A stretch of DNA of 58,015 nt from Candidatus Harrisonbacteria bacterium (GTDB lineage Bacteria; Patescibacteriota; Minisyncoccia; UBA6257; 1-14-0-10-44-23): contig JAHFLG010000012.1 of the NCBI GenBank assembly GCA_023244975.1, forward strand, positions 1 through 58,015. Reading direction: 5' to 3'. The notes beneath the pieces are model-generated. The model had not been told where the DNA came from. It saw only the letters and a list, made by a program, of their open reading frames with translations, and made no database searches. The position numbers and the translations under genes were made by a program. This document shows, one piece after another, positions 1-58,015 of this stretch (position 1 is the stretch's first letter; every line of letters begins with the position of its first letter).

Positions 1-9
1 TAAACTAAT

Positions 10-561
10 ATGGATGCAATTCTTAAAGAACTAGAACAGCGAGCCCAGGCGCTTATTGCAGCCTTAACTCAGGAGGTGAGTGGAGTGCGCAGCAACCGTC
101 CGAGCCCGCAGCTGGTTGAAGATTTAAAAATTGATTATATGGGTACGCAGATGGTAGTCAAGCAGCTCGGTTCAATTTCCATTGTGCCGCCACGAGAACT
201 GGTGATTGTCTTGTGGGATCCCTCCGGATCGGCCGTGGTTGCCAAGGCGATTGATGATGCTAAGCGTGGGTTTACGACGAGCGTGCGCGGATCGGCTATT
301 CATATAAATCTGCCGCCGCTGAGCCAGGAGCGGCGCGACGAATTGATTAAGCTGGTTAAGCAGATGATCGAAAAATCAAAGATTCAGGTGCGGAGCCTGC
401 GCGATGATGCCAACAAAAAAGTGCAGGCCGGCAAAGCCGCCAAGACAATTACCGAGGATATGGAGAGCCGCGGTAAGAAAAAAATTCAAGAGGTGACCGA
501 CCGAGTCAACAAAGAAATTGACGGACTGCTCGAGAAGAAGGCTAAAGAAATTAACGAATAG
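10..561 (+). CDS. frr: ribosome recycling factor
   Basis: 183 aa. Full-length RRF-like sequence (VRSNRPSPQLVEDLKIDYMG..., LPPLSQERRDELIKLVK). Confidence 0.9.
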   Translation: MDAILKELEQRAQALIAALTQEVSGVRSNRPSPQLVEDLKIDYMGTQMVVKQLGSISIVPPRELVIVLWDPSGSAVVAKAIDDAKRGFTTSVRGSAIHINLPPLSQERRDELIKLVKQMIEKSKIQVRSLRDDANKKVQAGKAAKTITEDMESRGKKKIQEVTDRVNKEIDGLLEKKAKEINE

Positions 562-566
562 CGAGT

Positions 567-1580
567 ATGATTGCAGCTATTCTAGTTATTGTCGGGCTTT
601 CGGTGCTCGTACTCATTCACGAACTCGGGCATTTTATCGCTGCAAAAAATGCGGGTCTACTTGTTGAAGAATTTGGGTTTGGTTTTCCGCCACGAGCCAT
701 CGCGTGGAAGCGGGGAGAGACTGTGTATAGCATCAACTGGCTACCGTTTGGAGGATTTGTAAAAATCTACGGAGAAAAAGGTGAGGGCAAAGCTGACAAG
801 CGTAGTTTTGCGCATCAGTCGCTCTGGCGCAGGTTTGTCATTATCGCTGCAGGTATTTCCATAAACTTTATTTTTGGGTGGCTGCTTCTTTCAATCGTCT
901 TTATGACCGGCGCTCGGCAGGCCGTGGTTATTTCCGAGGTGGTCAAGGGCAGTCCAGCCGAAAGCGTCTCGCTCGCAGCAAATGACGAGATTGTGGGCTT
1001 TAAAACTCCGGAGGAGTTTGTTGCGTTTACCAATGCGCATCGCGGCCAGGCAACGACTATCAGTATTATGCACGCCGGAGCTGCGCGGGAAGTTACGGTA
1101 ACTCCACGCAAAGATCCGACGCCCGGCCAGGGTGCCTTGGGAGTTGCGGTAGTAGGGGCTGGTTTCGAACGGCTTGGATTTTTTGATTCATTATGGAAAG
1201 GACTGACGGTCTCGATCGAGAGCATGGGAGAGATTTTAAAAGCATTCGGTTCGTTGGTCGGCGATCTCGTTGGCCACGCTCAGGTTCCAGAAAATGTGGT
1301 TGGGCCGGTCGGGATTTTCGGTGTTGCCGGTCAGCTCGGGTCGCTTGGCATGGTCTATGTGCTCCAGCTCATTGCCCTGATTTCACTTAATTTGGCAGTG
1401 CTTAACTTTATTCCATTTCCAGCCCTTGATGGCGGCCGGATTTTATTTCTGATTATCGAGAAGATCAAGGGTTCGCCTATTCATGCCAAGCGCGAGCTCT
1501 GGGCCAACGCTATTAGTTTTGGACTCCTCGTGTTACTGATGATTATTATCACGACACGGGACATTGTTCGATTGTTTTGA
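567..1580 (+). CDS. rseP: RseP-like M50 site-2 zinc metalloprotease
   Basis: HELGH motif in the first TM helix, central PDZ-like segment, C-terminal LNxxPxxxLDGG-like motif (LNFIPFPALDGG). Confidence 0.8.
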   Translation: MIAAILVIVGLSVLVLIHELGHFIAAKNAGLLVEEFGFGFPPRAIAWKRGETVYSINWLPFGGFVKIYGEKGEGKADKRSFAHQSLWRRFVIIAAGISINFIFGWLLLSIVFMTGARQAVVISEVVKGSPAESVSLAANDEIVGFKTPEEFVAFTNAHRGQATTISIMHAGAAREVTVTPRKDPTPGQGALGVAVVGAGFERLGFFDSLWKGLTVSIESMGEILKAFGSLVGDLVGHAQVPENVVGPVGIFGVAGQLGSLGMVYVLQLIALISLNLAVLNFIPFPALDGGRILFLIIEKIKGSPIHAKRELWANAISFGLLVLLMIIITTRDIVRLF

Positions 1581-1592
1581 TAGCATAGATAT

Positions 1593-2834
1593 ATGAAGCA
1601 AAGTCAGTTATTTACCAAAACACGAAAAGAGGCGCCGAAAGAGGAGGTGAGTCGCAATGCTCAGCTGCTTATTCGCGGTGGGTATATTGATAAGCTGATG
1701 GCCGGAGTCTATACCTATCTGCCGCTTGGGCTGCGCGTACTAAAAAATATCGAGCAGATTATTCGGGAAGAATTAAATAAAGCCGGCGGGCAGGAGATTT
1801 TAATGCCGGCGTTTCAGCCGAAAGAGAATTGGGAGCTGACCAAGCGTTGGGATATTGATATTTTGTATAAGACAAAAGATTTTGAAGGTCGCGAGTATGC
1901 GCTTGGACCCACGCACGAAGAGGTGGTCACGCCACTTCTCAAACAGTTTATTTCTTCGTATCGCGATCTGCCGCGCGCCGTGTATCAGTTTCAGGACAAG
2001 TTCCGGATGGAAAAACGCGCCAAAAGTGGGATTCTGCGTGGCCGGGAGTTTTTAATGAAAGATCTCTATTCGTTCCACGCCAATGAGGCGGATTTTGATT
2101 TGTACTATGGGGTGATGAAAAAAGTCTATGGCGAAATCTTCAAGCGCTGCGGCATTGGCCACAAGACTTATTTGACCTTTGCCTCAGGTGGGATTTTTTC
2201 CAAGTACAGTCATGAGTTTCAGACTATAACCCCGGCAGGGGAGGATCTGATTTATATTTGCGATAACTGTTCTTTGGCTATTAATAAAGAAATAAAAGAC
2301 GAGACGCCGAAGTGCCCACAGTGTAATCATGCTGATTTCAAAGAAGAAAAAGCCATTGAAGTCGGTAACATCTTCTCTTTGAAGACGAGGTTCTCAGATG
2401 CGTTCAATCTAAAATACAAAGACGAGAAGGGTGAGCTCCAGCCGGTGATTATGGGTTGCTACGGTATTGGCCTGGGGCGACTCATGGGCACGATCGTTGA
2501 GGCGCTTGCTGATGACAAAGGCATCGTCTGGCCCGAAACTGTGGCGCCATTTAAAGTTCATCTGCTCGGCCTGGCCGGCAAAGAGGGCAGCGCGGTTACT
2601 GAGGCCGCGGAAAACATTATTACCGAATTAGAACATGTTGGCGTGAGCGTGCTCTACGACGATCGCGACGCAACTGCCGGAGCAAAGTTTGCCGATGCCG
2701 ACCTGCTGGGTATGCCGTATCGTGTTGTGATCAGTGAGAAAACGCTGGCTGAAAAAAGCGCTGAAGTAAAACTCCGCCAAACCGGCGAAACTACTCTCGT
2801 CAAACTCGACCACCTCGTGGCGCATTTGAAATAA
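1593..2834 (+). CDS. proS: prolyl-tRNA synthetase, bacterial type without the INS editing domain
   Basis: N-terminus matches the bacterial ProRS pattern (MKQSQLFTKTRKE..VSRNAQLLIRGGYI..GVYTYLPLGLRV). Class II motifs 2 and 3 are present. Only 413 aa. Confidence 0.85.
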   Translation: MKQSQLFTKTRKEAPKEEVSRNAQLLIRGGYIDKLMAGVYTYLPLGLRVLKNIEQIIREELNKAGGQEILMPAFQPKENWELTKRWDIDILYKTKDFEGREYALGPTHEEVVTPLLKQFISSYRDLPRAVYQFQDKFRMEKRAKSGILRGREFLMKDLYSFHANEADFDLYYGVMKKVYGEIFKRCGIGHKTYLTFASGGIFSKYSHEFQTITPAGEDLIYICDNCSLAINKEIKDETPKCPQCNHADFKEEKAIEVGNIFSLKTRFSDAFNLKYKDEKGELQPVIMGCYGIGLGRLMGTIVEALADDKGIVWPETVAPFKVHLLGLAGKEGSAVTEAAENIITELEHVGVSVLYDDRDATAGAKFADADLLGMPYRVVISEKTLAEKSAEVKLRQTGETTLVKLDHLVAHLK

Positions 2835-2902
2835 TCCTATTCGTCAGGGGCATGGACGGAGGATATATTTTGGCGTAGTATATCAGCACGTTAGGGCAGG
2901 CT

Positions 2903-3964
2903 ATGTTTATGAAATTTAAGAATCCGCTGAGCTTATTTAGGAAGAATGTTGGTATCGACTTGGGGACGGCGAACTCGCTGGTGTATTTGAGCGGCCGCGG
3001 TATTGTTATTAACGAGCCATCAGCGGTGGCGATCAACAACAAGACCAACAAGGTTGTGGCCGTGGGCACTGAGGCTAAGCAGATGCTTGGTCGCACGCCG
3101 CTACACATCACCGTCGTGCGCCCGCTCGTGGGAGGAGTTATTTCAGATTTTGAAATGGCGCAGGAAATTTTGAAACAGTTTTTGAAAAAGTTAGGCAATT
3201 CATCCTTTGTAAATTATTATCAGAACGCGGTCATTGGTGTGCCGGCTGATCTCACTGAGGTAGAACGAAAGTCAGTGGAGGACGCGGTGTTGGGTGCCGG
3301 TGTTTCCAAGGCGTACGTTATTGAGTCCGCCATTGCTGCGGCTTTGGGCGCGCGGCTGCCCGTCAACGAACCGGTCGCTAACATGATTATTGATATCGGC
3401 GGGGGGACCACTGAGATTGCGATTATTTCTATGGGCGGAGCGGTGACCGTCAAAAGCTTGAAGGTTGCCGGAGACAAGTTAAACGATGATATTTTAAAAT
3501 TTGTGCGCGAGGAGTTTCATCTCGCTATTGGCGAACCAACCGCAGAAGAATTAAAGATTGAAATTGGCAGCGCGATTCCAATTGCCGACAAGCTGGAGAT
3601 GACTATACGTGGTCGTGACCTTACGACAGGACTCCCGAAAGAAGTAGTACTTAAGGATGCTCATGTTCGCGCGGCCATCAATAAGTCACTCCGTTTGATT
3701 ATTGACGCAGTTAAGGAGGTGGTTGAAAAAGCCCCGCCAGAGCTTGTTGGTGATTTGCTCAAGCGGGGGATTTATATGTGCGGCGGCGGCAGCCTGTTGC
3801 GCGGCATTGATGAACTTATTGCCAAAGAGCTTTCAACTACCACAACTATTGTTGATGATCCTCTAACCTGTGTGGCGCGTGGGGCCGGGATCGCGGTTGA
3901 GAATTTAGAAAAGTATGACTATATCTTGAACAGCCCGCTCAAGCCGCGGGAGATCAAGTTATGA
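2903..3964 (+). CDS. mreB: rod shape-determining protein MreB
   Basis: Actin-like ATPase motifs: GIDLGTANSLVY, DIGGGTTEIA, GGGSLLRGIDE. Confidence 0.9.
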   Translation: MFMKFKNPLSLFRKNVGIDLGTANSLVYLSGRGIVINEPSAVAINNKTNKVVAVGTEAKQMLGRTPLHITVVRPLVGGVISDFEMAQEILKQFLKKLGNSSFVNYYQNAVIGVPADLTEVERKSVEDAVLGAGVSKAYVIESAIAAALGARLPVNEPVANMIIDIGGGTTEIAIISMGGAVTVKSLKVAGDKLNDDILKFVREEFHLAIGEPTAEELKIEIGSAIPIADKLEMTIRGRDLTTGLPKEVVLKDAHVRAAINKSLRLIIDAVKEVVEKAPPELVGDLLKRGIYMCGGGSLLRGIDELIAKELSTTTTIVDDPLTCVARGAGIAVENLEKYDYILNSPLKPREIKL

Positions 3965-4674
3965 GGCGCCCACAGAATATTATTTTGCTTGCGGTTTTCT
4001 GCGCATTATTTCTTATTGGCCAATGGCTGTTCATTCCCAAGACCTATGTGAACTCGGTGATTATTCAGGCGCTGCAGGCGCCGAAGGTTTTGCTCCAATC
4101 ATTGATCAACCGGCATGAGATAGTTACTCAGCTTTCTGATTTGCAACTTGAAAATCAGAGTCTGCGCGCTCAGATCCAAGAGCTTAAGTCGAGCCCCGCG
4201 ATTATCAAGACCGGTAAGGCTATCTATGTGAGCGCGCATGTGTATTCTTCATATCCGCTCAACAACAGCGGTCTCATTCTCATAAGTGCCGGCGCGGATC
4301 AGGGGATTACCAAGGGGGCGATTGTGTTAGCCGCCCCCGGAATTTTTTTAGGTCAGGTTACTGATGTAAGCGGATCTACCAGTCAGGTACGCACGATCTT
4401 TGATCCCGACTGGGAGCTGCCGGTCAAAATTGGAGATCAAAAAATCGATTCGTTGCTTGTCGGTGGTCATGAGCCGCGGCTCACTCTCATTTCAAAAAAG
4501 AAAATGGCGCACGTCGGCCAGGCGGTCATTCTTGCAGCCAAGGAGTATCCATATGGACTTACGGTTGGCACGGTTGGGAATCTTAAAGATGGTGGTGCAG
4601 ATTTGTTTCAGGAGGCGGCACTGGCAACTTCCTACCAATTCGGCAGTTTGAATGATATGTTAGTTGTTCAGTAA
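3961..4674 (+). CDS. mreC: rod shape-determining protein MreC
   Basis: N-terminal TM helix, coiled-coil (LQLENQSLRAQIQELK) and beta-rich C-terminus. ATGA overlap with mreB. Confidence 0.7.
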   Translation: MRRPQNIILLAVFCALFLIGQWLFIPKTYVNSVIIQALQAPKVLLQSLINRHEIVTQLSDLQLENQSLRAQIQELKSSPAIIKTGKAIYVSAHVYSSYPLNNSGLILISAGADQGITKGAIVLAAPGIFLGQVTDVSGSTSQVRTIFDPDWELPVKIGDQKIDSLLVGGHEPRLTLISKKKMAHVGQAVILAAKEYPYGLTVGTVGNLKDGGADLFQEAALATSYQFGSLNDMLVVQ

Positions 4675-4675
4675 T

Positions 4676-5152
4676 ATGGCGAGTAGTCACTGGAGAGCAT
4701 ATCTGGCTGTGATCGTGGTAGCACTGATACTTATGGCCGGGGCCTTGCAAATGCATGGCGCACTGGCTGTGTACGGTATTCGTCCTGATCTTATGCTTGT
4801 GGTTCTTATTGTTTCGGCACTGTTCACTGACAATTTTTTATTGTATCTACTGCTTACCCTTATCGCCTCGATTGGTATCCGGTTCGCCCCGGGATTCGGA
4901 CCCGAGGCTTTTGCATTGGTAGTCGTAAGTCTTGGCGTCTTTGCGGTGAAGTCAAAAATCGTCTGGCCTGGTCTGCTGGGAAGCGCTATTCTGATCGGTG
5001 CGGGGACTATCGCAGTATATACGCTTGGTTCGATGCAATTTCTGTTCAGGCACCCAGGAATTGTTGCGGCCGAAGCTTTGTATAATATAGTGCTTGCTGC
5101 GATACTCTATGAGGTATTGCAGCTCATTACTAGATATGAGAAAAAAGCATGA
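4676..5152 (+). CDS. mreD: MreD-like polytopic membrane protein
   Basis: Small multi-TM protein immediately after mreC. The first ATG is at 4676; the ORF track starts at a TTG at 4664. Confidence 0.5.
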   Translation: MASSHWRAYLAVIVVALILMAGALQMHGALAVYGIRPDLMLVVLIVSALFTDNFLLYLLLTLIASIGIRFAPGFGPEAFALVVVSLGVFAVKSKIVWPGLLGSAILIGAGTIAVYTLGSMQFLFRHPGIVAAEALYNIVLAAILYEVLQLITRYEKKA

Positions 5153-7010
5153 CTTACAATTTGAAGATTTTGCATCAGACACCGTTGCCACGGAAGAGCT
5201 TGATTACGTAGAGGTACCGCTCTCTTCCCGCGTTTTTTTATTGGTTATTGTTACGGCTACACTCCTGGCAGCTACTATGGTTGCTCGCATTATCTATCTT
5301 GGCGGTATTAAAGGATCATTTTATCAGGCACGTGCCATCGCGAATATCAATCACGAGAAATTAATTCCGGCGCACCGGGGGATCATCACTGATCGTATCG
5401 GAGTCGTGCTGGCTAAAAACACTGAAACGTTTAGTGTATTTTTGAATATTACAGAGCTGTTAAAAGATCGCGTGCAATTTGATTTGGTGATTTCAGCCTT
5501 GGCACAGACTCTGGATATGCCCGTTTCTGACATAGAGGCGGCAGTGGCAGACGTTAATTTTGAAAATAATACGGAAGTTCCTGTGGTTAGAAATATAACC
5601 AGTGAGCAAGCCATCGCGGTGCGCGGATTGAGTCTAGCCTCGGTCTCGGTAGAAAACGATTTCCGGCGCGAGTATCCACTTGGCGCCTCAATGAGCGCCA
5701 TACTTGGATACACAGGAATCAGCGACACCGGTGTTTCGGTGATTGGTAAAACCGGCCTGGAGCATTATTATGACGGCGATCTTAAAGGCACTGATGGGAA
5801 ATATGTTTATATTCGCAATGTCAAAGGCACGGTACTCGATGAGCGAGTGGCTCAGCCGGCTACTCCAGGAGCAAAAGTTAAGACAACCATTGACGCTGAT
5901 TTTCAGCAATATTTTTATAATCGTTTGAAGCAGGGTCTGGCGGGTCTCGGTAGTAAGGGGGGGGTCGGTCTTGCGATTGATCCGAGAAATGGCGAAATTT
6001 TGGCACTCGTTAGTCTGCCAAGTTATGACAATAATATTTTTATGACTCCAGGCAAGAGCGCCGACCGAGTGCGTGTTGTTACCGACAAAGATCATCCGGT
6101 GTTTAACCGCGCGGTTAACGGCGTCTATAGTCCAGGTTCAACCATTAAACCGCTCGTTGCCTTGTCTGCCCTCCATGAGAAGGTTATTGACCCTTCATTT
6201 CAAGTGTATTCTCCGGGTTACCTCGAGATTCCCAATCCATATGTACCTGACAAGCCGAGTCGATTTTTAGACTGGCGACCTCAGGGTTGGGTTAATGTTC
6301 GCAGTGCGCTGGCGCGTTCGTCTAACGTATTTTTTTATGAAGTCGGCGGAGGTTTGCCAAGCAGTCCAGGTGTTCCGGCTGTTGTAGGATTAGGCATTGA
6401 ACGACTTCGGCATTATTGGGAAAAATTTGGCTTTGGGGCTAAGACGGGGATTGATGCTGACAATGAAGCCGTGGGATTTTTGCCGAGTCCCGATGAAAAA
6501 CAGCAGCGCACAAAGACTCCATGGCGAATCGGCGACAGCTATAACGTCAGTATCGGTCAGGGTGATCTACAAGTTTCGCCGATCCAGCTGCTTAATTACA
6601 TCGCCGGCATAGCTAATAACGGAGTGATGTATGCCCCTCATCTGGTACAGTCGATTACCGGTCAACGCGACATCGAGCCGACTACATTGATTGATTATTC
6701 CGATTGGAAGATGGAATTACGGGAGGTGCAGGCCGGTATGCGCGACGGCGTTATTAAAGACTACGGAACTTCGCATGCCCTCAATGATCTGCCTATGGCA
6801 GTTGCCTCAAAAACCGGCAGTGCGCAGATCCAGTTTAATACCAAAACAAACGCTTTCTTTGTTGGATATGGGCCGTTTGAGAAACCACGTATAGCTATTG
6901 AAGTGCTTATTGAAAATGCGAAAGAAGGCAGCTTAAATGCGGTGCCGATCGCTAAAGATGTGTTAAATTGGTATTATGAACATAGGATTGCTCTACGAAC
7001 TACGAACTAA
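5136..7010 (+). CDS. mrdA: penicillin-binding protein 2 (elongasome transpeptidase)
   Basis: SxxK (STIK), SxN (SSN) and KTG motifs, with an N-terminal TM anchor. Start chosen at MRKKHDL, overlapping the end of mreD. Confidence 0.85.
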   Translation: MRKKHDLQFEDFASDTVATEELDYVEVPLSSRVFLLVIVTATLLAATMVARIIYLGGIKGSFYQARAIANINHEKLIPAHRGIITDRIGVVLAKNTETFSVFLNITELLKDRVQFDLVISALAQTLDMPVSDIEAAVADVNFENNTEVPVVRNITSEQAIAVRGLSLASVSVENDFRREYPLGASMSAILGYTGISDTGVSVIGKTGLEHYYDGDLKGTDGKYVYIRNVKGTVLDERVAQPATPGAKVKTTIDADFQQYFYNRLKQGLAGLGSKGGVGLAIDPRNGEILALVSLPSYDNNIFMTPGKSADRVRVVTDKDHPVFNRAVNGVYSPGSTIKPLVALSALHEKVIDPSFQVYSPGYLEIPNPYVPDKPSRFLDWRPQGWVNVRSALARSSNVFFYEVGGGLPSSPGVPAVVGLGIERLRHYWEKFGFGAKTGIDADNEAVGFLPSPDEKQQRTKTPWRIGDSYNVSIGQGDLQVSPIQLLNYIAGIANNGVMYAPHLVQSITGQRDIEPTTLIDYSDWKMELREVQAGMRDGVIKDYGTSHALNDLPMAVASKTGSAQIQFNTKTNAFFVGYGPFEKPRIAIEVLIENAKEGSLNAVPIAKDVLNWYYEHRIALRTTN

Positions 7011-7042
7011 ATACGAAATTACGAAATAACCTATATAACACC

Positions 7043-7813
7043 ATGAGCAAAATACTGATTGCGAATTGGAAGATGAATCCGGAAAAAGAAACAGATGCCA
7101 TTAAGCTTGCCAAAGCCACTGACGGTGAGCATGTGGTCATCTGTCCACCCCTGCCGTTTTTAAGCGAAGTCAGCACTGCAATCAACAAAAGTGCTCTGGG
7201 AGCCCAAGATATCTCAACCGATCCAATAACCGGTCCGTTTACGGGCGAGGTTTCGGCATCTCAGTTGAGATCCATGGGGATTCAGTATGTCATTATTGGA
7301 CACTCTTCTCGTCGTAGCCGTGATGGTGAGACAGATGAGATTGTGGCCAAAAAAATAGCCGCTGCTCTCGATGCCGGATTGATCCCAATTTTGTGTGTAG
7401 GTGAAACTGCAACCGAGCGGAGTCATGGTCATACTCGTGAAGTTCTTGACAGGCAGTTGCGAATGGCATTTTCTCTGATTCCTGCTGATACCGGCGAGAA
7501 AAAATTTAATGTTATTGTAGCCTACGAGCCCGTCTGGGCGATCAGTACTAATCAGGCTCCGGGTGCAGGCGGTCATAGTGAGGGCGCTACGCCCAGTATG
7601 GTTCAGGATATGATAAGCTACATGAAGGGTATTGTCCGTGGTATGCCGATTACTCCCGTATTTATCTACGGTGGTTCCGTTGATGCTGAGAATCTTGGGT
7701 CATTTTTGGAATGTTCTGAAATTCACGGAGCGCTGGTTGGTGCAGTAAGCCTTAAAGCAGGGGAATTTAAAAAAATGATCGTGGTCGCATCGCAATCAAA
7801 CATTAATAATTAA
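7043..7813 (+). CDS. tpiA: triosephosphate isomerase
   Basis: ANWKMN, GHSSRR and AYEPVWAI motifs. Confidence 0.85.
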   Translation: MSKILIANWKMNPEKETDAIKLAKATDGEHVVICPPLPFLSEVSTAINKSALGAQDISTDPITGPFTGEVSASQLRSMGIQYVIIGHSSRRSRDGETDEIVAKKIAAALDAGLIPILCVGETATERSHGHTREVLDRQLRMAFSLIPADTGEKKFNVIVAYEPVWAISTNQAPGAGGHSEGATPSMVQDMISYMKGIVRGMPITPVFIYGGSVDAENLGSFLECSEIHGALVGAVSLKAGEFKKMIVVASQSNINN

Positions 7814-7819
7814 TTTTCT

Positions 7820-8569
7820 ATGCACAACGAAAAATCTATTTTCTGGATCCTCATTAACAGCTGCTTGGTACTGGTACTGATGGGCGGACTTATTGGTGTC
7901 GGAACATTGTTGCGGTTTAGCAATACCATTGTGTCATCACGGACTATTACGGTATCAGGAGAAGGTAAGACTTCGATTGCTCCTGATCTGGCAACTATTT
8001 CATTTTCTGTCATTAGTCAGGGATCCAGCGCAGTTGATATTCAAAAAATTAATACCACGAAAATCAACCGCGCCATTACGTTTGTCAAAGATCATGGCAT
8101 CAAGGATACCGATATAAAAACCACCGGCTATAATTTGTATCCAAGCTATCGGTACGACAAGAATAATGGTCAGTCTTCCATCAGCGGATATGAGATCACT
8201 CAAACGGTGACCGTTAAAATTCGAGATTTGAGTACAATTGGCACGATCATCGGGGGGTTGCCGACAGCCGGCATCAATCAGATTGGTTCACTGAATTACT
8301 CTATTGAGAATCCAGAGGCTCAGCGAGCTCAGGCTCGAGTTCAGGCATTTGCCCGCGCTCGGGACAAGGCTCGTGAGATGGCCGCGGAAAATGGCGTGAG
8401 TCTTCTTCGCGTGCTTACCTTCAGTGAATTTACTGGAGGCAATCCGGGACCGATTTTTTACGCCGCGATGGAAAAAGGGATGGACAGCGCCACAGCTCCG
8501 GCGCCAAACATTGAAACCGGTAGCCAAGAGGTGACGATTGACGTGTCAGTGACCTACGAGATCCGCTGA
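7820..8569 (+). CDS. SIMPL/DUF541-family secreted protein
   Basis: N-terminal TM/signal followed by ITVSGEGKTSIAPDLATISFSV, typical of the SIMPL family. Confidence 0.65.
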   Translation: MHNEKSIFWILINSCLVLVLMGGLIGVGTLLRFSNTIVSSRTITVSGEGKTSIAPDLATISFSVISQGSSAVDIQKINTTKINRAITFVKDHGIKDTDIKTTGYNLYPSYRYDKNNGQSSISGYEITQTVTVKIRDLSTIGTIIGGLPTAGINQIGSLNYSIENPEAQRAQARVQAFARARDKAREMAAENGVSLLRVLTFSEFTGGNPGPIFYAAMEKGMDSATAPAPNIETGSQEVTIDVSVTYEIR

Positions 8570-8572
8570 TAT

Positions 8573-8842
8573 ATGCGTGTATTTTTGGCGATATTTTTGG
8601 GGGCGCTACTGGTCTTTATCGGCGTGCAGATTTTTAATTTGCATCGACAGACGGTCGATTATGACCAAAAAGCCAGCGTCTTAGAGGCAGAGGTCACATC
8701 TCTTTCGGCCGAAAATGATCAGTATCAGGGAGATCTTCGGTACTATGAAAATGATGAAAATCTCGGTAAAGAGGCTCTTAAGTATAATCGCAAAAAACCT
8801 GGCGAGCAGCTCTATATTTTGGTTCCGCCAAAAGCTAATTGA
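8573..8842 (+). CDS. FtsB/DivIC-like septum formation initiator
   Basis: 89 aa. One TM helix plus a short coiled coil. Confidence 0.45.
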   Translation: MRVFLAIFLGALLVFIGVQIFNLHRQTVDYDQKASVLEAEVTSLSAENDQYQGDLRYYENDENLGKEALKYNRKKPGEQLYILVPPKAN

Positions 8843-8881
8843 CGAAGGTTCTCGGCCGCCGTATAGTTTCTGGGCGGCTAC

Positions 8882-8952
8882 GCGGGATTAGTACAGTGGC
8901 AGTACGCGACCTTCCCAAGGTTGAGACGCGAGTTCGATTCTCGTATTCCGCT
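8882..8952 (+). tRNA. tRNA-Gly (anticodon CCC)
   Basis: Hand-folded cloverleaf: acceptor GCGGGAT/ATTCCGC, anticodon stem CGACC/GGTTG, loop TTCCCAA, T-arm GCGAG-TTCGATT-CTCGT. CCA is not encoded. Confidence 0.85.
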
Positions 8953-8959
8953 CACATTC

Positions 8960-10801
8960 ATGAAATTGAAACGTAGCACTGTTGGCGTTATCCTCATTAT
9001 TTTCATTATTGTATCGGCGATTATTGTTGCCAGCGAGATTCATTTTAGTGGCCGGTTTTATCCGCATAGTATCATTGGCGGAGAAGATGTCAGCGGTAAA
9101 ACATTTGATGAAGTATTTAAGAAACTTGATATGGCTGCAACGCGTATCGAGCATGAAGGGTTTGTAGTGAGGATTGCTTCGAGCACTATTAAGATTCCTT
9201 CATTTAGTCAGGGTCTTACTCCCGATACGGTCGTGGAATATTTTAGTATAGGCGATTGGAAAGGAGTATTGCAGAAAGCATATGACCTTGGCCGACAGGG
9301 AAATATTTTAAGGCGCATGAGCGAGCGCTTGGGTCTATTGTTTTCACCTATGGAAGTAACATTGCCCTATACCCTTCAGGAGAGTGCGCTTAATTCATTG
9401 CTCACTCGTGAAATTGGTGCGGTTGTAGCACGCAGACAGGAGGCGTACATTAAGGCGGTCGGCGCTACGATTGAAATTGTGCCTGAAGTTAACGGCCAAA
9501 GTATTAATCAAGAGGCCATCATCAGTCAGCTGCGTAGTAATTTGGAGACACTCGACACCTCTCCTTCATTCAAGATTTTCGCGACAACTGACCGTGCAGT
9601 TATTACAGCTAAAAAGCTGGAGCTTATAGTAGATTTTGCGCGATCACTCGCAAGCCGTAGCTACGCGATTTTGAAATTTGACGGTTTTTCCTCGTATGTA
9701 TCGGGTCCGATGCTTGCGAGCTGGCTCACATTGAACGATAAGGAGGGTGTATCGCTGACTCTCAATCAGAAAAAGCTTGAAGAGTATGTGCGAGCCAAGG
9801 TTGATCCGTATGTGGATAGTGCCCCACAAAACAGCCGATTTGAAATGCAGGGAGATAGCTTGGTTGAAATTGTCGCCGGTACATCTGGTCAAACGGTTGA
9901 TCTTAGTTCTCTCAATCAGCAGCTGGTTGGGGCGCTCCTTAAGATGTATCTTACGAGTGCTTTTGGCGGTAAAAGTTTTGATGCAATAAACCCTATTATT
10001 CTCACAGTCAATTTAATACCAGAGGATCCAAAAATAACCGAAAAGACGATTGCCGAGTATGGCATTAAAGATCTCGTTGGTACGGTGACAACAAATTTCA
10101 AGGGTAGTACCGCAGATCGGGCCCACAACATCAAAGCTGGCCTTGATCACATCAACGGCTTGCTTATTGCTCCGGGACAGGAGTTTTCAACGGTACGAGC
10201 CATTGGTGAGGTGACCGAAGAAGAGGGTTATGTGAAGGAGTATGTTATCAAGGGTAACGAGAGCATCAAAGAACTCGGCGGCGGCCTTTGTCAGATTTCG
10301 ACAACCTTATTTCGTCTGGCTCTTAATGCCGGCCTGCCGATCACGGAGCGGGTCAATCACAAGTATGTTGTCGGATATTACGGTCCGGGCCTGGACGCGA
10401 CCATCTACGGTCCGCATCCGGATCTGAAATTTGTAAACGACACCAAGGGCTATCTGCTCCTTCAGGGTAGGATAGAAGGAGGGAATTCATTAGTGCTTGA
10501 GTTCTATGGTCAAAAAGACGATCGTAAGGCCGAGGTGACCGTGCCGGTCATTACCAATCGTATTCCGCCGCCGGACGCGAAGTTTATTCCAACGCTTGAT
10601 CTTCGTTTGGGTGTTCAAAAATGCACTGAGCACGCGCGATACGGGCAGACGACTGATGCGACCTCAACCGTCACGTATGCTGATGGGCGACAGCGCGTTC
10701 AGCAGTTTCATAGTGTCTACACTCCTTGGGCGCAAGTCTGTTTGGTTGGAGTCTCACTCACGGCGCCTCTGACTCAGTCTTCAGACGAGGGGGTGCACTG
10801 A
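8960..10801 (+). CDS. VanW-family protein, membrane-anchored
   Basis: C-terminal VanW core (GGGLCQISTTLFRLALNAGLPITERVNH...GLDATIY) and an N-terminal TM helix. Start chosen at MKLKRS, 8 nt after tRNA-Gly. Confidence 0.75.
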   Translation: MKLKRSTVGVILIIFIIVSAIIVASEIHFSGRFYPHSIIGGEDVSGKTFDEVFKKLDMAATRIEHEGFVVRIASSTIKIPSFSQGLTPDTVVEYFSIGDWKGVLQKAYDLGRQGNILRRMSERLGLLFSPMEVTLPYTLQESALNSLLTREIGAVVARRQEAYIKAVGATIEIVPEVNGQSINQEAIISQLRSNLETLDTSPSFKIFATTDRAVITAKKLELIVDFARSLASRSYAILKFDGFSSYVSGPMLASWLTLNDKEGVSLTLNQKKLEEYVRAKVDPYVDSAPQNSRFEMQGDSLVEIVAGTSGQTVDLSSLNQQLVGALLKMYLTSAFGGKSFDAINPIILTVNLIPEDPKITEKTIAEYGIKDLVGTVTTNFKGSTADRAHNIKAGLDHINGLLIAPGQEFSTVRAIGEVTEEEGYVKEYVIKGNESIKELGGGLCQISTTLFRLALNAGLPITERVNHKYVVGYYGPGLDATIYGPHPDLKFVNDTKGYLLLQGRIEGGNSLVLEFYGQKDDRKAEVTVPVITNRIPPPDAKFIPTLDLRLGVQKCTEHARYGQTTDATSTVTYADGRQRVQQFHSVYTPWAQVCLVGVSLTAPLTQSSDEGVH

Positions 10802-10918
10802 GCAGGCCAAGGCTGCAATCCCTGCGGCCACCAGAATGGTTCGTCGGCTTCCGAACCTTCTTTCCGCTCGCGCCGCCGCGCTGCGCGATATGTCCTCGGG
10901 ACAGCAGCCTTGGCCTGC
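10802..10918. repeat. structured GC-rich repeat, family A, copy 1
   Basis: 117 nt. 15-bp closing stem GCAGGCCAAGGCTGC/GCAGCCTTGGCCTGC. The core is shared with 39907-40024 (inverted) and 42339-42454. Confidence 0.8.
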
Positions 10919-10957
10919 TTGCGTTGGATGCTGGGTTATGGTTAGATTCTTTTTAGT

Positions 10958-11030
10958 GCCACCTTAGCTCAGCTGGTAGAGCAATACTTTCGTAAAGTAG
11001 AGGTCCCGAGTTCGACTCTCGGAGGTGGCT
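10958..11030 (+). tRNA. tRNA-Thr (anticodon CGU)
   Basis: Hand-folded cloverleaf: acceptor GCCACCT/AGGTGGC, D-arm GCTC-AGCTGGTA-GAGC, anticodon loop TTCGTAA, T-arm CCGAG-TTCGACT-CTCGG. Confidence 0.85.
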
Positions 11031-11041
11031 CAAAAATATCT

Positions 11042-11749
11042 ATGAACTCTCAATACGACACATCCAATGTTCATCTGACTGTCTACCCGGGCGTGGGAGG
11101 GGACGATGCCAAGGACTGGGCAGATATGCTGATTCAAATGTATGCCAAGTATGCCGTTAGCCGTGGCTGGAAGGTGGCGCAGATTGATGATCGGTCGCTC
11201 GAAATTAAGGGCGAGACCGTTTATGGAACGCTTAAAAAAGAAAGCGGGGTGCACCGACTCGTGCGCATCTCACCGTATGACGCCAAAAAGTTGCGTCACA
11301 CCTCGTTTGCCCTGGTTGAGGTTGTGCCTATTTTAGCTGAACTGGCGAGAAAAATGGTCATCCCGCCACAAGACCTCGATGTTCAGACTGCGCGCGCCGG
11401 AGGTCCGGGCGGGCAAAATGTGAACAAGCGCGAGACTGCCGTGCGCGTGGTCCATATTCCGACCGGCATTGCCACGACCTGTCGCGAAGAGCGAGGTCAG
11501 CTGCAAAATAAAGAAAAAGCTATCGCGCTTTTAAAATCAAAACTTCTGCACTTGCAGGAAGTGTATCAAAAACAGACGCTCGCCGACCTGCGCGTGCACG
11601 CCAAGCCGGAGTGGGGAAGCCAGATTCGGTCGTACGTCTTGCACCCGTATAAAATGGTTAAAGACCACCGTACCAAGGCCGAAAGCAGTCAGCCGGACAA
11701 GGTCTTAGCGGGTGATCTTGAGAAGTTTATCAATGCCGAAAACGCATAG
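11042..11749 (+). CDS. prfB: peptide chain release factor 2 lacking N-terminal domain 1
   Basis: GGQ motif (GPGGQNVNK), RHTSFA and [13 protein letters not shown], all RF2-like. Only 235 aa. SPY replaces the SPF tripeptide. Confidence 0.8.
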
Positions 11750-11760
11750 TTTGGCATTGA

Positions 11761-11802
11761 CCCCGTGAGATACAGCAGCTATCTCACTGGGGTTGTTTTG
11801 TG
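11761..11802 (+). terminator. intrinsic terminator after prfB
   Basis: Hairpin CCCCGTGAGAT...ATCTCACTGGGG followed by TTGTTTTGTGG. Confidence 0.55.
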
Positions 11803-11873
11803 GTAAAATAAATAGAACCCCGAAGAGATAGGCGAGTACGCCATCTCATGGGGTGAAATTTATTCTAAATTTC

Positions 11874-12557
11874 ATGATTCAATTCATCAACGTTACTAAG
11901 ATCTATGACAATAAGTCTATTGGCGTAGAAGATATCAATTTTAAGATCAATCCCGGAGAGTTTGTCTCGTTAGTCGGTAAATCCGGAGCCGGTAAGTCAA
12001 CAATCATCAAGCTTTTGATCGGCGAGGAGCGTCCGACCAAGGGTCGGATTTTGTTTGGCGCGTATGAGGTTAATAAATTGAAAGACAACGAGTTCGCCCA
12101 GCTGCGCCGGCAGATTGGCATCGTCTTCCAGGATTTTAAACTGTTGGCTACAAAAACCGCGTTTGAGAACGTTGCCTTTGCCCTGGAAGTGGGTGGTCGG
12201 CCGCAGAGCGAGATCGAAGAGTTTGTGCCTCAAGTGCTCGATATGGTTGGCCTGTCTGCAAAGCGAAATCACTTCCCACATCAGCTTTCCGGTGGAGAAA
12301 AGCAGCGTGTTGCTATCGCCCGTGCCATGATTCATCATCCGGCCGTTATTATCGCCGACGAGCCGACCGGTAACCTCGATGACATCAATAGCGATGAGAT
12401 TATCAAACTTCTGTTGCGAATCAACGAACTTGGAACCACGGTTATTCTTGCCAGCCACAATAAAGATATTGTGAATAAGCTCAAAAAGCGGGTTATCAGC
12501 ATTGTGGATGGTCGCATTGTCCGTGATGAGCCGAACGGAAAATACATTATAATGTAA
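11874..12557 (+). CDS. ftsE: cell division ATP-binding protein FtsE
   Basis: Walker A GKSGAGKST, signature LSGGEKQRVAIARA, Walker B IIADEPTGNLD. Followed by ftsX. Confidence 0.85.
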   Translation: MIQFINVTKIYDNKSIGVEDINFKINPGEFVSLVGKSGAGKSTIIKLLIGEERPTKGRILFGAYEVNKLKDNEFAQLRRQIGIVFQDFKLLATKTAFENVAFALEVGGRPQSEIEEFVPQVLDMVGLSAKRNHFPHQLSGGEKQRVAIARAMIHHPAVIIADEPTGNLDDINSDEIIKLLLRINELGTTVILASHNKDIVNKLKKRVISIVDGRIVRDEPNGKYIIM

Positions 12558-12561
12558 TCAG

Positions 12562-13470
12562 ATGGCAACAACCTTTTTACGAATTCTCAAATACGGCTTT
12601 CAGAATTTTTGGCGCAATGGCTGGCTTTCAACAGCCACGATTTTAGTAATGGTTCTTGCGCTCATCACTCTGCAAGGTCTCATTATATTTGATGTTGTTA
12701 CTACGGGCGCTGTTGCCTCGATTCAAGACAAGATTGATATCGCGGTATATTTCAAACGCGGTGCAGCAGAGGACGATATGCTAAAAATGCAGAAGTCGGT
12801 TGAGGCGCTTCCAGAGGTAAAAACTGTTGACTATGTTTCAACTGATGAGGCACTGACGAGTTTCAAAGAAAAGCATAAAAATGATCCTACTATCAATCAA
12901 GCATTGGCAGAACTTGATCAGAATCCGCTTCACGCCCTTTTAAACATTAAGGCGAATGATCCCAAGGACTATCCGGTGATCGCGAGTTATTTAAATCACG
13001 AAAGTTTCAGCGCCATTGTTGATCACGTGACGTATGGACAGAATAAGGCAGCGATAGATACCCTTAATAAAATCATTGATACCGCTAACAAAGTTGGTTT
13101 AGCCGTAACCATTTTCATTGCGTTTGCCGCGAGTCTGGTTGCCTTTAATACTATTCGACTTGCTATCTATTCTAATCGCGAGGAGATTGGGATCATGCGG
13201 CTGGTCGGAGCAAGTAATATTTTTGCCAAAGGCCCGTATCTGGTCAGCGGCATTTTGTATGGTATCTTCGGAGCAATCGTGACTCTTTTGCTGACCGCGC
13301 CGGTCATCAATATGGCTTCGCCTTACTTTGGTATTTTCGTACCAGAGGTTAATATCGAAAGCTATTTTTACGCCCATCTAGCCACACTATTTGGTTATCT
13401 GTTGATTTTCGGTGTTTTTCTCGGCATTGTTTCAAGCTGGATCGCTATCCGTCGTTATCTCAAAATATAA
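12562..13470 (+). CDS. ftsX: cell division permease FtsX
   Basis: FtsX topology (TM1, periplasmic domain, three C-terminal TMs) directly downstream of ftsE. Confidence 0.8.
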   Translation: MATTFLRILKYGFQNFWRNGWLSTATILVMVLALITLQGLIIFDVVTTGAVASIQDKIDIAVYFKRGAAEDDMLKMQKSVEALPEVKTVDYVSTDEALTSFKEKHKNDPTINQALAELDQNPLHALLNIKANDPKDYPVIASYLNHESFSAIVDHVTYGQNKAAIDTLNKIIDTANKVGLAVTIFIAFAASLVAFNTIRLAIYSNREEIGIMRLVGASNIFAKGPYLVSGILYGIFGAIVTLLLTAPVINMASPYFGIFVPEVNIESYFYAHLATLFGYLLIFGVFLGIVSSWIAIRRYLKI

Positions 13471-13479
13471 AAATTATAA

Positions 13480-13533
13480 AGCGGCGTTTTAGCTGTCCGA
13501 ACGTTCCGGCGGGAGAACGCTGCGCTCTTTTTT
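13480..13533 (+). terminator. intrinsic terminator after ftsX (possibly bidirectional)
   Basis: Stem AGCGGCGTT / AACGCTGCGCT (2-nt bulge) with an inner hairpin, then CTTTTTT. Confidence 0.45.
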
Positions 13534-13638
13534 AAATTTCCAGCGAAAATAGACCCAGAGAGTACCGATCCAGAGGAGTAACAAAAAAACAATTTTGAGA
13601 AGAACACTACGTGTTAATATTTGGATCCAGGGTGACAT
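13489..13638 (-). CDS. possible 49-aa single-TM micro-protein
   Basis: The ATG is 6 nt downstream of the stop of the 489-aa surface protein. It has a hydrophobic core, and its tail WKFKKERSVLPPE echoes the tail WKNRGAKTTLPPE of the upstream protein. Below the ORF-track cutoff. Confidence 0.25.
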   Translation of the reverse strand: MSPWIQILTRSVLLKIVFLLLLWIGTLWVYFRWKFKKERSVLPPERSDS

Positions 13639-13644
13639 AGAATG

Positions 13645-15114
13645 TTAGGAATTAGTATAACCAGTTTCGGGTGGTAGTGTAGTCTTTGCTCCACGATTTT
13701 TCCAGTAGAGATATCCACCTAGTGACGCTATCCAGAGCAGTGACACCAAGATAATTTTATTAACAATCGAACCGGCATTACTCGTTAAGGTGAAATTTTG
13801 TGCAGGCGCGACTTTCATAAAGGTTCCGCTGGCATTTGCATATACAATAGTGTGATGTTCGCCAGAGGTGAGTCCGGTCAATGTTCTGGTATGCTGTCCG
13901 GCTGGAACTACGACCTGCTTTTCTAAATTGTAATCATAGCCAAAAACATCGATTCGATAACCATTACTTGGCTCAGTGGCTTTTGTTGGCCACTCGACAT
14001 TAACACTTCCATTGTTTGTACCTGGAGTCACTGATACATTCTGTTGTTGGGCTTGCGATCCTTGTTGACCCTGTTGATTCGATGAGGATTGATTTTGTTG
14101 ATTAATCGATGCCTGATTAACGGTTTGCTGAGCCTGGTTTTGCTGAGCCTGCTCTTGCTGGATTTTTTGAATAGTAATTTGTTCAGCAAGTTGAGGATTT
14201 TGATTTGGCTGGGCTTGTACCTGAACAGCCGACGCTGTTTTAAAACCGATGGTATATGTCGTGAGAGTGAGCTCGCTGCCAGTTGAACTGAACACGTCGG
14301 CAAAGTAATTGACCGACGGATGCAGTCCTTGAACCACGACTGCATGTTCAAGCTCAAAGGTTGCGTCATAGCCGGTTGCTGTTACATAAAGAGGATTGAG
14401 CTGAGTGCGGGTGGAGACGCGCGAGTCGCTTGCGATATTCGTCGTCCAGGCAAAAAGCACGGCAGTATCGCTTATGGCAACAATGCGAGCATTGCTGATT
14501 GAAATGCTTTCAGGGGCGGCCTGCCGGATCTCTTCTTCTGATGGGGGAGGAGCTGACGAGTTATTATTAACAACGCGTGGTTCGTAGAGGGCGAATTTGA
14601 AGGTAAAGGGTTGTAAATCGCCTCCTATGCGCGCCGCGCCGTTTTCATATGGAGACACATAGTCTCGATTATGTTCGAGAAAGGCAAAACGGTCGCCGTA
14701 GTACAATCCGAAGCCAAGGAGGGTTGATTCAATCTCAATAGAATAGGTGACTGCAGAGCTCAACGTGACTGGAGTTGCCCAGTCGATATGAAATCTATTG
14801 CCTCCAGGTATGGCGGGAAGTTCAGGCAGCATTTTTGATTTGCTTGCGATGATCGTTCCATCGGGATCGGCAAGAGTGACTATGACTTGGCCGCTGTCGC
14901 CGGTATTATCAGCCCAGAGGTCAAAACCGGTCATGCTAAAGTTACTGCTCGGTTGGAAGAGGAGATAGGGGGAGGGTCCGGTTGAGACTACATAGCGCTT
15001 CGACTGCCATGGATCGGGCGCAAACTCAAAGAATTTCGTTCCATGGGCAAAAGCCAGATTAGAAACTAGGAAAAAGAAGATAGAAGCTAGAATAAGAGCG
15101 AAGCGCACTTTCAT
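13645..15114 (-). CDS. secreted, C-terminally anchored surface protein with FN3-like modules and a Q-rich linker
   Basis: Signal peptide MKVRFALILASIFFFLVSNLAFA, two beta-rich FN3-like segments, a Q/N-rich linker and a C-terminal TM helix. Confidence 0.6.
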   Translation of the reverse strand: MKVRFALILASIFFFLVSNLAFAHGTKFFEFAPDPWQSKRYVVSTGPSPYLLFQPSSNFSMTGFDLWADNTGDSGQVIVTLADPDGTIIASKSKMLPELPAIPGGNRFHIDWATPVTLSSAVTYSIEIESTLLGFGLYYGDRFAFLEHNRDYVSPYENGAARIGGDLQPFTFKFALYEPRVVNNNSSAPPPSEEEIRQAAPESISISNARIVAISDTAVLFAWTTNIASDSRVSTRTQLNPLYVTATGYDATFELEHAVVVQGLHPSVNYFADVFSSTGSELTLTTYTIGFKTASAVQVQAQPNQNPQLAEQITIQKIQQEQAQQNQAQQTVNQASINQQNQSSSNQQGQQGSQAQQQNVSVTPGTNNGSVNVEWPTKATEPSNGYRIDVFGYDYNLEKQVVVPAGQHTRTLTGLTSGEHHTIVYANASGTFMKVAPAQNFTLTSNAGSIVNKIILVSLLWIASLGGYLYWKNRGAKTTLPPETGYTNS

Positions 15115-15133
15115 ATGCTAATACTAGCACTTC

Positions 15134-15781
15134 TTAGGTGATTTGACGGTGGTAATCGCCGAGATGGGCATGGTCGTTGACAGTAAGGAGATGCCACTGG
15201 TCATCTACATGCTCGGCAATGGTAATGCCGGTATTATGCAGAGAGAGCATGTGAAAAATGTTCCGGAAGAGTTGAGCGGAAACAGCTGGCCCGTGAATCA
15301 TTACCGAGAGCATAACCTTGAGAATGTGAGCATGACTAACCACCAGGATGTGCATGTCAGAAGATAAAGTTTGAAGATAGGTTAAGAACTGTACGCACCG
15401 CTCACGTACATCAATAAAGCGTTCTTCGTCGCTGTAACGCCACTGTGGATCAGTATGTTCTTTCTCGTGTAAAAGTTTGCGTATTGCTTGGATCGAAGGA
15501 TCGTCAGCAGGTTTACCTTCGAGTTCCTTGGGCCATTTTTTTTCAACCAGCAATTCGTTGACAGTGACCGGCAGTTTTTTTGACCTGGCAATCGCTTCGG
15601 CTGTGGCACGAGTGCGGGAATAGGGACTGGAAATAATCATATCCACATGGATTTTGGCAAAGCGCTGAGCAAGAAGCGCCGCCTGCTCCTGCCCTTTAGA
15701 TGATAACTCGTCAACATCGCTTTGGAACATATGAACGAGATTACCTTCGGTTTCCCCGTGTCTGACAAGATAGAGTCTCAT
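15134..15781 (-). CDS. histidine phosphatase (phosphoglycerate mutase-like) family protein
   Basis: N-terminal RHGET motif (LVRHGETEGN) and a downstream catalytic His (VVSHAH). Confidence 0.75.
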   Translation of the reverse strand: MRLYLVRHGETEGNLVHMFQSDVDELSSKGQEQAALLAQRFAKIHVDMIISSPYSRTRATAEAIARSKKLPVTVNELLVEKKWPKELEGKPADDPSIQAIRKLLHEKEHTDPQWRYSDEERFIDVRERCVQFLTYLQTLSSDMHILVVSHAHILKVMLSVMIHGPAVSAQLFRNIFHMLSLHNTGITIAEHVDDQWHLLTVNDHAHLGDYHRQIT

Positions 15782-15796
15782 AGTAATAGTTTTAAT

Positions 15797-17539
15797 TTAG
15801 CGTGCCGAGCGCAGCGCATTGAGGGTGACGCCAACATCAATCAATTCTTGGATTGTAGCAGCAAGTACGGGAGTAATAAAGCCTGCCGCGGCAAACCCCA
15901 TGCCGATAAGCGAGAGTCCGATGCCGATACTGATGCTTTGTAGGGCGATAGACGTGGTTCGTTTTGAGAGGGCAAGAGTTTGAGAAACCAGCAGAATATC
16001 GTGGCTCAAGATAGCGACGCTTGCCGCTTCTATAGAGGCGCTGTTCTCGGTGCCCGAGAAGACGATCCCGGCATCCGCCATGGCGAGCGCCGGCGCGTCA
16101 TTGAGCCCGTCGCCGACCATGATGACACATTCTTTGTTGGCTTGTGCTGATTTTACAATATCGAATTTTTTCTCAGGCGTAGCGCGCGCGTAGATTTTTA
16201 CTCCGTAGCCGCCAAATAAACGCTCGGCATTGGCTTCTGAGTCGCCAGTGATGATCGCGACCTTGTACTCTCGCGCCAGATCCGCTAAGAACGCATTGGC
16301 ATTCTCTTTTACTTGATCTGTAAAGGTAAAGCGTGCGACTGGTTCAGTGCCGGCCAAGAGATCAATGTTGATACCTCCTTCTAACGCCGCATTACTTTTA
16401 CTGATTGTATAGCGCTCATTTTGAACTACGCCACTGATGCCAACCCCGATAGTTTCTTGGACCTGTGTCGCCGCGAACTCTGGTGCCTTCCGGCTCGATC
16501 GCGCTGCGACAATCGTGCGGGCGAGGGGATGGAGTGAGTGCATTTCAATAGCCGCAGCAATCGAAAGGGCCTTGGTTTCAGTCATGGTTTTTTGTAGAAC
16601 CGTGATAGAAACAAGGATCGGTTGGCCAAGCGTGAGCGTTCCGGTCTTATCAAGATAAATAGTAGTTGCTCGAGCAAGGGTTTCAAGTACAGCCGGTTTT
16701 TTGATAATAACGGTTTGCTTCGCTGCTTTGCTCATACCTCCGAGAAATGCTATCGGAGCCGAGATCAGAAGAGGGCAGGGAGTTGCAATAGCGAGAACTG
16801 CTAACGTGCGCGAGAGATCACGAGTCAGGCCATAGGTGACTGCCGCGAGTACCAGAGTAATCGCCGTAAACGGCCAATTGAATTTTTGCGCAAGCCGGAC
16901 GGTTCGAGCTGGGTGGCGCTTGCTTTCTTCAACCAAAGCAATGATTTTTTGATAACTGGAGGTTGAAAACGTACCCGTTGTTGTAAGTTCAAATGCCGCG
17001 CCGATGTTAACGCTGCCGCTTTTTATAAATTCACCCCGCGTCAGTTCAACCGGTAGACTCTCGCCGGTAAGGTTGGCGGTATCAATGGTTGCTTGAGCCG
17101 ATCCTAGAAAGCCGTCTAGCGGGATGAGTTCATTGGTTTTTAGAAAAATAATAGATCCTTCGGTAACCTCCCGAATAGGTATGGGCTGATAACCAGAGCC
17201 TTGTTTCACCTGGCAAACTTTTGGCAGTTTTTCAATAAGCGCTTTGAGCGAGGCCTCGGCGCGCTGCGCGCCATATCCTTCAAGAGCTCCGGAAAGTGTG
17301 ATCATCAGAGCCACAATCGCTCCGGCTAAGTAATACTCTGGCGAGACGAGCGAGGTAGTCATGGCGAGGATGGCGATATAGTCGAGTGACCAGCGACCCT
17401 CCCGGATTTTTTCGATTGATTCCCAAACAAGCCGGACGAGGCCAATCGCAATGGCAGTAAGGTAGAGATAGGGCAGACTGCCTACAAAACCAAAGAAGGC
17501 GATGAGCAGAATAATGCAGGGAATCAGGAAGGGTTTCAT
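15797..17539 (-). CDS. P1B-like heavy-metal P-type ATPase without an N-terminal metal-binding domain
   Basis: DKTGTLT, GDGLNDAPALA and a TM6 TPCP (CPx-like) motif. 580 aa. Confidence 0.85.
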   Translation of the reverse strand: MKPFLIPCIILLIAFFGFVGSLPYLYLTAIAIGLVRLVWESIEKIREGRWSLDYIAILAMTTSLVSPEYYLAGAIVALMITLSGALEGYGAQRAEASLKALIEKLPKVCQVKQGSGYQPIPIREVTEGSIIFLKTNELIPLDGFLGSAQATIDTANLTGESLPVELTRGEFIKSGSVNIGAAFELTTTGTFSTSSYQKIIALVEESKRHPARTVRLAQKFNWPFTAITLVLAAVTYGLTRDLSRTLAVLAIATPCPLLISAPIAFLGGMSKAAKQTVIIKKPAVLETLARATTIYLDKTGTLTLGQPILVSITVLQKTMTETKALSIAAAIEMHSLHPLARTIVAARSSRKAPEFAATQVQETIGVGISGVVQNERYTISKSNAALEGGINIDLLAGTEPVARFTFTDQVKENANAFLADLAREYKVAIITGDSEANAERLFGGYGVKIYARATPEKKFDIVKSAQANKECVIMVGDGLNDAPALAMADAGIVFSGTENSASIEAASVAILSHDILLVSQTLALSKRTTSIALQSISIGIGLSLIGMGFAAAGFITPVLAATIQELIDVGVTLNALRSAR

Positions 17540-17620
17540 TAAAATAGGTTATTAACTTCCAAATTATAGTAAAAGGACATAGAATTATTATAAATATAAT
17601 AAAAATTATCCTAAATTTTC

Positions 17621-19009
17621 ATGTTGAAGAACTTTTTGGAGATTCCGTACGATGAGCTCGAGGAGATGAACCTTAAGACTCTCTCTGAGGCTGAGTATAG
17701 AGAGTATTTGAAAAAAGAAAAGAGGATTAAGGCGGTGACCTTGTGCTTCTCGGATCTTGAAGGTCGCTTCCATATGCTTGATTATGATAAGAAGTTTTTG
17801 CTCGGCAGCGCTGACAATTTAACTTTTGACGGTTCGTCTATCCGCGGCTTTTCCCAACAGAGCGAGAGCGACCTGCGCCTCGACATCGATTGGACCAGCT
17901 TCCGGTCGCTACCGTCGGATATTTTTGGCTCGGGCAAGGTGATTATGTTTGCTAATGTGTTAAACCGCGACAAGAGTCCGTACGAGAGTGATTTTCGCGC
18001 ACAATTGCAGATGTATGCGAACAGCCTCAAGAAAAAAGAGGGCTACACCCTCAACGCGGCAACCGAAATCGAAGGATTTTTGGTAGACGGAGTTAATGCT
18101 GAAGCAGAGTATGAAACCAAAGGCTTTAGTTTGATTTCAAGCGGCGGATATTATCATTCGTTACCGATGGACCGGCTGCGTCAGTTTATCGACCGCGCTG
18201 CTGAGGCTCAGCGAGCCATGGGATTTCGAAATGAAAAAGATCACCCGGAAGTCGCGCCATCGCAATTCGAAATGAATTTTTCCTATGCCGATGTGATACG
18301 CGCTGCCGACAACATCCAATTGTATAAATTGGTTGCTCGTCAGGTTGCCAACTCCCTGGGTATGACTGCAACCTTTCTGCCGAAACCGGTCACCGGGATT
18401 AACGGCAGCGGTATGCACACCAATATGTCGATAGCTAAAGCAGGGAAGAACTTATTCCACGATGCCAAGGGCAAAGACGGGCTGAGCAAGATGGGCTGGG
18501 ACTTTACGATGCGCGTGCTCAATCATGCTCCGGAAATTTGTTTGCCGCTTAACTCCAGTGTCAACGCCTATCGTCGCCTCGACCCGCACTTTGAAGCGCC
18601 AAACCAGATAAAAGTCTCGGCTATTGATCGGGGATCAATGATTCGGATTCCGGTTGGCAACGAGCGCAGCGCGCGTATCGAAGTTCGTTCCGTGGCCCCA
18701 GACAGCAACCCGTACTTGGTCCTCTACACCTTGTTCCGTACCGGCCTTGAAGGTAAGCCGCTAAAGAAAGACACCGACAAGCGCGACCGGCTGCGCTTTT
18801 TGCCGGACAACATTAATGACGCGATCAAATTGTTTAAGTCCAGTGATTTTATCACCAAGCTGCTCGGTCAGGTCAATCAAGACAAGGTTGTCAGCTACAA
18901 GCAGGCGGCTGCAGATCGCAGCCCCAAGGCTCTCGGCACTATGGTCAAAGCTTCCGAAGTCATCTACCACCACGAGGTCACCAACCAAGTCCTCTGGAAC
19001 CGGTTTTAG
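17621..19009 (+). CDS. glnA: glutamine synthetase family protein
   Basis: GS catalytic-domain motifs (HPEVAPSQFEMNF, NGSGMHTNMS, AYRRL). Confidence 0.8.
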   Translation: MLKNFLEIPYDELEEMNLKTLSEAEYREYLKKEKRIKAVTLCFSDLEGRFHMLDYDKKFLLGSADNLTFDGSSIRGFSQQSESDLRLDIDWTSFRSLPSDIFGSGKVIMFANVLNRDKSPYESDFRAQLQMYANSLKKKEGYTLNAATEIEGFLVDGVNAEAEYETKGFSLISSGGYYHSLPMDRLRQFIDRAAEAQRAMGFRNEKDHPEVAPSQFEMNFSYADVIRAADNIQLYKLVARQVANSLGMTATFLPKPVTGINGSGMHTNMSIAKAGKNLFHDAKGKDGLSKMGWDFTMRVLNHAPEICLPLNSSVNAYRRLDPHFEAPNQIKVSAIDRGSMIRIPVGNERSARIEVRSVAPDSNPYLVLYTLFRTGLEGKPLKKDTDKRDRLRFLPDNINDAIKLFKSSDFITKLLGQVNQDKVVSYKQAAADRSPKALGTMVKASEVIYHHEVTNQVLWNRF

Positions 19010-19020
19010 ATTTCAGAGCC

Positions 19021-19049
19021 TTGAAATAGAGCCAGATTTACGCTATACT
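19021..19049 (+). promoter_or_regulatory. sigma70-like promoter for purL
   Basis: TTGAAA-17 nt-TATACT. The -10 ends 13 nt before the purL ATG, implying a very short SD-less leader. Confidence 0.5.
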
Positions 19050-19062
19050 ACGTTTCTACCAT

Positions 19063-21942
19063 ATGGTACCTCACATTGTTGACGTATATCCTGTGGTTCC
19101 GGATAGCCGCGGAGAGGTTAGAAAGCGGCAATTTGAGCAGGTCTGTCATGGGAGCGTTACCGAGGTGCATGTATTTGAGCGGTATCTGATTGACGCGAAA
19201 CTTACCCCGACTCAGCTTTCAGTCGCAGCTAGCGCACTCGCCAACAGTACGTTTGAGAAGGCGAGCATCAATCCAAAAAAGTCAGCATTCACGTTTCAGT
19301 ACGCAATCGAGATTGGGTTTCTCTCCGGAGTGACCGACAACGTCGGGGCAACCGCCAAGGAGAGCATTGAAGACACCCTGAAGAAGAAGTTTAAAGACCG
19401 CGAGGCAGTATATAGCTCGCAGGTCTTTTTTGTTTCAGGTTCGCTGAGTGAAGCTGATGCTAACGCCATAGCCGACACGATTTATAATCCACTTATTCAG
19501 CGCGCTTCTATATATAGGTATGCTCAGTACGGTAAGGCGCTTAAAGCCGGAGCAGTAGTGCCGCGCGTTTCACTGAGGCCAGTGACAACGAGCGTGGTAA
19601 ATCTTGACCTCAGCGACGCAGAACTTATTGAGATCGGAAAAAGCGGAATCAAAAATATTGATGGTAGCCGTCGTGGCCCCCTAGCGCTTGATTTAGGGTC
19701 CATGAAGGTCATTCGAAATTATTTTAAAGGGCTTGGCCGCAACCCTAACGATATTGAATTAGAAAGTTTGGCGCAGACCTGGAGCGAGCACTGCAAACAC
19801 ACCATTTTTGCCGGGCCACTCGACGAGGTGAGCGAGGGGATCTACAAGCGCTACATCAAAGGCGCGACCAATGATATTAGAAAGGCTAAGGGTAACAACG
19901 ATTTTTGCGTTTCGGTATTTAAAGACAACTCCGGCGCGATTGTATTTGACGATGAGCACGTGGTAACGCACAAGGTAGAGACGCATAACAGCCCGTCGGC
20001 GCTCGACCCATTTGGCGGAGCCATTACTGGTATTTTGGGAGTGAACCGCGACACCCTTGGCTTTGGCCTTGGCGCTAAGCCGGTTATTAATTATTACGGA
20101 TTTTGTTTTGCCGATCCTCGCGACACAACGGTGCTCTATCGCGATCAGGCCAAGACTCAGAAGCTACTCTCAGCGCGGCGCATTATGGACGGCGTGATTG
20201 CCGGAGTTAACGCCGGTGGTAACTGCTCGGGTATTCCAACGCCACAAGGGTTTGTGAATTTTCATCCACGCTTTCGCGGTAAGCCGTTAGTATTTGTCGG
20301 AACGGTCGGCCTGATGCCGCGCAAAAAAGCCGGTCGCGATCTGATTAGTAAGAAAGCCCAACCTGGAGATTACGTCGTCATGGTTGGTGGTCGCGTTGGC
20401 CAAGACGGCATTCATGGCGCTACCTTTTCATCAGTTGTCTTAGACAGCGCCAGTCCGGCAACGGCGGTGCAGATAGGCGACCCCATTACTCAGAAAAAAA
20501 TGTCTGATGCGGTAGTGAAGGAGGCGCGCGATCTGAATTTGTACTCCAGTATTACCGACAACGGCGCCGGCGGCCTGTCATGTTCGGTTGCAGAGATGGC
20601 GCGCGAATCAAATGGTTTTGAAGTTGATCTCGCAACAGTGCCGGTCAAGTATCCGGGACTCGCGCCGTGGCAGATCTGGATCTCGGAAAGTCAGGAGCGG
20701 CTGACGTTGGCGGTGCCGCCGAAAAAATGGAATCAATTTCAGAAGTTGATGGCTTCGCGTGGCGTGGAGGCTACGCGCATCGGTACATTTACTGAAAGCG
20801 GCAAAGCGATTGTGAAACATAAGGGTAAGACCGTGATGAGCATCGAACTCGAGTTTTTGCACGAAGGACTACCGGTGAAATATCAGACGAGCAAGAAACC
20901 GGTTATGAGTGCTCAAGTTTCAAGTGGCAAGTTGCAGGTTTCAAATCAGGTGCTACTTGATTTACTTGCGATGCCTGGTGTTACCAGTACGGCATTTATT
21001 TCTAGCCAGTATGATCAGGAGGTGCAGGGGAGCTCGGTGACCAAGCCGCTCCAGGGTCGTGGCAGAGTGAATGCGGATGCCACTGTCAGCCGGCCACTGC
21101 TTACTTCGAACAAAGGCGTGGTCTTAGGGCAGGGTTTGTATCCGGAGTATTCAGAGGCTGACCCGTATCGGATGGCTGCGGCAGCGATTGATACTGCCAT
21201 TCGTAGTGGAGTAGCAGCCGGCGCCGATCCTGATTATATGGCAATTTTGGACAACTTCTGCTGGTCGAGCTCTGATGAGCCCGAGCGATTGTATCAACTT
21301 AAAGAAGCGGCCAGGGCCTGCTATGACTATGCGACTGCGTTTGGCACTCCGTTTATTTCCGGCAAGGACAGTATGTTTAATGACTTTAAAGGATTCGACG
21401 CGGATGGCAAGCCGGTAAAGATTTCTGCACCACCGACCCTGCTTATCTCTTCTATCAGTGTTATTCCGGATATGACTAAGTCGGTTACCTTAGATTTCAA
21501 AAAACCCGGCGATCTCATATATATAGTAGGCGAGACGCACGACGAGGCAGGCCAGGTGCCGGCAGTGGATGCCGCAACTAATCTCGCGGCCTATCGAGCG
21601 CTGCACCAGGCTATTAAAAAAGATCTGATTGTGTCGGCTGTGAGTTTGTCGCGTTACGGACTAGTTCTAGCTCTTACTCGGTCGGCGATTGCCGGCCAAC
21701 TTGGAGCCGTGATTTCGACCGATGGCGACCTGCTGAGTGAAACTCAGGGCAGGATCTTGGTCAGCGTCGCGCCGCAGCAGCAAAAGGCATTTGAAAAAGC
21801 TATGGCGGGTGTCTTTACTGCCCAGCTTGGGACGGTTACCGAGAATTCAGACATCGCTATCAGCAGCGGTGGTACGACGGTGCTGTCTCTGCCGCTCGAC
21901 AAAGCAACTAAGGCGTATCACTCAACATTTAAAAACTATTAA
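19063..21942 (+). CDS. purL: FGAM synthase subunit PurL with an N-terminal PurS-like extension
   Basis: PurL core (WSEHCKHTIF, DNSGAIVFDD, ETHNSPSALDPFGGA, duplicated AIRS-like halves). About 170 extra N-terminal residues. 959 aa. Confidence 0.85.
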   Translation: MVPHIVDVYPVVPDSRGEVRKRQFEQVCHGSVTEVHVFERYLIDAKLTPTQLSVAASALANSTFEKASINPKKSAFTFQYAIEIGFLSGVTDNVGATAKESIEDTLKKKFKDREAVYSSQVFFVSGSLSEADANAIADTIYNPLIQRASIYRYAQYGKALKAGAVVPRVSLRPVTTSVVNLDLSDAELIEIGKSGIKNIDGSRRGPLALDLGSMKVIRNYFKGLGRNPNDIELESLAQTWSEHCKHTIFAGPLDEVSEGIYKRYIKGATNDIRKAKGNNDFCVSVFKDNSGAIVFDDEHVVTHKVETHNSPSALDPFGGAITGILGVNRDTLGFGLGAKPVINYYGFCFADPRDTTVLYRDQAKTQKLLSARRIMDGVIAGVNAGGNCSGIPTPQGFVNFHPRFRGKPLVFVGTVGLMPRKKAGRDLISKKAQPGDYVVMVGGRVGQDGIHGATFSSVVLDSASPATAVQIGDPITQKKMSDAVVKEARDLNLYSSITDNGAGGLSCSVAEMARESNGFEVDLATVPVKYPGLAPWQIWISESQERLTLAVPPKKWNQFQKLMASRGVEATRIGTFTESGKAIVKHKGKTVMSIELEFLHEGLPVKYQTSKKPVMSAQVSSGKLQVSNQVLLDLLAMPGVTSTAFISSQYDQEVQGSSVTKPLQGRGRVNADATVSRPLLTSNKGVVLGQGLYPEYSEADPYRMAAAAIDTAIRSGVAAGADPDYMAILDNFCWSSSDEPERLYQLKEAARACYDYATAFGTPFISGKDSMFNDFKGFDADGKPVKISAPPTLLISSISVIPDMTKSVTLDFKKPGDLIYIVGETHDEAGQVPAVDAATNLAAYRALHQAIKKDLIVSAVSLSRYGLVLALTRSAIAGQLGAVISTDGDLLSETQGRILVSVAPQQQKAFEKAMAGVFTAQLGTVTENSDIAISSGGTTVLSLPLDKATKAYHSTFKNY

Positions 21943-21943
21943 T

Positions 21944-22711
21944 ATGTCTAAGCCCAAAGTAATTGTATTTTCAGGATACGGCCTCAACTGCGAAGAGGAG
22001 ACACTCTTTGCCTTTACTCAGGCTGGGGCAGTTGGTGAGATTGTTCACATCAACGATATTATTTCCAAAAAGAAAAAACTGGCTGACTATCAGATTGCTG
22101 CTCTTCCTGGTGGCTTCTCGTATGGCGATGACACCGGCAGCGGCAAAGCCTATGCCAACAAACTCAAGAATCATCTCAGCGGCGATCTTAAAACGTTTGC
22201 CGAAAGCGACAAGTTAATCATTGGTATTTGCAATGGCTTCCAGATTTTGACCAACACCGGCCTGCTGCCGGGCGCGCTCCTTGCTAATGACAGCGCCCGC
22301 TACACTGTGCGCTGGGTAGATGTGAAGGTGACCTCGGAAAGTCCGTGGCTGACTGGCATCAAAACTATGATGCTGCCGGTAGCTCATGGCGAAGGAAAAT
22401 ATTATGCCGACAAAAAAACCTTAGCGAGTCTGAAAAGACACGATCAGGTTGCACTCCACTACACAAAAGGGGAAATAAGTAAGCATTTTAATCTGCCGCC
22501 AAATCCAAACGGTGCCTTAGAGGACATCGCGGGCATAACAGGGTATACTGGAAGAGTACTGGGTCTCATGCCGCATCCGGAGCGAGCGATGTTTTTCACT
22601 CAGCTGCCGCACTGGACCTATCTAAAGGCTCATAACGCAAAGGTTCTGCTATCAGGCGAAGGTCCCGGACTTCAGATATTTCGCAACGCGGTTAATTATT
22701 TTTCAAAATAA
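21944..22711 (+). CDS. purQ: FGAM synthase glutaminase subunit PurQ
   Basis: Class I GATase: GICNGFQIL nucleophile elbow and MPHPER. Start at MSKPKVIVFSGYG, 1 nt after the purL stop. Confidence 0.85.
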   Translation: MSKPKVIVFSGYGLNCEEETLFAFTQAGAVGEIVHINDIISKKKKLADYQIAALPGGFSYGDDTGSGKAYANKLKNHLSGDLKTFAESDKLIIGICNGFQILTNTGLLPGALLANDSARYTVRWVDVKVTSESPWLTGIKTMMLPVAHGEGKYYADKKTLASLKRHDQVALHYTKGEISKHFNLPPNPNGALEDIAGITGYTGRVLGLMPHPERAMFFTQLPHWTYLKAHNAKVLLSGEGPGLQIFRNAVNYFSK

Positions 22712-22712
22712 T

Positions 22713-24125
22713 ATGATGGATGAGCTGAATGAAAAATGTGCTATCTTTGGTATTTTCGGTAAAGGCCTGGATGTCAGCCGTTTAAGTTTTTACGGATTGT
22801 TTGCGCTCCAGCACCGCGGTCAGGAAAGTTCGGGTATTTCCGTAAGCGATGGCTGGAAGATTGAGGCGCACAAGCACATGGGACTGGTAACCCAGGCCTA
22901 TGGCGAAGACGATATTAAACGGCTTAAGGGTCATATCGCCATCGGCCACAACCGCTATTCAACCTCGGCTGGTACCGGACTGCTGCACGCTCAGCCGGTA
23001 CTTTCCCGCGACGGCAGTATGGCTCTAGCGCACAACGGCAATTTGCCGTCGGTTGCGGCGCTGGAAGCATTTTTGAATGAAAAAGGTATCCCGACTAAGG
23101 ATCGTACCGACAGCGAAATGATGGCCGACGCGATCGGCTATTACATGGAGAAGGGGAGAAATGTCACTGACGCGATCACCCGAGCCTTTCCGTTATTTAC
23201 GGGGGCTTTTTCAGTTGTCGTGATGACCAAGGATACCCTGGTTGCCTTCCGTGACCACTGCGGCATTCGGCCGCTGGTGATGGGCAAGTTAAATGGTGGG
23301 TATGTATTTGCTTCTGAGACCTGTGCCTTTGCCACTATTGGCGCCGAGTTTATCCGCGAGGTGGCTCCGGGCGAGATGGTGTCGGTCATGGAGCGGGGAG
23401 TGAAGTCATTTAAACTTGCCGAACCAAATCAAAAGTTGGATATCTTTGAGTTTGTCTATTTTGCCCGACCGGACTCGGAGCTACTTGGCCAGTCGGTCTA
23501 TCAAGTCCGCCGACGCTGTGGCGAGATTCTTGCCAAAGAAAATCCCCTTAAGGTTGATATGATCGTGCCCGTGCCGGAAACGGCTATTCCGGTCGCCGTT
23601 GGTTATGCCGCAGCAACCGGAATCCCATTTGAAATGGCGATTGTTAAGAATCGCTACATCCATCGCACCTTTATCGAACCCGATCCACACTCGCGTGACT
23701 TGGGCGTGAAATTAAAACTGATTCCGCTACCGAACGTATTAAAAGGAAAGAAAATCGCTCTTATTGATGACTCAATTGTCCGCGGCACCACTTCCGCTAA
23801 ACTGGTGAAGGCGCTTTTTGAGGCCGGAGCAAAGGAGGTTCATTTTATGGTGAGTTCACCACCGGTGCGCTTCCCGGATTTTTACGGTATTGATACTCCG
23901 CAGCAGGCCAAGCTTATTGCCGCTACAAAAACTATTGGAGAAATAGGGAAGTTCCTAGGCGCGACGAGTTTACACTACCTCAGCCTTGATGGCCTAATTA
24001 AGGCGACCGGTCTGCCGCGCGAACAACTGAGCCTTTCCTGCTTTAACGGGGAGTATCCGGTAGATATTTTGGATCGCAAAGCCGAGATTGAATACAACCA
24101 ACTCACTCGTCCCGCTAATTGTTAG
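22713..24125 (+). CDS. purF: amidophosphoribosyltransferase
   Basis: Ntn Cys after a short propeptide (KCAIFGIFG), HRGQESSGI, and a PRTase loop (IALIDDSIVRGTTS). Confidence 0.9.
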   Translation: MMDELNEKCAIFGIFGKGLDVSRLSFYGLFALQHRGQESSGISVSDGWKIEAHKHMGLVTQAYGEDDIKRLKGHIAIGHNRYSTSAGTGLLHAQPVLSRDGSMALAHNGNLPSVAALEAFLNEKGIPTKDRTDSEMMADAIGYYMEKGRNVTDAITRAFPLFTGAFSVVVMTKDTLVAFRDHCGIRPLVMGKLNGGYVFASETCAFATIGAEFIREVAPGEMVSVMERGVKSFKLAEPNQKLDIFEFVYFARPDSELLGQSVYQVRRRCGEILAKENPLKVDMIVPVPETAIPVAVGYAAATGIPFEMAIVKNRYIHRTFIEPDPHSRDLGVKLKLIPLPNVLKGKKIALIDDSIVRGTTSAKLVKALFEAGAKEVHFMVSSPPVRFPDFYGIDTPQQAKLIAATKTIGEIGKFLGATSLHYLSLDGLIKATGLPREQLSLSCFNGEYPVDILDRKAEIEYNQLTRPANC

Positions 24126-24126
24126 A

Positions 24127-24401
24127 GACCCCAGGCAAACACTTCTTTTATGCCGCGATATAGACTAATTTCATACAGCGCCAGGAACGATATCGCAAGC
24201 AGTAGCTTTAGACTACTGCGAGAATATCGTGACGTAGCGATGGAGGAAATTCGTCATATCCCTTCGGGTTCGAGCCAGGTTCGTGATCTGCTGCGTTACT
24301 CCTCGGAGCCTATGGTAAACCATATGGTCTCCTCGGAGGTGCCTTGCAGCTCAGCAAACCTGGCGACGAACGCGGTTATAAAGCAGTGTTTGCCTGGGGT
24401 C
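24127..24401. other. 275-nt highly structured element bounded by a perfect 16-bp inverted repeat (candidate ncRNA or MITE)
   Basis: GACCCCAGGCAAACAC (24127-24142) pairs with GTGTTTGCCTGGGGTC (24386-24401). Further nested helices and internal hairpins, including a cUUCGg loop. Fills the purF-purN gap. Confidence 0.6.
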
Positions 24402-24403
24402 TT

Positions 24404-25111
24404 ATGAGAATAGCACTTTTAATTTCAGGCAGCGGTACTACTGCAACTGCGATCCTTAACGCAATCAAAACTGGCGAGCTCGCGGGAGTTGAACCGGCCT
24501 GCGTCATCGCAAGCCGACCCACTGCGCCCGGTATCGAACGTCTCGCGCAGGCCGGTTTTCCTAAAGACAAGATCTATGTTGCTTCGCCAAGGAGCGAAAC
24601 TTTTGGCGCAGAGATATTAAGAATTTGCAGCGACAATAAAGTTGATTTTATTGGCCAGTACGGCTGGTTGGCCATGACTCCGGAGAGTGTAATCGAGCAA
24701 TATAAAAGTATGATGGTGAACCAGCATGATGGGCCACTCGATCCCGGGCGACCGGATTTTGGTGGCGAGGGAATGTACGGTCTGCGCGTCTCGTGCGCGC
24801 GACTCCTCTTTGTGCGCAAGACTAATCATGATTTCTGGACCGAGGCGACCGCTCAGCGCGTGGCAGTACATTTTGATGAGGGTAGCGTCGTCAAAACCGC
24901 TCGCGTACCGATTTTAGAAAAGGATACGCCGGAAACCTTGGCAGCGCGGCTGCTGCCGGTTGAGCATCAGGTTGAGATAGATACCCTGTGCGACTTTGCA
25001 AACGGCACGGTCAAAGAAATCAAACGCGAAGTTCCGCTCGTTGCCCCTAATGAAATCGAGATTTTGAGGGAATGCAAAAAAGAGGCATTATTAACGTATC
25101 CGAGACGATGA
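24404..25111 (+). CDS. purN: divergent phosphoribosylglycinamide formyltransferase
   Basis: MRIALLISGSGTT N-terminus and an N-x-H...D formyltransferase core (VNQHDGPLDP, HFDEGSVV) with insertions. Position in the pur cluster. ATGA overlap with purD. Confidence 0.6.
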   Translation: MRIALLISGSGTTATAILNAIKTGELAGVEPACVIASRPTAPGIERLAQAGFPKDKIYVASPRSETFGAEILRICSDNKVDFIGQYGWLAMTPESVIEQYKSMMVNQHDGPLDPGRPDFGGEGMYGLRVSCARLLFVRKTNHDFWTEATAQRVAVHFDEGSVVKTARVPILEKDTPETLAARLLPVEHQVEIDTLCDFANGTVKEIKREVPLVAPNEIEILRECKKEALLTYPRR

Positions 25112-26391
25112 AGAAAAAAGTACTATTAGTCGGAGGGGGAGGCAGAGAGCATGCGCTGGCATGGAAGCTTGCTCAGTCACCACTGTTAGAAAAGCTGTAT
25201 ATTGCCCCCGGAAATGTTGGGATGAAAAATCTCGGCGAATTAGTGCCGATCAAAGCCAATGATATAAAGGGGCTGCTTGTCTTTGCCTTAGAAAAAAAGA
25301 TAGATTTGACCTTTGTAGGTCCGGACGAGCCGTTGGCTCTTGGTATTGTCGATGAATTTCAAAAGGCTGGATTACGGATATTCGGTCCATCAAGGGCCGC
25401 GGCAGAGATAGAGGCCTCAAAGGCGTTCTCTAAAGAGTTGATGGCGAAATATAATATTCCAACCGCCCAGTTTAAAGTATTCACTGAACTAGAGCCCGCC
25501 AAAGCATATGTGCGTGAGATGGGTGCTCCCATTGTGGTTAAGGCCAGTGGCTTGGCCTTAGGCAAAGGAGTATTTGTTTGTAACACTACTAACGAGGCTG
25601 AGGCAGCGCTCGAAGAGATGTTTGTTAATAAAATTTTTGGAGCAGCCGGAACCGAAGTGGTCATCGAAGAATTTTTGGACGGCCCGGAAATTTCTATTCA
25701 TGTTCTCAGCGACGGCATCAGCCACTATCTACTGCCAATTGCACAGGATCACAAGACCGTGTTTGAAGGCGGTAAGGGTCCAAACACTGGCGGCATGGGA
25801 ACGATCGCGCCTGTACAGTGGGTTACGAAAGAGCAGCTCACTGATATTGAAGAGCGAATCGTAAAGCCAACACTTGCCGCGCTCAAAAAAGAAGGCAGGG
25901 AGTTTTGTGGCCTGCTGTTTCCAGGCATCATGATGACAGCGAAGGGCCCGAAGGTATTGGAATTTAATGCTCGCTTTGGGGATCCGGAAACAGAGAGTTA
26001 TATGCGTTTATTGAAAACTGATCTGGTGGAGATCGCCGAGGCCTGTATCGACAAAAGATTAGGAAGTTTAAACATCGAATGGGAGAGTGGCGCGGCCTGC
26101 TGTATTATTTTAGCTTCTGCTGGATATCCAAGTGCATTTAATAAGGGGAAAGAGATAACTGGCATTGAAAATGCGGAGAAGATCCCCGGCGTAGTGGTTT
26201 TTCAAGCTGGCACAGAAATGAAGGACGGGAAGCTGGTGACCAATGGAGGCAGGGTATTAGCAGTGACGGCTCATGAAGGGAGTCTTGAGTTGGCGCGCCT
26301 TACTGCCTATCAAGCGGTAGATAAGATCAATTTTTTGGGTAAAACATTTCGGACCGATATTGGCAAAGGCAGTTTAAAACTAGTATCATAA
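25108..26391 (+). CDS. purD: phosphoribosylamine-glycine ligase
   Basis: GGGGREHALAWKL, ATP-grasp core, EFNARFGDPE. Confidence 0.9.
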   Translation: MKKKVLLVGGGGREHALAWKLAQSPLLEKLYIAPGNVGMKNLGELVPIKANDIKGLLVFALEKKIDLTFVGPDEPLALGIVDEFQKAGLRIFGPSRAAAEIEASKAFSKELMAKYNIPTAQFKVFTELEPAKAYVREMGAPIVVKASGLALGKGVFVCNTTNEAEAALEEMFVNKIFGAAGTEVVIEEFLDGPEISIHVLSDGISHYLLPIAQDHKTVFEGGKGPNTGGMGTIAPVQWVTKEQLTDIEERIVKPTLAALKKEGREFCGLLFPGIMMTAKGPKVLEFNARFGDPETESYMRLLKTDLVEIAEACIDKRLGSLNIEWESGAACCIILASAGYPSAFNKGKEITGIENAEKIPGVVVFQAGTEMKDGKLVTNGGRVLAVTAHEGSLELARLTAYQAVDKINFLGKTFRTDIGKGSLKLVS

Positions 26392-26395
26392 TTTT

Positions 26396-27331
26396 ATGAA
26401 ACTTAAGCCAATTTCTATAGTACTCATAGTATTGATAGTTTTTGGAGTTATTGGTGTCGTCATATATAAAGTCGAGCTAACGCTACAAACCAGAGTCGAG
26501 GCAGTATTTGCAGAAAAGCCAGCGTTGATCTGTCCGATTGGAACCATGGAGTTGAGCAGCTGCGGTTATTATTCAGTCTACCCCGATTTTTATTGGGATA
26601 AGCGTGCCGAGGAAACAAGTGACCAAAGATATTGTGGAGAGATCAAGGATGACTACCGGCGATCAGCTTGTTATGAGAGTATTGCTCAAGCCAAGCGCGA
26701 TGCCAATATTTGTCAGTATGCGACCGAAGACTTGGGTTGCGAAGAGCAGGTTGCATACAATATATATTGGGATTCTGGTAAAACCACTTTCGCTCCACCA
26801 ACAGTTCTTAATACTGTTTCAGTTGAAAAGGATCTCAGTCCTACTGTCCAAAAGATTATCGTTGCGCTCAGAGATAAGAATTTAGTCAGTCTTGAACCGT
26901 ATGTGGATTCGGAGAAAGGAGTTCTCTTCGGAGATCTGGGCGATTACGGCACAAAATTGATGCAGTCAGATCTAGCAACGGCTTTTACGAATTCCAAAAA
27001 GTATCCACTCCATTTATTTGTTAGTCATGATCCGGAACAAATTACATTTAAGCAATTTTTCGATCGCTATGTATGGTCTGAGTATACTGATACTGCTTCT
27101 GTGAAAGCAGTGTATTACATTGAGATGAAGGGACGCAAGAATATCGATGGGACAGTTTTTAAGGTAAATCCTAATGCATCCGCGCAGTTTATCTTGCCGA
27201 CAAAAAATAATCCGGAACCAATCAATAACACATTCATAAATCTTTATTTTGAGAAAAAGCAGGGCGCGTGGTATCTTATCGGTACGACTCATAGCGATGA
27301 TGATAGTAGGGGTCTAGGTGATGCTGATTAA
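26396..27331 (+). CDS. hypothetical membrane-anchored Cys-rich protein
   Basis: N-terminal TM helix and an extracytoplasmic domain with 8 Cys in the first ~100 residues. No recognisable family. Confidence 0.55.
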   Translation: MKLKPISIVLIVLIVFGVIGVVIYKVELTLQTRVEAVFAEKPALICPIGTMELSSCGYYSVYPDFYWDKRAEETSDQRYCGEIKDDYRRSACYESIAQAKRDANICQYATEDLGCEEQVAYNIYWDSGKTTFAPPTVLNTVSVEKDLSPTVQKIIVALRDKNLVSLEPYVDSEKGVLFGDLGDYGTKLMQSDLATAFTNSKKYPLHLFVSHDPEQITFKQFFDRYVWSEYTDTASVKAVYYIEMKGRKNIDGTVFKVNPNASAQFILPTKNNPEPINNTFINLYFEKKQGAWYLIGTTHSDDDSRGLGDAD

Positions 27332-27349
27332 CTAATGTAATCAAAATTT

Positions 27350-27871
27350 ATGAATACTCCACTTGTTGGGATCATCATGGGATCGGACTCGGATTTAAAG
27401 GTCATGTCTGAGGCCGCGAAAGTTTTGGAAGAGCTCGGCATTGCCTATGAAATCACGGTTGCCTCGGCTCATCGCGCTCCGGAGCTGACGGCTGAGTATG
27501 CTAAAACCGCCCGCGAAAAAGGCATGAAGGTCATTATCGCCGGCGCCGGAGGTGCGGCGCACCTGGCTGGAGTTACCGCGGCACTGACTACTCTTCCGGT
27601 CATCGGCGTGCCGGTAGAAAGCGGCAGCCTCAAAGGAGCTGATGCACTCCACGCCACTGTGCAGATGCCCCCGGGCATTCCGGTGGCTACGGTTGCAATT
27701 AACGGCGCGCGCAACGCCGGAATTTTAGCTGCGCAGATAATCGGTACCAGCGACGCGGCTGTTGCCCAGAAGTTATCTGACATGAAAAAAAGCCTGCATG
27801 AGGGAGTGGTAAAAAAGGGAAGCAAGTTGAAAGAGGATGGCTACAAAAAATATCTTGAAGAAATGAAATGA
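27350..27871 (+). CDS. purE: N5-CAIR mutase (class I PurE-like)
   Basis: GSDSDL, SAHRAP and AGGAAHLAG motifs (class I pattern). Confidence 0.9.
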
Positions 27872-27872
27872 T

Positions 27873-27954
27873 GGCCGAGCCGTAACCCCGGCCGTCACAG
27901 CGAGCATAGACATGGTGCCCTGCTCGCGAGACGGACGAGGGTGAGCGCGAGGCC
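27873..27954. repeat. structured GC-rich repeat, family B, copy 1
   Basis: The 5' arm (32 nt) and 3' arm (about 32 nt) are identical to those of 40988-41070, and the centre is divergent. Imperfect palindrome. Confidence 0.8.
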
Positions 27955-27966
27955 ATCACACGCATT

Positions 27967-28899
27967 ATGAATATACTCAAAGAAACACATTTTAAGAATC
28001 TAGGAGAGTACAAAAAAGGTAAGGTCCGCGACGTGTATATTCAGCCCGACAAGCTGATTTTAGTTTCTACGGACCGGCACTCATCGTTTGATCGCATCAT
28101 CGCCCACATTCCCTACAAGGGTCAGGTCTTAAACCAGACGGCCGCTTTCTGGTTTGATCAGACCAAGGACATTATTCAAAACCATGTGCTTGCTGTTCCT
28201 GATCCGAATGTGGTTGTTGGCAAGCGTTGCACGGTTATCCCTATTGAGATGGTGGTGCGCGGATTTATTACGGGTACAACCAACACCTCGCTTTGGACGC
28301 TCTATAAAGAAGGCCAGCGTGACTTTGGCAACTTTACATTGCCCGATGGCATGACCAAGAATCAAAAGTTAGCTGAGCCGGTGCTAACACCAACGACAAA
28401 ATCTGACGAGCACGATCGGCCGCTGACTCCGAAAGAAGCTGTCAGCGAGGGGATTGTGACGCAGGCGCAGTGCGACGAGCTCGCCAAGGCGGCTATTTCT
28501 TTGTTCAAACGCGGCCAGGAGGTTTCACTGAAGCACGGACTTATTTTGGTAGATACAAAATATGAGTTTGGCTTGGACAGTAGCCAGCGATTGATGCTCA
28601 TCGACGAGATTCACACTCCAGACTCCTCGCGCTACTGGCAGGCGGACAGTTATGAAGCCAGACTGAAAGAGGGGAAGGAGCCACAGAATTTTGATAAGGA
28701 GTTTTTACGTTTGTGGTTTAAAGATCACTGCGATCCATACAAAGACGCTACGCTTCCGGAGGCTCCGGCTGATATGGTGGAGGAGCTCTCTCGTCGCTAC
28801 ATCCAGATCTACGAACAACTGACAGGACTCAAGTTCAAAGTGAGCAGTGAGCCGATATTACAGCGGATAGAGAAAAATTTAGAAAAATATCGAATGTAG
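27967..28899 (+). CDS. purC: SAICAR synthetase (long form)
   Basis: GKVRDVY, SDRHSSFD-type motif (STDRHSSFDRI), LILVDTKYEFG. Confidence 0.85.
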   Translation: MNILKETHFKNLGEYKKGKVRDVYIQPDKLILVSTDRHSSFDRIIAHIPYKGQVLNQTAAFWFDQTKDIIQNHVLAVPDPNVVVGKRCTVIPIEMVVRGFITGTTNTSLWTLYKEGQRDFGNFTLPDGMTKNQKLAEPVLTPTTKSDEHDRPLTPKEAVSEGIVTQAQCDELAKAAISLFKRGQEVSLKHGLILVDTKYEFGLDSSQRLMLIDEIHTPDSSRYWQADSYEARLKEGKEPQNFDKEFLRLWFKDHCDPYKDATLPEAPADMVEELSRRYIQIYEQLTGLKFKVSSEPILQRIEKNLEKYRM

Positions 28900-28947
28900 T
28901 GTCCTGTCATCCTGAGGCCGAAGGTCCGAAGGATCTAATTCAGCGCT

Positions 28948-29021
28948 CGCCGCTACGCTAAAAAGTGAGCGCTCCGGGCCGCTAGGCCAAGTCCTACGCA
29001 CTTTGTTAGCGCATCGGCTCG
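28948..29021. repeat. structured GC-rich repeat, family C, copy 1
   Basis: About 90% identical to 38952-39024. Flanked by the direct repeat CGCT. Confidence 0.75.
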
Positions 29022-29107
29022 CGCTTGAACCAGTTACGGTTCGGCTTTTTGTGATTCCCGTGAAGCAAAGACTAGAAAAAGTGAGAGAAAAATGCGAGGA
29101 TATATCT

Positions 29108-30226
29108 ATGGCTAAAAGTGAGTACGCAAAAAGCGGGGTGGACTATACCTTGATGGAGCCGTTTAAGCAGGCGATGATTGCTACGGGCAAACGCACGGTG
29201 ACGTTTCCGAATAAGCGCGGTGTGTATATTAATCAGGACGTGATGCACGCCCACGGCGCGGTGTATGAGTATCGCGGCAGTAAAAGTCACAGCTGGTGCC
29301 ACACGCACGAGGACCTAGGCAACAAGAACTGGATTGCGGAGTGGATGTATCAGAATGGCCCGAAGGGTCGGACATATTATGAAGGGATTGGGATTGATAC
29401 GGCCTTGATGGTGGTCAATGATGTTATTGCCCAGGGCGCCCTGCCGGTGGTGTTTACCGATCAGGTAGAAGTAGGCGACAGCGCCTGGTTTGGTGATATC
29501 AAGCGGAGTCAGGCCTTGGCTGAAAGTTTTTACAAGATTTGCGAAGAAGTCGGCATGGCGTTACCCGCAGGCGAGTCAGCGACATTAAAATATTTAATAA
29601 AATCAGCGCCGCCAGTGAAGATTGCTCCGAGTCTGTCCGGATCTGTCACCGCCATCATCGCGCCAAAAGAACGGCTCATCACTGGAAAAGATTTACAGGC
29701 AGGAGATCACATCATCGCCGTCAGCTCATCAGGTATTCACTCCAATGGAGTTTCGCTAGTTATTAAAAAAGCCATGGAGCTGCCGGAAAAGTTTTTAACC
29801 AAGCTGCCAAGCGGCACAACTCTCGGCGAGAGCGCACTTATTCCCACGCGTTCCTATGTGAAATTAATTGAACATTTGCAGGAGGGCGCCATAACCATTC
29901 ACGCGCTCCTTCCGGGGACCGGCGATGGAGTAGGGAAGCTGTCGTTCGACAAGCGGCCATTTTCATATCGTATTCATTCATGGCTCGCGGTTCCCGAACT
30001 GATGCAGTTTTTCCGCAGCCAGGGTCTGTCGCTACTCGACTGTCTCAAGACCTTTAACTGGGGGGCCGGTTACTATATTTTTGCACCAAAAGACCAAGTA
30101 GATCAGATTATAAAAATCGGCACCGCAGCCGGCTACACGCTTGCCGACGTCGGCACCGTTGAAAGCGGCACTCGCCAAACCATCTTCGAACCCGAAAAGA
30201 TTATCTTGCCTCCTCCGGGCCAGTAA
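29108..30226 (+). CDS. purM: divergent AIR synthetase (PurM-like)
   Basis: YAKSGVD N-terminus, GIGIDTALMVVNDVIAQGA, SSSGIHSNGVSL. Start at MAKSEY; the ORF-track TTG start reads through repeat C1. Confidence 0.65.
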   Translation: MAKSEYAKSGVDYTLMEPFKQAMIATGKRTVTFPNKRGVYINQDVMHAHGAVYEYRGSKSHSWCHTHEDLGNKNWIAEWMYQNGPKGRTYYEGIGIDTALMVVNDVIAQGALPVVFTDQVEVGDSAWFGDIKRSQALAESFYKICEEVGMALPAGESATLKYLIKSAPPVKIAPSLSGSVTAIIAPKERLITGKDLQAGDHIIAVSSSGIHSNGVSLVIKKAMELPEKFLTKLPSGTTLGESALIPTRSYVKLIEHLQEGAITIHALLPGTGDGVGKLSFDKRPFSYRIHSWLAVPELMQFFRSQGLSLLDCLKTFNWGAGYYIFAPKDQVDQIIKIGTAAGYTLADVGTVESGTRQTIFEPEKIILPPPGQ

Positions 30227-30320
30227 TCCTTATATCCCTAATTCGAACGAATTAGTCCTTATATTATCACGTACTAGTACGCTGTAACATGAGTTAGGTT
30301 AAGAAATTTTAAAATTAATT

Positions 30321-30386
30321 AAAAAACAAAGGAGCCGCCTGACACAGCTCCAATGTTGGGCGGGCGTCAGACGGCTCGAATTTTTA
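30321..30386. terminator. bidirectional intrinsic terminator
   Basis: Stem GAGCCGCCTGAC/GTCAGACGGCTC (11 of 12 bp) flanked by an A-tract (AAAAAACAAAG) and a T-tract (GAATTTTT). Confidence 0.6.
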
Positions 30387-30464
30387 GTTTGCTACCGTGA
30401 GCGTGTCAGGTACGTTCACAGCGTGTTCACCTCCTTCCTGTCCGCGCGGTGCGGACGGTGTGGG

Positions 30465-31004
30465 TCAGTCGTCGAGGACGACGCCGTTGGGGATGTAGCA
30501 GGCGACAAAAATGTGCATGCTCCAGTCCTTGGGGAGGACGTGGAAGTCGAGTTTCTTGTTGCCCTGCAGGATTGCAGGGAAGCCATCGCGAGGGACCTCA
30601 GCGGCGACGGATCCCTTGGGCGGTTTCCGGAAGACCTGCGTTCCTACGAAGATGACACGCAGGCCCTGCTCCCGAATTCGTTCTCCCAGGAGTGGGCCGC
30701 CCTGTTGGCGAGGAATCTCGATGAAGTGGTCGTACATCCACTCTCCTTCCGCCCATCCCGGAAAGGTGACGCCGAGCTCACTTGCATCGCGCAAGCGCTC
30801 TTCCAACTCGTCGGCCGAGATGCTCTCCTCCTGGGCACGAACGACACGTGCCACTCGGATCTCGCCACCGCCGATTGGTGAATTGTGGCCGAGGCTGCTC
30901 ATCCAGGGCCGCCCTTCCTTCGCGTGCTTCAGCGTAGTCCGCCGCATTCTCGGAACCAGAATGCGGATCTCAGGGTCAACGCCGAAAAGTCCGGTTGAAC
31001 TCAT
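30465..31004 (-). CDS. orphan 179-aa protein of unknown function, compositionally foreign
   Basis: About 60 %GC by eye against high-40s in the flanks. AAGGAG SD 8 nt upstream of the ATG at 31004. Own terminator. No motif I recognise, and no TM helix or signal peptide. Confidence 0.7.
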   Translation of the reverse strand: MSSTGLFGVDPEIRILVPRMRRTTLKHAKEGRPWMSSLGHNSPIGGGEIRVARVVRAQEESISADELEERLRDASELGVTFPGWAEGEWMYDHFIEIPRQQGGPLLGERIREQGLRVIFVGTQVFRKPPKGSVAAEVPRDGFPAILQGNKKLDFHVLPKDWSMHIFVACYIPNGVVLDD

Positions 31005-31110
31005 TTCTATCGCTCCTTTCGTGAGCGTTGCCACCAAACTTACTGGGTCTGGGGCGAGTACATACATAAGCACAAATAGGCTCATTAGTCAATTATGAGA
31101 GGAGTTTATA

Positions 31111-31139
31111 TTGACTTATGCCTTTTTATCTGCTATATT
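31111..31139 (+). promoter_or_regulatory. sigma70-like promoter for guaB
   Basis: TTGACT-17 nt-TATATT, about 50 nt upstream of the guaB ATG. Confidence 0.5.
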
Positions 31140-31189
31140 GGATTTCTTACTCAAAGGTAAGCTTAAGGTTTAGTCAAAAAAAAGCTCAT

Positions 31190-33938
<2,749 letters not shown>

Positions 33939-33939
33939 C

Positions 33940-35478
33940 ATGGAGTCACTCGATACCATCGTCATACTGGATTACGGCAGCCAAGTAACCCAGCTTATTG
34001 CGCGTCGCATCCGGGCGGCCAATGTGCACGCTGTGATTGTGCCGTTTACGGTGGCTCTCAGTGAACTTAAAAAACCAGAGGTCAAAGGCATTATTCTCTC
34101 CGGTGGCCCGGCCAGCGTCTATGTCAGTGGCGCTCCGGCTCTAAACAAAAAAATATTTGAACTTGGCAAACCAGTCCTTGGTATTTGTTACGGCTTCCAG
34201 CTGATGGCGCACAATTTTGGCGGAGCGGTTGAGCGGGGAAAGAAGCGCGAATATGGGGAGGCGCTGCTTTCAGTGAAAGATGAAGCCGGATTATTTGCAG
34301 GAACTCCAAAAGAGCAGGTGGTCTGGATGAGCCATGGCGACAGCGTGGTGAAGCTGCCAAAGGATTTTAGTCTGATCGCCACCTCGGACAACACGCCGCT
34401 GGCAGCCGCCAAGCACGACAGCAAACCTTTCTATGGTATCCAGTTTCATGCTGAAGTCTGGCACACCGCCCATGGCACAAAAATATTAGAAAACTTTTCA
34501 AAAGGTATCTGCAAGGCGCGAGCCCAGTGGACGACCAAGCACTTTATCAGCGAGGCCGTTAGCGAAATTCAGAACACCGTCGGTAAGAATAATGTTGTCC
34601 ACGCGCTTTCGGGAGGCGTTGATTCAACCGTCCTCGCCCTGCTGCTTAAAAAAGCTCTGCCAGCGGCTCAGCTCAAGAATATCTATATCGACACTGGTCT
34701 GATGCGGCTCAATGAGTCCAAAGAAGTCATGGCGGCATTTAAAGCCTTGGGTCTGCAAGTTACTATGCAGGACGAGAGCAAGGCATTTCTATCAAAGCTT
34801 AAAGGGGTTGTTGAGCCTGAGGCTAAGCGGAAAATAATCGGCAAGGAGTTTATCCGCGCTCTGATGAGCGATGTCGGGTCAAAGGATTTTCTCAGCCAGG
34901 GGACACTCTACCCGGATGTCATTGAAAGCGTCAGTGTGCACGGACCGTCGGACACTATTAAGACTCACCACAACCGCGCGCCAGAAGTATTGGCTCTGAT
35001 TAAAAAAGGACGCGTCGTTGAGCCGCTGAAAGAATTATTTAAAGACGAGGTGCGCAAGCTCGGTATGGAGCTCGGTATGCCCAGCGATATGGTCTACCGT
35101 CACCCGTTCCCGGGCCCGGGTCTGGGCATTCGGATTTTGGGAGATATTACCAAAGAGCGCTTGGAGATTTTGCGCCATGCAGACGCCATTTTCATCGAAG
35201 AAATTAAAAAAGCCGGTTTATACAAAGAGATGGCTCAGGCGTTTGCGGCCTTAGACACCAACCGAGCTGTGGGTGTAAAAGGGGATGAGCGTGAGTTTGG
35301 CTATATGATCCTGCTGCGTGCGGTGACCACCTCAGATTTTATGACCGCCGACTGGTACCGTTTTGACAATGAGTTCCTCGCTCGCGTAGCTAACCGCATC
35401 GTCAATGAAGTTACTGGCGTCACCCGCGTGCTCTACGACCTCACGCAAAAACCCCCCGCAACTATTTGTTATATGTAA
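33940..35478 (+). CDS. guaA: GMP synthase (glutamine-hydrolysing)
   Basis: GATase (GICYGFQLM), PP-loop SGGVDS, C-terminal dimerisation domain. Confidence 0.9.
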   Translation: MESLDTIVILDYGSQVTQLIARRIRAANVHAVIVPFTVALSELKKPEVKGIILSGGPASVYVSGAPALNKKIFELGKPVLGICYGFQLMAHNFGGAVERGKKREYGEALLSVKDEAGLFAGTPKEQVVWMSHGDSVVKLPKDFSLIATSDNTPLAAAKHDSKPFYGIQFHAEVWHTAHGTKILENFSKGICKARAQWTTKHFISEAVSEIQNTVGKNNVVHALSGGVDSTVLALLLKKALPAAQLKNIYIDTGLMRLNESKEVMAAFKALGLQVTMQDESKAFLSKLKGVVEPEAKRKIIGKEFIRALMSDVGSKDFLSQGTLYPDVIESVSVHGPSDTIKTHHNRAPEVLALIKKGRVVEPLKELFKDEVRKLGMELGMPSDMVYRHPFPGPGLGIRILGDITKERLEILRHADAIFIEEIKKAGLYKEMAQAFAALDTNRAVGVKGDEREFGYMILLRAVTTSDFMTADWYRFDNEFLARVANRIVNEVTGVTRVLYDLTQKPPATICYM

Positions 35479-35489
35479 TAATAAAGTAT

Positions 35490-36908
35490 ATGAACCCACT
35501 ACACGCAATTTCACCAATAGACGGACGATATCGGAAGTATGCAGAGATGCTGGCGCCGTATTTTAGTGAGGCCGGACTGATGAAGTACCGCGTCATTGTT
35601 GAAGGCGAGTATTTAATAGCTCTTTCGCAGTTGGGATTAGGACTTCGCAAGCTGACGCAGGCGGAGACCATGATGATTCGCGACCTCTATGAGCTTTCAG
35701 AGGCTGACGCACAGATAATCAGTGATATTGAACTCAAGGGGTATCAATTCGCCAGCTGGCGGATCAAAGCCACTGATCATGACGTCAAAGCAGTGGAATA
35801 TTTTTTGAAAGATAAACTGGCGAATACCTCGCTCAAGGACTGCCTGGAGTGGATTCATTTTGCTCTTACCTCTGAAGACACAAACAATTTGGCCTATGGC
35901 TTGCTGATGAGCGACGCGCTTTCATATGTTATCCTCCCGGTGATTAGTGGGTTAGTTGCATCAATAGATGCCCTTGCCAAAGAACACGCCGACCTGTCGA
36001 TGCTCAGCCGCACGCACGGCCAGCCAGCCTCGCCGACTACCTTTGGCAAAGAGTTTAAAGTCTACGCGCACCGTCTTGGCCGCCAGATTAATCAGCTGAC
36101 GTATCACAAGTTTTTGGTAAAGCTCAACGGCGCTACCGGCAATTATAACGCCCATGTGGCGGCCTATCCGAAAATAGATTGGGTAAAGTTTACTCAGGAC
36201 TTTGTCATGCAGCTTAATAGCCGCGTATACTCCACAGTTCCTAAAAATACTGGAGCTAATTTGGAGGCGAACCTCGTGACCACGCAGATCGAGTCACATG
36301 ACAGCTTGGCTGAGATGTTTGATATCTTCCGGCGCTTTAATACGATCCTGATTGGTTTTGACCAGGATATGTGGCGCTACATCTCTGATGGCTGGCTTGG
36401 CCAGAAGGCGAAAGAAGGGGAGGTGGGCTCGTCAACGATGCCGCACAAGATTAACCCGATTAAGTTTGAAAACAGCGAAGGTAATCTTGGGATTGCCAAT
36501 GCCTTGTTCACTCACTTTGCGCAAAAGCTGCAGGTCTCGCGACTGCAGCGCGATCTGTCTGACTCAACGGTTCAGCGCAGTATTGGCTCGGCCTTCGCGC
36601 ATTCGCTTATTGCATATCAATATACTCTTAACGGACTGAGCCGCGTGGCAGTGAATAGTGAAAAAGTAGCCGAGGCCCTGCTCGCTCACCCAGAAGTATT
36701 AGCCGAAGCCATCCAAACCGTCCTGCGTCGCGAAGGCGTGGCGATGCCATATGAACAGCTTAAAGCCCTGACCCGCGGCAAAGAAGTAACCATGGCCGAC
36801 CTGACCACGTTTATCGACGGTCTCGAGGTCTCCGCCACCGTCAAAACCGAACTCAAGCAGTTTACCCCACAAAACTATACTGGTCTTGCCGCGAAGCTGG
36901 CTCAATGA
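35490..36908 (+). CDS. purB: adenylosuccinate lyase
   Basis: SPIDGRY N-terminus and the fumarate-lyase signature SSTMPHKINP. Confidence 0.9.
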   Translation: MNPLHAISPIDGRYRKYAEMLAPYFSEAGLMKYRVIVEGEYLIALSQLGLGLRKLTQAETMMIRDLYELSEADAQIISDIELKGYQFASWRIKATDHDVKAVEYFLKDKLANTSLKDCLEWIHFALTSEDTNNLAYGLLMSDALSYVILPVISGLVASIDALAKEHADLSMLSRTHGQPASPTTFGKEFKVYAHRLGRQINQLTYHKFLVKLNGATGNYNAHVAAYPKIDWVKFTQDFVMQLNSRVYSTVPKNTGANLEANLVTTQIESHDSLAEMFDIFRRFNTILIGFDQDMWRYISDGWLGQKAKEGEVGSSTMPHKINPIKFENSEGNLGIANALFTHFAQKLQVSRLQRDLSDSTVQRSIGSAFAHSLIAYQYTLNGLSRVAVNSEKVAEALLAHPEVLAEAIQTVLRREGVAMPYEQLKALTRGKEVTMADLTTFIDGLEVSATVKTELKQFTPQNYTGLAAKLAQ

Positions 36909-36988
36909 AACATAATTAAGGGTAGTGCGTTATAAAGAGTATGCAACGAGGAAATGCTATAAATTTTGTTTTTAATATGGTCCCGCCG

Positions 36989-37018
36989 AGCTCGCTTGAA
37001 GGGCGAGCTTTGCTTTTC
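36989..37018 (+). terminator. intrinsic terminator after purB (first of two)
   Basis: AGCTCGC-TTGAAGG-GCGAGCT then TTGCTTTTC. Confidence 0.5.
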
Positions 37019-37050
37019 TGAATTTGACTTCACTCACTTAGAAAATCAAT

Positions 37051-37080
37051 GCCCGCTTTTCAAGCGGGCGTTTTTGTTTT
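37051..37080 (+). terminator. intrinsic terminator (second, canonical)
   Basis: GCCCGCTT-TTC-AAGCGGGC followed by GTTTTTGTTTT. Confidence 0.7.
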
Positions 37081-37110
37081 GGTAGCGACCTTCGGGTCAG
37101 AAAGGCGATC

Positions 37111-37290
37111 ATGGAAAAAACGATCAGTACGCGCGCCGAAGAAAAGCTCCGCAGGCTTGCGAAGCGATTTGGAGTGCCGTACGAGCAGTTGCTCGAGGAG
37201 CTACTCCGGGATTTCGAGGATCCTGAGGGAGCTCTCATCGAAGCCGAGGACGAGACCAGTTCGTTCTCACAAGACTGCCGGGGGATCTAG
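37111..37290 (+). CDS. possible 59-aa ribbon-helix-helix-like small protein
   Basis: TISTR strand followed by two helices (AEEKLRRLAKRFG, VPYEQLLEELLRDF) and an acidic tail. GC higher than the neighbours. Bracketed by terminators. Below the ORF-track cutoff. Confidence 0.35.
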   Translation: MEKTISTRAEEKLRRLAKRFGVPYEQLLEELLRDFEDPEGALIEAEDETSSFSQDCRGI

Positions 37291-37309
37291 TGTTTTCCGG
37301 CAACAGCAC

Positions 37310-37338
37310 GGGGCGGCTACGGTCGCCCCTTTCGATTT
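37310..37338 (+). terminator. hairpin terminator after the small ORF, overlapping the purH stop
   Basis: GGGGCG-GCTACGGT-CGCCCC then TTTCGATTT. Confidence 0.45.
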
Positions 37339-38929
37339 AGTGTCCGAAGAAGCCACGGGCGAGACGGTCGGGGATGAGGGCGAGAGCAACGTTATTGTCA
37401 GCGCAGACTTTTTTGACCTCGTCGTCGCGTACCGAGCCGGAGGTCGCGAGAATGCCACTAATGCCGGCGTTTATCAGCACCATGGGTCCGTCGGTGAACG
37501 GGAAGAAGCTGTCGCTGTAGGCTACTCCACCTTTTATATCGTGGCCGGCGTCTTTGGCGCGTTTGAGGGCAAGTTCGCAGCAGCCGACACGATCCTGCTG
37601 ACCAACGCCATTGCCTTTAAGCATGCCATCTTTAACTATGGTTACCGTATTGCTGTTGCTGGTTGAACCAATGGCCCAGGCGAGAAGCATGTCCTGTTCC
37701 TGCGCGGGAGTGACTGAGATTTTTACCATGTCGCTCGACTTCATATCCAGAATAAAGGTGTAGTTTGGCTGTTTTACAAAGCCACCGCGGACATGGCGCA
37801 GGCGAGTGCTGGTGTCGAGGCTATTTTTATTTAAAGAAGCGAGGGATGGGTTGGCGAGGAAGCGGCACTTGTCGCCTTTGCGCTTGAGGGTTTCAATCGC
37901 GCCAGTAGTGAAGCTTGGGGCAATGATGCCATCAAGCAGGCGACGGCCAGTTTCCATTTTATGAGTTAGTAGGGTTTCTGCGAGAGCTTCATCGATAGGG
38001 AAGTTGGTCATGACGACGCCGCCAAAAATGGCGCGCAGGTCGCCCTCGAGCATGTTTTGCAGAACGGTGTTTGCATCAGTGCCAATCGCTGCGCCACAGG
38101 GGTTGCCGTGTTTGACGCCTACAGCGATCAATGGGGTCTTGCCATAGTTTGTATCAAAAGCGGCAGCGATATGGGTTGAGGTTTGGAGGAGGCGTTCGAC
38201 GTCGCAGAGGTTGTTGTAGCTTGGCGGAGTGCCGGAGACGAGCTGGAAGTTGGAAACGGCCAGCGGGTCGGCATCCATGGTCGCATACAGAGCCGCCGGA
38301 GTCTGCCAGCCGTTTTCGCCGTAGAGACAGCTCATGGTCTGCCAGCCGACTTGCCCGTCGAGAGTTCCCTGCGAGTGATAGCGAGCAGAGGTCAAGCAGT
38401 AGTCAGCAACAACGGCTTCACTTTTAGCGCAGAGGGAATTAATGAAATTGTGTTCATCGGGTTTACCCGCTTTCAGCCACTCTACAACCTTCATGCGGTC
38501 TTTTGGGTCGCAGATGACAATGCGCCGTCCCTTGGAGGCGCTGCGAATCATGGTCGGCCCGCCGATGTCGGTTTTTTCAATCACGCTTTCTCGGGTTGAT
38601 CCGGGCTTAGCAATTTCTTCTTTGAGCGGGTAGAGGTCGACACAGACGAGGTCGATGCGAGGGATGTTCAGCTTTGCGAGTTCAGCAACATCAGCAGGCG
38701 AGTCAGTGGCCAGAAGTCCGGCATGAATTTCGCGCGAGAGGGTAACCACGCGGTGGCCTAAGATAGCGCCGCCGCCAACCAGTGAGGCGACGTCGGTTAC
38801 CGGTATTCCGGCATCGGTCAGGGCCTTGGCGGTGCCTCCTGAAGCCAGGATTTCCCAGCCCAAACCTACTAATTCCTTAGCAAAATCAACGATTCCGTTC
38901 TTGTCATAGACCGACAATAGAGCTTTCAT
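37337..38929 (-). CDS. purH: bifunctional AICAR transformylase / IMP cyclohydrolase
   Basis: MGS-like N-terminal domain (ALLSVYDKNGIV, SGGTAK) and an AICARFT C-terminal domain. 530 aa. Confidence 0.9.
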   Translation of the reverse strand: MKALLSVYDKNGIVDFAKELVGLGWEILASGGTAKALTDAGIPVTDVASLVGGGAILGHRVVTLSREIHAGLLATDSPADVAELAKLNIPRIDLVCVDLYPLKEEIAKPGSTRESVIEKTDIGGPTMIRSASKGRRIVICDPKDRMKVVEWLKAGKPDEHNFINSLCAKSEAVVADYCLTSARYHSQGTLDGQVGWQTMSCLYGENGWQTPAALYATMDADPLAVSNFQLVSGTPPSYNNLCDVERLLQTSTHIAAAFDTNYGKTPLIAVGVKHGNPCGAAIGTDANTVLQNMLEGDLRAIFGGVVMTNFPIDEALAETLLTHKMETGRRLLDGIIAPSFTTGAIETLKRKGDKCRFLANPSLASLNKNSLDTSTRLRHVRGGFVKQPNYTFILDMKSSDMVKISVTPAQEQDMLLAWAIGSTSNSNTVTIVKDGMLKGNGVGQQDRVGCCELALKRAKDAGHDIKGGVAYSDSFFPFTDGPMVLINAGISGILATSGSVRDDEVKKVCADNNVALALIPDRLARGFFGH

Positions 38930-38951
38930 CAGTATATTGTACCGCTATGCT

Positions 38952-39024
38952 CGCCGCTACGCAAAAAAGTGAGCGCTCCGGGCCGCTAGACCAAGTCCTA
39001 CGCACTTTTTTGCGCACCGGCTCG
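38952..39024. repeat. structured GC-rich repeat, family C, copy 2
   Basis: Matches 28948-29021. Flanked by the direct repeat TATGCT (38946-38951 and 39025-39030). Confidence 0.75.
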
Positions 39025-39041
39025 TATGCTACGATAACCAT

Positions 39042-39908
39042 ATGAACGGCTTTGCGCTTATAGGTATTGCGGTGACACTCTGGTCGGTTGGTAGTGGCAT
39101 TATTGCTAAATTATTTACCGTGCCGGCGCTCATGTGGTACCCGGTGGCGGCGGCTATGGGAGCGGCGGTTGTCGTAGTCATTATTCTGATTAAAGAGTCG
39201 CCGCGATCTTTGTGGCCACAGAGCACGGCGGCACGGTGGCTGCTATTGGGAGTAGGTGTGACGGTTCTTATCAATAACGGATTATTTTTTACCGCACTTC
39301 AAATCACCTCGGTTCCGGTCGCTCAACTTACACATTATCTGGCACCTTTATTTTTGGCGGTGATTTTCGCACCCCTGATGCTTGGTGAAAAACCGACTAA
39401 GCGGGAGGTCATTCTGACACTTGTCGGCTTACTGGGACTTAGTATCGTTCTGTGGCCTGACTTACGCGACGCGCGGCTTAGTGTAGGAGCAATGATGGGC
39501 GCAATCTCAGCCGTATTCTTTGCGCTCGGTAACGTGTTTAATCGCAAACTTACCGCCTATGGGGTCAGCGGTCTGCCCGCGGCCGCGTATCAAAATTTTA
39601 TCCCCACCCTCGGCATGGCGCCGTTTATGTTGTGGCAACTAAACCAAGGTGTGCAGTTTACCTCCGGCGATATCTGGGGTGCGGTATATATGGGCGTAAT
39701 GACCATGGGTTTCGGATTTTCGCTGTTTTTATTCGGCCTCCAGCGTCTCAAAAAGGCTAACCATGCCGGCATCATGAGTTATGGCGAGCCAATAGGCGCG
39801 ATTATCCTGGCCGCAATATTTTTACACGAACCAATGACCGCCTACGTGATTGTCGGCGGTATCTTGATTATCGGTTCCGGCGTGGCTTTAGTTTTAGGAA
39901 AAGATTGA
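39042..39908 (+). CDS. EamA/DMT-family transporter
   Basis: About 10 TM helices in two repeated halves, typical of DMT transporters. Confidence 0.65.
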   Translation: MNGFALIGIAVTLWSVGSGIIAKLFTVPALMWYPVAAAMGAAVVVVIILIKESPRSLWPQSTAARWLLLGVGVTVLINNGLFFTALQITSVPVAQLTHYLAPLFLAVIFAPLMLGEKPTKREVILTLVGLLGLSIVLWPDLRDARLSVGAMMGAISAVFFALGNVFNRKLTAYGVSGLPAAAYQNFIPTLGMAPFMLWQLNQGVQFTSGDIWGAVYMGVMTMGFGFSLFLFGLQRLKKANHAGIMSYGEPIGAIILAAIFLHEPMTAYVIVGGILIIGSGVALVLGKD

Positions 39909-40024
39909 GAAACACGGCTGCTGTCCCGAGGGTACATCGCGCAGGCCGGCTGGGCCGAGCGGGAAGAAGGTTCGTCAGCCGACGAACCATTCTGGTACCC
40001 GCAGGGATTGCAGCCGTGTTTCTC
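39907..40024. repeat. structured GC-rich repeat, family A, copy 2 (inverted orientation)
   Basis: Closing stem GAGAAACACGGCTGC/GCAGCCGTGTTTCTC. Its reverse complement aligns with copy 1. Fills the convergent eamA/pyrB gap and overlaps both stop codons. Confidence 0.8.
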
Positions 40025-40941
40025 TAATTCAGGATTGAGTGAAGCAAGGCCATCCGGAGGTAGAGTCCGTTTCTGGCTTCGCGGAAATAGGCGGCGCGCG
40101 GGTCGCTGTCGATGTCGCGGTTGATTTCGTCGACGCGGGGGAGCGGGTGCATGATGATTGAGTTTTTCTTCATCATTGAAACTATGCTCTTGTCGAGGAT
40201 ATATGAACCTTTGAGTTTGAGGTATTCAGCCTCGGAAGCAAACCGTTCTTTTTGGATCCGGGTCATGTAGAGCACATCAACCTTGGCGGCTACATCTTTG
40301 AGGTTGTTGTATTCTTCGAACTTCATGCCGTTGCCGTAGAGCTGTTTGTGCCCCTCTGGAAATTTGAGCTGATCGGGCGAGACCAGATAGATTTTGTTGT
40401 TGTAGCGGCTGAGGAGGTCGATGAGCGAGCGGCTCGCGCGGCCATAGAGCAGGTCGCCGGCCACGGCAATGGTCAGGCCGTCAATTTTTCCAAGTTCCTT
40501 TTTTATGGTGTACATGTCGAGGAGCGCCTGAGTTGGGTGCTCGCCGGCGCCGTCGCCGGCGTTGATGACCGGCACCGTTGAGATCTCTGACGCTATCTTA
40601 GCCGAACCTTCGATGCTGTGGCGCATCACAATGGCATCAACGTAGCCGGAGATTATCCGGATTGTGTCTTGCAACGTTTCGCCTTTGACCGCAGAGGAGA
40701 ACTCGCCGGCGTTTTCAGTGGATACTACCTCGCCACCGAGTTTAAGCATCGCGGTTTCAAACGAAAACCGAGTACGAGTACTCGGTTCATAAAAGAGAGC
40801 GGCCATTATCTTGCCTTGAAGCGGAGCCTTTTTAACAATGCTTTTTTCCTGTTTCTCAATTTTAGCAGCAAGAGCAAACAGTTCATTCAAAACTTTCGGA
40901 TCATGAAACTGCTTAGTGGTCAGTACATTCTGAAGTTTCAT
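40024..40941 (-). CDS. pyrB: aspartate carbamoyltransferase catalytic chain
   Basis: STRTR, HPTQALLD and HPLPR motifs. Start at MKLQNVL; the longer ORF reads into repeat B2. Confidence 0.9.
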   Translation of the reverse strand: MKLQNVLTTKQFHDPKVLNELFALAAKIEKQEKSIVKKAPLQGKIMAALFYEPSTRTRFSFETAMLKLGGEVVSTENAGEFSSAVKGETLQDTIRIISGYVDAIVMRHSIEGSAKIASEISTVPVINAGDGAGEHPTQALLDMYTIKKELGKIDGLTIAVAGDLLYGRASRSLIDLLSRYNNKIYLVSPDQLKFPEGHKQLYGNGMKFEEYNNLKDVAAKVDVLYMTRIQKERFASEAEYLKLKGSYILDKSIVSMMKKNSIIMHPLPRVDEINRDIDSDPRAAYFREARNGLYLRMALLHSILN

Positions 40942-40951
40942 ATGTAACGAG

Positions 40952-40980
40952 ATTATACCAGCAGTTTGCAGCTTCAGCAA
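40952..40980 (-). promoter_or_regulatory. extended -10 promoter for pyrB (near-leaderless)
   Basis: On the minus strand: TTGCTG-17 nt-TATAAT with a TG extension (TGGTATAAT). The -10 ends 10 nt before the ATG. Confidence 0.55.
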
Positions 40981-40987
40981 TATTCTA

Positions 40988-41070
40988 GGCCGAGCCGTAA
41001 CCCCGGCCGTCACAGCGAGTATAGACATTGGTTTCCTACTCGCGAGACGGACGAGGGTGAGCGCGAGGCC
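40988..41070. repeat. structured GC-rich repeat, family B, copy 2
   Basis: Arms identical to 27873-27954. The central hairpin carries a compensatory C-G to T-A change. Confidence 0.8.
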
Positions 41071-41071
41071 C

Positions 41072-42328
41072 CTACGCCTGCGGATATACTCTGCCTAATG
41101 AAATTGTAAACTTGACGCTGCCGGGGAAGGTAGTGTCGGTAAATGGAGACCAGCCAACCTTGGTTTTGAGGTCAGCGTCACGGACAGTCCAGGATTTTTT
41201 CGGATCGATAATTGTGAGTGAGCCGGCGTATCCCTTTTCTATGTTTCCAAATTTTTTATTGCTGAACTGATTTATATAAGCGCCGGGATTGAAGCTACAG
41301 ACGCGGGCGATGTCGCGTGGGGTAAAGCCATGCTCACTCATGAGCCAGGTGGCGAATGAACCATAGGTGTCGAGGTGAGGCATACCATTAGCGCCTTTCA
41401 TTTTTTCTTCTTTGGTATTGGGCGAGTGATCGGTGGCCAGATAGTCGAGCGTGCCGTCTTTGAGACCTTCGATAACGGCAGCGCGATCTTCGGCGGAGCG
41501 AATCGGCGGATTTATCTGCAGCCACGGATGATTTTTTTCGTTAAGCATTGTGGCATCAAAGAACATATGGTGCGGCGCTGCCTCGGCAGTGACGTGGGCG
41601 CCATGGATCTTGGCTGCTCGAATCATTTCCACACCTTTTTTTGTGGAGATGTGGCAGAGCTTGCCAGTGAGATTGTATTTGGCAATGAGTTTGAGGGCGA
41701 AGTCGATGGCCGAAATTTCGGCTTCCGGCGGCCGGCGGAGTTCGTGCGTCGGCTGGTTTTTATTTTTTTCCAAAATTTCCGGGTCATCGCAGTGGAAGGT
41801 GACTGCCTGCCCGACATACTTCGCGATTGCCGCTTCAATATCTTCAAATGAATTAAAGAACAGATCGCCAACCGAGTGAGCCATAAAGATCTTGTATGGG
41901 ACTTTCCGGGAGAGCGGCTTGGTGCCCTTGCCAATGCCGGCATACAAGACGACCGGAATCAACGCATGGGCATCTTTCAATTTTTCTTTAGCGGCGTAGC
42001 TTGAGTCATCAACCGGAGGAACAGGATTGTTGGGCATCTCAACGAACTGGGTGACGCCGCCGTGGAGCGCCGCCTCTGAAGCGGTTTTAAAGTCTTCCTT
42101 ATACAAATCTTTGCCGCTTACGTCTTCGCGAGCATGGACATGCAGGTCGGTGAAGCTGGGGAAGATGAGGCAGCCCGAAGTATCAAGTAACAAGTCACGA
42201 GTGACACCTTTCTTACTTGTTACTTGCGACTTGTAACTTACGTCTTCGATTAGGCCGGTTTGTTCATTGATGACAATGGTGCCATCAAATTCTTCGTCAT
42301 GATTTACGATATGTCCGGATATGTTCAT
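41072..42328 (-). CDS. pyrC: dihydroorotase
   Basis: DLHVHARED metal-binding motif and an amidohydrolase fold. Start at MNISGH; the longer ORF reads through repeat A3. Confidence 0.8.
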   Translation of the reverse strand: MNISGHIVNHDEEFDGTIVINEQTGLIEDVSYKSQVTSKKGVTRDLLLDTSGCLIFPSFTDLHVHAREDVSGKDLYKEDFKTASEAALHGGVTQFVEMPNNPVPPVDDSSYAAKEKLKDAHALIPVVLYAGIGKGTKPLSRKVPYKIFMAHSVGDLFFNSFEDIEAAIAKYVGQAVTFHCDDPEILEKNKNQPTHELRRPPEAEISAIDFALKLIAKYNLTGKLCHISTKKGVEMIRAAKIHGAHVTAEAAPHHMFFDATMLNEKNHPWLQINPPIRSAEDRAAVIEGLKDGTLDYLATDHSPNTKEEKMKGANGMPHLDTYGSFATWLMSEHGFTPRDIARVCSFNPGAYINQFSNKKFGNIEKGYAGSLTIIDPKKSWTVRDADLKTKVGWSPFTDTTFPGSVKFTISLGRVYPQA

Positions 42329-42338
42329 GTTGTTTAGT

Positions 42339-42454
42339 GTAGCAGCAGTGCCAAATCCCTGCGGGCACCAGAATGGTTTTCTTACTGAAAACCTTCTTCT
42401 CGCTCGCGCCGCCGCGCTCCGCGATGTGCCCTCGGGACATGGCACTGCTGCTAC
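42339..42454. repeat. structured GC-rich repeat, family A, copy 3
   Basis: Closing stem GTAGCAGCAGTGCCA/TGGCACTGCTGCTAC. Lies between the pyrD stop and the pyrC start, 10 nt from the pyrC ATG. Confidence 0.8.
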
Positions 42455-43554
42455 GGCTCAGGCTTATATGTTCCTACGGCTTCTTGGATGGTTTTGTATC
42501 CATCGCGCTGTAGTAATTGTACCAGACCTTTGTTGATCTGTTTGACCAGCCCGGGGCCTTCGTAGATGAGTCCGGTGTAGAGTTCCACCAGGGTCGCTCC
42601 GGCTTTAATAAGGTCGTAGGCGTCTTCGGCGCTGCTGACGCCGCCGCAGCCGATGATGAATGGTTTATCTAGTTTTTTGTAGATATAACTAACCAGTTCA
42701 ACTGCCCAGGTTTTGATCGGCTCGCCACTCAGCCCGCCCTTACCCATACTTTCCAGTGTCGCGTCCGACGTCTTGAGTCCGGCGCGCGCGACCGAGGTGT
42801 TCATGACCACATAGCCGGAGATATGATGTTTTTTAGTGACGACTAGAATCTGATCCAGAACTTCTTCGGATACATCAGGGGAGAGCTTGATGAGCGTGGG
42901 TTTGCGCATAGTGAATTTTGTCTCAGCTGCGCGCAGAGCTCTCAGTAGGCTGTCGAGGGTCACTGGATCTTCAAAGGTTTTGCCGTCGGCGGTGTTTGGG
43001 CAGCTGATGTTGATGACCATAAACGATGAAAGTTGGTAGAGGGTTTGAAACGAAGCACAGAAATCGCTGATAGCATCAGCTCCCATAATCAGCGAATCAT
43101 TGGTTTTAACAATGTTAATGCCGAGCGGAATCTCGAGATGTTGACCATTGATACGATGAGCAATAACTTCTGCACCTTCATTGTTAAGTCCCATGCGGTT
43201 AATCAGGGCGCGGTCTTCGGGTAGCCGAAAGAGCCGCGGTTTTGGATTGCCCTCGGCAGGACGCGCGCTCACCGAACCAATTTCTGTGAAGCCAAAGCCA
43301 AGGGCTGGCAGGAACTCGCTGAGCTTGGCGTGTTTGTCGAAGCCGGCAGCGAGGCCGATGGGATTTTTAAAACTCATGCCGAGAGCCTCAACATGCAGCC
43401 GCGAGTCTTCAAAGTCGTAGAAGAATTTTATGAGTGATTTAAACGGGGAGCGAGCGAGCAGACTACCAAGACTTTGAAAGAAGGCGTGGGCGCGTTCCGG
43501 TTTTTGTGCAAAAAATATCGGTCGGACGAGTTTATACATGGGAGCGTACGGCAT
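42451..43554 (-). CDS. pyrD: dihydroorotate dehydrogenase, class 2 (quinone-type) like
   Basis: N-terminal extension typical of class 2, GFTEIGSV and GGLSG motifs. The start may instead be M6 (43539). Confidence 0.85.
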   Translation of the reverse strand: MPYAPMYKLVRPIFFAQKPERAHAFFQSLGSLLARSPFKSLIKFFYDFEDSRLHVEALGMSFKNPIGLAAGFDKHAKLSEFLPALGFGFTEIGSVSARPAEGNPKPRLFRLPEDRALINRMGLNNEGAEVIAHRINGQHLEIPLGINIVKTNDSLIMGADAISDFCASFQTLYQLSSFMVINISCPNTADGKTFEDPVTLDSLLRALRAAETKFTMRKPTLIKLSPDVSEEVLDQILVVTKKHHISGYVVMNTSVARAGLKTSDATLESMGKGGLSGEPIKTWAVELVSYIYKKLDKPFIIGCGGVSSAEDAYDLIKAGATLVELYTGLIYEGPGLVKQINKGLVQLLQRDGYKTIQEAVGTYKPEP

Positions 43555-44275
43555 TGAGCTCGTCGCGCATCTTCATGGCGGCGGCGCGCGGGTCTTTGTC
43601 GTAGATAATGCCGCGGGACGAGCTGATGATTGCGCCGCTTCCACCAGCAGTAAAGCAGGGTCGGACACTCTCGGCGGTACCACCTTGGGCGCCATAGCCG
43701 GGGACGAGCCACATGGAGTTTGGCATAGCTGCGCGTAGCGCCTTGGCTTCTTCGGGATAGGTCGCTCCGACAACGGCTCCAGAGCCCCACTGATTAATCA
43801 GCTGTGCCACCTTCATATATATATCGTCCTGAAGTTCTTTGGCAGATGGGTTGGAGGTACGGCAGAGGACAAAGACTCCTTTATCTTTATATGTAAGGAA
43901 GGGTGCCACGCCATCAGAGCCAAGATAGGGATTGACGGTGATGAAGTCCGCGCCAAGTTCTTCAAAATGTGCTTTCGCATAGGCCTGTGAAGTTGATCCA
44001 ATGTCGCCGCGTTTGCTGTCATCAATCGCGAGGACTCCTTTGCTGTGAATGTAGTCGATAGTCTGCTTAAACGCATCCCAGCCGGTAGCACCAAAGCGTT
44101 CATAGAAGGCCATCTGCGGTTTAAAGGCGACAACCAGGTCGTGCGTGGCATCAATTATGTGCTTGTTGAAACTTACAATCTCATCGGCAGTGGTTGCTTG
44201 CATCGGGTCGAGACCAACACACACCACGCTGTTTTTTGTCTTGATGTCCTGGGCGAGTTGTTCAAAGGCGTTCAT
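43532..44275 (-). CDS. pyrF: orotidine 5'-phosphate decarboxylase
   Basis: DxKxxD core (IDDSKRGDIGST). Sits in the pyr operon. Confidence 0.8.
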   Translation of the reverse strand: MNAFEQLAQDIKTKNSVVCVGLDPMQATTADEIVSFNKHIIDATHDLVVAFKPQMAFYERFGATGWDAFKQTIDYIHSKGVLAIDDSKRGDIGSTSQAYAKAHFEELGADFITVNPYLGSDGVAPFLTYKDKGVFVLCRTSNPSAKELQDDIYMKVAQLINQWGSGAVVGATYPEEAKALRAAMPNSMWLVPGYGAQGGTAESVRPCFTAGGSGAIISSSRGIIYDKDPRAAAMKMRDELNAVRSHV

Positions 44276-44961
44276 TATTTGAGTGAGAGCGGCTGGGTGC
44301 CGTAGGTTTTAAAGTAGGTTTCGGTTGCCGTAAGAATTTCAGGAGTCTGTGTGTGTTGGCTGCAGAGCTTTGGTAGCAGGGTGAGCAGGTTAGACATAGC
44401 AAAGTAGGGAACACCTTTTGATGTTAAGATGTCGGCTACATTTTTTTTGTCATCGGTGAGTTCGTTGCGGTTGGTCAGGGCAATCGCGGCGACAATATCG
44501 ACATTGAGAGCCTTTAAGGAGTCTATGGTTTTGATCAGCGAGCCACCGGTAGTGGTCACATCTTCAAGAACAACAACTCTGCCCTTAGGCATAGCCAAGA
44601 AAGATTTATCTTTAGGATCGCCATGATCTTTTTCTTTGCCGCGACCCATGGCAAGAGTGTGACTGCCCTTACTAAATGTCTTCTGGCTCTTGGCCCATTT
44701 GTACTGAGTTAGCACGCCAAGCTTGGTCGCGCCTTCGGGGACGCCGTAGAACGTATCAACTGGTAACTGATGACCGATAACAAATGACAGAACAAAGTCG
44801 GTCAGCTGGTCAATCAGATACACATCTTCCGCGGCCGTGCGCCAGTTTACATAACAGTTGCACATCCGGCCGGATTTAAATTTCACTGGTTGCTCATGGA
44901 AACCAATAATACCGTTTTCAAGAATGAAGTCATCAAATCTGTTCTGGTCAAAGGCTGACAT
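44275..44961 (-). CDS. pyrE: orotate phosphoribosyltransferase
   Basis: PRPP-binding loop VVVLEDVTTTGGS. Start chosen at MSAFDQN. Confidence 0.8.
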   Translation of the reverse strand: MSAFDQNRFDDFILENGIIGFHEQPVKFKSGRMCNCYVNWRTAAEDVYLIDQLTDFVLSFVIGHQLPVDTFYGVPEGATKLGVLTQYKWAKSQKTFSKGSHTLAMGRGKEKDHGDPKDKSFLAMPKGRVVVLEDVTTTGGSLIKTIDSLKALNVDIVAAIALTNRNELTDDKKNVADILTSKGVPYFAMSNLLTLLPKLCSQHTQTPEILTATETYFKTYGTQPLSLK

Positions 44962-44992
44962 CGCCTTAGAGAATATCAGAAAATTGGGCGGC

Positions 44993-45766
44993 TTACAACT
45001 CAAATTCGCAGACGAGCGGCAGATGGTCAGAGGCGTCTACATTCGGCTGTTTATGGCTCAGAGTTCTCACATCAGGACTGGTAAAGACAAAATCAACAAT
45101 CGCGTCTTTGTAGCCTGAGTCGGCGGGCTTACGCTTCATGTTAAAACTCGTGACCCGCTCGCCTCTAAAGAGGTCGGTCATAGCGTGGCCGATTAGATTC
45201 ATAGACTCAGTGCCTTCATTCACATTAAAGTCGCCGCACAGAATGGCCGGATGCTTGTCCTGAATTTTTTCCACAATCATTTTGCTCATCGCCAGCCTCC
45301 GTTCGGTATCCTTGCCATGCGTGCTCCAGATACCGTGGACATTGAAGAGGTGGAGTGCCGCCTCGCCAACATCGGCGGTTGCGTATTGCATGGCGCGAGG
45401 CACAGAGGTCTCATACTGGCCGTCGTCTATCCAGTGGTCATTGTAGGGCACGTCGAGATAATGTGTACTGACCTGCGTCAGTGGAAATTTTGAAAGAAAG
45501 GCCGTGCCCCAGAGTGGAGCAGGACTCAGAAATATTTTGCCCTCGCTCATACGGCGCATGGTTGGGGCATAGGCCTTGTAGGGAAGAGCGAGAACCTTTT
45601 GTAGGTTGGCGAGCGTATTAAATCGTGGCTGAGCATTGGGGTCGGCGCACTCATAAACTTCTTGCATAGCCAGTATGTCCGGCTGTTCTGATTTTAAAAA
45701 ACTCACTAGATTGTCCCAGAACAGGCCACCCATGAAGATATTGAGATGAATAAATTTGAGCTTCAT
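44993..45766 (-). CDS. endonuclease/exonuclease/phosphatase (EEP) family protein
   Basis: N-terminal QE motif (ILAMQEV), GDFN and a C-terminal SDHLP motif. Confidence 0.7.
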   Translation of the reverse strand: MKLKFIHLNIFMGGLFWDNLVSFLKSEQPDILAMQEVYECADPNAQPRFNTLANLQKVLALPYKAYAPTMRRMSEGKIFLSPAPLWGTAFLSKFPLTQVSTHYLDVPYNDHWIDDGQYETSVPRAMQYATADVGEAALHLFNVHGIWSTHGKDTERRLAMSKMIVEKIQDKHPAILCGDFNVNEGTESMNLIGHAMTDLFRGERVTSFNMKRKPADSGYKDAIVDFVFTSPDVRTLSHKQPNVDASDHLPLVCEFEL

Positions 45767-45810
45767 GGGTATAGAATAGCTTTATTTATAGTAAGGAGTA
45801 TAGTAGCCCC

Positions 45811-47034
45811 ATGACTGATACTCAAGGATTTTATGGATTAGGGATTGCGCCGGGCATCTTAAGCGTACTTGATAGGCTCAATTTCAAGGTTCCTACGCCT
45901 ATTCAGGAGAAGTCGATTCCACTGGCTATTGAAGGAAAAGACCTCATCGGTATTGCCCAAACCGGCACCGGCAAGACATTGGCATTTGGCATTCCAATGA
46001 TTCAGACGGTGCTACAAGGGAAATCAAAAGGCCTGGTGATTTTGCCGACTCGCGAGCTTGCTCTTCAGGTCTATGAATCATTTATGAAAGTTGGCGCGTC
46101 GCAGGGGCTCAAGTGTGCGCTACTTATCGGCGGAGAACCGATTGGCCGGCAGATTCGTGATATCAATAAAAATCCACACATTGTTATTGGTACTCCGGGC
46201 CGCATTATCGACCACCTCGAACAGCGAACAATTACGTTTGCTCAGGTTGCCTGCCTGGTGCTGGATGAGGCCGACCGGATGCTCGACATGGGGTTTGCTC
46301 CGTCACTCCACCGAATTTTACAGATGGTTCCTAAAGAGCGCCAGACGATGTTGTTTTCTGCCACTATGCCTGAACAAATAGTAAATATCGCGCGCGCGCA
46401 GATGAAATTGCCGGTGCGCGTTGAAATAGCGCCTCAGGGGAGCACTGCCAAGGATATTACTCAAGAACTGTTTTTTGTGCGCAAAGAAGAAAAACCGCGA
46501 CTACTTGAAAAACTTCTTCAAGAATATCGCGGTTCAGTGCTCGTATTTATGAAAACAAAATTTGCGACCAAGCGGCTGACGCGCGCGGTCTCTGTTATGG
46601 GCCACACTGTCGCCGAGATTCATTCCAACCGCTCGCTGAGCCAGCGACGCGAGGCACTTAGTGGATTTAAAACCGGCAAGTATCGCGTGCTCATTGCCAC
46701 TGATATTGCTGCGCGAGGTATTGATGTTAAAGGGATTGAGCTCGTTCTCAACTATGACTTGCCGATGAATGCCGAAGACTATATTCATCGTATCGGCCGA
46801 ACCGGTCGTGCCGGCATGGCCGGACACGCGATTGCCTTTGCTACTCCGGATCAGCGCGGTGACGTCCGTGGCATTGAGCGACTCATGCGTATCTCGCTTC
46901 CGCAATCAAAGTTGCCGGAGCTCCCGCCGGCTCGTGAGCTGCCGCCCGCGCCAGCGCAGGGATCTTCGCCTCGTCCATTTCGACCAGGGTATCGCCCCGG
47001 CGGCAACTTTGGGCGCCGCAGGTTTAATAGATAA
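45811..47034 (+). CDS. DEAD-box ATP-dependent RNA helicase
   Basis: Q-motif, AQTGTGKT, DEAD, SAT, HRIGRTGRAG and an Arg/Gly/Pro-rich tail. Confidence 0.9.
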   Translation: MTDTQGFYGLGIAPGILSVLDRLNFKVPTPIQEKSIPLAIEGKDLIGIAQTGTGKTLAFGIPMIQTVLQGKSKGLVILPTRELALQVYESFMKVGASQGLKCALLIGGEPIGRQIRDINKNPHIVIGTPGRIIDHLEQRTITFAQVACLVLDEADRMLDMGFAPSLHRILQMVPKERQTMLFSATMPEQIVNIARAQMKLPVRVEIAPQGSTAKDITQELFFVRKEEKPRLLEKLLQEYRGSVLVFMKTKFATKRLTRAVSVMGHTVAEIHSNRSLSQRREALSGFKTGKYRVLIATDIAARGIDVKGIELVLNYDLPMNAEDYIHRIGRTGRAGMAGHAIAFATPDQRGDVRGIERLMRISLPQSKLPELPPARELPPAPAQGSSPRPFRPGYRPGGNFGRRRFNR

Positions 47035-47065
47035 TATTTTCCTTAGCAGATTGTAGTAATCACGT

Positions 47066-47626
47066 ATGGCTGTTTCAGCAGATGCGACAGATGAAGCTAT
47101 AACGAAAGCAGTACAGGCAGGGGACAGTAATGCCTTCAGCGTGCTTGTGACACGTTACGAGCAGAAGATCGCGCGGTACGCCAAGCGCTTTTTGCTCGGC
47201 GGTGAGGACGGCAAGGATATTGTCCAAGAGGTGTTTATTAAGGCATATATCAATATAAAAAGTTTTGACGCGAGCCGCCGATTTTCTCCCTGGCTGTACC
47301 GAATCGCGCATAATGAGTTTGTGAACGCGATTAAAAAGCGTAGCAAGTCGCCGGTATTTTCTTTTGATTTTGATACGCTCTTTCCGCATCCGGTGGCTAA
47401 AGAAACTGCTGACAGCGAGATGAGCCGTAACGAGCTTAAGGAGATGCTTGAGAAGTCTCTTGATCAGATCGACGTGAAATATCGGGAGCCGCTTGTGTTG
47501 TACTACTTTGAGGAACTCGATTATGGCGAAATCGCTCAGGTACTCCAGATTCCGGCCTCGACGGTCGGGGTCAGGTTGAAACGAGGTCGAGATATGCTCA
47601 AAACTATTGTAAAGAAGTATGAATAA
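47066..47626 (+). CDS. ECF-type RNA polymerase sigma factor
   Basis: Region 2 (PWLYRIAHNEFVN) and region 4 HTH (LDYGEIAQVLQIPASTVGVRLKRGR). Confidence 0.85.
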   Translation: MAVSADATDEAITKAVQAGDSNAFSVLVTRYEQKIARYAKRFLLGGEDGKDIVQEVFIKAYINIKSFDASRRFSPWLYRIAHNEFVNAIKKRSKSPVFSFDFDTLFPHPVAKETADSEMSRNELKEMLEKSLDQIDVKYREPLVLYYFEELDYGEIAQVLQIPASTVGVRLKRGRDMLKTIVKKYE

Positions 47627-48302
47627 CGAACAAAAGCCACAATCTCTCCCGGAAGCCGTTGCAGCTGCTATCAGATGCGGTGATGTTAAGATGCGTCCAC
47701 GCTGGCACTTTATTCTGAAAGCGGCTCTCGCCGTCATCGGCGGAGTATTATTGGTACTGGTACTTTTGTACCTTATTAGTTTTATTATTTTTATGTTGCG
47801 CAGTAGTGGTATCGGGCTCATCCCGGCCTTTGGTGTGCGCGGCTGGCTTAGATTTGTTGTTGCTCTACCATGGCTGCTGATTTTGCTTTCAATATTGTTC
47901 ATACTGGTGCTTGAGCTCCTCGTTCGGCGTTATTCATTTGCCTACCAGCGACCACTGATGTACTCTGCTGTTGGCATTATCGTGATGGTTATCGCCGGAG
48001 GATTCGTGGTCGCTGGTACCCATTTTCATGAGCGTTTCTCTGGTTTTATGAACCGCCAGTTTATGATGGAGCGGACAGATATTCATCCGGGCAGAGTAGA
48101 CGGCAGAGCGGGATCCGGTTTTATGATGACCGACCCTCATGGGCGGATGCTGCGCATTCTGGTTGCCTCAGATACTATATCGAGTGATGATCCTGGCCTC
48201 GGCGACACCGTCATTGTTTTTGGCGATGTTGACGGCAGCAGCACCGTACGCGCGTTTGGAATTCGAAGAAATCCTCAGGAATCACAAGGGGTGGCGAAAT
48301 AA
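47619..48302 (+). CDS. multi-TM membrane protein, possible anti-sigma partner
   Basis: 8-nt overlap with the sigma gene and 3-4 TM helices. No recognisable anti-sigma domain. Confidence 0.4.
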   Translation: MNNEQKPQSLPEAVAAAIRCGDVKMRPRWHFILKAALAVIGGVLLVLVLLYLISFIIFMLRSSGIGLIPAFGVRGWLRFVVALPWLLILLSILFILVLELLVRRYSFAYQRPLMYSAVGIIVMVIAGGFVVAGTHFHERFSGFMNRQFMMERTDIHPGRVDGRAGSGFMMTDPHGRMLRILVASDTISSDDPGLGDTVIVFGDVDGSSTVRAFGIRRNPQESQGVAK

Positions 48303-48329
48303 TTATTTAATGATACTGTAATAGCTATA

Positions 48330-50015
48330 ATGAGAACTACATTGAAGCGAATCAGTGGATGGATGGGGCGACACAGACTGGCAACGGCTGTGCTGGCTTT
48401 GATTATTGTGGGTCTTGGCTATTACGGATTTAGGAGCGGCACGGCTGGCAGCACTCAGACGCGTTATGTACTCGCAACCGTTTCTCGGGGTACGCTCGCG
48501 ACCTCGGTATCAGGTACCGGTCAGGTTTCGGCGGTTACTCAGGTGGATGTAAAACCGAAGGCTTCCGGGCAGGTGATTTCATTGCCTGCTCGCGAAGGAC
48601 AGTGGCTTTATAAAGGTGGTCTCATCGCCCAGATTGATTCAACCAACGCGCAGAAAGCCGTGCGGGACGCTGAGGTCAGCCTGGAGTCGGCACAGATCAC
48701 GCTTGATAAGCTCAAGCAGTCATCCGCCGACATTAATCAAATTATTGAGGATTCATTCGCGGATATTTCAGCCGCATTTTTGGATTTTCCGAGTATCGTC
48801 ACGAGTGCCGATGATATTATCCTCGGAAGTACCATCAAGCCCGGGCAGCAGGACAACGTCGGATTTTATAAAGATTTTGTCGGCCAATCAGACAACGCCA
48901 ATTATCAGAAAGATATCCTACTGATCGAGTCCGCGCGTAATTATTATGCTGTCGCTCGGGTTGATTATGAAAAGGCTCTGGTCACATATAAACAAACAAC
49001 TCGTGCTTCCACGCCGGCCGATGTCCAGAGGTTGCTTGACCAGACTGTCGCAGCCACAAAAACGCTGGCCGTAGCGCTCCAGGCTGAACAAAACCTTCTC
49101 GCGTTTTTAGTTGATTATGCAACTGCCCCTACTACCGTCAACCGGACGACTCTGCCGGTTTTGGTAACGAGCTATCAGACCAATATCCGAACTCATATCG
49201 GGTTGGTTAACAACCATCTCTCAGCGCTCACCGCGGCTCGCAACAGTATCGCTAACGCACCGCTTGATATCAGGGCGCAGGAGTTGACCGTCAAGGCGCG
49301 ACAGAATGCGCTGCTTGATGCCCAGACTACCCTTGGGGATTACAGTATTCGCACGCCGATGGCCGGTGTTGTGGCCAATATACCGATCAATGTGGGAGAT
49401 GAGATTTCCGGAGGAACCATAGCCGCGACCATGATCAGCGCCTCACGTATTGTTATGGTTTCACTCAATGAGGTTGATGTCGCGAAGGTGGCCGTGGGTC
49501 AGAAGGCGAGCCTGACCTTTGACGCCGTGCCCGGACTCACATTGACCGGTTCGGTGACTGAGTTGGATACTATTGGCACGCAGACGCAGGGAGTAGTCAA
49601 TTACACCGTGAAAGTGAGCTTTGACAGTCAGGACGAGCGCATTAAGCCAGGCATGACGGTTACCGCCGCTATCATTACGGAAAGTAGGAATAATATTCTC
49701 GTAGTCCCAGCCAGTGCCGTGAAGTCGCGCGGAAGCGAGTACTATGTTGAAACTCTGCCCGGAGTCTCGGCTGACAACTCTCGCGGCGGCATTACCTCTG
49801 CTGCCCTGCCCGCGCGAGTGCCCGTGCAGGTTGGGCTTACGAACGATACGATGACCGAAATTATCGGCGGCCTGACAGAGGGAGATATTATTATCAGTCG
49901 GACTATTGCCGCGACCGCAGCGGCTCCGGCACCTTCTCAGTCAAGTATATTTGGCGGCGGAGGCGGACTGCGGGTTAATACGGGCGGCACGCGTTCGACC
50001 GGGACAGGACGATAG
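48330..50015 (+). CDS. HlyD/MacA-like periplasmic adaptor protein
   Basis: N-terminal TM helix, a lipoyl/barrel sandwich flanking a long helical hairpin, and a Gly-rich tail. Precedes the MacB-like pair. Confidence 0.7.
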   Translation: MRTTLKRISGWMGRHRLATAVLALIIVGLGYYGFRSGTAGSTQTRYVLATVSRGTLATSVSGTGQVSAVTQVDVKPKASGQVISLPAREGQWLYKGGLIAQIDSTNAQKAVRDAEVSLESAQITLDKLKQSSADINQIIEDSFADISAAFLDFPSIVTSADDIILGSTIKPGQQDNVGFYKDFVGQSDNANYQKDILLIESARNYYAVARVDYEKALVTYKQTTRASTPADVQRLLDQTVAATKTLAVALQAEQNLLAFLVDYATAPTTVNRTTLPVLVTSYQTNIRTHIGLVNNHLSALTAARNSIANAPLDIRAQELTVKARQNALLDAQTTLGDYSIRTPMAGVVANIPINVGDEISGGTIAATMISASRIVMVSLNEVDVAKVAVGQKASLTFDAVPGLTLTGSVTELDTIGTQTQGVVNYTVKVSFDSQDERIKPGMTVTAAIITESRNNILVVPASAVKSRGSEYYVETLPGVSADNSRGGITSAALPARVPVQVGLTNDTMTEIIGGLTEGDIIISRTIAATAAAPAPSQSSIFGGGGGLRVNTGGTRSTGTGR

Positions 50016-50017
50016 CT

Positions 50018-50728
50018 ATGATCTCGTGCGAGAATATTACAAAAGTGTATACGAACGGCGACGTTGAAACCGTTGTCTTAAAAAGTGTTTCATTCCAGGT
50101 GAAGGCGGGGGAGTTTGTTGCGATCATGGGTCCGTCCGGCAGCGGCAAGTCAACACTGATGCATATTCTCGGGGCCTTAGACAGTCCCACAGGGGGCACC
50201 TATCTGCTTGACGGCAAGGATGTATCGAAGCTGACCGATGATCAATTGGCAGAGATCCGCCGCACCAAGATTGGTTTCGTCTTTCAGTCATTTAACTTGC
50301 TGTCGCGTTCAAGCGTGTTGCGCAACGTGATGCTGCCCTTGGTTTACGCCGGAGTGCCCCATGACCGGCGGGAGGCTCTGGCCGCATCTGCTCTCACTGC
50401 CGCGGGCATGCCCAAAGACCGTTGGCACCATTTGAGCAATCAGCTTTCGGGCGGTCAGATGCAAAGGGTCGCAATCGCGCGTTCGATGGTTAACAATCCA
50501 AGCATTGTCTTAGCGGACGAGCCGACCGGTAACCTTGATAGCAAAACCGGCGAGATCGTTCTCGGGACCTTTCAAAAATTGAATCAACAGGGTGGTCACA
50601 CGATTATCTTAATCACGCACGAGCCGTACGTTGCCGAACACGCCGATCGGATTATTCAGATTCAGGATGGTGAAATTGTCCATGACAAAGCTAATTCGAA
50701 AAGGCGCCAGGTGAATCTTTCAGTATGA
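50018..50728 (+). CDS. MacB/LolD-type ABC transporter ATP-binding protein
   Basis: GPSGSGKST, LSGGQMQRVAIARS, VLADEPTGNLD. Confidence 0.85.
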   Translation: MISCENITKVYTNGDVETVVLKSVSFQVKAGEFVAIMGPSGSGKSTLMHILGALDSPTGGTYLLDGKDVSKLTDDQLAEIRRTKIGFVFQSFNLLSRSSVLRNVMLPLVYAGVPHDRREALAASALTAAGMPKDRWHHLSNQLSGGQMQRVAIARSMVNNPSIVLADEPTGNLDSKTGEIVLGTFQKLNQQGGHTIILITHEPYVAEHADRIIQIQDGEIVHDKANSKRRQVNLSV

Positions 50729-51936
50729 AAATTATCGATTTGTTTAACGAAACATACGCGTCGTTGACCGTCAACAAGGTCCGTACTGGGCTGACCATGC
50801 TTGGTATTGTTATCGGCATTTCGTCGGTCATTGCCATGGTTTCCATTGGTCAGGGAGCGCAGGCGCAGATTCAGACAAGCATTGAGGGATTAGGATCTAA
50901 TCTGCTAAGCATTTTGCCGGGCGTAGTTCAGCCGGGCCGTGGTATTGTTTCAAGCGGTCGCGGAGCGGCACAAACACTCAAAAATGAAGACGTGGACCTC
51001 CTGCGCAGCATTGAAGGGCTTGCGGCAATTTCTCCGGAGTCATCGCGCCGGTTTCAGATCGTCGCGCCGAACGGAAATAATACCAATACGACCGTGACCG
51101 GTGGCCAGACAAGCTACGGACTGGTTCATAATTTAATTGTAGCCAACGGTTCGTTTATCTCGGACGCCGACGACCGCAGTATCAGCCGCAAAGCGGTGCT
51201 CGGAGCGACGGTGGCAGCAGATTTGTTTTTGGATACTGATCCGGTTGGTCAGGCGATTCGGGTTAATAATGTAACCTTTACGGTGATTGGCGTGCTTCAG
51301 GCCAAAGGGGCGGCCGGTTTTTCCGGACCGGATGACATGGTCATTGTGCCGCTCTCAACCATGCAGAAGATCCTTGCCGGCATTGATTATCTATCAACCA
51401 TCACGGTCTCGGTTGCCGACAAAGACCAGATCAATGATGTCCGGGATCAGATGATCAGCTTGCTGCTTGTTCGTCATCGGGTAGCAGAACCGGATTTTTC
51501 CGTTATTTCTCAGGCTGACGTGCTCGGCACGCTCTCATCAATCATTACCACATTTACTCTTTTCCTCGCGTCAATCGCCGGTATCTCGTTGCTCGTCGGC
51601 GGCATTGGCATCATGAATATGATGCTTACGACGGTGACCGAGCGGACGCGCGAGATCGGGCTGCGCAAAGCCATCGGCGCTCAAAAACGTGATATCACGG
51701 CACAGTTTCTAACCGAGAGCGTGATGCTGACGTTTGTCGGCGGAGTTGCCGGTATTGCTCTGGGTTGGCTGATCGCGACGCTCGTGAGTCAGTTTGCCGG
51801 CATTGCCACCTCGGTTTCATTTTCCGCGGTTATGCTGGCGTTTGGCGTCTCGGCAACCATCGGGATTGTGTTCGGGTACTATCCCGCGCGCCGCGCGGCT
51901 GGACTTAATCCCATTGAGGCATTACGCTACGAATAA
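50725..51936 (+). CDS. MacB-like ABC permease (FtsX domain)
   Basis: TM1, a large periplasmic MacB_PCD-like domain and three C-terminal TMs. ATGA overlap with the ATPase gene. Confidence 0.8.
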   Translation: MKIIDLFNETYASLTVNKVRTGLTMLGIVIGISSVIAMVSIGQGAQAQIQTSIEGLGSNLLSILPGVVQPGRGIVSSGRGAAQTLKNEDVDLLRSIEGLAAISPESSRRFQIVAPNGNNTNTTVTGGQTSYGLVHNLIVANGSFISDADDRSISRKAVLGATVAADLFLDTDPVGQAIRVNNVTFTVIGVLQAKGAAGFSGPDDMVIVPLSTMQKILAGIDYLSTITVSVADKDQINDVRDQMISLLLVRHRVAEPDFSVISQADVLGTLSSIITTFTLFLASIAGISLLVGGIGIMNMMLTTVTERTREIGLRKAIGAQKRDITAQFLTESVMLTFVGGVAGIALGWLIATLVSQFAGIATSVSFSAVMLAFGVSATIGIVFGYYPARRAAGLNPIEALRYE

Positions 51937-51950
51937 TATATACTAATAGC

Positions 51951-52403
51951 ATGAACAAATCATTATTTTGGATCGGAATCGTAGTCGTCATTGTCATTAT
52001 TATTGCTACGGTTATGAGCGGTATCGGTCAGGCACCAACGGGCTCAGGTACAAAAGGCGATTTAATCGTTGAGGTTCCGCCCTACGGCGAAGCAGCTACT
52101 CAGGCACCGGCCGCTCCGGTTGCCGCGAGCGTTAAAGAGTTTACGATAATTGGCTCAAATTATTCATTCGCGCCAGCGACTCTGACGGTGAAGCAGGGTG
52201 ATACGGTTACCATAATCTTTAAGAACAACGATGGGTTTCATGATTTGAAAATTGACGAGTTTCAGGCAGCGACGAAACAGATTAAAGCAGGAGCCGAAGA
52301 TAGCATAACTTTTATTGCCGACAAGGCCGGTACTTTTGAATATTACTGCTCAGTCGGCAAACACCGCCAGATGGGGATGAAAGGAACGCTCATAGTAGAA
52401 TAG
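51951..52403 (+). CDS. membrane-anchored cupredoxin (type 1 copper) domain protein
   Basis: H..C..H..M ligand pattern (FHD ... YYCSVGKHRQMGM) and an N-terminal TM helix. Confidence 0.7.
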   Translation: MNKSLFWIGIVVVIVIIIATVMSGIGQAPTGSGTKGDLIVEVPPYGEAATQAPAAPVAASVKEFTIIGSNYSFAPATLTVKQGDTVTIIFKNNDGFHDLKIDEFQAATKQIKAGAEDSITFIADKAGTFEYYCSVGKHRQMGMKGTLIVE

Positions 52404-52408
52404 TAAGT

Positions 52409-53056
52409 ATGGATCGTTATTGGCCGTATCTTACGAATAAACGGTTTATTATTTCAACCGCGATAGGTCTTGTTTTGCTGGCGGCCGGCACGATTATTAC
52501 CTATTTTGCCATTGTCTATGCCACCGAGCGCGCGAGCGGGCCTGTCACTGATCTAATCCTTGATAATATCCCGGTATTTAATATGGATGGTAGTTTTATC
52601 TGGGGTCCGGTTATTTTTTGGGTGATTATTGGTTTGTACGCTCTGCTGATACGGCCGCAGTCAGTGCCATTTTCTCTAAAATCGATTGCTTTGTTTCTGC
52701 TGATTCGCGCGGCCTTTATTACGCTGACCCACATCGGGCCGTCTCCGGATCAGATTCAGCTGGAGACCACCGACAGTTTGTTTAATGTCTTTATGACGGG
52801 TAACGATCTGTTTTTTTCCGGCCACACCGGCCTGCCATTTTTGATTGCTTTAGTATTTTGGCACGACCCGTGGGTTCGCTGGTTTTGTCTGGCCTCCTCA
52901 GTTTTTTTTGGAGCTGTGGTGCTGATGTCACACTTGCACTATTCCATTGATGTTTTTGCCGCGTTCTTTATCACGTATGCGATTTTCCATATCAGTGAGT
53001 GGCTGTTTAAGGAAGATAGGCGTATATTTAAGGAAGGGATTCAGGCCACTTCATAG
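52409..53056 (+). CDS. PAP2_C / sphingomyelin-synthase-like membrane protein
   Basis: SGHT (FFSGHTG) and HYSIDV motifs in the last TM helices, matching the D3/D4 motifs of the SMS family. Confidence 0.55.
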   Translation: MDRYWPYLTNKRFIISTAIGLVLLAAGTIITYFAIVYATERASGPVTDLILDNIPVFNMDGSFIWGPVIFWVIIGLYALLIRPQSVPFSLKSIALFLLIRAAFITLTHIGPSPDQIQLETTDSLFNVFMTGNDLFFSGHTGLPFLIALVFWHDPWVRWFCLASSVFFGAVVLMSHLHYSIDVFAAFFITYAIFHISEWLFKEDRRIFKEGIQATS

Positions 53057-53060
53057 CATT

Positions 53061-53789
53061 ATGAAACTTTCAGTTGTTATTCCGGCTCATAATGAGGAGC
53101 AGTATATTGGAGCAACGCTGACCGCGGTGCTCGCGCAGAAGTATCCGGATTTAGAAGTTATTGTCGTTGATAATAATAGTACTGACGGCACCAGAGAGGT
53201 CGTCAAGACTCAGTTTCCTTCAGTTATCTTGCTAGAGGAGCACGGTAAAGGTCCTCAGTTCGCGCGTGAACGGGGGAGGCAGGCGGCGACCGGCGAGCTG
53301 CTGGCGAATTTAGACGCTGACTGCATGCCGCTTCCCAATTGGGCGTCTACCGCAGCGGCTTATTTTAAGGATCCGAAAATTGTCGCGGTGACCGGTCCCT
53401 ACGATTATTACGACGCGCCGTGGTTCCTGCATCTGGGGACCGCATTTACTCAGAAGGTTATTTACAACTGTTTTTATCGTTTCGTATACTTTTTTTTCCG
53501 GCGCGGGGTCGGGATTGTGGGCGGTAATGTTATTATGCGGGCAAGCGCGATCGCAAAAGCCGGGGGCTATAATACTGCAATCGTATTTTATGGAGACGAT
53601 ACTGATACCGCGAGGCGGCTCGCGAGCGTGGGGCGGGTTATTTTTAGAAATGACGTGATTGTCCGTTCATCGGCGCGGCGGTTTGCCAAGATCGGCATCT
53701 TCGCGACTATTCGCAAGTACTTCCTCAATTATATGTGGGTGATGCTGTTTAATAAGCCCTACCAAAATAAGGAGGATACAATTACGTAG
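53061..53789 (+). CDS. family 2 glycosyltransferase
   Basis: SVVIPAHNEE, VVDNNSTDGT and a DAD (DxD) motif. Confidence 0.8.
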   Translation: MKLSVVIPAHNEEQYIGATLTAVLAQKYPDLEVIVVDNNSTDGTREVVKTQFPSVILLEEHGKGPQFARERGRQAATGELLANLDADCMPLPNWASTAAAYFKDPKIVAVTGPYDYYDAPWFLHLGTAFTQKVIYNCFYRFVYFFFRRGVGIVGGNVIMRASAIAKAGGYNTAIVFYGDDTDTARRLASVGRVIFRNDVIVRSSARRFAKIGIFATIRKYFLNYMWVMLFNKPYQNKEDTIT

Positions 53790-53793
53790 CGCG

Positions 53794-54387
53794 TTAGATT
53801 TTCTTTACTTTTTCAACGATTACTCGTTTGATGAATACGCCGAAGCCAACGAATGCGACGGCGATTAAGATTCCACCTCCGATAATGGAGGCTTTTTCAA
53901 AGATTGAGTCAAACTGCGTATAGAGATGGCCGAAATAAAAACCGAGCGTAATGAGCAGTCCCGTCCAGAATATCTGGCCGCTCACGTTAAAGGCCATGTA
54001 GCGTTTAAAGGGGATTCCGACGAGTCCGGCCGTGAACAGAGTTGCGATGGCAAAACCAAAACCCATGGTGAGCTTTGAAACAAGCAGAATGGGGGCGTGA
54101 TATGTTTGAAAGATTTTTTTGACCACGCCCACCTTCTCCTCATCAATACTGAAAAATTTACCTACTTTTTGAACAACTCTCATTCCGTATCGGTGACCGA
54201 GAATGTACCAACAGATATCGCCAATGACATCAGAGAGCATTAAGGCGATATAGGTGGGGAGGAGGCTAAGGATTCCGATACGGATAAAAAATCCGGCGGC
54301 GATGCTCACGATCGGACCCGCGATGATGCCAAGGATAGTGAGTGCCGGATACGTCAGTACTCCAAGGGAGGTAAAAAAGACAGGCAT
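53794..54387 (-). CDS. DedA/SNARE-associated family membrane protein
   Basis: Size, TM pattern and the G..R motif region are typical of DedA. Confidence 0.55.
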   Translation of the reverse strand: MPVFFTSLGVLTYPALTILGIIAGPIVSIAAGFFIRIGILSLLPTYIALMLSDVIGDICWYILGHRYGMRVVQKVGKFFSIDEEKVGVVKKIFQTYHAPILLVSKLTMGFGFAIATLFTAGLVGIPFKRYMAFNVSGQIFWTGLLITLGFYFGHLYTQFDSIFEKASIIGGGILIAVAFVGFGVFIKRVIVEKVKKI

Positions 54388-54402
54388 ATCTTTATACTAC
54401 CA

Positions 54403-55860
54403 TTATTCCAGGGTCGCCAGATCCAGAATTTCGTCAATGTGTACCTTGCTTACGAAATCGGGTACGTGGCTGATGAGGACGAGCGCTCCTTCATAGGCAT
54501 CGAGAGCCTTGGCGATAACCGGAATGTGACGGAAGTTGATGTGGTTGGTCGGTTCGTCGAGCATGAGGAGTCCCGGCCGTTTGAGCACGAGCTGACAGAA
54601 GGCGACCAGGCCTTTTTGTCCTTCAGAAAGTGCGCCGACTTTGGTTTTTAAAATTTCCGCGTCCAATAAAAATCCGGCGGCTCTACTGCGCAGTTCTTGC
54701 TCACTGCCTTCGAGCATAGCGTCAGCTAATGCCTTGTGTACCGTTGAGTCAAAGTCCAGGGTTGAGAAGTCTTGGCGATAGTAGCCGATGCGCACCCCTT
54801 TGGTTACGTGTTCGCCTTTGGCGTGGCCGGTGGCTAGTTTTTCAAGAAGGGTGGTTTTGCCGATGCCGTTAGGACCCTTGATCAGTAGACGGTCTTTTTT
54901 CTTGAGAATAATATTCACCTTCTTGGTGACTGGCTTGCCGCCTTTCATGACACCGATGGATTTAAGTTCTAATATCTGACCGGAGAGTTCCGGTTGGGCG
55001 GGGATGATAAACTGCCGGATGGTTTTGTCTTCGCGGCGCTCATCAACAGTCTCATCTTCAAGTTCTTCAATTTTTTCGCGCATCTTGCGCGCGACGTCAC
55101 GCATGTGGCCTCCTTTTTGGGCAAAGAAGCCGGCCTGCTGTTTGCGGTGCTGGATATCTTTTTCTAATCGGACATTTTTCATGCGCTCGCGCTCAAGTCG
55201 GTTTTGAATTTCTTCTACCACGTCAAAATAGTTGCCGGTGTACTGCTCTATCTGTTTAGTGAAGACATCAAGGTATAAGACGCCCTGGGTAAATGAGTTT
55301 AAAAAGTTGGCGTCGTGGCTGATGACGATGCAGGTGTTGGGATAGTTGATGATAAAGCGCGTGAGATGGTCGATGCCGGCAGTGTCGAGATTGTTAGTCG
55401 GCTCGTCGAGGAGCAGAATGTCCGGGTTTTGAATCAGGGCTTGGGCAAGGAGCAGGCGCGCTTGCTGGCCGCCGGAGAAGGTTTTGAGAACTTTATTCTG
55501 GTCGGCTTCCAGGTTGACCACCTCAAGCACCTCGTTGATGCGCGGCTCTATATCGTAGATTTTTTTTGTAAAGGCTTTCTCAAAAAATTCGCGAACCGTG
55601 AGAGTGAGCTGGTCGCGGGGGATGACCTGTTTGGCGGTGGCAATGGTAAGTCCGCCGGTGACGGTGATACTGCCGAGCTCTGGTTTGAGTTCACCGGTAA
55701 TAAGCTGGAAAATCGTGCTTTTGCCGGCGCCGTTTTGTCCCATCAGCGTGATTTTTGCTTCGCGGCGCACGGAAAATTCAGCCTCCTTTAAAATAGGCTT
55801 ATTGTGGCCGAACTCGAACGACACCTTATTAAACCTCAATATAACATCACCCTGAGCCAT
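54403..55860 (-). CDS. ABC-F family ATPase (two ABC domains, no TMD)
   Basis: Two Walker A sites (GQNGAGKST, GPNGIGKTT), two signatures (FSGGQQARL, LSEGQKGLV) and a charged inter-domain linker. Confidence 0.85.
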   Translation of the reverse strand: MAQGDVILRFNKVSFEFGHNKPILKEAEFSVRREAKITLMGQNGAGKSTIFQLITGELKPELGSITVTGGLTIATAKQVIPRDQLTLTVREFFEKAFTKKIYDIEPRINEVLEVVNLEADQNKVLKTFSGGQQARLLLAQALIQNPDILLLDEPTNNLDTAGIDHLTRFIINYPNTCIVISHDANFLNSFTQGVLYLDVFTKQIEQYTGNYFDVVEEIQNRLERERMKNVRLEKDIQHRKQQAGFFAQKGGHMRDVARKMREKIEELEDETVDERREDKTIRQFIIPAQPELSGQILELKSIGVMKGGKPVTKKVNIILKKKDRLLIKGPNGIGKTTLLEKLATGHAKGEHVTKGVRIGYYRQDFSTLDFDSTVHKALADAMLEGSEQELRSRAAGFLLDAEILKTKVGALSEGQKGLVAFCQLVLKRPGLLMLDEPTNHINFRHIPVIAKALDAYEGALVLISHVPDFVSKVHIDEILDLATLE

Positions 55861-55927
55861 AAGGCCACAGTTTAGCGTCTTTTTATACCTTCTGGCAAAT
55901 TGCTAGTAGTTTTTTATTTTAGGTGTA

Positions 55928-55955
55928 TTGACATTGTATATACATTGTGTATACT
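55928..55955 (+). promoter_or_regulatory. promoter/operator of the dinJ-yafQ operon (leaderless)
   Basis: TTGACA-16 nt-TATACT, with the -10 ending 6 nt before the ATG. The spacer holds the 10-bp palindrome TGTATATACA and the repeats ACATTGTATATAC/ACATTGTGTATAC. Confidence 0.55.
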
Positions 55956-55961
55956 GATTGC

Positions 55962-56219
55962 ATGAATACTTTAAATGTCCGGATAGATAAAAAAATTAAG
56001 AAAAAGGCGACCGAGACTCTTGAGGCTATCGGTCTTGATATGTCTTCAGCTGTTAAGCTTTTTCTTAATCAGGTTATTATCGAACAAGGACTGCCATTTA
56101 CTCCCAGGCGCACCCCGAAAGAGATTCGAGCAGAATGGGACAAGGAAATTGAAGAGGCTCGGAAAGACGGTAAGACATATAAAACAGCATCTGCCATGTT
56201 GCGCGATATTATGCGTTAA
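55962..56219 (+). CDS. dinJ: RelB/DinJ-family antitoxin
   Basis: MNTLNVRIDKKIKKKATETLEAIGLDMSSAVKLFLNQV is the classic DinJ RHH N-terminus. Confidence 0.8.
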   Translation: MNTLNVRIDKKIKKKATETLEAIGLDMSSAVKLFLNQVIIEQGLPFTPRRTPKEIRAEWDKEIEEARKDGKTYKTASAMLRDIMR

Positions 56220-56227
56220 GCACCACG

Positions 56228-56509
56228 ATGTACCGCTTGCGTCACACAAAATTATTTCAGAAATCATTCAAGCGACTAGCAAGGTCTGGCGATAAAAAGA
56301 TATTGCAGGAAGTCGATATAGCGATAACCAACTTAATCCAAGACGAGTCTCTTTCAGGTAAGTACCATGATCATGCTCTTATCGGTGAGTATCTCGGATA
56401 TAGAGAGTGCCATATCCGCCCAGATGTTCTTTTGATATATAGTATTCAGAAGAATGAAATGGTACTCGAGATTTTCAATATCGGTTCGCATTCTCAATTA
56501 TTCGATTAA
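56228..56509 (+). CDS. yafQ: YafQ/RelE-family mRNA interferase toxin
   Basis: KRLARSG..., HDHALIGEYLGYRECHIRPDVLLIY, GSHSQLF, all YafQ-like. Confidence 0.8.
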   Translation: MYRLRHTKLFQKSFKRLARSGDKKILQEVDIAITNLIQDESLSGKYHDHALIGEYLGYRECHIRPDVLLIYSIQKNEMVLEIFNIGSHSQLFD

Positions 56510-56920
56510 CTATTTCATTAGGGCCGAGCGGAAGAAGTCGTGCTCTGCGGGAGTGATGGTGCCGCCTAACACCCAGAAGGCAAAGGTGTTGCCGATGCCG
56601 CGGCGCAGACCAAGGCCGGCGACGGGACTAAAAACTTTTTCCAGTTCTTCGTTGGAGTAATTCATGATCACATACTGGCCGACATTAGTGAGCAGCGCGT
56701 ACGGGAGCAACTGACTGGGCAGCCCCGCGCGGATGTAAATCGTGTCGCGAGGCACAAAGCAGGCCCAGATCGCGTCGTGGCCGTCCTCCTGCATACAGTC
56801 TTTGTTGATGGCATCAGAAACTTTGACGTGCAGTTTTGAAATATCGAGCGCTAGGGCTGGCTGAGCCACAGCTAGTACGCTTGCCGCTAACAATACTGAA
56901 GCAATGAGTTTAGTTTTCAT
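56510..56920 (-). CDS. hypothetical secreted protein
   Basis: Signal peptide MKTKLIASVLLAASVLAVAQPALA. No recognisable family. Its stop abuts the yafQ stop. Confidence 0.5.
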   Translation of the reverse strand: MKTKLIASVLLAASVLAVAQPALALDISKLHVKVSDAINKDCMQEDGHDAIWACFVPRDTIYIRAGLPSQLLPYALLTNVGQYVIMNYSNEELEKVFSPVAGLGLRRGIGNTFAFWVLGGTITPAEHDFFRSALMK

Positions 56921-56945
56921 ATATTCCTATGTTATCATATCTAGC

Positions 56946-57245
56946 TTAGTCTAGGGTTTCATTGACGGCTTCGATGCGGTTGCGTTCTTCAGAGATGATG
57001 TCACCTTCATATTCGCCGTTGTGCGCATGCACCCCTTCATATGATACTTTTTTTTGGTCGAGATGCAGGTTGAAGGTATATCCTTCTTTTGTTTCGGTGA
57101 CATAGGCGTGAAAGCGGGGATAGTCGGCGCCGAGGGGTCGCACGCAGCTCATTTGACCTTCGGGGCTGTAGCCGATGGGTTTGTAGCGCAGCTTACGCAT
57201 CAGGTCATTGATATTATATCCTTTGCCGGAAATTTTGAATTGCAT
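56946..57245 (-). CDS. hypothetical 99-aa cytoplasmic protein
   Basis: Clean ORF with no recognisable motif. Confidence 0.45.
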   Translation of the reverse strand: MQFKISGKGYNINDLMRKLRYKPIGYSPEGQMSCVRPLGADYPRFHAYVTETKEGYTFNLHLDQKKVSYEGVHAHNGEYEGDIISEERNRIEAVNETLD

Positions 57246-57341
57246 ATCTCTATCCTATTCCTTTACCCTAGTTTAGGAAAGTGATCAGTTCTGGTTGTGG
57301 TATACTAAAGTGTCGATTTCAAAAATTATTTTTTATTTTAT

Positions 57342-57653
57342 ATGAACGGAAAAGACAAGTGTGAAGGGTGCATGCATGGGTTCTGTGGCGAAGGCCACGG
57401 GGCACTGCGTTGGGTTATCGGTATTATCCTTTTAATATTAGCCTTTTGGCTTGGTACACGCGTGAGTGACCTTAAATACGAAATGTATGGTGGCTATGGA
57501 TACGGTTCTAACATGATGTACGGCCGTCACGGAATCCGTACGTACTACGATGGTGACTACGGCTCACTGATGATGCAGGGATATGCTCTACCGACTCTGC
57601 AGGCTCCGGCAGTTGAAGCTACTCCGACAACTACTAAGACAACGAAGAAATAG
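57342..57653 (+). CDS. hypothetical single-TM protein with a Cys/His cluster and a G/Y/M-rich domain
   Basis: CEGCMHGFCGEGH N-terminus, one TM helix and a low-complexity GYGYGSNMMYG region. Confidence 0.4.
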   Translation: MNGKDKCEGCMHGFCGEGHGALRWVIGIILLILAFWLGTRVSDLKYEMYGGYGYGSNMMYGRHGIRTYYDGDYGSLMMQGYALPTLQAPAVEATPTTTKTTKK

Positions 57654-57656
57654 GAT

Positions 57657-58013
57657 TTAGTTTTTCCCGCGCAAGGCAATAGAGAGAGTTGCAAAACTGA
57701 GGCCAAAGTCTCGGATTCCTATTGCACTAAGTCCAAGGCTGGTGGCGATGACGAACAAGTGCAGAGCAAGTAAAGCCGCTACCGGCCGGATCCAAAACCC
57801 CATGCCCATCAGCAGCGCGGCAATGATTTCAAATACTCCATTGAGATGAACGATAGTAACCGCGTTCATGCCAAAGCCTGTTGCCCAGCCCGGAACCACG
57901 CTCGTCCACGCGGAAGCATTTACTAGTTGCGAAGCGCCAAACCAGGCAAAGACAAAGGTCATTCCGAGACGGAGGATCATTGGCGCGTACGGCGAAAATT
58001 TTTCTGTGTTCAT
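57657..58013 (-). CDS. DoxX-family membrane protein
   Basis: 118 aa, 4 TM helices, FAWFGASQL-type first helix. Confidence 0.5.
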   Translation of the reverse strand: MNTEKFSPYAPMILRLGMTFVFAWFGASQLVNASAWTSVVPGWATGFGMNAVTIVHLNGVFEIIAALLMGMGFWIRPVAALLALHLFVIATSLGLSAIGIRDFGLSFATLSIALRGKN

Positions 58014-58015
58014 AA

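Follow-up and report, generated by a model that had tools for sequence, protein, structure and literature searches.

The window, i.e. the whole stretch of 58,015 nucleotides from Candidatus Harrisonbacteria that was analyzed, harbors three copies of a short palindromic repeat that is probably a non-autonomous mobile, or formerly mobile, DNA element recognized through its fold. The repeat is best explained as the local representative of an extensive family of palindromic DNA repeats that occurs in Patescibacteria, mainly in Paceibacteria/Parcubacteria. It is inserted DNA that is gained and lost between related genomes; insertions are found in intergenic spacers, without a fixed orientation, and relatives have in-frame insertions within a gene as well. 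The arms that close the palindrome probably belong to the element and are lineage-specific, and the cores are homogenized by exchange between copies. With its conserved folded center and free ends, the element inverts the design that is customary in transposons.

Copies in the window and in the genome

The three copies consist of the following parts, the arms of copy 2 being given in the minus-strand reading.

10802-10918, plus strand: copy 1, whole element, with the coordinates of the initial annotation
10802-10816, plus strand: copy 1, 5' arm GCAGGCCAAGGCTGC, perfectly paired with 10904-10918
10817-10903, plus strand: copy 1, core, with AA, P2 (TCCC/GGGA), P3 and a three-way junction with P4 and P5
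10904-10918, plus strand: copy 1, 3' arm GCAGCCTTGGCCTGC
39907-40024, minus strand: copy 2, whole element, core reading on the minus strand
39907-39921, minus strand: copy 2, 3' arm GCAGCCGTGTTTCTC
39922-40009, minus strand: copy 2, core, 97% identical to the core of the C71 copy
40010-40024, minus strand: copy 2, 5' arm GAGAAACACGGCTGC
42339-42454, plus strand: copy 3, whole element
42339-42353, plus strand: copy 3, 5' arm GTAGCAGCAGTGCCA, inner GTGCCA in common with the C73 copy
42354-42439, plus strand: copy 3, core, with P3 GGGCAC/GTGCCC and P4 GGTTTTC..GAAAACC
42440-42454, plus strand: copy 3, 3' arm TGGCACTGCTGCTAC

All three positions and strands agree with the initial annotation, which had also quoted the 15-bp outer arms exactly; each pair (GCAGGCCAAGGCTGC/GCAGCCTTGGCCTGC, GAGAAACACGGCTGC/GCAGCCGTGTTTCTC and GTAGCAGCAGTGCCA/TGGCACTGCTGCTAC) is fully complementary, and the covarying inner helices named there are present (GGGTAC/GTACCC versus GGGCAC/GTGCCC, and GGTTCG/CGAACC versus GGTTTT/AAAACC). 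Alignment reveals a core of 85 nt common to the three copies, with long invariant blocks and unrelated ends. The hairpins of copy 1 are GGTTCG..CGAACC (P4) and CGCTCGCGCC..GCGCTGCGCG (P5), and copy 2 has TGAC as a variant P4 loop and GGCCCAGCCGGCC as a variant P5. With 84% identity to the commonest core, the core of copy 1 is the most diverged of the three, and its third helix is damaged (GGCCAC versus ATGTCC, two mismatches), which looks like the trace of a one-sided conversion. The predicted fold of all three copies is a rod capped by a three-way junction, with minimum free energies of -67 to -72 kcal/mol (z = -7.1 to -10.7 versus dinucleotide shuffles); the opposite strands fold equally well or better (-73 to -80 kcal/mol).

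The neighboring genes had been identified correctly as well. Copy 1 is located between the stop codon of a VanW-like gene (10799-10801) and a tRNA-Thr(CGU) gene (10958-11031). Copy 2 fills the 115-nt spacer between the convergent EamA and PyrB genes, its arms overlapping both flanking stop codons, by 2 nt and 1 nt. Copy 3, on the plus strand, is antisense to transcription, as it occupies the pyrD-pyrC spacer within an operon of the minus strand; its 3' arm covers the pyrD stop codon (42451-42453). An exact look-up of the PyrB protein led to a single further contig; its spacers have identical lengths, and it offered no DNA for an empty-site comparison.

The window corresponds to one contig (C61) of an assembly of 733 kb in 76 contigs (90% complete), which holds 11 copies, all of them intergenic, and one remnant. 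Nine close copies were obtained by pattern search, the tenth (C32:316-433) by the first covariance model and the eleventh in a later search. The latter (C53:2333-2454) is much diverged, shows the same architecture with a different P4 and stands back to back with a standard copy on the same contig (2466-2587); its arm GGGCTTCGCC resembles that of the C5 copy. The copies of this genome have no coding capacity, and neither a longer or split version nor an autonomous parent IS was found in it. Beyond the window, copies are flanked by an oxidoreductase gene and pheS, by ftsW and murG (the C43 copy), by genes for an epimerase and an HTH protein, by dnaX and a gene for a DUF4015 protein, and by two sugar transferase genes, so that the neighbors are mutually unrelated housekeeping genes. 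As proposed at the outset, the element thus behaves as a dispersed palindromic repeat of the REP/BIME/MITE kind (multi-copy, intergenic, in both orientations) and differs from a classical MITE by its conserved center and variable ends: core identities of 94-99% between copies in this genome go along with arm identities of 0-73%.

The arms are fairly uniform in length (12-19 bp) and flawless in eight of the ten close copies. They had been called copy-specific, which is correct in that no arm homology exists between loci, but too strict for the innermost bases, which subsets of copies have in common: the inner GGCTGC of the 5' arm of copy 1, for example, recurs in copy 2. Such matches between copies are confined to the inner 3-8 bp. 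The description does not extend to other genomes either, where several copies have whole arms in common; in genus g35, one sub-family carries a conserved 17-bp terminal repeat (GGACTTCCGCCATTGCC).

Spread of the family and the level of its structure

BLAST with the core yields almost no matches outside this genome. Building covariance models and scanning genomes with them, as the initial annotation had suggested, recovers the family well beyond its source. Of 151 genomes of the order, 19 contain full-length matches to model R1, several in each, and model R2, built from 49 copies, has matches in 37 of 151 genomes of the class and in 8 of 151 genomes sampled across the phylum, six outside the class. 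These counts are lower bounds, e.g. in genus g35 BLAST detects well over 10 places per genome versus the one to two listed by the models. Named records confirmed by the models are Patescibacteria/Paceibacterota MAGs, including Azambacteria, Colwellbacteria, Liptonbacteria, Wolfebacteria and Harrisonbacteria. A pattern scan of all species produced chance matches in GC-rich genomes such as Streptomyces, and model-confirmed matches alone were used. A phage origin was rejected, as all 16 viral pattern matches failed the covariance model. Regarding Rfam 15, only two tRNAs reach the gathering score in the window, and no match to a curated covariance model appears at the element at E <= 5 in 20 loci from 18 genomes. 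Full-text literature searches retrieved no description of the family.

Across the family, the element is gene-less and 110-170 bp long. Its signature comprises a closing stem that varies, two helices of 4 bp and 5-6 bp separated by a 3x3 internal loop, the junction (A/C)CA-GAAT, the hairpin P4 (loop often TCCAGCG), TTC-TTCNC, the hairpin P5 and CTGCG(C/G)GATGT. P5 opens with CGCTCGG and is extended in some relatives by 30-60 nt, followed by ACCAAGC. In this genome, the conserved letters in and around the junction are CCAGAAT, TTCTTC.CGCTCG and CTGCGCGATGT; longer relatives additionally display the P4 loop TCCAGCG and the P5 bulge ACCAAGC.

The variable but complementary stems had been taken as a sign of selection on structure. 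Compensatory changes do lie far above chance: among 28 relatives, whose alignment was fitted to the model and hence leans towards structure, both sides are changed in 39 of the 43 base pairs, and paired cells amount to 92%, compared with 62% in shuffles and 40-53% with slid partners. Selection on an RNA fold, however, is not supported by the kinds of pairs. In about 2,570 cells from three alignments, two of them with common rows, 44 G-U pairs face 59 A-C combinations, unlike in the tRNA stems of the same genome (14 G-U versus 3 A-C in 324 cells from 27 tRNAs; acceptor and T stems were paired by position, and the filter counts G-U as paired, which leans slightly against A-C). Relative to co-directional flanking genes, as judged by crude ORF calls, 19 copies have the same and 17 the opposite orientation. 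Watson-Crick pairing on both strands and random orientation therefore assign the structure to the DNA palindrome itself instead of to a single transcript.

A functional structured RNA, be it a small RNA, an mRNA-stabilizing or -processing element or an RNA-level terminator, would agree with the very strong covariation in all five helices, with the class-wide conservation of unpaired junction letters, with the terminator-like score of P4 followed by TTCTTC, and with the element's position between iscS and iscU in three genomes of three families. It is nevertheless highly improbable: apart from G-U being no commoner than A-C and from the random orientation, which includes opposite orientations at iscS-iscU, a promoter would not fit into the 115-nt spacer between the convergent genes at copy 2, positions are non-syntenic, the distribution is patchy with different sites within one genus, copies occur in frame inside mnmA, and no Rfam family matches. 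The initial judgment that a riboswitch is unlikely is borne out by the orientation, the lack of a G-U excess, the non-synteny and the Rfam result; riboswitch, small RNA and ribozyme were all rejected on these grounds and on that of the in-frame genic copies. The suggested terminator or insulator module is not supported, since a T-tract is missing after the rod, copies reside within operons (copy 3 inside pyrD-pyrC, the C43 copy between ftsW and murG) and orientations are split 19 to 17; an intrinsic terminator was rejected for the same reasons. Conservation of the junction letters throughout the class and recurrence at iscS-iscU would also fit a host function.

Two observations on individual sites may be added. 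The inner P4 hairpin with the following TTCTTC/TTCTTT (10838-10867 and 42375-42403) gives a weak terminator-like score on the sense strand of the element, and its counterpart in AT-rich relatives is a hairpin plus TTTCTTTT. The spacer between iscS/nifS and iscU/nifU is occupied in loci L200, L201 and L202 (genomes G252, G239 and G167, from three families), once by an inverted pair; orientation to the operon differs among them, and the site may be a hot spot or hold an old insertion.

Insertion, arm origin and exchange between copies

The positions of the element are not syntenic. For 28 foreign copies, the orthologues of the flanking genes are not found beside any copy in this genome, and genomes of the same genus either have no element or bear diverged copies elsewhere. 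Closer comparison is offered by genus g35 (G089, G127 and G066, 75-92% DNA identity), in which two loci are polymorphic for presence or absence between G089 and G127/G066. At the 3' end of a tRNA gene, G089 has about 200 nt, including an element that starts 12 nt after the tRNA, versus 8 nt in G127. After another gene, a block of 400 nt in G089, formed by a second palindromic repeat plus the element, is replaced by 8-12 nt in G127 and G066. Two more sites in G066 are without the element, with flanks too diverged for the junctions to be read. Regarding target-site duplications, no consistent direct repeat was seen in the flanks of the nine close copies, and in g35 the exact junctions are obscured by additional bases at the empty sites that do not align.

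The second palindromic repeat of G089 is about 220 nt long (L025:1241-1466 and L162:1505-1720; ends CACAAAACCTTTTCCGCCAGC / GCTGGCTAA..GGTTTTGTG). In genus g35 it repeatedly adjoins the element, and the empty site lacks both, so that they may be mobile jointly, as a composite. In a further genome (G149, L018:1809-2586), a group I intron (Rfam RF00028, 55.7 bits) is situated about 155 nt from an element copy.

Insertion into a gene is seen in mnmA. In two relatives (G117, locus L016, and locus L211), the MnmA gene contains an in-frame element after ATGHYVRL, with matches to Pfam domains on both sides. Excising the element with both arms restores homologous loops of 14-15 residues (LSKSAHRLFQARDKN and LSPLFSLYQAKDKN), which means that both arms are foreign to the gene; the two insertions encode dissimilar peptides. 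The mnmA gene of the genome studied here (C66, about 1340-1440) also possesses an in-frame palindromic insertion, of about 96 nt with arms CGAACCCT/AGGGTTCG, which is a simple rod lacking the three-way junction and occupies the site used in the two relatives, after ATGHYVRL. The gene codes for an essential tRNA-modification enzyme, in which this position appears to be a hot spot that tolerates palindromes.

These cases show for relatives that the closing arms come with the element and do not derive from a pre-existing hairpin: neither of the two empty sites in g35, with flanks of about 90% identity, has a hairpin, so the arms arrive with the element. For the 11 loci of the genome itself, same-genus genomes are too diverged to provide alignable DNA, and a metagenome scan seeded with PyrB, a poor seed, returned only relatives of at most 58% identity; with no empty site for these copies, the origin of their arms is therefore read from relatives. 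Their perfect pairing is assumed to reflect either recent origin or pairing-dependent mobility.

Two other origins of the arms can be weighed against these data. According to the first, only the core and a few inner stem bases are mobile and land in the apex of existing hairpins, the outer arms being DNA of the locus. The assembly indeed contains 46 perfect hairpins (stem of at least 11 bp, loop of 3-12 nt) versus 2 in a shuffled genome. The majority resemble bidirectional terminators (A-tract, GC stem, T-tract), and roughly a dozen are GC-rich, unique and intergenic, as the arms are. The remnant mentioned above (C51:2861-2893), a perfect 13-bp hairpin with the left end of the element (AATCCCTGCGG) at its apex, is such a hairpin. 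A deletion between two GCGG repeats would yield precisely this arrangement, and the remnant is probably a copy deprived of its core in this way, the alternative being a vacant landing hairpin. Landing in hairpins would also suit a g35 locus of G089, at which one whole element is nested in the core of another, in its exact center, and the restriction of arm matches between copies to the inner 3-8 bp. The empty sites without hairpins and the mnmA insertions that bring both arms render it unlikely, however, as do the helix, which continues from the unique arm into the common stem without loop remnants, and the arms, which lack the A/T tracts typical of the terminator hairpins of this genome.

In the second scenario, the new strand would fold back on the stem of the element, switch template at or after insertion and copy a small number of bases from one flank in reverse complement, producing a palindrome that grows outward. 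Perfection of quasi-palindromes by template switching is an established mutational route in bacteria, templated copying would yield unique, perfect arms free of wobble pairs, as observed, and in G117 the flank of the left arm repeats the opposite arm, forming local mini-hairpins. Against this very unlikely route stand the two mnmA insertions, in which neither arm is native coding sequence, the uniform arm length (12-19 bp instead of open-ended) and the uncorrected decay of the arms, which at common g35 loci collect ordinary mismatches.

With arms supplied by the element, the contrast between arms and cores can be traced to exchange. At loci occupied in both G089 and G127, the copies have kept their arms and flanks (about 90% identity), while their P4 or P5 hairpins are unrelated. 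Within the genome studied here, variants of the P4 loop, P5 and the junction occur in all four combinations, and the P3-P5 part of the C32 copy equals that of copy 3 except for one base next to P3, whereas P2 and the arms are unrelated. Copies thus exchange inner hairpins, and cores are therefore nearly identical within a genome. The arms stay outside this exchange because it requires homology on two sides, which is supplied by the conserved junction and not by the arms. At one g35 locus (L164:2395-2546 in G089 versus G127:C54), the P5 loop differs between the two genomes (GAA versus TTT) within an otherwise identical stem, and P4 is wholly replaced; in G127:C54, about 265 nt belonging to a different repeat family are additionally inserted.

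Putative mobilizing enzyme and relation to known elements

How the element may be moved is suggested by its design. Either DNA strand can fold to a rod in which the closing stem is followed by helices of 4 bp and 5-6 bp and by a three-way junction with two hairpins. A protein acting in trans may recognize the junction as folded in a cruciform or in single-stranded DNA, instead of a terminal sequence. If it is the junction and not the termini that is recognized, the ends of the element would be set by the base of whichever stem closes the core, and the arm sequence would be free as long as it pairs. Presumably only well-paired copies propagate, which would explain the near-universal perfection of arms in this genome. 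The element itself would be selfish or merely tolerated, with no required host function. In its most specific form, this view holds that a putative enzyme detects the conserved three-way junction of single-stranded DNA in its folded state, with cutting and joining at the foot of whichever stem closes it; it is put forward tentatively, as a possibility that is more doubtful than mobility itself. The enzyme could be a Y1 HUH protein of 220-260 aa as encountered in Paceibacteria, or a housekeeping recombinase. If ends are indeed defined by shape and not by sequence, the element would represent a new kind of mobile DNA, and this would account for ever-changing arms, self-nesting, hairpin swaps and in-frame threading into essential genes across the CPR.

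A narrower proposal is a REP/REPIN-type element moved in trans by a RAYT-like Y1 (HUH) transposase. HUH enzymes recognize folded single-stranded hairpins, and Y1_Tnp proteins of 220-260 aa are multi-copy in 93 of the 151 class genomes (up to 8-10 per genome of 0.6-1.1 Mb). They are also somewhat commoner in carriers of the element (28 of 37) than in non-carriers (65 of 114; OR 2.3, p = 0.05, uncorrected for relatedness). The search for a RAYT-like gene recommended in the initial annotation, however, gave no Y1 (PF01797) match in the 90%-complete assembly, and Y1 is likewise missing from G036, G288 and G162, with 4-7 or more copies of the element each. In the order sample, no Y1-element association was detected (p = 0.42), and with either model, the distance to an element exceeds 1.5 kb for all 35 Y1 genes of the order. 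Together with the weak co-occurrence, the lack of a GTAG/CGTC tag and a size three to four times that of REPs, this makes a RAYT partner decidedly unlikely. TnpB was not found in this genome and is absent from five carriers, and among about 50 loci no neighboring ORF recurs except iscS/iscU in the three genomes mentioned. The Y1 proteins of the class carry the C-terminal two thirds of the Y1_Tnp (IS200/RAYT-like) domain (e.g. G143:C10:21620-21853), and their abundance is unexpectedly high for such small genomes.

Among known repeats, the element works like REP/BIME, MITEs and, above all, Rickettsia palindromic elements, and it departs from each of them in a defining feature. REPs are simple hairpins of 20-40 bp with an unpaired GTAG or CGTC tag, and those of the GTAG type flank RAYT genes (PMC3733652). 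With REP/BIME/REPIN, the element has in common that it is a short, gene-less palindrome, multi-copy, mostly intergenic near gene ends and present in both orientations, with occasional genic copies, and that such repeats are thought to be selfish or tolerated. It differs in being branched, untagged and 115-170 bp long, in conserving the center and not the stem, and in having no linkage to RAYT; an alignment of nine copies contains no conserved column in or just outside the arms that could represent a REP tag.

Classical MITEs retain the terminal inverted repeats of their parent IS in conserved form and generate direct target-site duplications of fixed length (PMC10969869). Like Correia/NEMIS, ERIC and RUP, the element is non-autonomous, of about 100-200 bp, strongly folding, polymorphic for insertion and tolerated in operons. 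In contrast to them, its termini vary and its interior is conserved, the g35 sub-family with its conserved 17-bp terminal repeat being the exception. No parent IS was found, and the flanks of the nine close copies gave no consistent duplication.

Rickettsia palindromic elements are palindromes of about 100-150 bp in a reduced genome that fall into several sub-families and are defined by a conserved encoded peptide (PMC10969869). They resemble the element in occurring in intergenic regions and in frame in housekeeping genes without destroying them (here mnmA in two relatives). The hosts belong to an unrelated phylum, and the element is characterized by a conserved DNA three-way junction, with most copies intergenic.

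Recognition by shape, with the stem sequence free if paired, has its counterpart, as an analogy of mechanism only, in the attC sites of integrons and in the attP of the CTX phage. The latter is a branched (forked) hairpin of about 150 nt. attC sites have conserved outer R''/R' boxes (RYYYAAC / GTTRRRY) around a variable center and form cassette arrays beside an integrase. Their conserved outer boxes and variable center are the reverse of the present design, whose copies are dispersed singly; neither a cassette array nor a linked recombinase was seen at copies of the element.

The family is of practical and biological relevance. Its repeats are located at several contig ends in these MAGs and thus concern assembly, and they affect annotation by creating spurious ORFs and lengthening real proteins, e.g. 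MnmA; the covariance models from the present analysis are a direct means to mask and map them. For transposon biology, the design points to an enzyme that recognizes DNA shape. The genomes of Patescibacteria rank among the smallest and most streamlined in bacteria, yet about one quarter of the sampled Paceibacteria carry the repeat, often in many copies, so that for the evolution of reduced genomes these repeats represent a source of insertion, deletion and recombination.

Follow-up and report, generated by a model that had tools for sequence, protein, structure and literature searches.

The gap between purF and purN in the 58,015-nt stretch of Candidatus Harrisonbacteria DNA analysed here (hereafter the window) is wholly occupied by a palindromic element of about 277 bp (24125/24126-24402/24403, confirmed by a sequence check), a structured insertion that has no coding capacity and belongs to no known RNA family. 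The explanation that we favour, at about even confidence, is that it represents a lineage-specific, MITE-like or foldback insertion built of nested palindromes, i.e. a mobile element or the relic of one, and that it shares a transcript with the pur genes. In all likelihood the insert is either selfish or tolerated, and does not act as a regulatory RNA that senses purines. No new purine riboswitch is revealed by the analysis; the structure of the element is striking, its kind is broadly familiar and any role is putative. A preliminary description of this gap, made from the sequence alone, had named three candidates for it, namely a new RNA with a cis-regulatory or processing role, a stable non-coding RNA and a non-autonomous MITE, and its interpretation is partly supported by the analysis presented below.

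The element lies in a long run of purine biosynthesis genes. The gene order in the window is purL-purQ-purF-element-purN-purD-...-purE-purC-purM, followed by guaB, purA, guaA, purB and purH, and the pur genes around the element are all on the + strand and separated by tiny gaps; the window additionally contains a pyrimidine operon. The gene upstream of the element, purF (22713..24125, + strand), codes for an amidophosphoribosyltransferase with the Pfam domains GATase_6/GATase_7/Pribosyltran and ends in the stop codon TAG at 24123-24125. The downstream gene, purN (24404..25111, + strand), is a GAR formyltransferase gene according to Pfam and begins with the ATG at 24404. Between them, the exact complement of the sequence GACCCCAGGCAAACAC (24127-24142) is found at 24386-24401. 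This terminal inverted repeat, reported in the preliminary description as 16 bp long, is present and is actually perfect over 17 bp (24126-24142 / 24386-24402), and it reaches 19 bp as RNA if the pairs G24125-U24403 and U24143-A24385 are counted. By our own arithmetic, the chance expectation of a perfect inverted repeat of 17 bp in ~280 nt is ~2e-6. Beyond the perfect repeat the complementarity continues inwards, with 27/32 positions (84%) being complementary between the two 32-nt terminal strands. These strands (24125..24156 and 24372..24403, both given on the + strand) are predicted to form a closing stem of 19 + 4 + 5 bp, i.e. 28 bp in a span of 32 nt; the energy of this duplex is -51.2 kcal/mol. 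The 5' strand contributes P1 (24125-24143, 19 bp), CUUU (24145-24148) and GCCGC (24152-24156), and the 3' strand includes all the 25 nt upstream of the purN AUG. The two inner helices, CUUU/AAAG and GCCGC/GCGGU, have pair probabilities of 0.73-1.0 in the ensemble, which backs the second long-range helix that had been proposed earlier (24145-24157 x 24371-24383).

The closing stem leads into a predicted three-way junction from which two arms of exactly 104 nt each emerge, both of them imperfect palindromes. The left arm (24157..24260, + strand) contains 35 bp and has its tip at 24187-24230, whereas the right arm (24268..24371, + strand) contains 38 bp and is capped by two CTCCTCGGAG boxes (24299-24308 and 24329-24338) that form its tip. 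A CCUUCGG mini-hairpin (24261..24267, + strand) is placed between the arms at the junction itself. The helix list accordingly has a perfect outer stem and imperfect arms. Several of the smaller helices in the preliminary description can be recognized in this architecture, although not always in the role assigned to them. The 17-bp interrupted hairpin (24188-24229) and the roughly 60-nt hairpin (24290-24350) are both present, but instead of standing free they constitute the tips of the left and right arms respectively; likewise, the cUUCGg tetraloop hairpin is present at the three-way junction but comprises only 2-3 bp. The third long-range helix that it had drawn (24179-24185 x 24359-24365) is not tenable, having an ensemble probability of ~0 and costing 13.8 kcal/mol when forced, and its place is taken by a helix in the right arm in which 24274-24281 pairs with 24357-24364.

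The predicted fold is exceptionally stable on either strand. The + strand has a minimum free energy of -139.5 kcal/mol (z = -10.7), a stability reached by 0/200 dinucleotide shuffles, and the - strand one of -138.5 kcal/mol (z = -12.0). The window has 14 intergenic gaps that measure 50 nt or more, and the purF-purN gap shows the most extreme fold of them all. About 71% of the bases of the element are paired in the predicted structure, the helices being nearly all Watson-Crick with very little unpaired conserved sequence. G-U pairs account for 3/103 pairs on the + strand and 4/106 on the - strand, so that neither strand is favoured. Strand symmetry of this kind, with few G-U pairs, is usually typical of a DNA palindrome or a young element and not of an RNA that has long been under selection.

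A contig from the assembly of a different sample (L009) is 100% identical to the window over 2,561 nt including the element, and the same purF-purN gene spacing is seen in two further assemblies. These observations indicate that the element is real and not an assembly artefact, and the identity in the second sample suggests at the sequence level that it is fixed in the population. Homologues of PurN and PurF assign the contig to Patescibacteria (Parcubacteria/Paceibacterota-like), and beyond this population the nearest relatives recovered with these two proteins show only ~70-80% protein identity. Readable DNA of the purF-purN junction is available from three of their loci, in which PurF is 80% (L010), 78% (L003) and 77% (L002) identical to that of the window. 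In these the two genes are separated by 3, 5 and 10 nt respectively (junctions TAGTCTATG, TAGAACCTATG and TAAATTTTTTACTATG), as opposed to 278 nt here. Furthermore, no element-like sequence was detected in any of the DNA of relatives that was compared, which amounts to 39.6 kb with the three loci included. As the readable gaps of the relatives measure only 3-10 nt, the element is a lineage-specific insertion. The preliminary description had suggested conservation in homologous purF-purN spacers as a check on a novel RNA, and 3/3 of the readable relatives lack the element, which disfavours a conserved cis-regulator at the phylogenetic depth sampled; the strand symmetry and the lack of an Rfam family also speak against this part of its interpretation.

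The organism closest by PurN (P0002, 73.5% identical, with the others at 64-69%) presents a different picture. On its contig (ENA ERZ27297570, 1,325 nt), purN is preceded by a 340-nt gap that separates it from a 73-aa gene fragment, and this gap may represent an insert at the site that matches that of the 277-bp element. If the two are homologous, the insert would be older and possibly selected, and the purF-purN element might then have been retained as a structured RNA bridge or RNase III site, possibly with a function. Synteny is lacking at the P0127 locus.

By definition, a MITE has terminal inverted repeats and target duplications but no transposase; such elements are often co-transcribed with neighbouring genes and can influence mRNA stability (PMC3184786). 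The element agrees with this definition in its terminal repeats, with their perfect 17 bp and their 27 complementary positions out of 32 overall, and in its small size of 277 bp without a transposase or coding capacity. To this extent the MITE option of the preliminary description, namely a non-coding insertion with terminal repeats, is borne out, but the element is present as a single copy in the 58-kb window, has no copy in the 39.6 kb of relatives' DNA and is not bounded by a clean target-site duplication. Its flanks read ...TGTTA-G-(AGACC...GGTCT)-TATGAG, in which a TA adjoins both ends with the left one offset by one base, and no longer direct repeat is found at the flanks in the window sequence. 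The empty sites of the three relatives were compared for a target-site duplication alongside these offset TA flanks. No transposase, integrase or reverse transcriptase was detected among the window proteins scanned, and neither these proteins nor the terminal-repeat scans revealed an autonomous IS that is related to the element and matches its terminal repeats.

Searches of larger collections gave a similar result. The two-arm terminal-repeat pattern has 0 matches in 185,579 species genomes, and its sole match in the JGI metagenomes (L001) has only 11-12-nt seeds in common with the element and was dismissed as a chance match. The same applies to five single matches of the 18-mer terminal repeat in the species genomes, which come from unrelated phyla and agree only in the seed. 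The terminal repeat has 0 matches in the viral contigs scanned; the CTCCTCGGAG double-box pattern retrieves 37 loci from viral contigs, and these show no likeness beyond the pattern itself. A BLAST search against plasmids and phages returned no match to the element. Hence the many near-identical copies that the preliminary description expected of an ordinary MITE did not emerge, no related copy being found in the 58-kb window or in the terminal-repeat scans of the collections. These collection scans used the terminal repeat as their sole handle and may have missed relatives, given that the outer stems of the ABC repeats discussed below are specific to each copy. Judged by its sequence, then, the best fit for the element is that it is MITE-like, its membership as a MITE being unproven. 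In a full-text search of the literature, no account of MITEs in Patescibacteria came up.

The same window contains a family of smaller palindromic repeats, termed ABC, with three copies of 116-125 nt at 10800-10920 (+ strand), 39907-40024 (opposite orientation, with the core on the - strand) and 42339-42454 (+ strand). Their cores of 87-106 nt are 83-86% identical. The predicted fold of the family is Y-shaped, comprising an outer stem, a short stem that is conserved and a pair of hairpins; the outermost 9-11 bp are wholly different between the copies and yet perfectly complementary within each. Each copy begins at or inside a stop codon, and the orientation with respect to transcription is mixed. 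One of the copies takes up the space between pyrB and the convergent gene for an EamA-family transporter, and another is located inside the pyrD-pyrC operon junction. The family has no meaningful Rfam match, was not found in the fetched loci of the relatives, and its core pattern has 0 matches in viral contigs.

In several respects these repeats resemble the 277-bp element: both are Y-shaped, the outer stem being perfect and the inner hairpins imperfect, both abut or overlap a stop codon and leave no part of the gap free, and one ABC copy is likewise situated in an operon junction. They differ in that the ABC repeats are only 116-125 nt long and occur in three copies, and there is no demonstrable homology between the two. 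Membership of the element in the family was rejected, as both nhmmer --max and cmsearch with its filters off recover only the three ABC copies at E<=10. A weak resemblance to the ABC core at 24258-24284 (21/27 identical, a score reached by 2/300 shuffles) is only suggestive. Nevertheless, the presence of the ABC family in the same window suggests that this genome accumulates palindromic inserts of like design at like sites. It is conceivable, though doubtful, that the 277-bp element and the ABC repeats together constitute an undescribed class of Y-shaped palindromes that insert at stop codons in this lineage of Patescibacteria, each with its own copy-specific closing stem that would keep stop and start juxtaposed. 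Were such a class to exist, junctions that rely on termination-reinitiation would survive the insertion. Other unusually structured gaps in the window are found at 27872-27966, 11750-11852, 36909-37336 and 10802-10957 (z from -3 to -6), one of them being a gap-filling hairpin between purE and purC, in the same operon as the element.

Among described systems, the Correia elements (CREE or NEMIS, of Neisseria) and the ERIC elements of Enterobacteriaceae offer the closest comparison that we considered. Like the element, they are short non-coding sequences with terminal repeats in operon spacers, are expected to be co-transcribed and to form a long hairpin in the mRNA, and have a TA adjoining both ends (offset by one base on the left in the element). 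Elements of this sort can alter how an mRNA is processed or how stable it is (PMC3184786, PMC2649163). The element differs in being larger (277 bp versus ~100-160 bp) and in forming a three-way junction of three nested palindromes where theirs is one hairpin; it was seen as a single copy with no clean target-site duplication, and no partner transposase was found in the window. No sequence similarity to known elements emerged from the searches run. A second parallel is provided by rRNA precursor stems and the intervening sequences of rRNA genes, in which the flanks pair into a duplex that is processed by RNase III and thereby releases the insert. The flanks of the element similarly pair in a duplex of more than 20 bp whose cleavage is putative, but it sits in an mRNA between two protein genes. 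Finally, the buried purN start, with the opposite strand lying on the path of the upstream ribosome, recalls translational coupling by RNA unfolding as in phage f1 VII/IX, MS2 coat-lysis and rpmI-rplT (PMC12548453). In contrast to those cases, the helix strands predicted for the element are 240 nt apart and the helix would be supplied by an insert and not by coding sequence.

The position of the closing stem is of particular relevance to the translation of purN. Its first base, G24125, also serves as the final base of the stop codon of purF, and its last base, U24403, is one base before the purN AUG. The 25 nt upstream of this AUG are G/C-rich and lie entirely within the paired 3' strand, with an unpaired probability of ~0 for 24390-24402 and of 0.23 for 24403. 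Across 39 genes of the window the corresponding 25 nt are mostly A/U-rich, with little or no Shine-Dalgarno pairing, and the G/C-rich, fully paired leader of purN is atypical among them. As the start region is locked in the stem, unlike the A/U-rich leaders, independent initiation at purN should be very poor. The ATG at 24404 corresponds to the start that is conserved in the homologues (MRIALLISG...). An in-frame TTG at 24344, inside the element and preceded by GGAGGTG, was used instead by the gene callers in two other assemblies, resulting in a PurN longer by 20 residues.

Taken together with the two models of translational coupling, RNA unfolding and re-initiation (reviewed in PMC12548453), these features suggest the following scenario, in which we infer a mobile-element origin, co-transcription and a coupling or RNase III step. 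The element would have landed in a very short purF-purN junction as a non-autonomous mobile element or its relic. Having no promoter or terminator of its own, it would be transcribed within the pur operon mRNA, which would fold into the 28-bp closing stem and the two 104-nt hairpin arms at the three-way junction. The closing stem would thereby keep the purF stop and the purN start adjacent in space despite the 277 extra bases. Ribosomes terminating at purF might then melt the 5' strand of the stem, and purN would be coupled by unfolding or re-initiation. Alternatively or additionally, RNase III might cut the long duplex, for which the 28 bp would make a plausible substrate, and so enable purN translation. 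In either event the coupling implied by the 3-10-nt gaps of the relatives would be preserved. Given that the initiation region is predicted to be locked at -51 kcal/mol, purN translation most likely needs the ribosomes that terminate at purF or RNase III. When a ribosome was modelled on the purF stop, by a simple thermodynamic fold with its footprint held single-stranded, the freed 3' strand re-paired downstream and the purN start was not clearly exposed; because of this outcome the coupling step is offered here as a hypothesis.

Several other explanations of the element need to be weighed against a mobile insertion. One that deserves some credence, though it is on the whole unlikely, is that the lineage acquired a functional processing or insulator RNA internal to the operon, with the closing duplex serving as an RNase III site. 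A cut there would split the purLQF message from that of purN-D and make the purN start accessible, and its products would be stable ends capped by hairpins or a stable excised RNA of ~230 nt. The closing stem is long and stable enough for RNase III, the element is fixed and identical across assemblies, the P0002 organism may have an insert at the corresponding site, and a precedent exists in the Correia elements, which are bound and cleaved by RNase III (PMC2649163). On the other hand, the three relatives with junctions of 3-10 nt do without any such RNA, the strand symmetry gives no sign of selection at the RNA level, and no RNase III gene is seen in the 58-kb window. Less probable is a palindrome made locally, by template-switching during replication or by inverted duplication, and then tolerated. 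The single copy without a target duplication or relatives in the collections searched would agree with such an origin, as would the perfection of the outer stem next to imperfect arms. However, no likeness to the neighbouring purF or purN sequence was seen in any part of the element, whichever strand was compared, nor is one arm related to the other, for which reason a local duplication was rejected; moreover, it is difficult to see how three independent nested palindromes of unrelated sequence could arise from a junction of only 3-10 nt.

The remaining possibilities would make the element a gene or a regulator in its own right. The very stable fold of both strands might suggest a separate gene for a small non-coding RNA, on one strand or the other, between purF and purN, but we consider this quite improbable: no promoter-like or terminator-like site was found in 24126-24403 on either strand or beside the element, the closing stem is followed by UAUGAGAAUAG and lacks the U-tract of an intrinsic terminator, no Rfam family matches, and the three relatives show no conservation. 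The case for a metabolite-sensing riboswitch or another conserved cis-regulator, which rests on the location in the purine operon and the sequestered purN start region, is very improbable. A scan of the element with Rfam 15 gave nothing at the gathering score and nothing at E<=10, the purine, ZTP, PRPP and guanidine classes included, in keeping with the preliminary remark that none of these riboswitches fits. Nor is the structure itself of the expected kind, as it is nearly all Watson-Crick and strand-symmetric with little unpaired conserved sequence, is missing from the homologous junctions, and is placed in the middle of the operon and not in its leader, which at 19010-19062 is unstructured. 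Finally, an ORF of 85 aa overlaps the element (24150-24407), and its frame is open for 85 codons with a TGA that overlaps the purN ATG (ATGA). That it encodes a small protein is scarcely credible. Its codon-usage score is -0.07 as against 0.21 +/- 0.065 for the real genes of the window, i.e. ~4 sd below them; it contains no Pfam domain, a search of 5.8 billion proteins turned up neither a homologue nor a gene call for the ORF itself, and it is absent from the gene calls of the other assemblies. Its translation also served as bait for homologous elements that might have been annotated as genes, and none were found. By these sequence measures the ORF is evidently non-coding, as the preliminary description had held in denying it any coding character.

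Should the element indeed be a mobile insertion, it would follow that a compact, Shine-Dalgarno-poor genome has absorbed a 277-bp insert in a tightly coupled junction, with the closing helix of the insert restoring the adjacency of stop and start. Palindromic repeat elements in Patescibacteria would also have one of their early descriptions here, the literature search having found no previous account. The practical value is mainly in annotation, in that the purN start has been placed at the TTG at 24344 by some gene callers, and such inserts should not be taken for regulators in searches for riboswitches.

The window presents certain additional features. The region 17621-38929 carries a near-complete-looking set of genes for de novo purine synthesis (purL/Q/F/N/D/E/C/M, guaB, purA, guaA, purB and purH), and the region 40024-45003 contains pyrB, pyrC, pyrD and pyrF along with a gene for a phosphoribosyltransferase-domain protein that may be pyrE. 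Near-complete de novo synthesis of both purines and pyrimidines is unusual for Patescibacteria, with their reduced genomes. A 311-aa protein without a Pfam domain (26396-27331) is encoded in the pur operon between purD and purE, and two more such proteins, of 195 aa (30511-31098) and 489 aa (13645-15114), are encoded elsewhere in the window. The class-I release-factor gene at 11042-11749 codes for only 235 aa, with a match confined to positions 95-194 of the PCRF domain together with the RF-1 domain, and the N-terminal domain is missing; a tRNA at 10958-11030, 12 nt upstream of this gene, leaves no room for the missing part. At the other end of the window, the last 2.1 kb (55860-58015) hold only small ORFs, and a RelB / ParE-YafQ toxin-antitoxin pair is indicated there by Pfam hits precomputed for a matching ENA contig. 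This contig ends nearly where the window ends, which may indicate the presence of a repeat beyond that point.

Follow-up and report, generated by a model that had tools for sequence, protein, structure and literature searches.

The locus between purM and guaB

The window, by which we mean the whole stretch of DNA analysed here (58,015 nucleotides), is a 58-kb chromosomal contig of a member of the Patescibacteria (CPR, Paceibacteria-like). It carries core genes (frr, mreBC, PBP2, tpiA, ftsEX and glnA), a pyrimidine cluster and a purine cluster composed of purL-F-N-D-E-C-M, guaB, purA, guaA, purB and purH; its PurM-like protein is 64-75% identical to the counterparts in 80 Patescibacteria species genomes. 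On the plus strand, between positions 17621 and 36908, glnA, purL, purF, purN, purD, an unknown gene, purE, purC and purM are followed by guaB, purA, guaA and purB. Between the purM stop at 30226 and the guaB start codon (ATG, 31190) an ORF lies on the minus strand, and it is the sole minus-strand gene among the pur/gua genes over these 19.3 kb.

This gene occupies positions 30465 to 31004 (minus strand; stop codon TGA at 30465-30467, ATG at 31002-31004) and encodes a protein of 179 aa (P0001), which will be called the orphan protein. The mechanical ORF extends to 31085; the start was set at the ATG at 31004 by the Shine-Dalgarno (SD) sequence and by the N-termini of the homologs. On the opposite (plus) strand, shadow ORFs of 152 and 195 aa are present, which are an expected by-product of high GC at third codon positions (GC3). 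Two tRNAs and a RelB/YafQ pair are also found on the contig, 19 kb and 25 kb from the orphan gene, respectively.

A chimeric assembly is very unlikely to lie behind the purM-orphan-guaB arrangement, because two further assemblies show it as well: an independent 1852-bp ENA contig is 100% identical over both junctions (29424-31275), and a third assembly contains the orphan gene, with a one-residue variant (I96T), adjoining guaB-purA-guaA.

Composition and translation signals

The GC content of the orphan gene is 0.607 and its GC3 is 0.722, each the top value among the 53 genes of the contig, whose means are 0.494 (sd 0.037) for GC and 0.536 (sd 0.065) for GC3; the values at the three codon positions are 0.66, 0.44 and 0.72. 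No other region of the contig reaches a GC content of at least 0.58 over 540 nt (z 3.2), and by tetranucleotide usage, too, this region deviates more than any other, ranking first of 639 (z 5.2). Windows of 300 nt within purE also rise up to 0.607, the whole purE gene being at 0.54.

An AAGGAG Shine-Dalgarno sequence (31013-31018, minus strand) is located 8 nt before the ATG, whereas any SD-like match is found in only about 8 of 52 genes of the contig, several of these matches being mis-spaced. These observations support the view that the orphan gene, which is also an orphan by homology, differs from its neighbours in composition and in translation signals, and that, monocistronic in appearance, it stands as a self-contained unit supplied with both an SD and a terminator of its own.

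A family of six members

A word-seeded search of 5.8 billion clusters recovered the orphan protein alone. When 1.84 billion representatives were scanned exhaustively with HMMER, five true relatives emerged at 30-49% identity (125-203 aa, E-values from 3.6e-36 to 6.8e-04); overall, the five homologs, at 25-49% identity, share the length of the orphan protein. The family thus has six known members among about 15 billion proteins. A 1592-aa match in the same scan (P0007) is a surface protein with GYTFxGW repeats and was discarded as a motif coincidence. The alignment of the family contains nine invariant columns, including an EESI motif that follows a beta-strand, and a conserved C-terminal segment, W-x-M-H...V-A...P-x-G-V; for seeding a search of loci it proved too divergent. 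The reading frame is intact in five lineages, with a GC content by codon position of about 0.65, 0.44 and 0.8; in all lineages the sense frame is provided with an SD and a start codon, and in tblastx it outscores the frames of the antisense strand. We are thus dealing with a real protein gene, and one that looks expressed.

All the relatives are on short metagenomic contigs, and both flanks are visible only in L003. This contig and L004 come from two Logan runs and have identical DNA, which makes the counting of synonymous and non-synonymous changes between them uninformative. They show the same purM-orf-guaB order and orientation as the window, with PurM 84.6% identical (376 aa), the N-terminus of GuaB 81% identical and the ORF 31% identical. 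In L005 (JGI) the homolog is 30% identical and is beside a guaB whose product has an N-terminus 66% identical to that of the window; the closest homolog (47-49%), in L002 from Hainich groundwater (ERZ1292628), is beside the same conserved guaB promoter. The remaining two copies, those of L086 and L087, are in unrelated contexts, the one in L087, which is frameshifted, being between an endonuclease-III-like gene and tgt. Four of the six members therefore abut the guaB promoter, and the link with guaB is not universal.

No member of the family turned up in 185,579 species genomes when exact-peptide seeds were used, nor in 80 purM loci of GTDB Patescibacteria species genomes searched in six frames with an HMM. 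A scan of JGI metagenomes for the conserved 5' region of guaB, used as a DNA pattern, gave 0 matches. Adjacency of purM and guaB is itself found in only 3 of the 80 related genomes, most of which have purM followed by purC. Since none of the 80 purM loci holds a member, the family, which is very small and previously undescribed, appears from the sequences at hand to occur only in one narrow clade of Paceibacteria-like Patescibacteria from groundwater.

Promoters, terminator and 3' region

The promoter of guaB (TTGACT-17-TATATT, with a TG before the -10 box; 31111-31139, plus strand) is divergent from the orphan gene and is conserved in L002, L003 and L005. The best candidate promoter of the orphan gene, read from the sequence, is a weak TTGACT-17-TTATGT (31064-31092, minus strand) placed back-to-back with that of guaB; it was not called in the scan that called the guaB promoter. 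The counterpart of this element in L002, L003 and L005, TTGCCT-17-TGnAAT, overlaps the spacer of the guaB promoter, its -35 box being within that spacer. We infer from these positions that the orphan promoter may be back-to-back or coupled with that of guaB.

The SD context CUCGAAAGGAG of the orphan gene is among the conserved non-coding parts of the locus, as are the promoter and 5' UTR of guaB. A small 5'-UTR hairpin, CGCUC-A-C(GAAA)G-GAGCG (31011-31027, minus strand), whose stem would hold the 3' half of the SD, is predicted in the window, in L003 (CCCUC/GAGGG, with a compensatory swap of G-C to C-G) and in L005 (with a G-U pair). As an SD-sequestering structure it was set aside and kept as a lead only: it is not predicted in L002, L086 or L087, and its energies are not significant compared with shuffled sequences.

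Downstream of the stop codon a conserved order of elements is observed: first a hairpin with a stem of six G+C-rich base pairs, next GGAAGGAGGUG, which is another strong element of SD type, then a mid hairpin and finally a long terminator. In the window, the first hairpin (GUCCGC-loop-GCGGAC; 30440-30456, minus strand) begins 9 nt past the stop and is also present in L003 and L005; the SD-like element, here GGAAGGAGGUGA (30427-30438, minus strand), is conserved in L003, L005 and L002. In the window, L003 and L005 only an ORF of 11-24 codons follows this second SD. The ORF of the window has a GTG start and 11 codons (MNVPDTLTVAN; 30384-30419, minus strand); those of L003 and L005 share about 12 N-terminal residues, after which their frames differ, and show no similarity to the window peptide, so that the mini-ORF is probably not a conserved coding gene.

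The terminator is a long-stem intrinsic one (30333-30377, both strands), a hairpin of 14 bp or more bordered by A/T runs at 30323-30332 and 30378-30386 that give a U-run on each strand; it serves purM on the plus strand and the orphan gene on the minus strand. An equivalent hairpin is found in L003 and L005, where the sequence of the stem differs and its shape does not. The AT-rich stretch that separates the terminator from the stop codon of purM (30227-30320), with a palindrome CTAATTCGAACGAATTAG at 30238-30255, is absent from L003; a perfect 34-nt palindrome related to CTAATTCGAACGAATTAG was seen in L062.

The features described so far agree with the preliminary description of this locus, made from the sequence. 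The lone minus-strand position among the pur/gua genes, the shadow ORFs, the GC richness relative to the purM and guaB flanks (the k-mer and codon-position comparisons put the ORF at the top of the contig), the AAGGAG sequence among native genes mostly without one, the bidirectional terminator and the near-consensus guaB promoter at the right edge had all been pointed out there, and all of them were confirmed.

The 3' region raises the question of whether the functional element of the locus could be an RNA (3'-UTR-derived or antisense) or a product of the opposite strand, the ORF being incidental. The segment containing the first hairpin, an exposed AAGGAGGU, the mid hairpin and the terminator surpasses the ORF in conservation and has a strong predicted structure (folding z-scores of -4.9, in the window, and -3.5), and the antisense frame a0 has only 0-2 stops in all members. 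However, open antisense frames are expected from the GC3 richness, and the intact sense frame, its SD and start codon throughout, its higher tblastx score and the confident structural models of its product speak for the protein; moreover, a search of positions 30100-31300 with Rfam covariance models gave only a chance-level match, which scored 19.7 bits (E 0.6) where the threshold is 70. Taken together, this makes an RNA or opposite-strand function a highly improbable explanation.

Predicted structure of the protein

Confident models were obtained in two independent AlphaFold2 runs, each targeting another member of the family (pLDDT 82 and pTM 0.82; pLDDT 80 and pTM 0.76). In both, the chain passes from a beta element through a short alpha, two further beta elements and three helices to four strands. 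Foldseek searches against the PDB (performed twice) and BFVD gave no match below E = 0.1, and a profile search of PDB sequences none at E <= 10; this predicted alpha/beta fold is thus a candidate new fold. The protein looks soluble (no transmembrane helix or signal peptide noted, gravy -0.3), with a pI near neutral (5.3-7.9 in four of five members). It has no match in Pfam, NCBIfam, PADLOC or PHROGs, the profiles of the last two returning zero families at E <= 1, in line with the original remark that the 179-aa product bears no assignable motif.

A C-type lectin fold, and with it a diversity-generating retroelement (DGR), was considered and rejected. The first model gave weak CTLD matches (E >= 0.17, TM 0.3-0.45), which fell with the second model to a few weaker, mostly shorter ones (E >= 1.3, TMq <= 0.21); neither a template repeat in the window nor a reverse transcriptase among its annotated ORFs was found.

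Descent at the guaB slot

The preliminary description had interpreted the gene as a recently acquired single-gene cassette, from an SD-using donor of higher GC, that split the pur/gua operon. In favour of this reading are the most extreme GC and tetranucleotide signature of the contig, a non-native SD and the gene's own terminator, and Patescibacteria of higher GC (0.59-0.60) whose GuaB is 74-75% identical could in principle have been donors. The recent import is largely refuted because relatives share the junction while the ORF is far more diverged than its flanks: in L003/L004 the same gene is at the same junction, PurM and GuaB being 85% and 81% identical and the ORF only 31%. Relatives carrying the gene at this junction with native composition had been named in advance as evidence against the import; the shared junction was found, and the native composition was not, every copy being GC/GC3-rich and SD-led. 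A confident hit to a well-characterised housekeeping family, named for the same purpose, was absent from Pfam, NCBIfam and the PDB. Furthermore, neither a homolog outside the six-member family nor a donor was found among about 15 billion proteins, in phage, plasmid and viral collections or, with exact-peptide seeds, in the 185,579 genomes; as for a phage or plasmid origin in particular, tblastn against phages and plasmids and four viral-contig scans were all empty. The splitting of an operon finds no support either, the guaB promoter being common to the relatives and purM-guaB adjacency being rare. With mobility genes and flanking repeats also missing, as detailed below, a recent single-gene import is very unlikely.

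The contrast in rate between the gene and its surroundings is marked. At the nucleotide level the window and L003 are about 75% identical across the flanking purM and guaB; the figure is about 45% for the body of the ORF and recovers to 71-80% in its final 50 nt and the sequence immediately beyond. Between L003 and L005, whose proteins are 41% identical, 40-nt windows beside the ORF are 92-100% identical and those inside it 32-67%. The non-coding ends are thus better conserved than the ORF. As the ORFs are 30-47% identical at the same site, they have been diverging in place at least as long as the lineages themselves. A simple rooted tree, (win,(L002,(L003,L005))), accommodates the pairwise identities of the proteins without transfer; differences in rate suffice. 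A swapping of cassettes had been considered from the higher identity of the window with L002 (47%) than of L002 with L003 (34%), which seemed at odds with the similarity of the flanks, and was discarded, the quartet win,L002|L003,L005 being the unrooted form of the same tree.

The foreign look of the gene is part of this inheritance, because every copy is GC/GC3-rich and SD-led: all six members have a GC content of 0.59-0.65 and a GC3 of 0.70-0.86, with flanks at 0.45-0.51, and all six are preceded by an SD (AAGGAG, GGAGGG or AAAGGAG). Across the family, high GC/GC3 and the SD are thus stable inherited traits rather than scars of transfer. A fast-evolving resident gene is expected to drift toward the composition of its host, and the persistent GC3 excess is unexplained by a model of long residence; selection at the codon or mRNA level, or GC-biased conversion linked to recombination, are candidate causes.

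The second of these causes is at the centre of another explanation, in which the gene is a selfish or frequently exchanged cassette and recombination in the flanks (homing-like or at a hot spot), together with GC-biased conversion, keeps GC3 high and homogenises the flanks. The sharp step between the L003 and L005 flanks and their ORFs is what such exchange would leave, and the GC3 excess in every lineage, the members in other contexts (L086, L087), the different antisense ORFs that fill the slot upstream of guaB in different relatives, and the contig of the closest guaB relative (89%), which ends 154 nt upstream of guaB, point the same way. Against it, no nuclease, integrase or recombinase motif was found in the protein or its neighbourhood, there are no target-site repeats, the identities fit vertical descent, and the conserved flanks consist of promoter, SD and terminator, which are constrained anyway. 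We consider frequent exchange unlikely.

Comparison with mobile and modular gene classes

Around the orphan gene no direct or inverted repeats of note were found, nor a second copy of any part of the ORF region within the window, nor an integrase, transposase, reverse transcriptase or phage gene among the annotated ORFs of the 58 kb. The gene resembles acquired genomic islets in its deviant GC, GC3 and tetranucleotides (z 3.2 for GC and 5.2 for tetranucleotides), in having its own expression signals and in its opposite orientation. It differs from them in being syntenic between flanks diverged by 15-20% (protein), in its composition, which is not ameliorated, and in its presence at the same junction in L003/L004 and beside the same guaB promoter in L005 and L002; mobility hallmarks, a tRNA target, repeats and an identifiable donor are absent as well, over the 58-kb contig and in the protein, phage, plasmid and viral searches.

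As regards other classes, a type II toxin-antitoxin system is not indicated, the gene being single and without a match to any TA family. An integron cassette is not indicated either: no integrase is present on the contig and the downstream hairpin is a terminator with a T-run, the attC site having been judged by eye. The orphan gene also comes with an SD and, probably, a promoter of its own. Nuclease motifs (GIY-YIG, HNH, LAGLIDADG and PD-(D/E)xK) gave no match with Pfam and with Foldseek against PDB/BFVD, searches that may miss a divergent PD-(D/E)xK. In residues 64-126 the order of elements (helix, short strand, helix, helix, beta-hairpin) is compatible with a winged helix, for which there is no Pfam or Foldseek match.

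This last feature invites a comparison with the divergent small regulators that are found beside their target operon. The orphan gene is alike in being back-to-back with the guaB promoter in four lineages and in the winged-helix order of these residues; it is unlike them in that no DNA-binding family was detected for it by sequence or Foldseek, its pI is near neutral and it evolves much faster than is usual for a dedicated regulator.

Clues to a nucleotide-linked role

In L002 the second SD is followed by a real gene, of which the first 21 residues, up to the end of the contig, match PF12694, the cpYpsA (circularly permuted YpsA) family of SLOG proteins (29.1 bits against a curated cut-off of 26.2, on one 818-bp contig). 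SLOG proteins bind or process nucleotides (PMC6459960). The context of the guaB promoter and this cpYpsA/SLOG partner weakly suggest that the orphan protein could have a nucleotide-linked role. A two-gene cpYpsA module is not found in the window, where the adjacent co-oriented PF12694 gene is missing and no GGQTGVD/cpYpsA motif is present; among the other fetched loci the motif is seen in L002 only. With the partners of cpYpsA/SLOG genes in nucleotide-centred systems (Burroughs et al. 2015, as cited in PMC6459960), the locus shares a cpYpsA gene after a strong SD in L002, the SD kept in the window, L003 and L005, and the purine-synthesis neighbourhood; it differs in that the window has no cpYpsA, that the orphan protein matches none of the SLOG-associated domains described, and that the association was seen once.

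The same partner opens a further possibility, that of a conflict gene (immunity, antitoxin, anti-phage or inter-bacterial) under diversifying selection, once a module with cpYpsA/SLOG, the partner having been lost in the window lineage and its SD left behind. The very fast evolution of the protein and the tiny, patchy distribution of the family would agree with this, as would the cpYpsA gene after the conserved second SD in L002 and the same SD kept in the window, L003 and L005 with no gene behind it; in addition, several SLOG proteins act in nucleotide-centred conflict systems, according to a study citing Burroughs 2015 (PMC6459960). A vestigial SD, however, is not expected to stay conserved, the cpYpsA motif is a single observation among the window and the fetched loci, no match was found in PADLOC or PHROGs, and the window carries neither a toxin nor an effector. 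A conflict gene is for these reasons rather improbable.

The guaB slot is also occupied in relatives that do not have the family and whose GuaB is 73-75% identical: by a gene for a 90-aa membrane protein in L089, for a 141-aa signal-peptide protein in L090 and L091, by a 41-aa ORF in L084 and by nothing in L092. Each antisense occupant has a strong SD. Because unrelated SD-led antisense ORFs occupy it elsewhere, the slot, bounded by the pur terminator and the promoter of guaB, seems to be generally permissive for lineage-specific genes of this kind, and the position of the orphan gene may reflect a permissive slot and not a functional tie. Our best guess at the function, made with low confidence and from context, is that this small soluble protein binds a ligand or nucleotide, or acts in regulation, and might be tied to guanine-nucleotide synthesis.

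Conclusions

All this information is probably best explained by a real gene of a tiny family that is an old resident upstream of guaB, mostly vertically inherited and fast-evolving, with a GC/GC3 excess and an SD held by the family and a nucleotide role suggested by context; we hold this account with some, not high, confidence. According to it, the orphan gene would be transcribed divergently from guaB, apparently from a back-to-back promoter, and translated from its strong SD, the transcript stopping at the bidirectional terminator common to purM. The product would be soluble, about 175 aa long, and built of a beta region followed by three helices and another, four-stranded beta region. Descent at the guaB slot would have been mostly vertical, with the protein changing far faster than PurM and GuaB, and a force other than recent transfer would hold the high GC/GC3 and the SD. 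Of these steps, the reality of the gene, its family, the synteny, the rate and the composition are shown by the data, while the function and the coupling of the promoters are inferred.

Orphan genes are common in Patescibacteria genomes. Compared with the genes of the FESNov survey, which reports an excess of transmembrane and signal-peptide proteins among the novel families of Patescibacteria (PMC10849945), the one described here is alike in being lineage-restricted, unannotated and short, with a context conserved within the clade; it is unlike them in that its product looks soluble, that it is GC-rich relative to the host in every lineage and that it has 6 distinct members in about 15 billion proteins.

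Nothing yet shows an unusual mechanism at this locus; three features are worthy of follow-up, namely the compositional decoupling, the non-coding ends that outconserve the ORF and the confident fold without a known relative. A more far-reaching possibility, which we regard as unlikely, is a small clade-specific module composed of a protein of new fold, a conserved, structured 3' RNA with an exposed SD-like element and a promoter interlocked with that of guaB, which would sense or modulate the supply of guanine nucleotides, or else would be a diversifying, hyper-recombining locus in the streamlined genome of an episymbiont, with biased gene conversion holding up its GC3. If true, this would mean a new protein family, a new fold and an unusual, lasting decoupling of composition from the genome without ongoing transfer.

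On the more conservative account of an old resident gene, the locus indicates that a strong foreign-DNA signature (GC, k-mers and SD) can be a stable inherited property of a gene, which calls for caution in the calling of islands in MAGs. The lasting high GC3 of a fast-evolving gene could moreover inform the debate on selection and biased gene conversion in bacteria. The family, undescribed, extremely rare and with a confidently predicted fold, is a new-fold candidate from an unculturable lineage, and its position at the guaB promoter, together with the one-off SLOG link, offers a testable handle on what may be a control of nucleotide pools in purine-making Patescibacteria.

The slot upstream of guaB and the start of guaB

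In relatives whose GuaB is 74-75% identical, the slot directly upstream of guaB is occupied by unrelated antisense ORFs, each preceded by a strong SD. These are a 90-aa membrane ORF in L089 (9034-9306), a 141-aa secreted ORF in L090 (3474-3899) and a 41-aa ORF in L084 (about 7310-7440), three genomes that lack the orphan family. In L090, those pur/gua genes next to the ORF that were checked have no such SD; in L089 a further SD-led antisense ORF, of 81 aa, lies between purQ and purE.

In the public record guaB encodes 513 aa from position 31118. The position of the promoter (31111-31139) and the existence of homologs of 489 aa point to the ATG at 31190 as the true start. This ATG lies inside an inverted repeat of the 5' UTR, TTAGTCA...TGACTAA (31169-31199), with an A8 run between its halves. 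The repeat is shared by the window, L003 and L005, the last two being other lineages with an orphan homolog next to the guaB promoter, and may form a hairpin that controls translation.

The 3' region of the orphan gene and purM

Within the orphan gene's 3' region, a second, strong SD-like element, GGAAGGAGGUG (30427-30438, minus strand), directly follows the G+C hairpin. It is kept in four lineages, the window, L002, L003 and L005; only in L002 is it followed by a real gene, the SLOG-family cpYpsA. In L087, where the orphan family occurs in another context, the family member P0006 (691-1223) is split by a frameshift into ORFs of 125 and 52 aa; the contig has a coverage of 1, and either the gene has decayed into a pseudogene or the sequence contains an error.

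PurM itself (29105-30226, plus strand) is divergent in this clade, scoring only 34-37 bits against Pfam AIRS and AIRS_C, and the window has the gene order purC-purM, as against purM-purC in most of the Patescibacteria genomes examined. The stop codon of purM is separated from the terminator by an AT-rich insert, some 95 nt long (30227-30320) and missing in L003, which contains the palindrome CTAATTCGAACGAATTAG, found once in the window, and also CGTACTAGTACG. The distant Patescibacteria genome L062 has a nearly identical palindrome of 34 nt, which is perfect (TTATATCCCTAATTCG-c-ACGAATTAGGGATATAA, 4531-4564), directly 3' of a stop codon, and the two may represent a common intergenic palindromic element.

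Other genes of the contig

A RelB/YafQ type II toxin-antitoxin pair of low GC (0.38-0.41) is encoded at 55947-56509 (plus strand). Directly past tRNA-Thr (10958-11031) begins the gene of a 235-aa release-factor-like protein (11042-11749, plus strand), composed of the second half of PCRF and RF-1 without the N-terminal domain, which may be PrfH-like or a truncated or frameshifted prfB. Within the pur cluster, purD and purE flank a gene for a 311-aa protein (26396-27331, plus strand) with a hydrophobic N-terminal segment and no match in Pfam; no long gene has a lower GC than its 0.41. This second orphan has a compositional bias opposite to that of the gene at 30465-31004.
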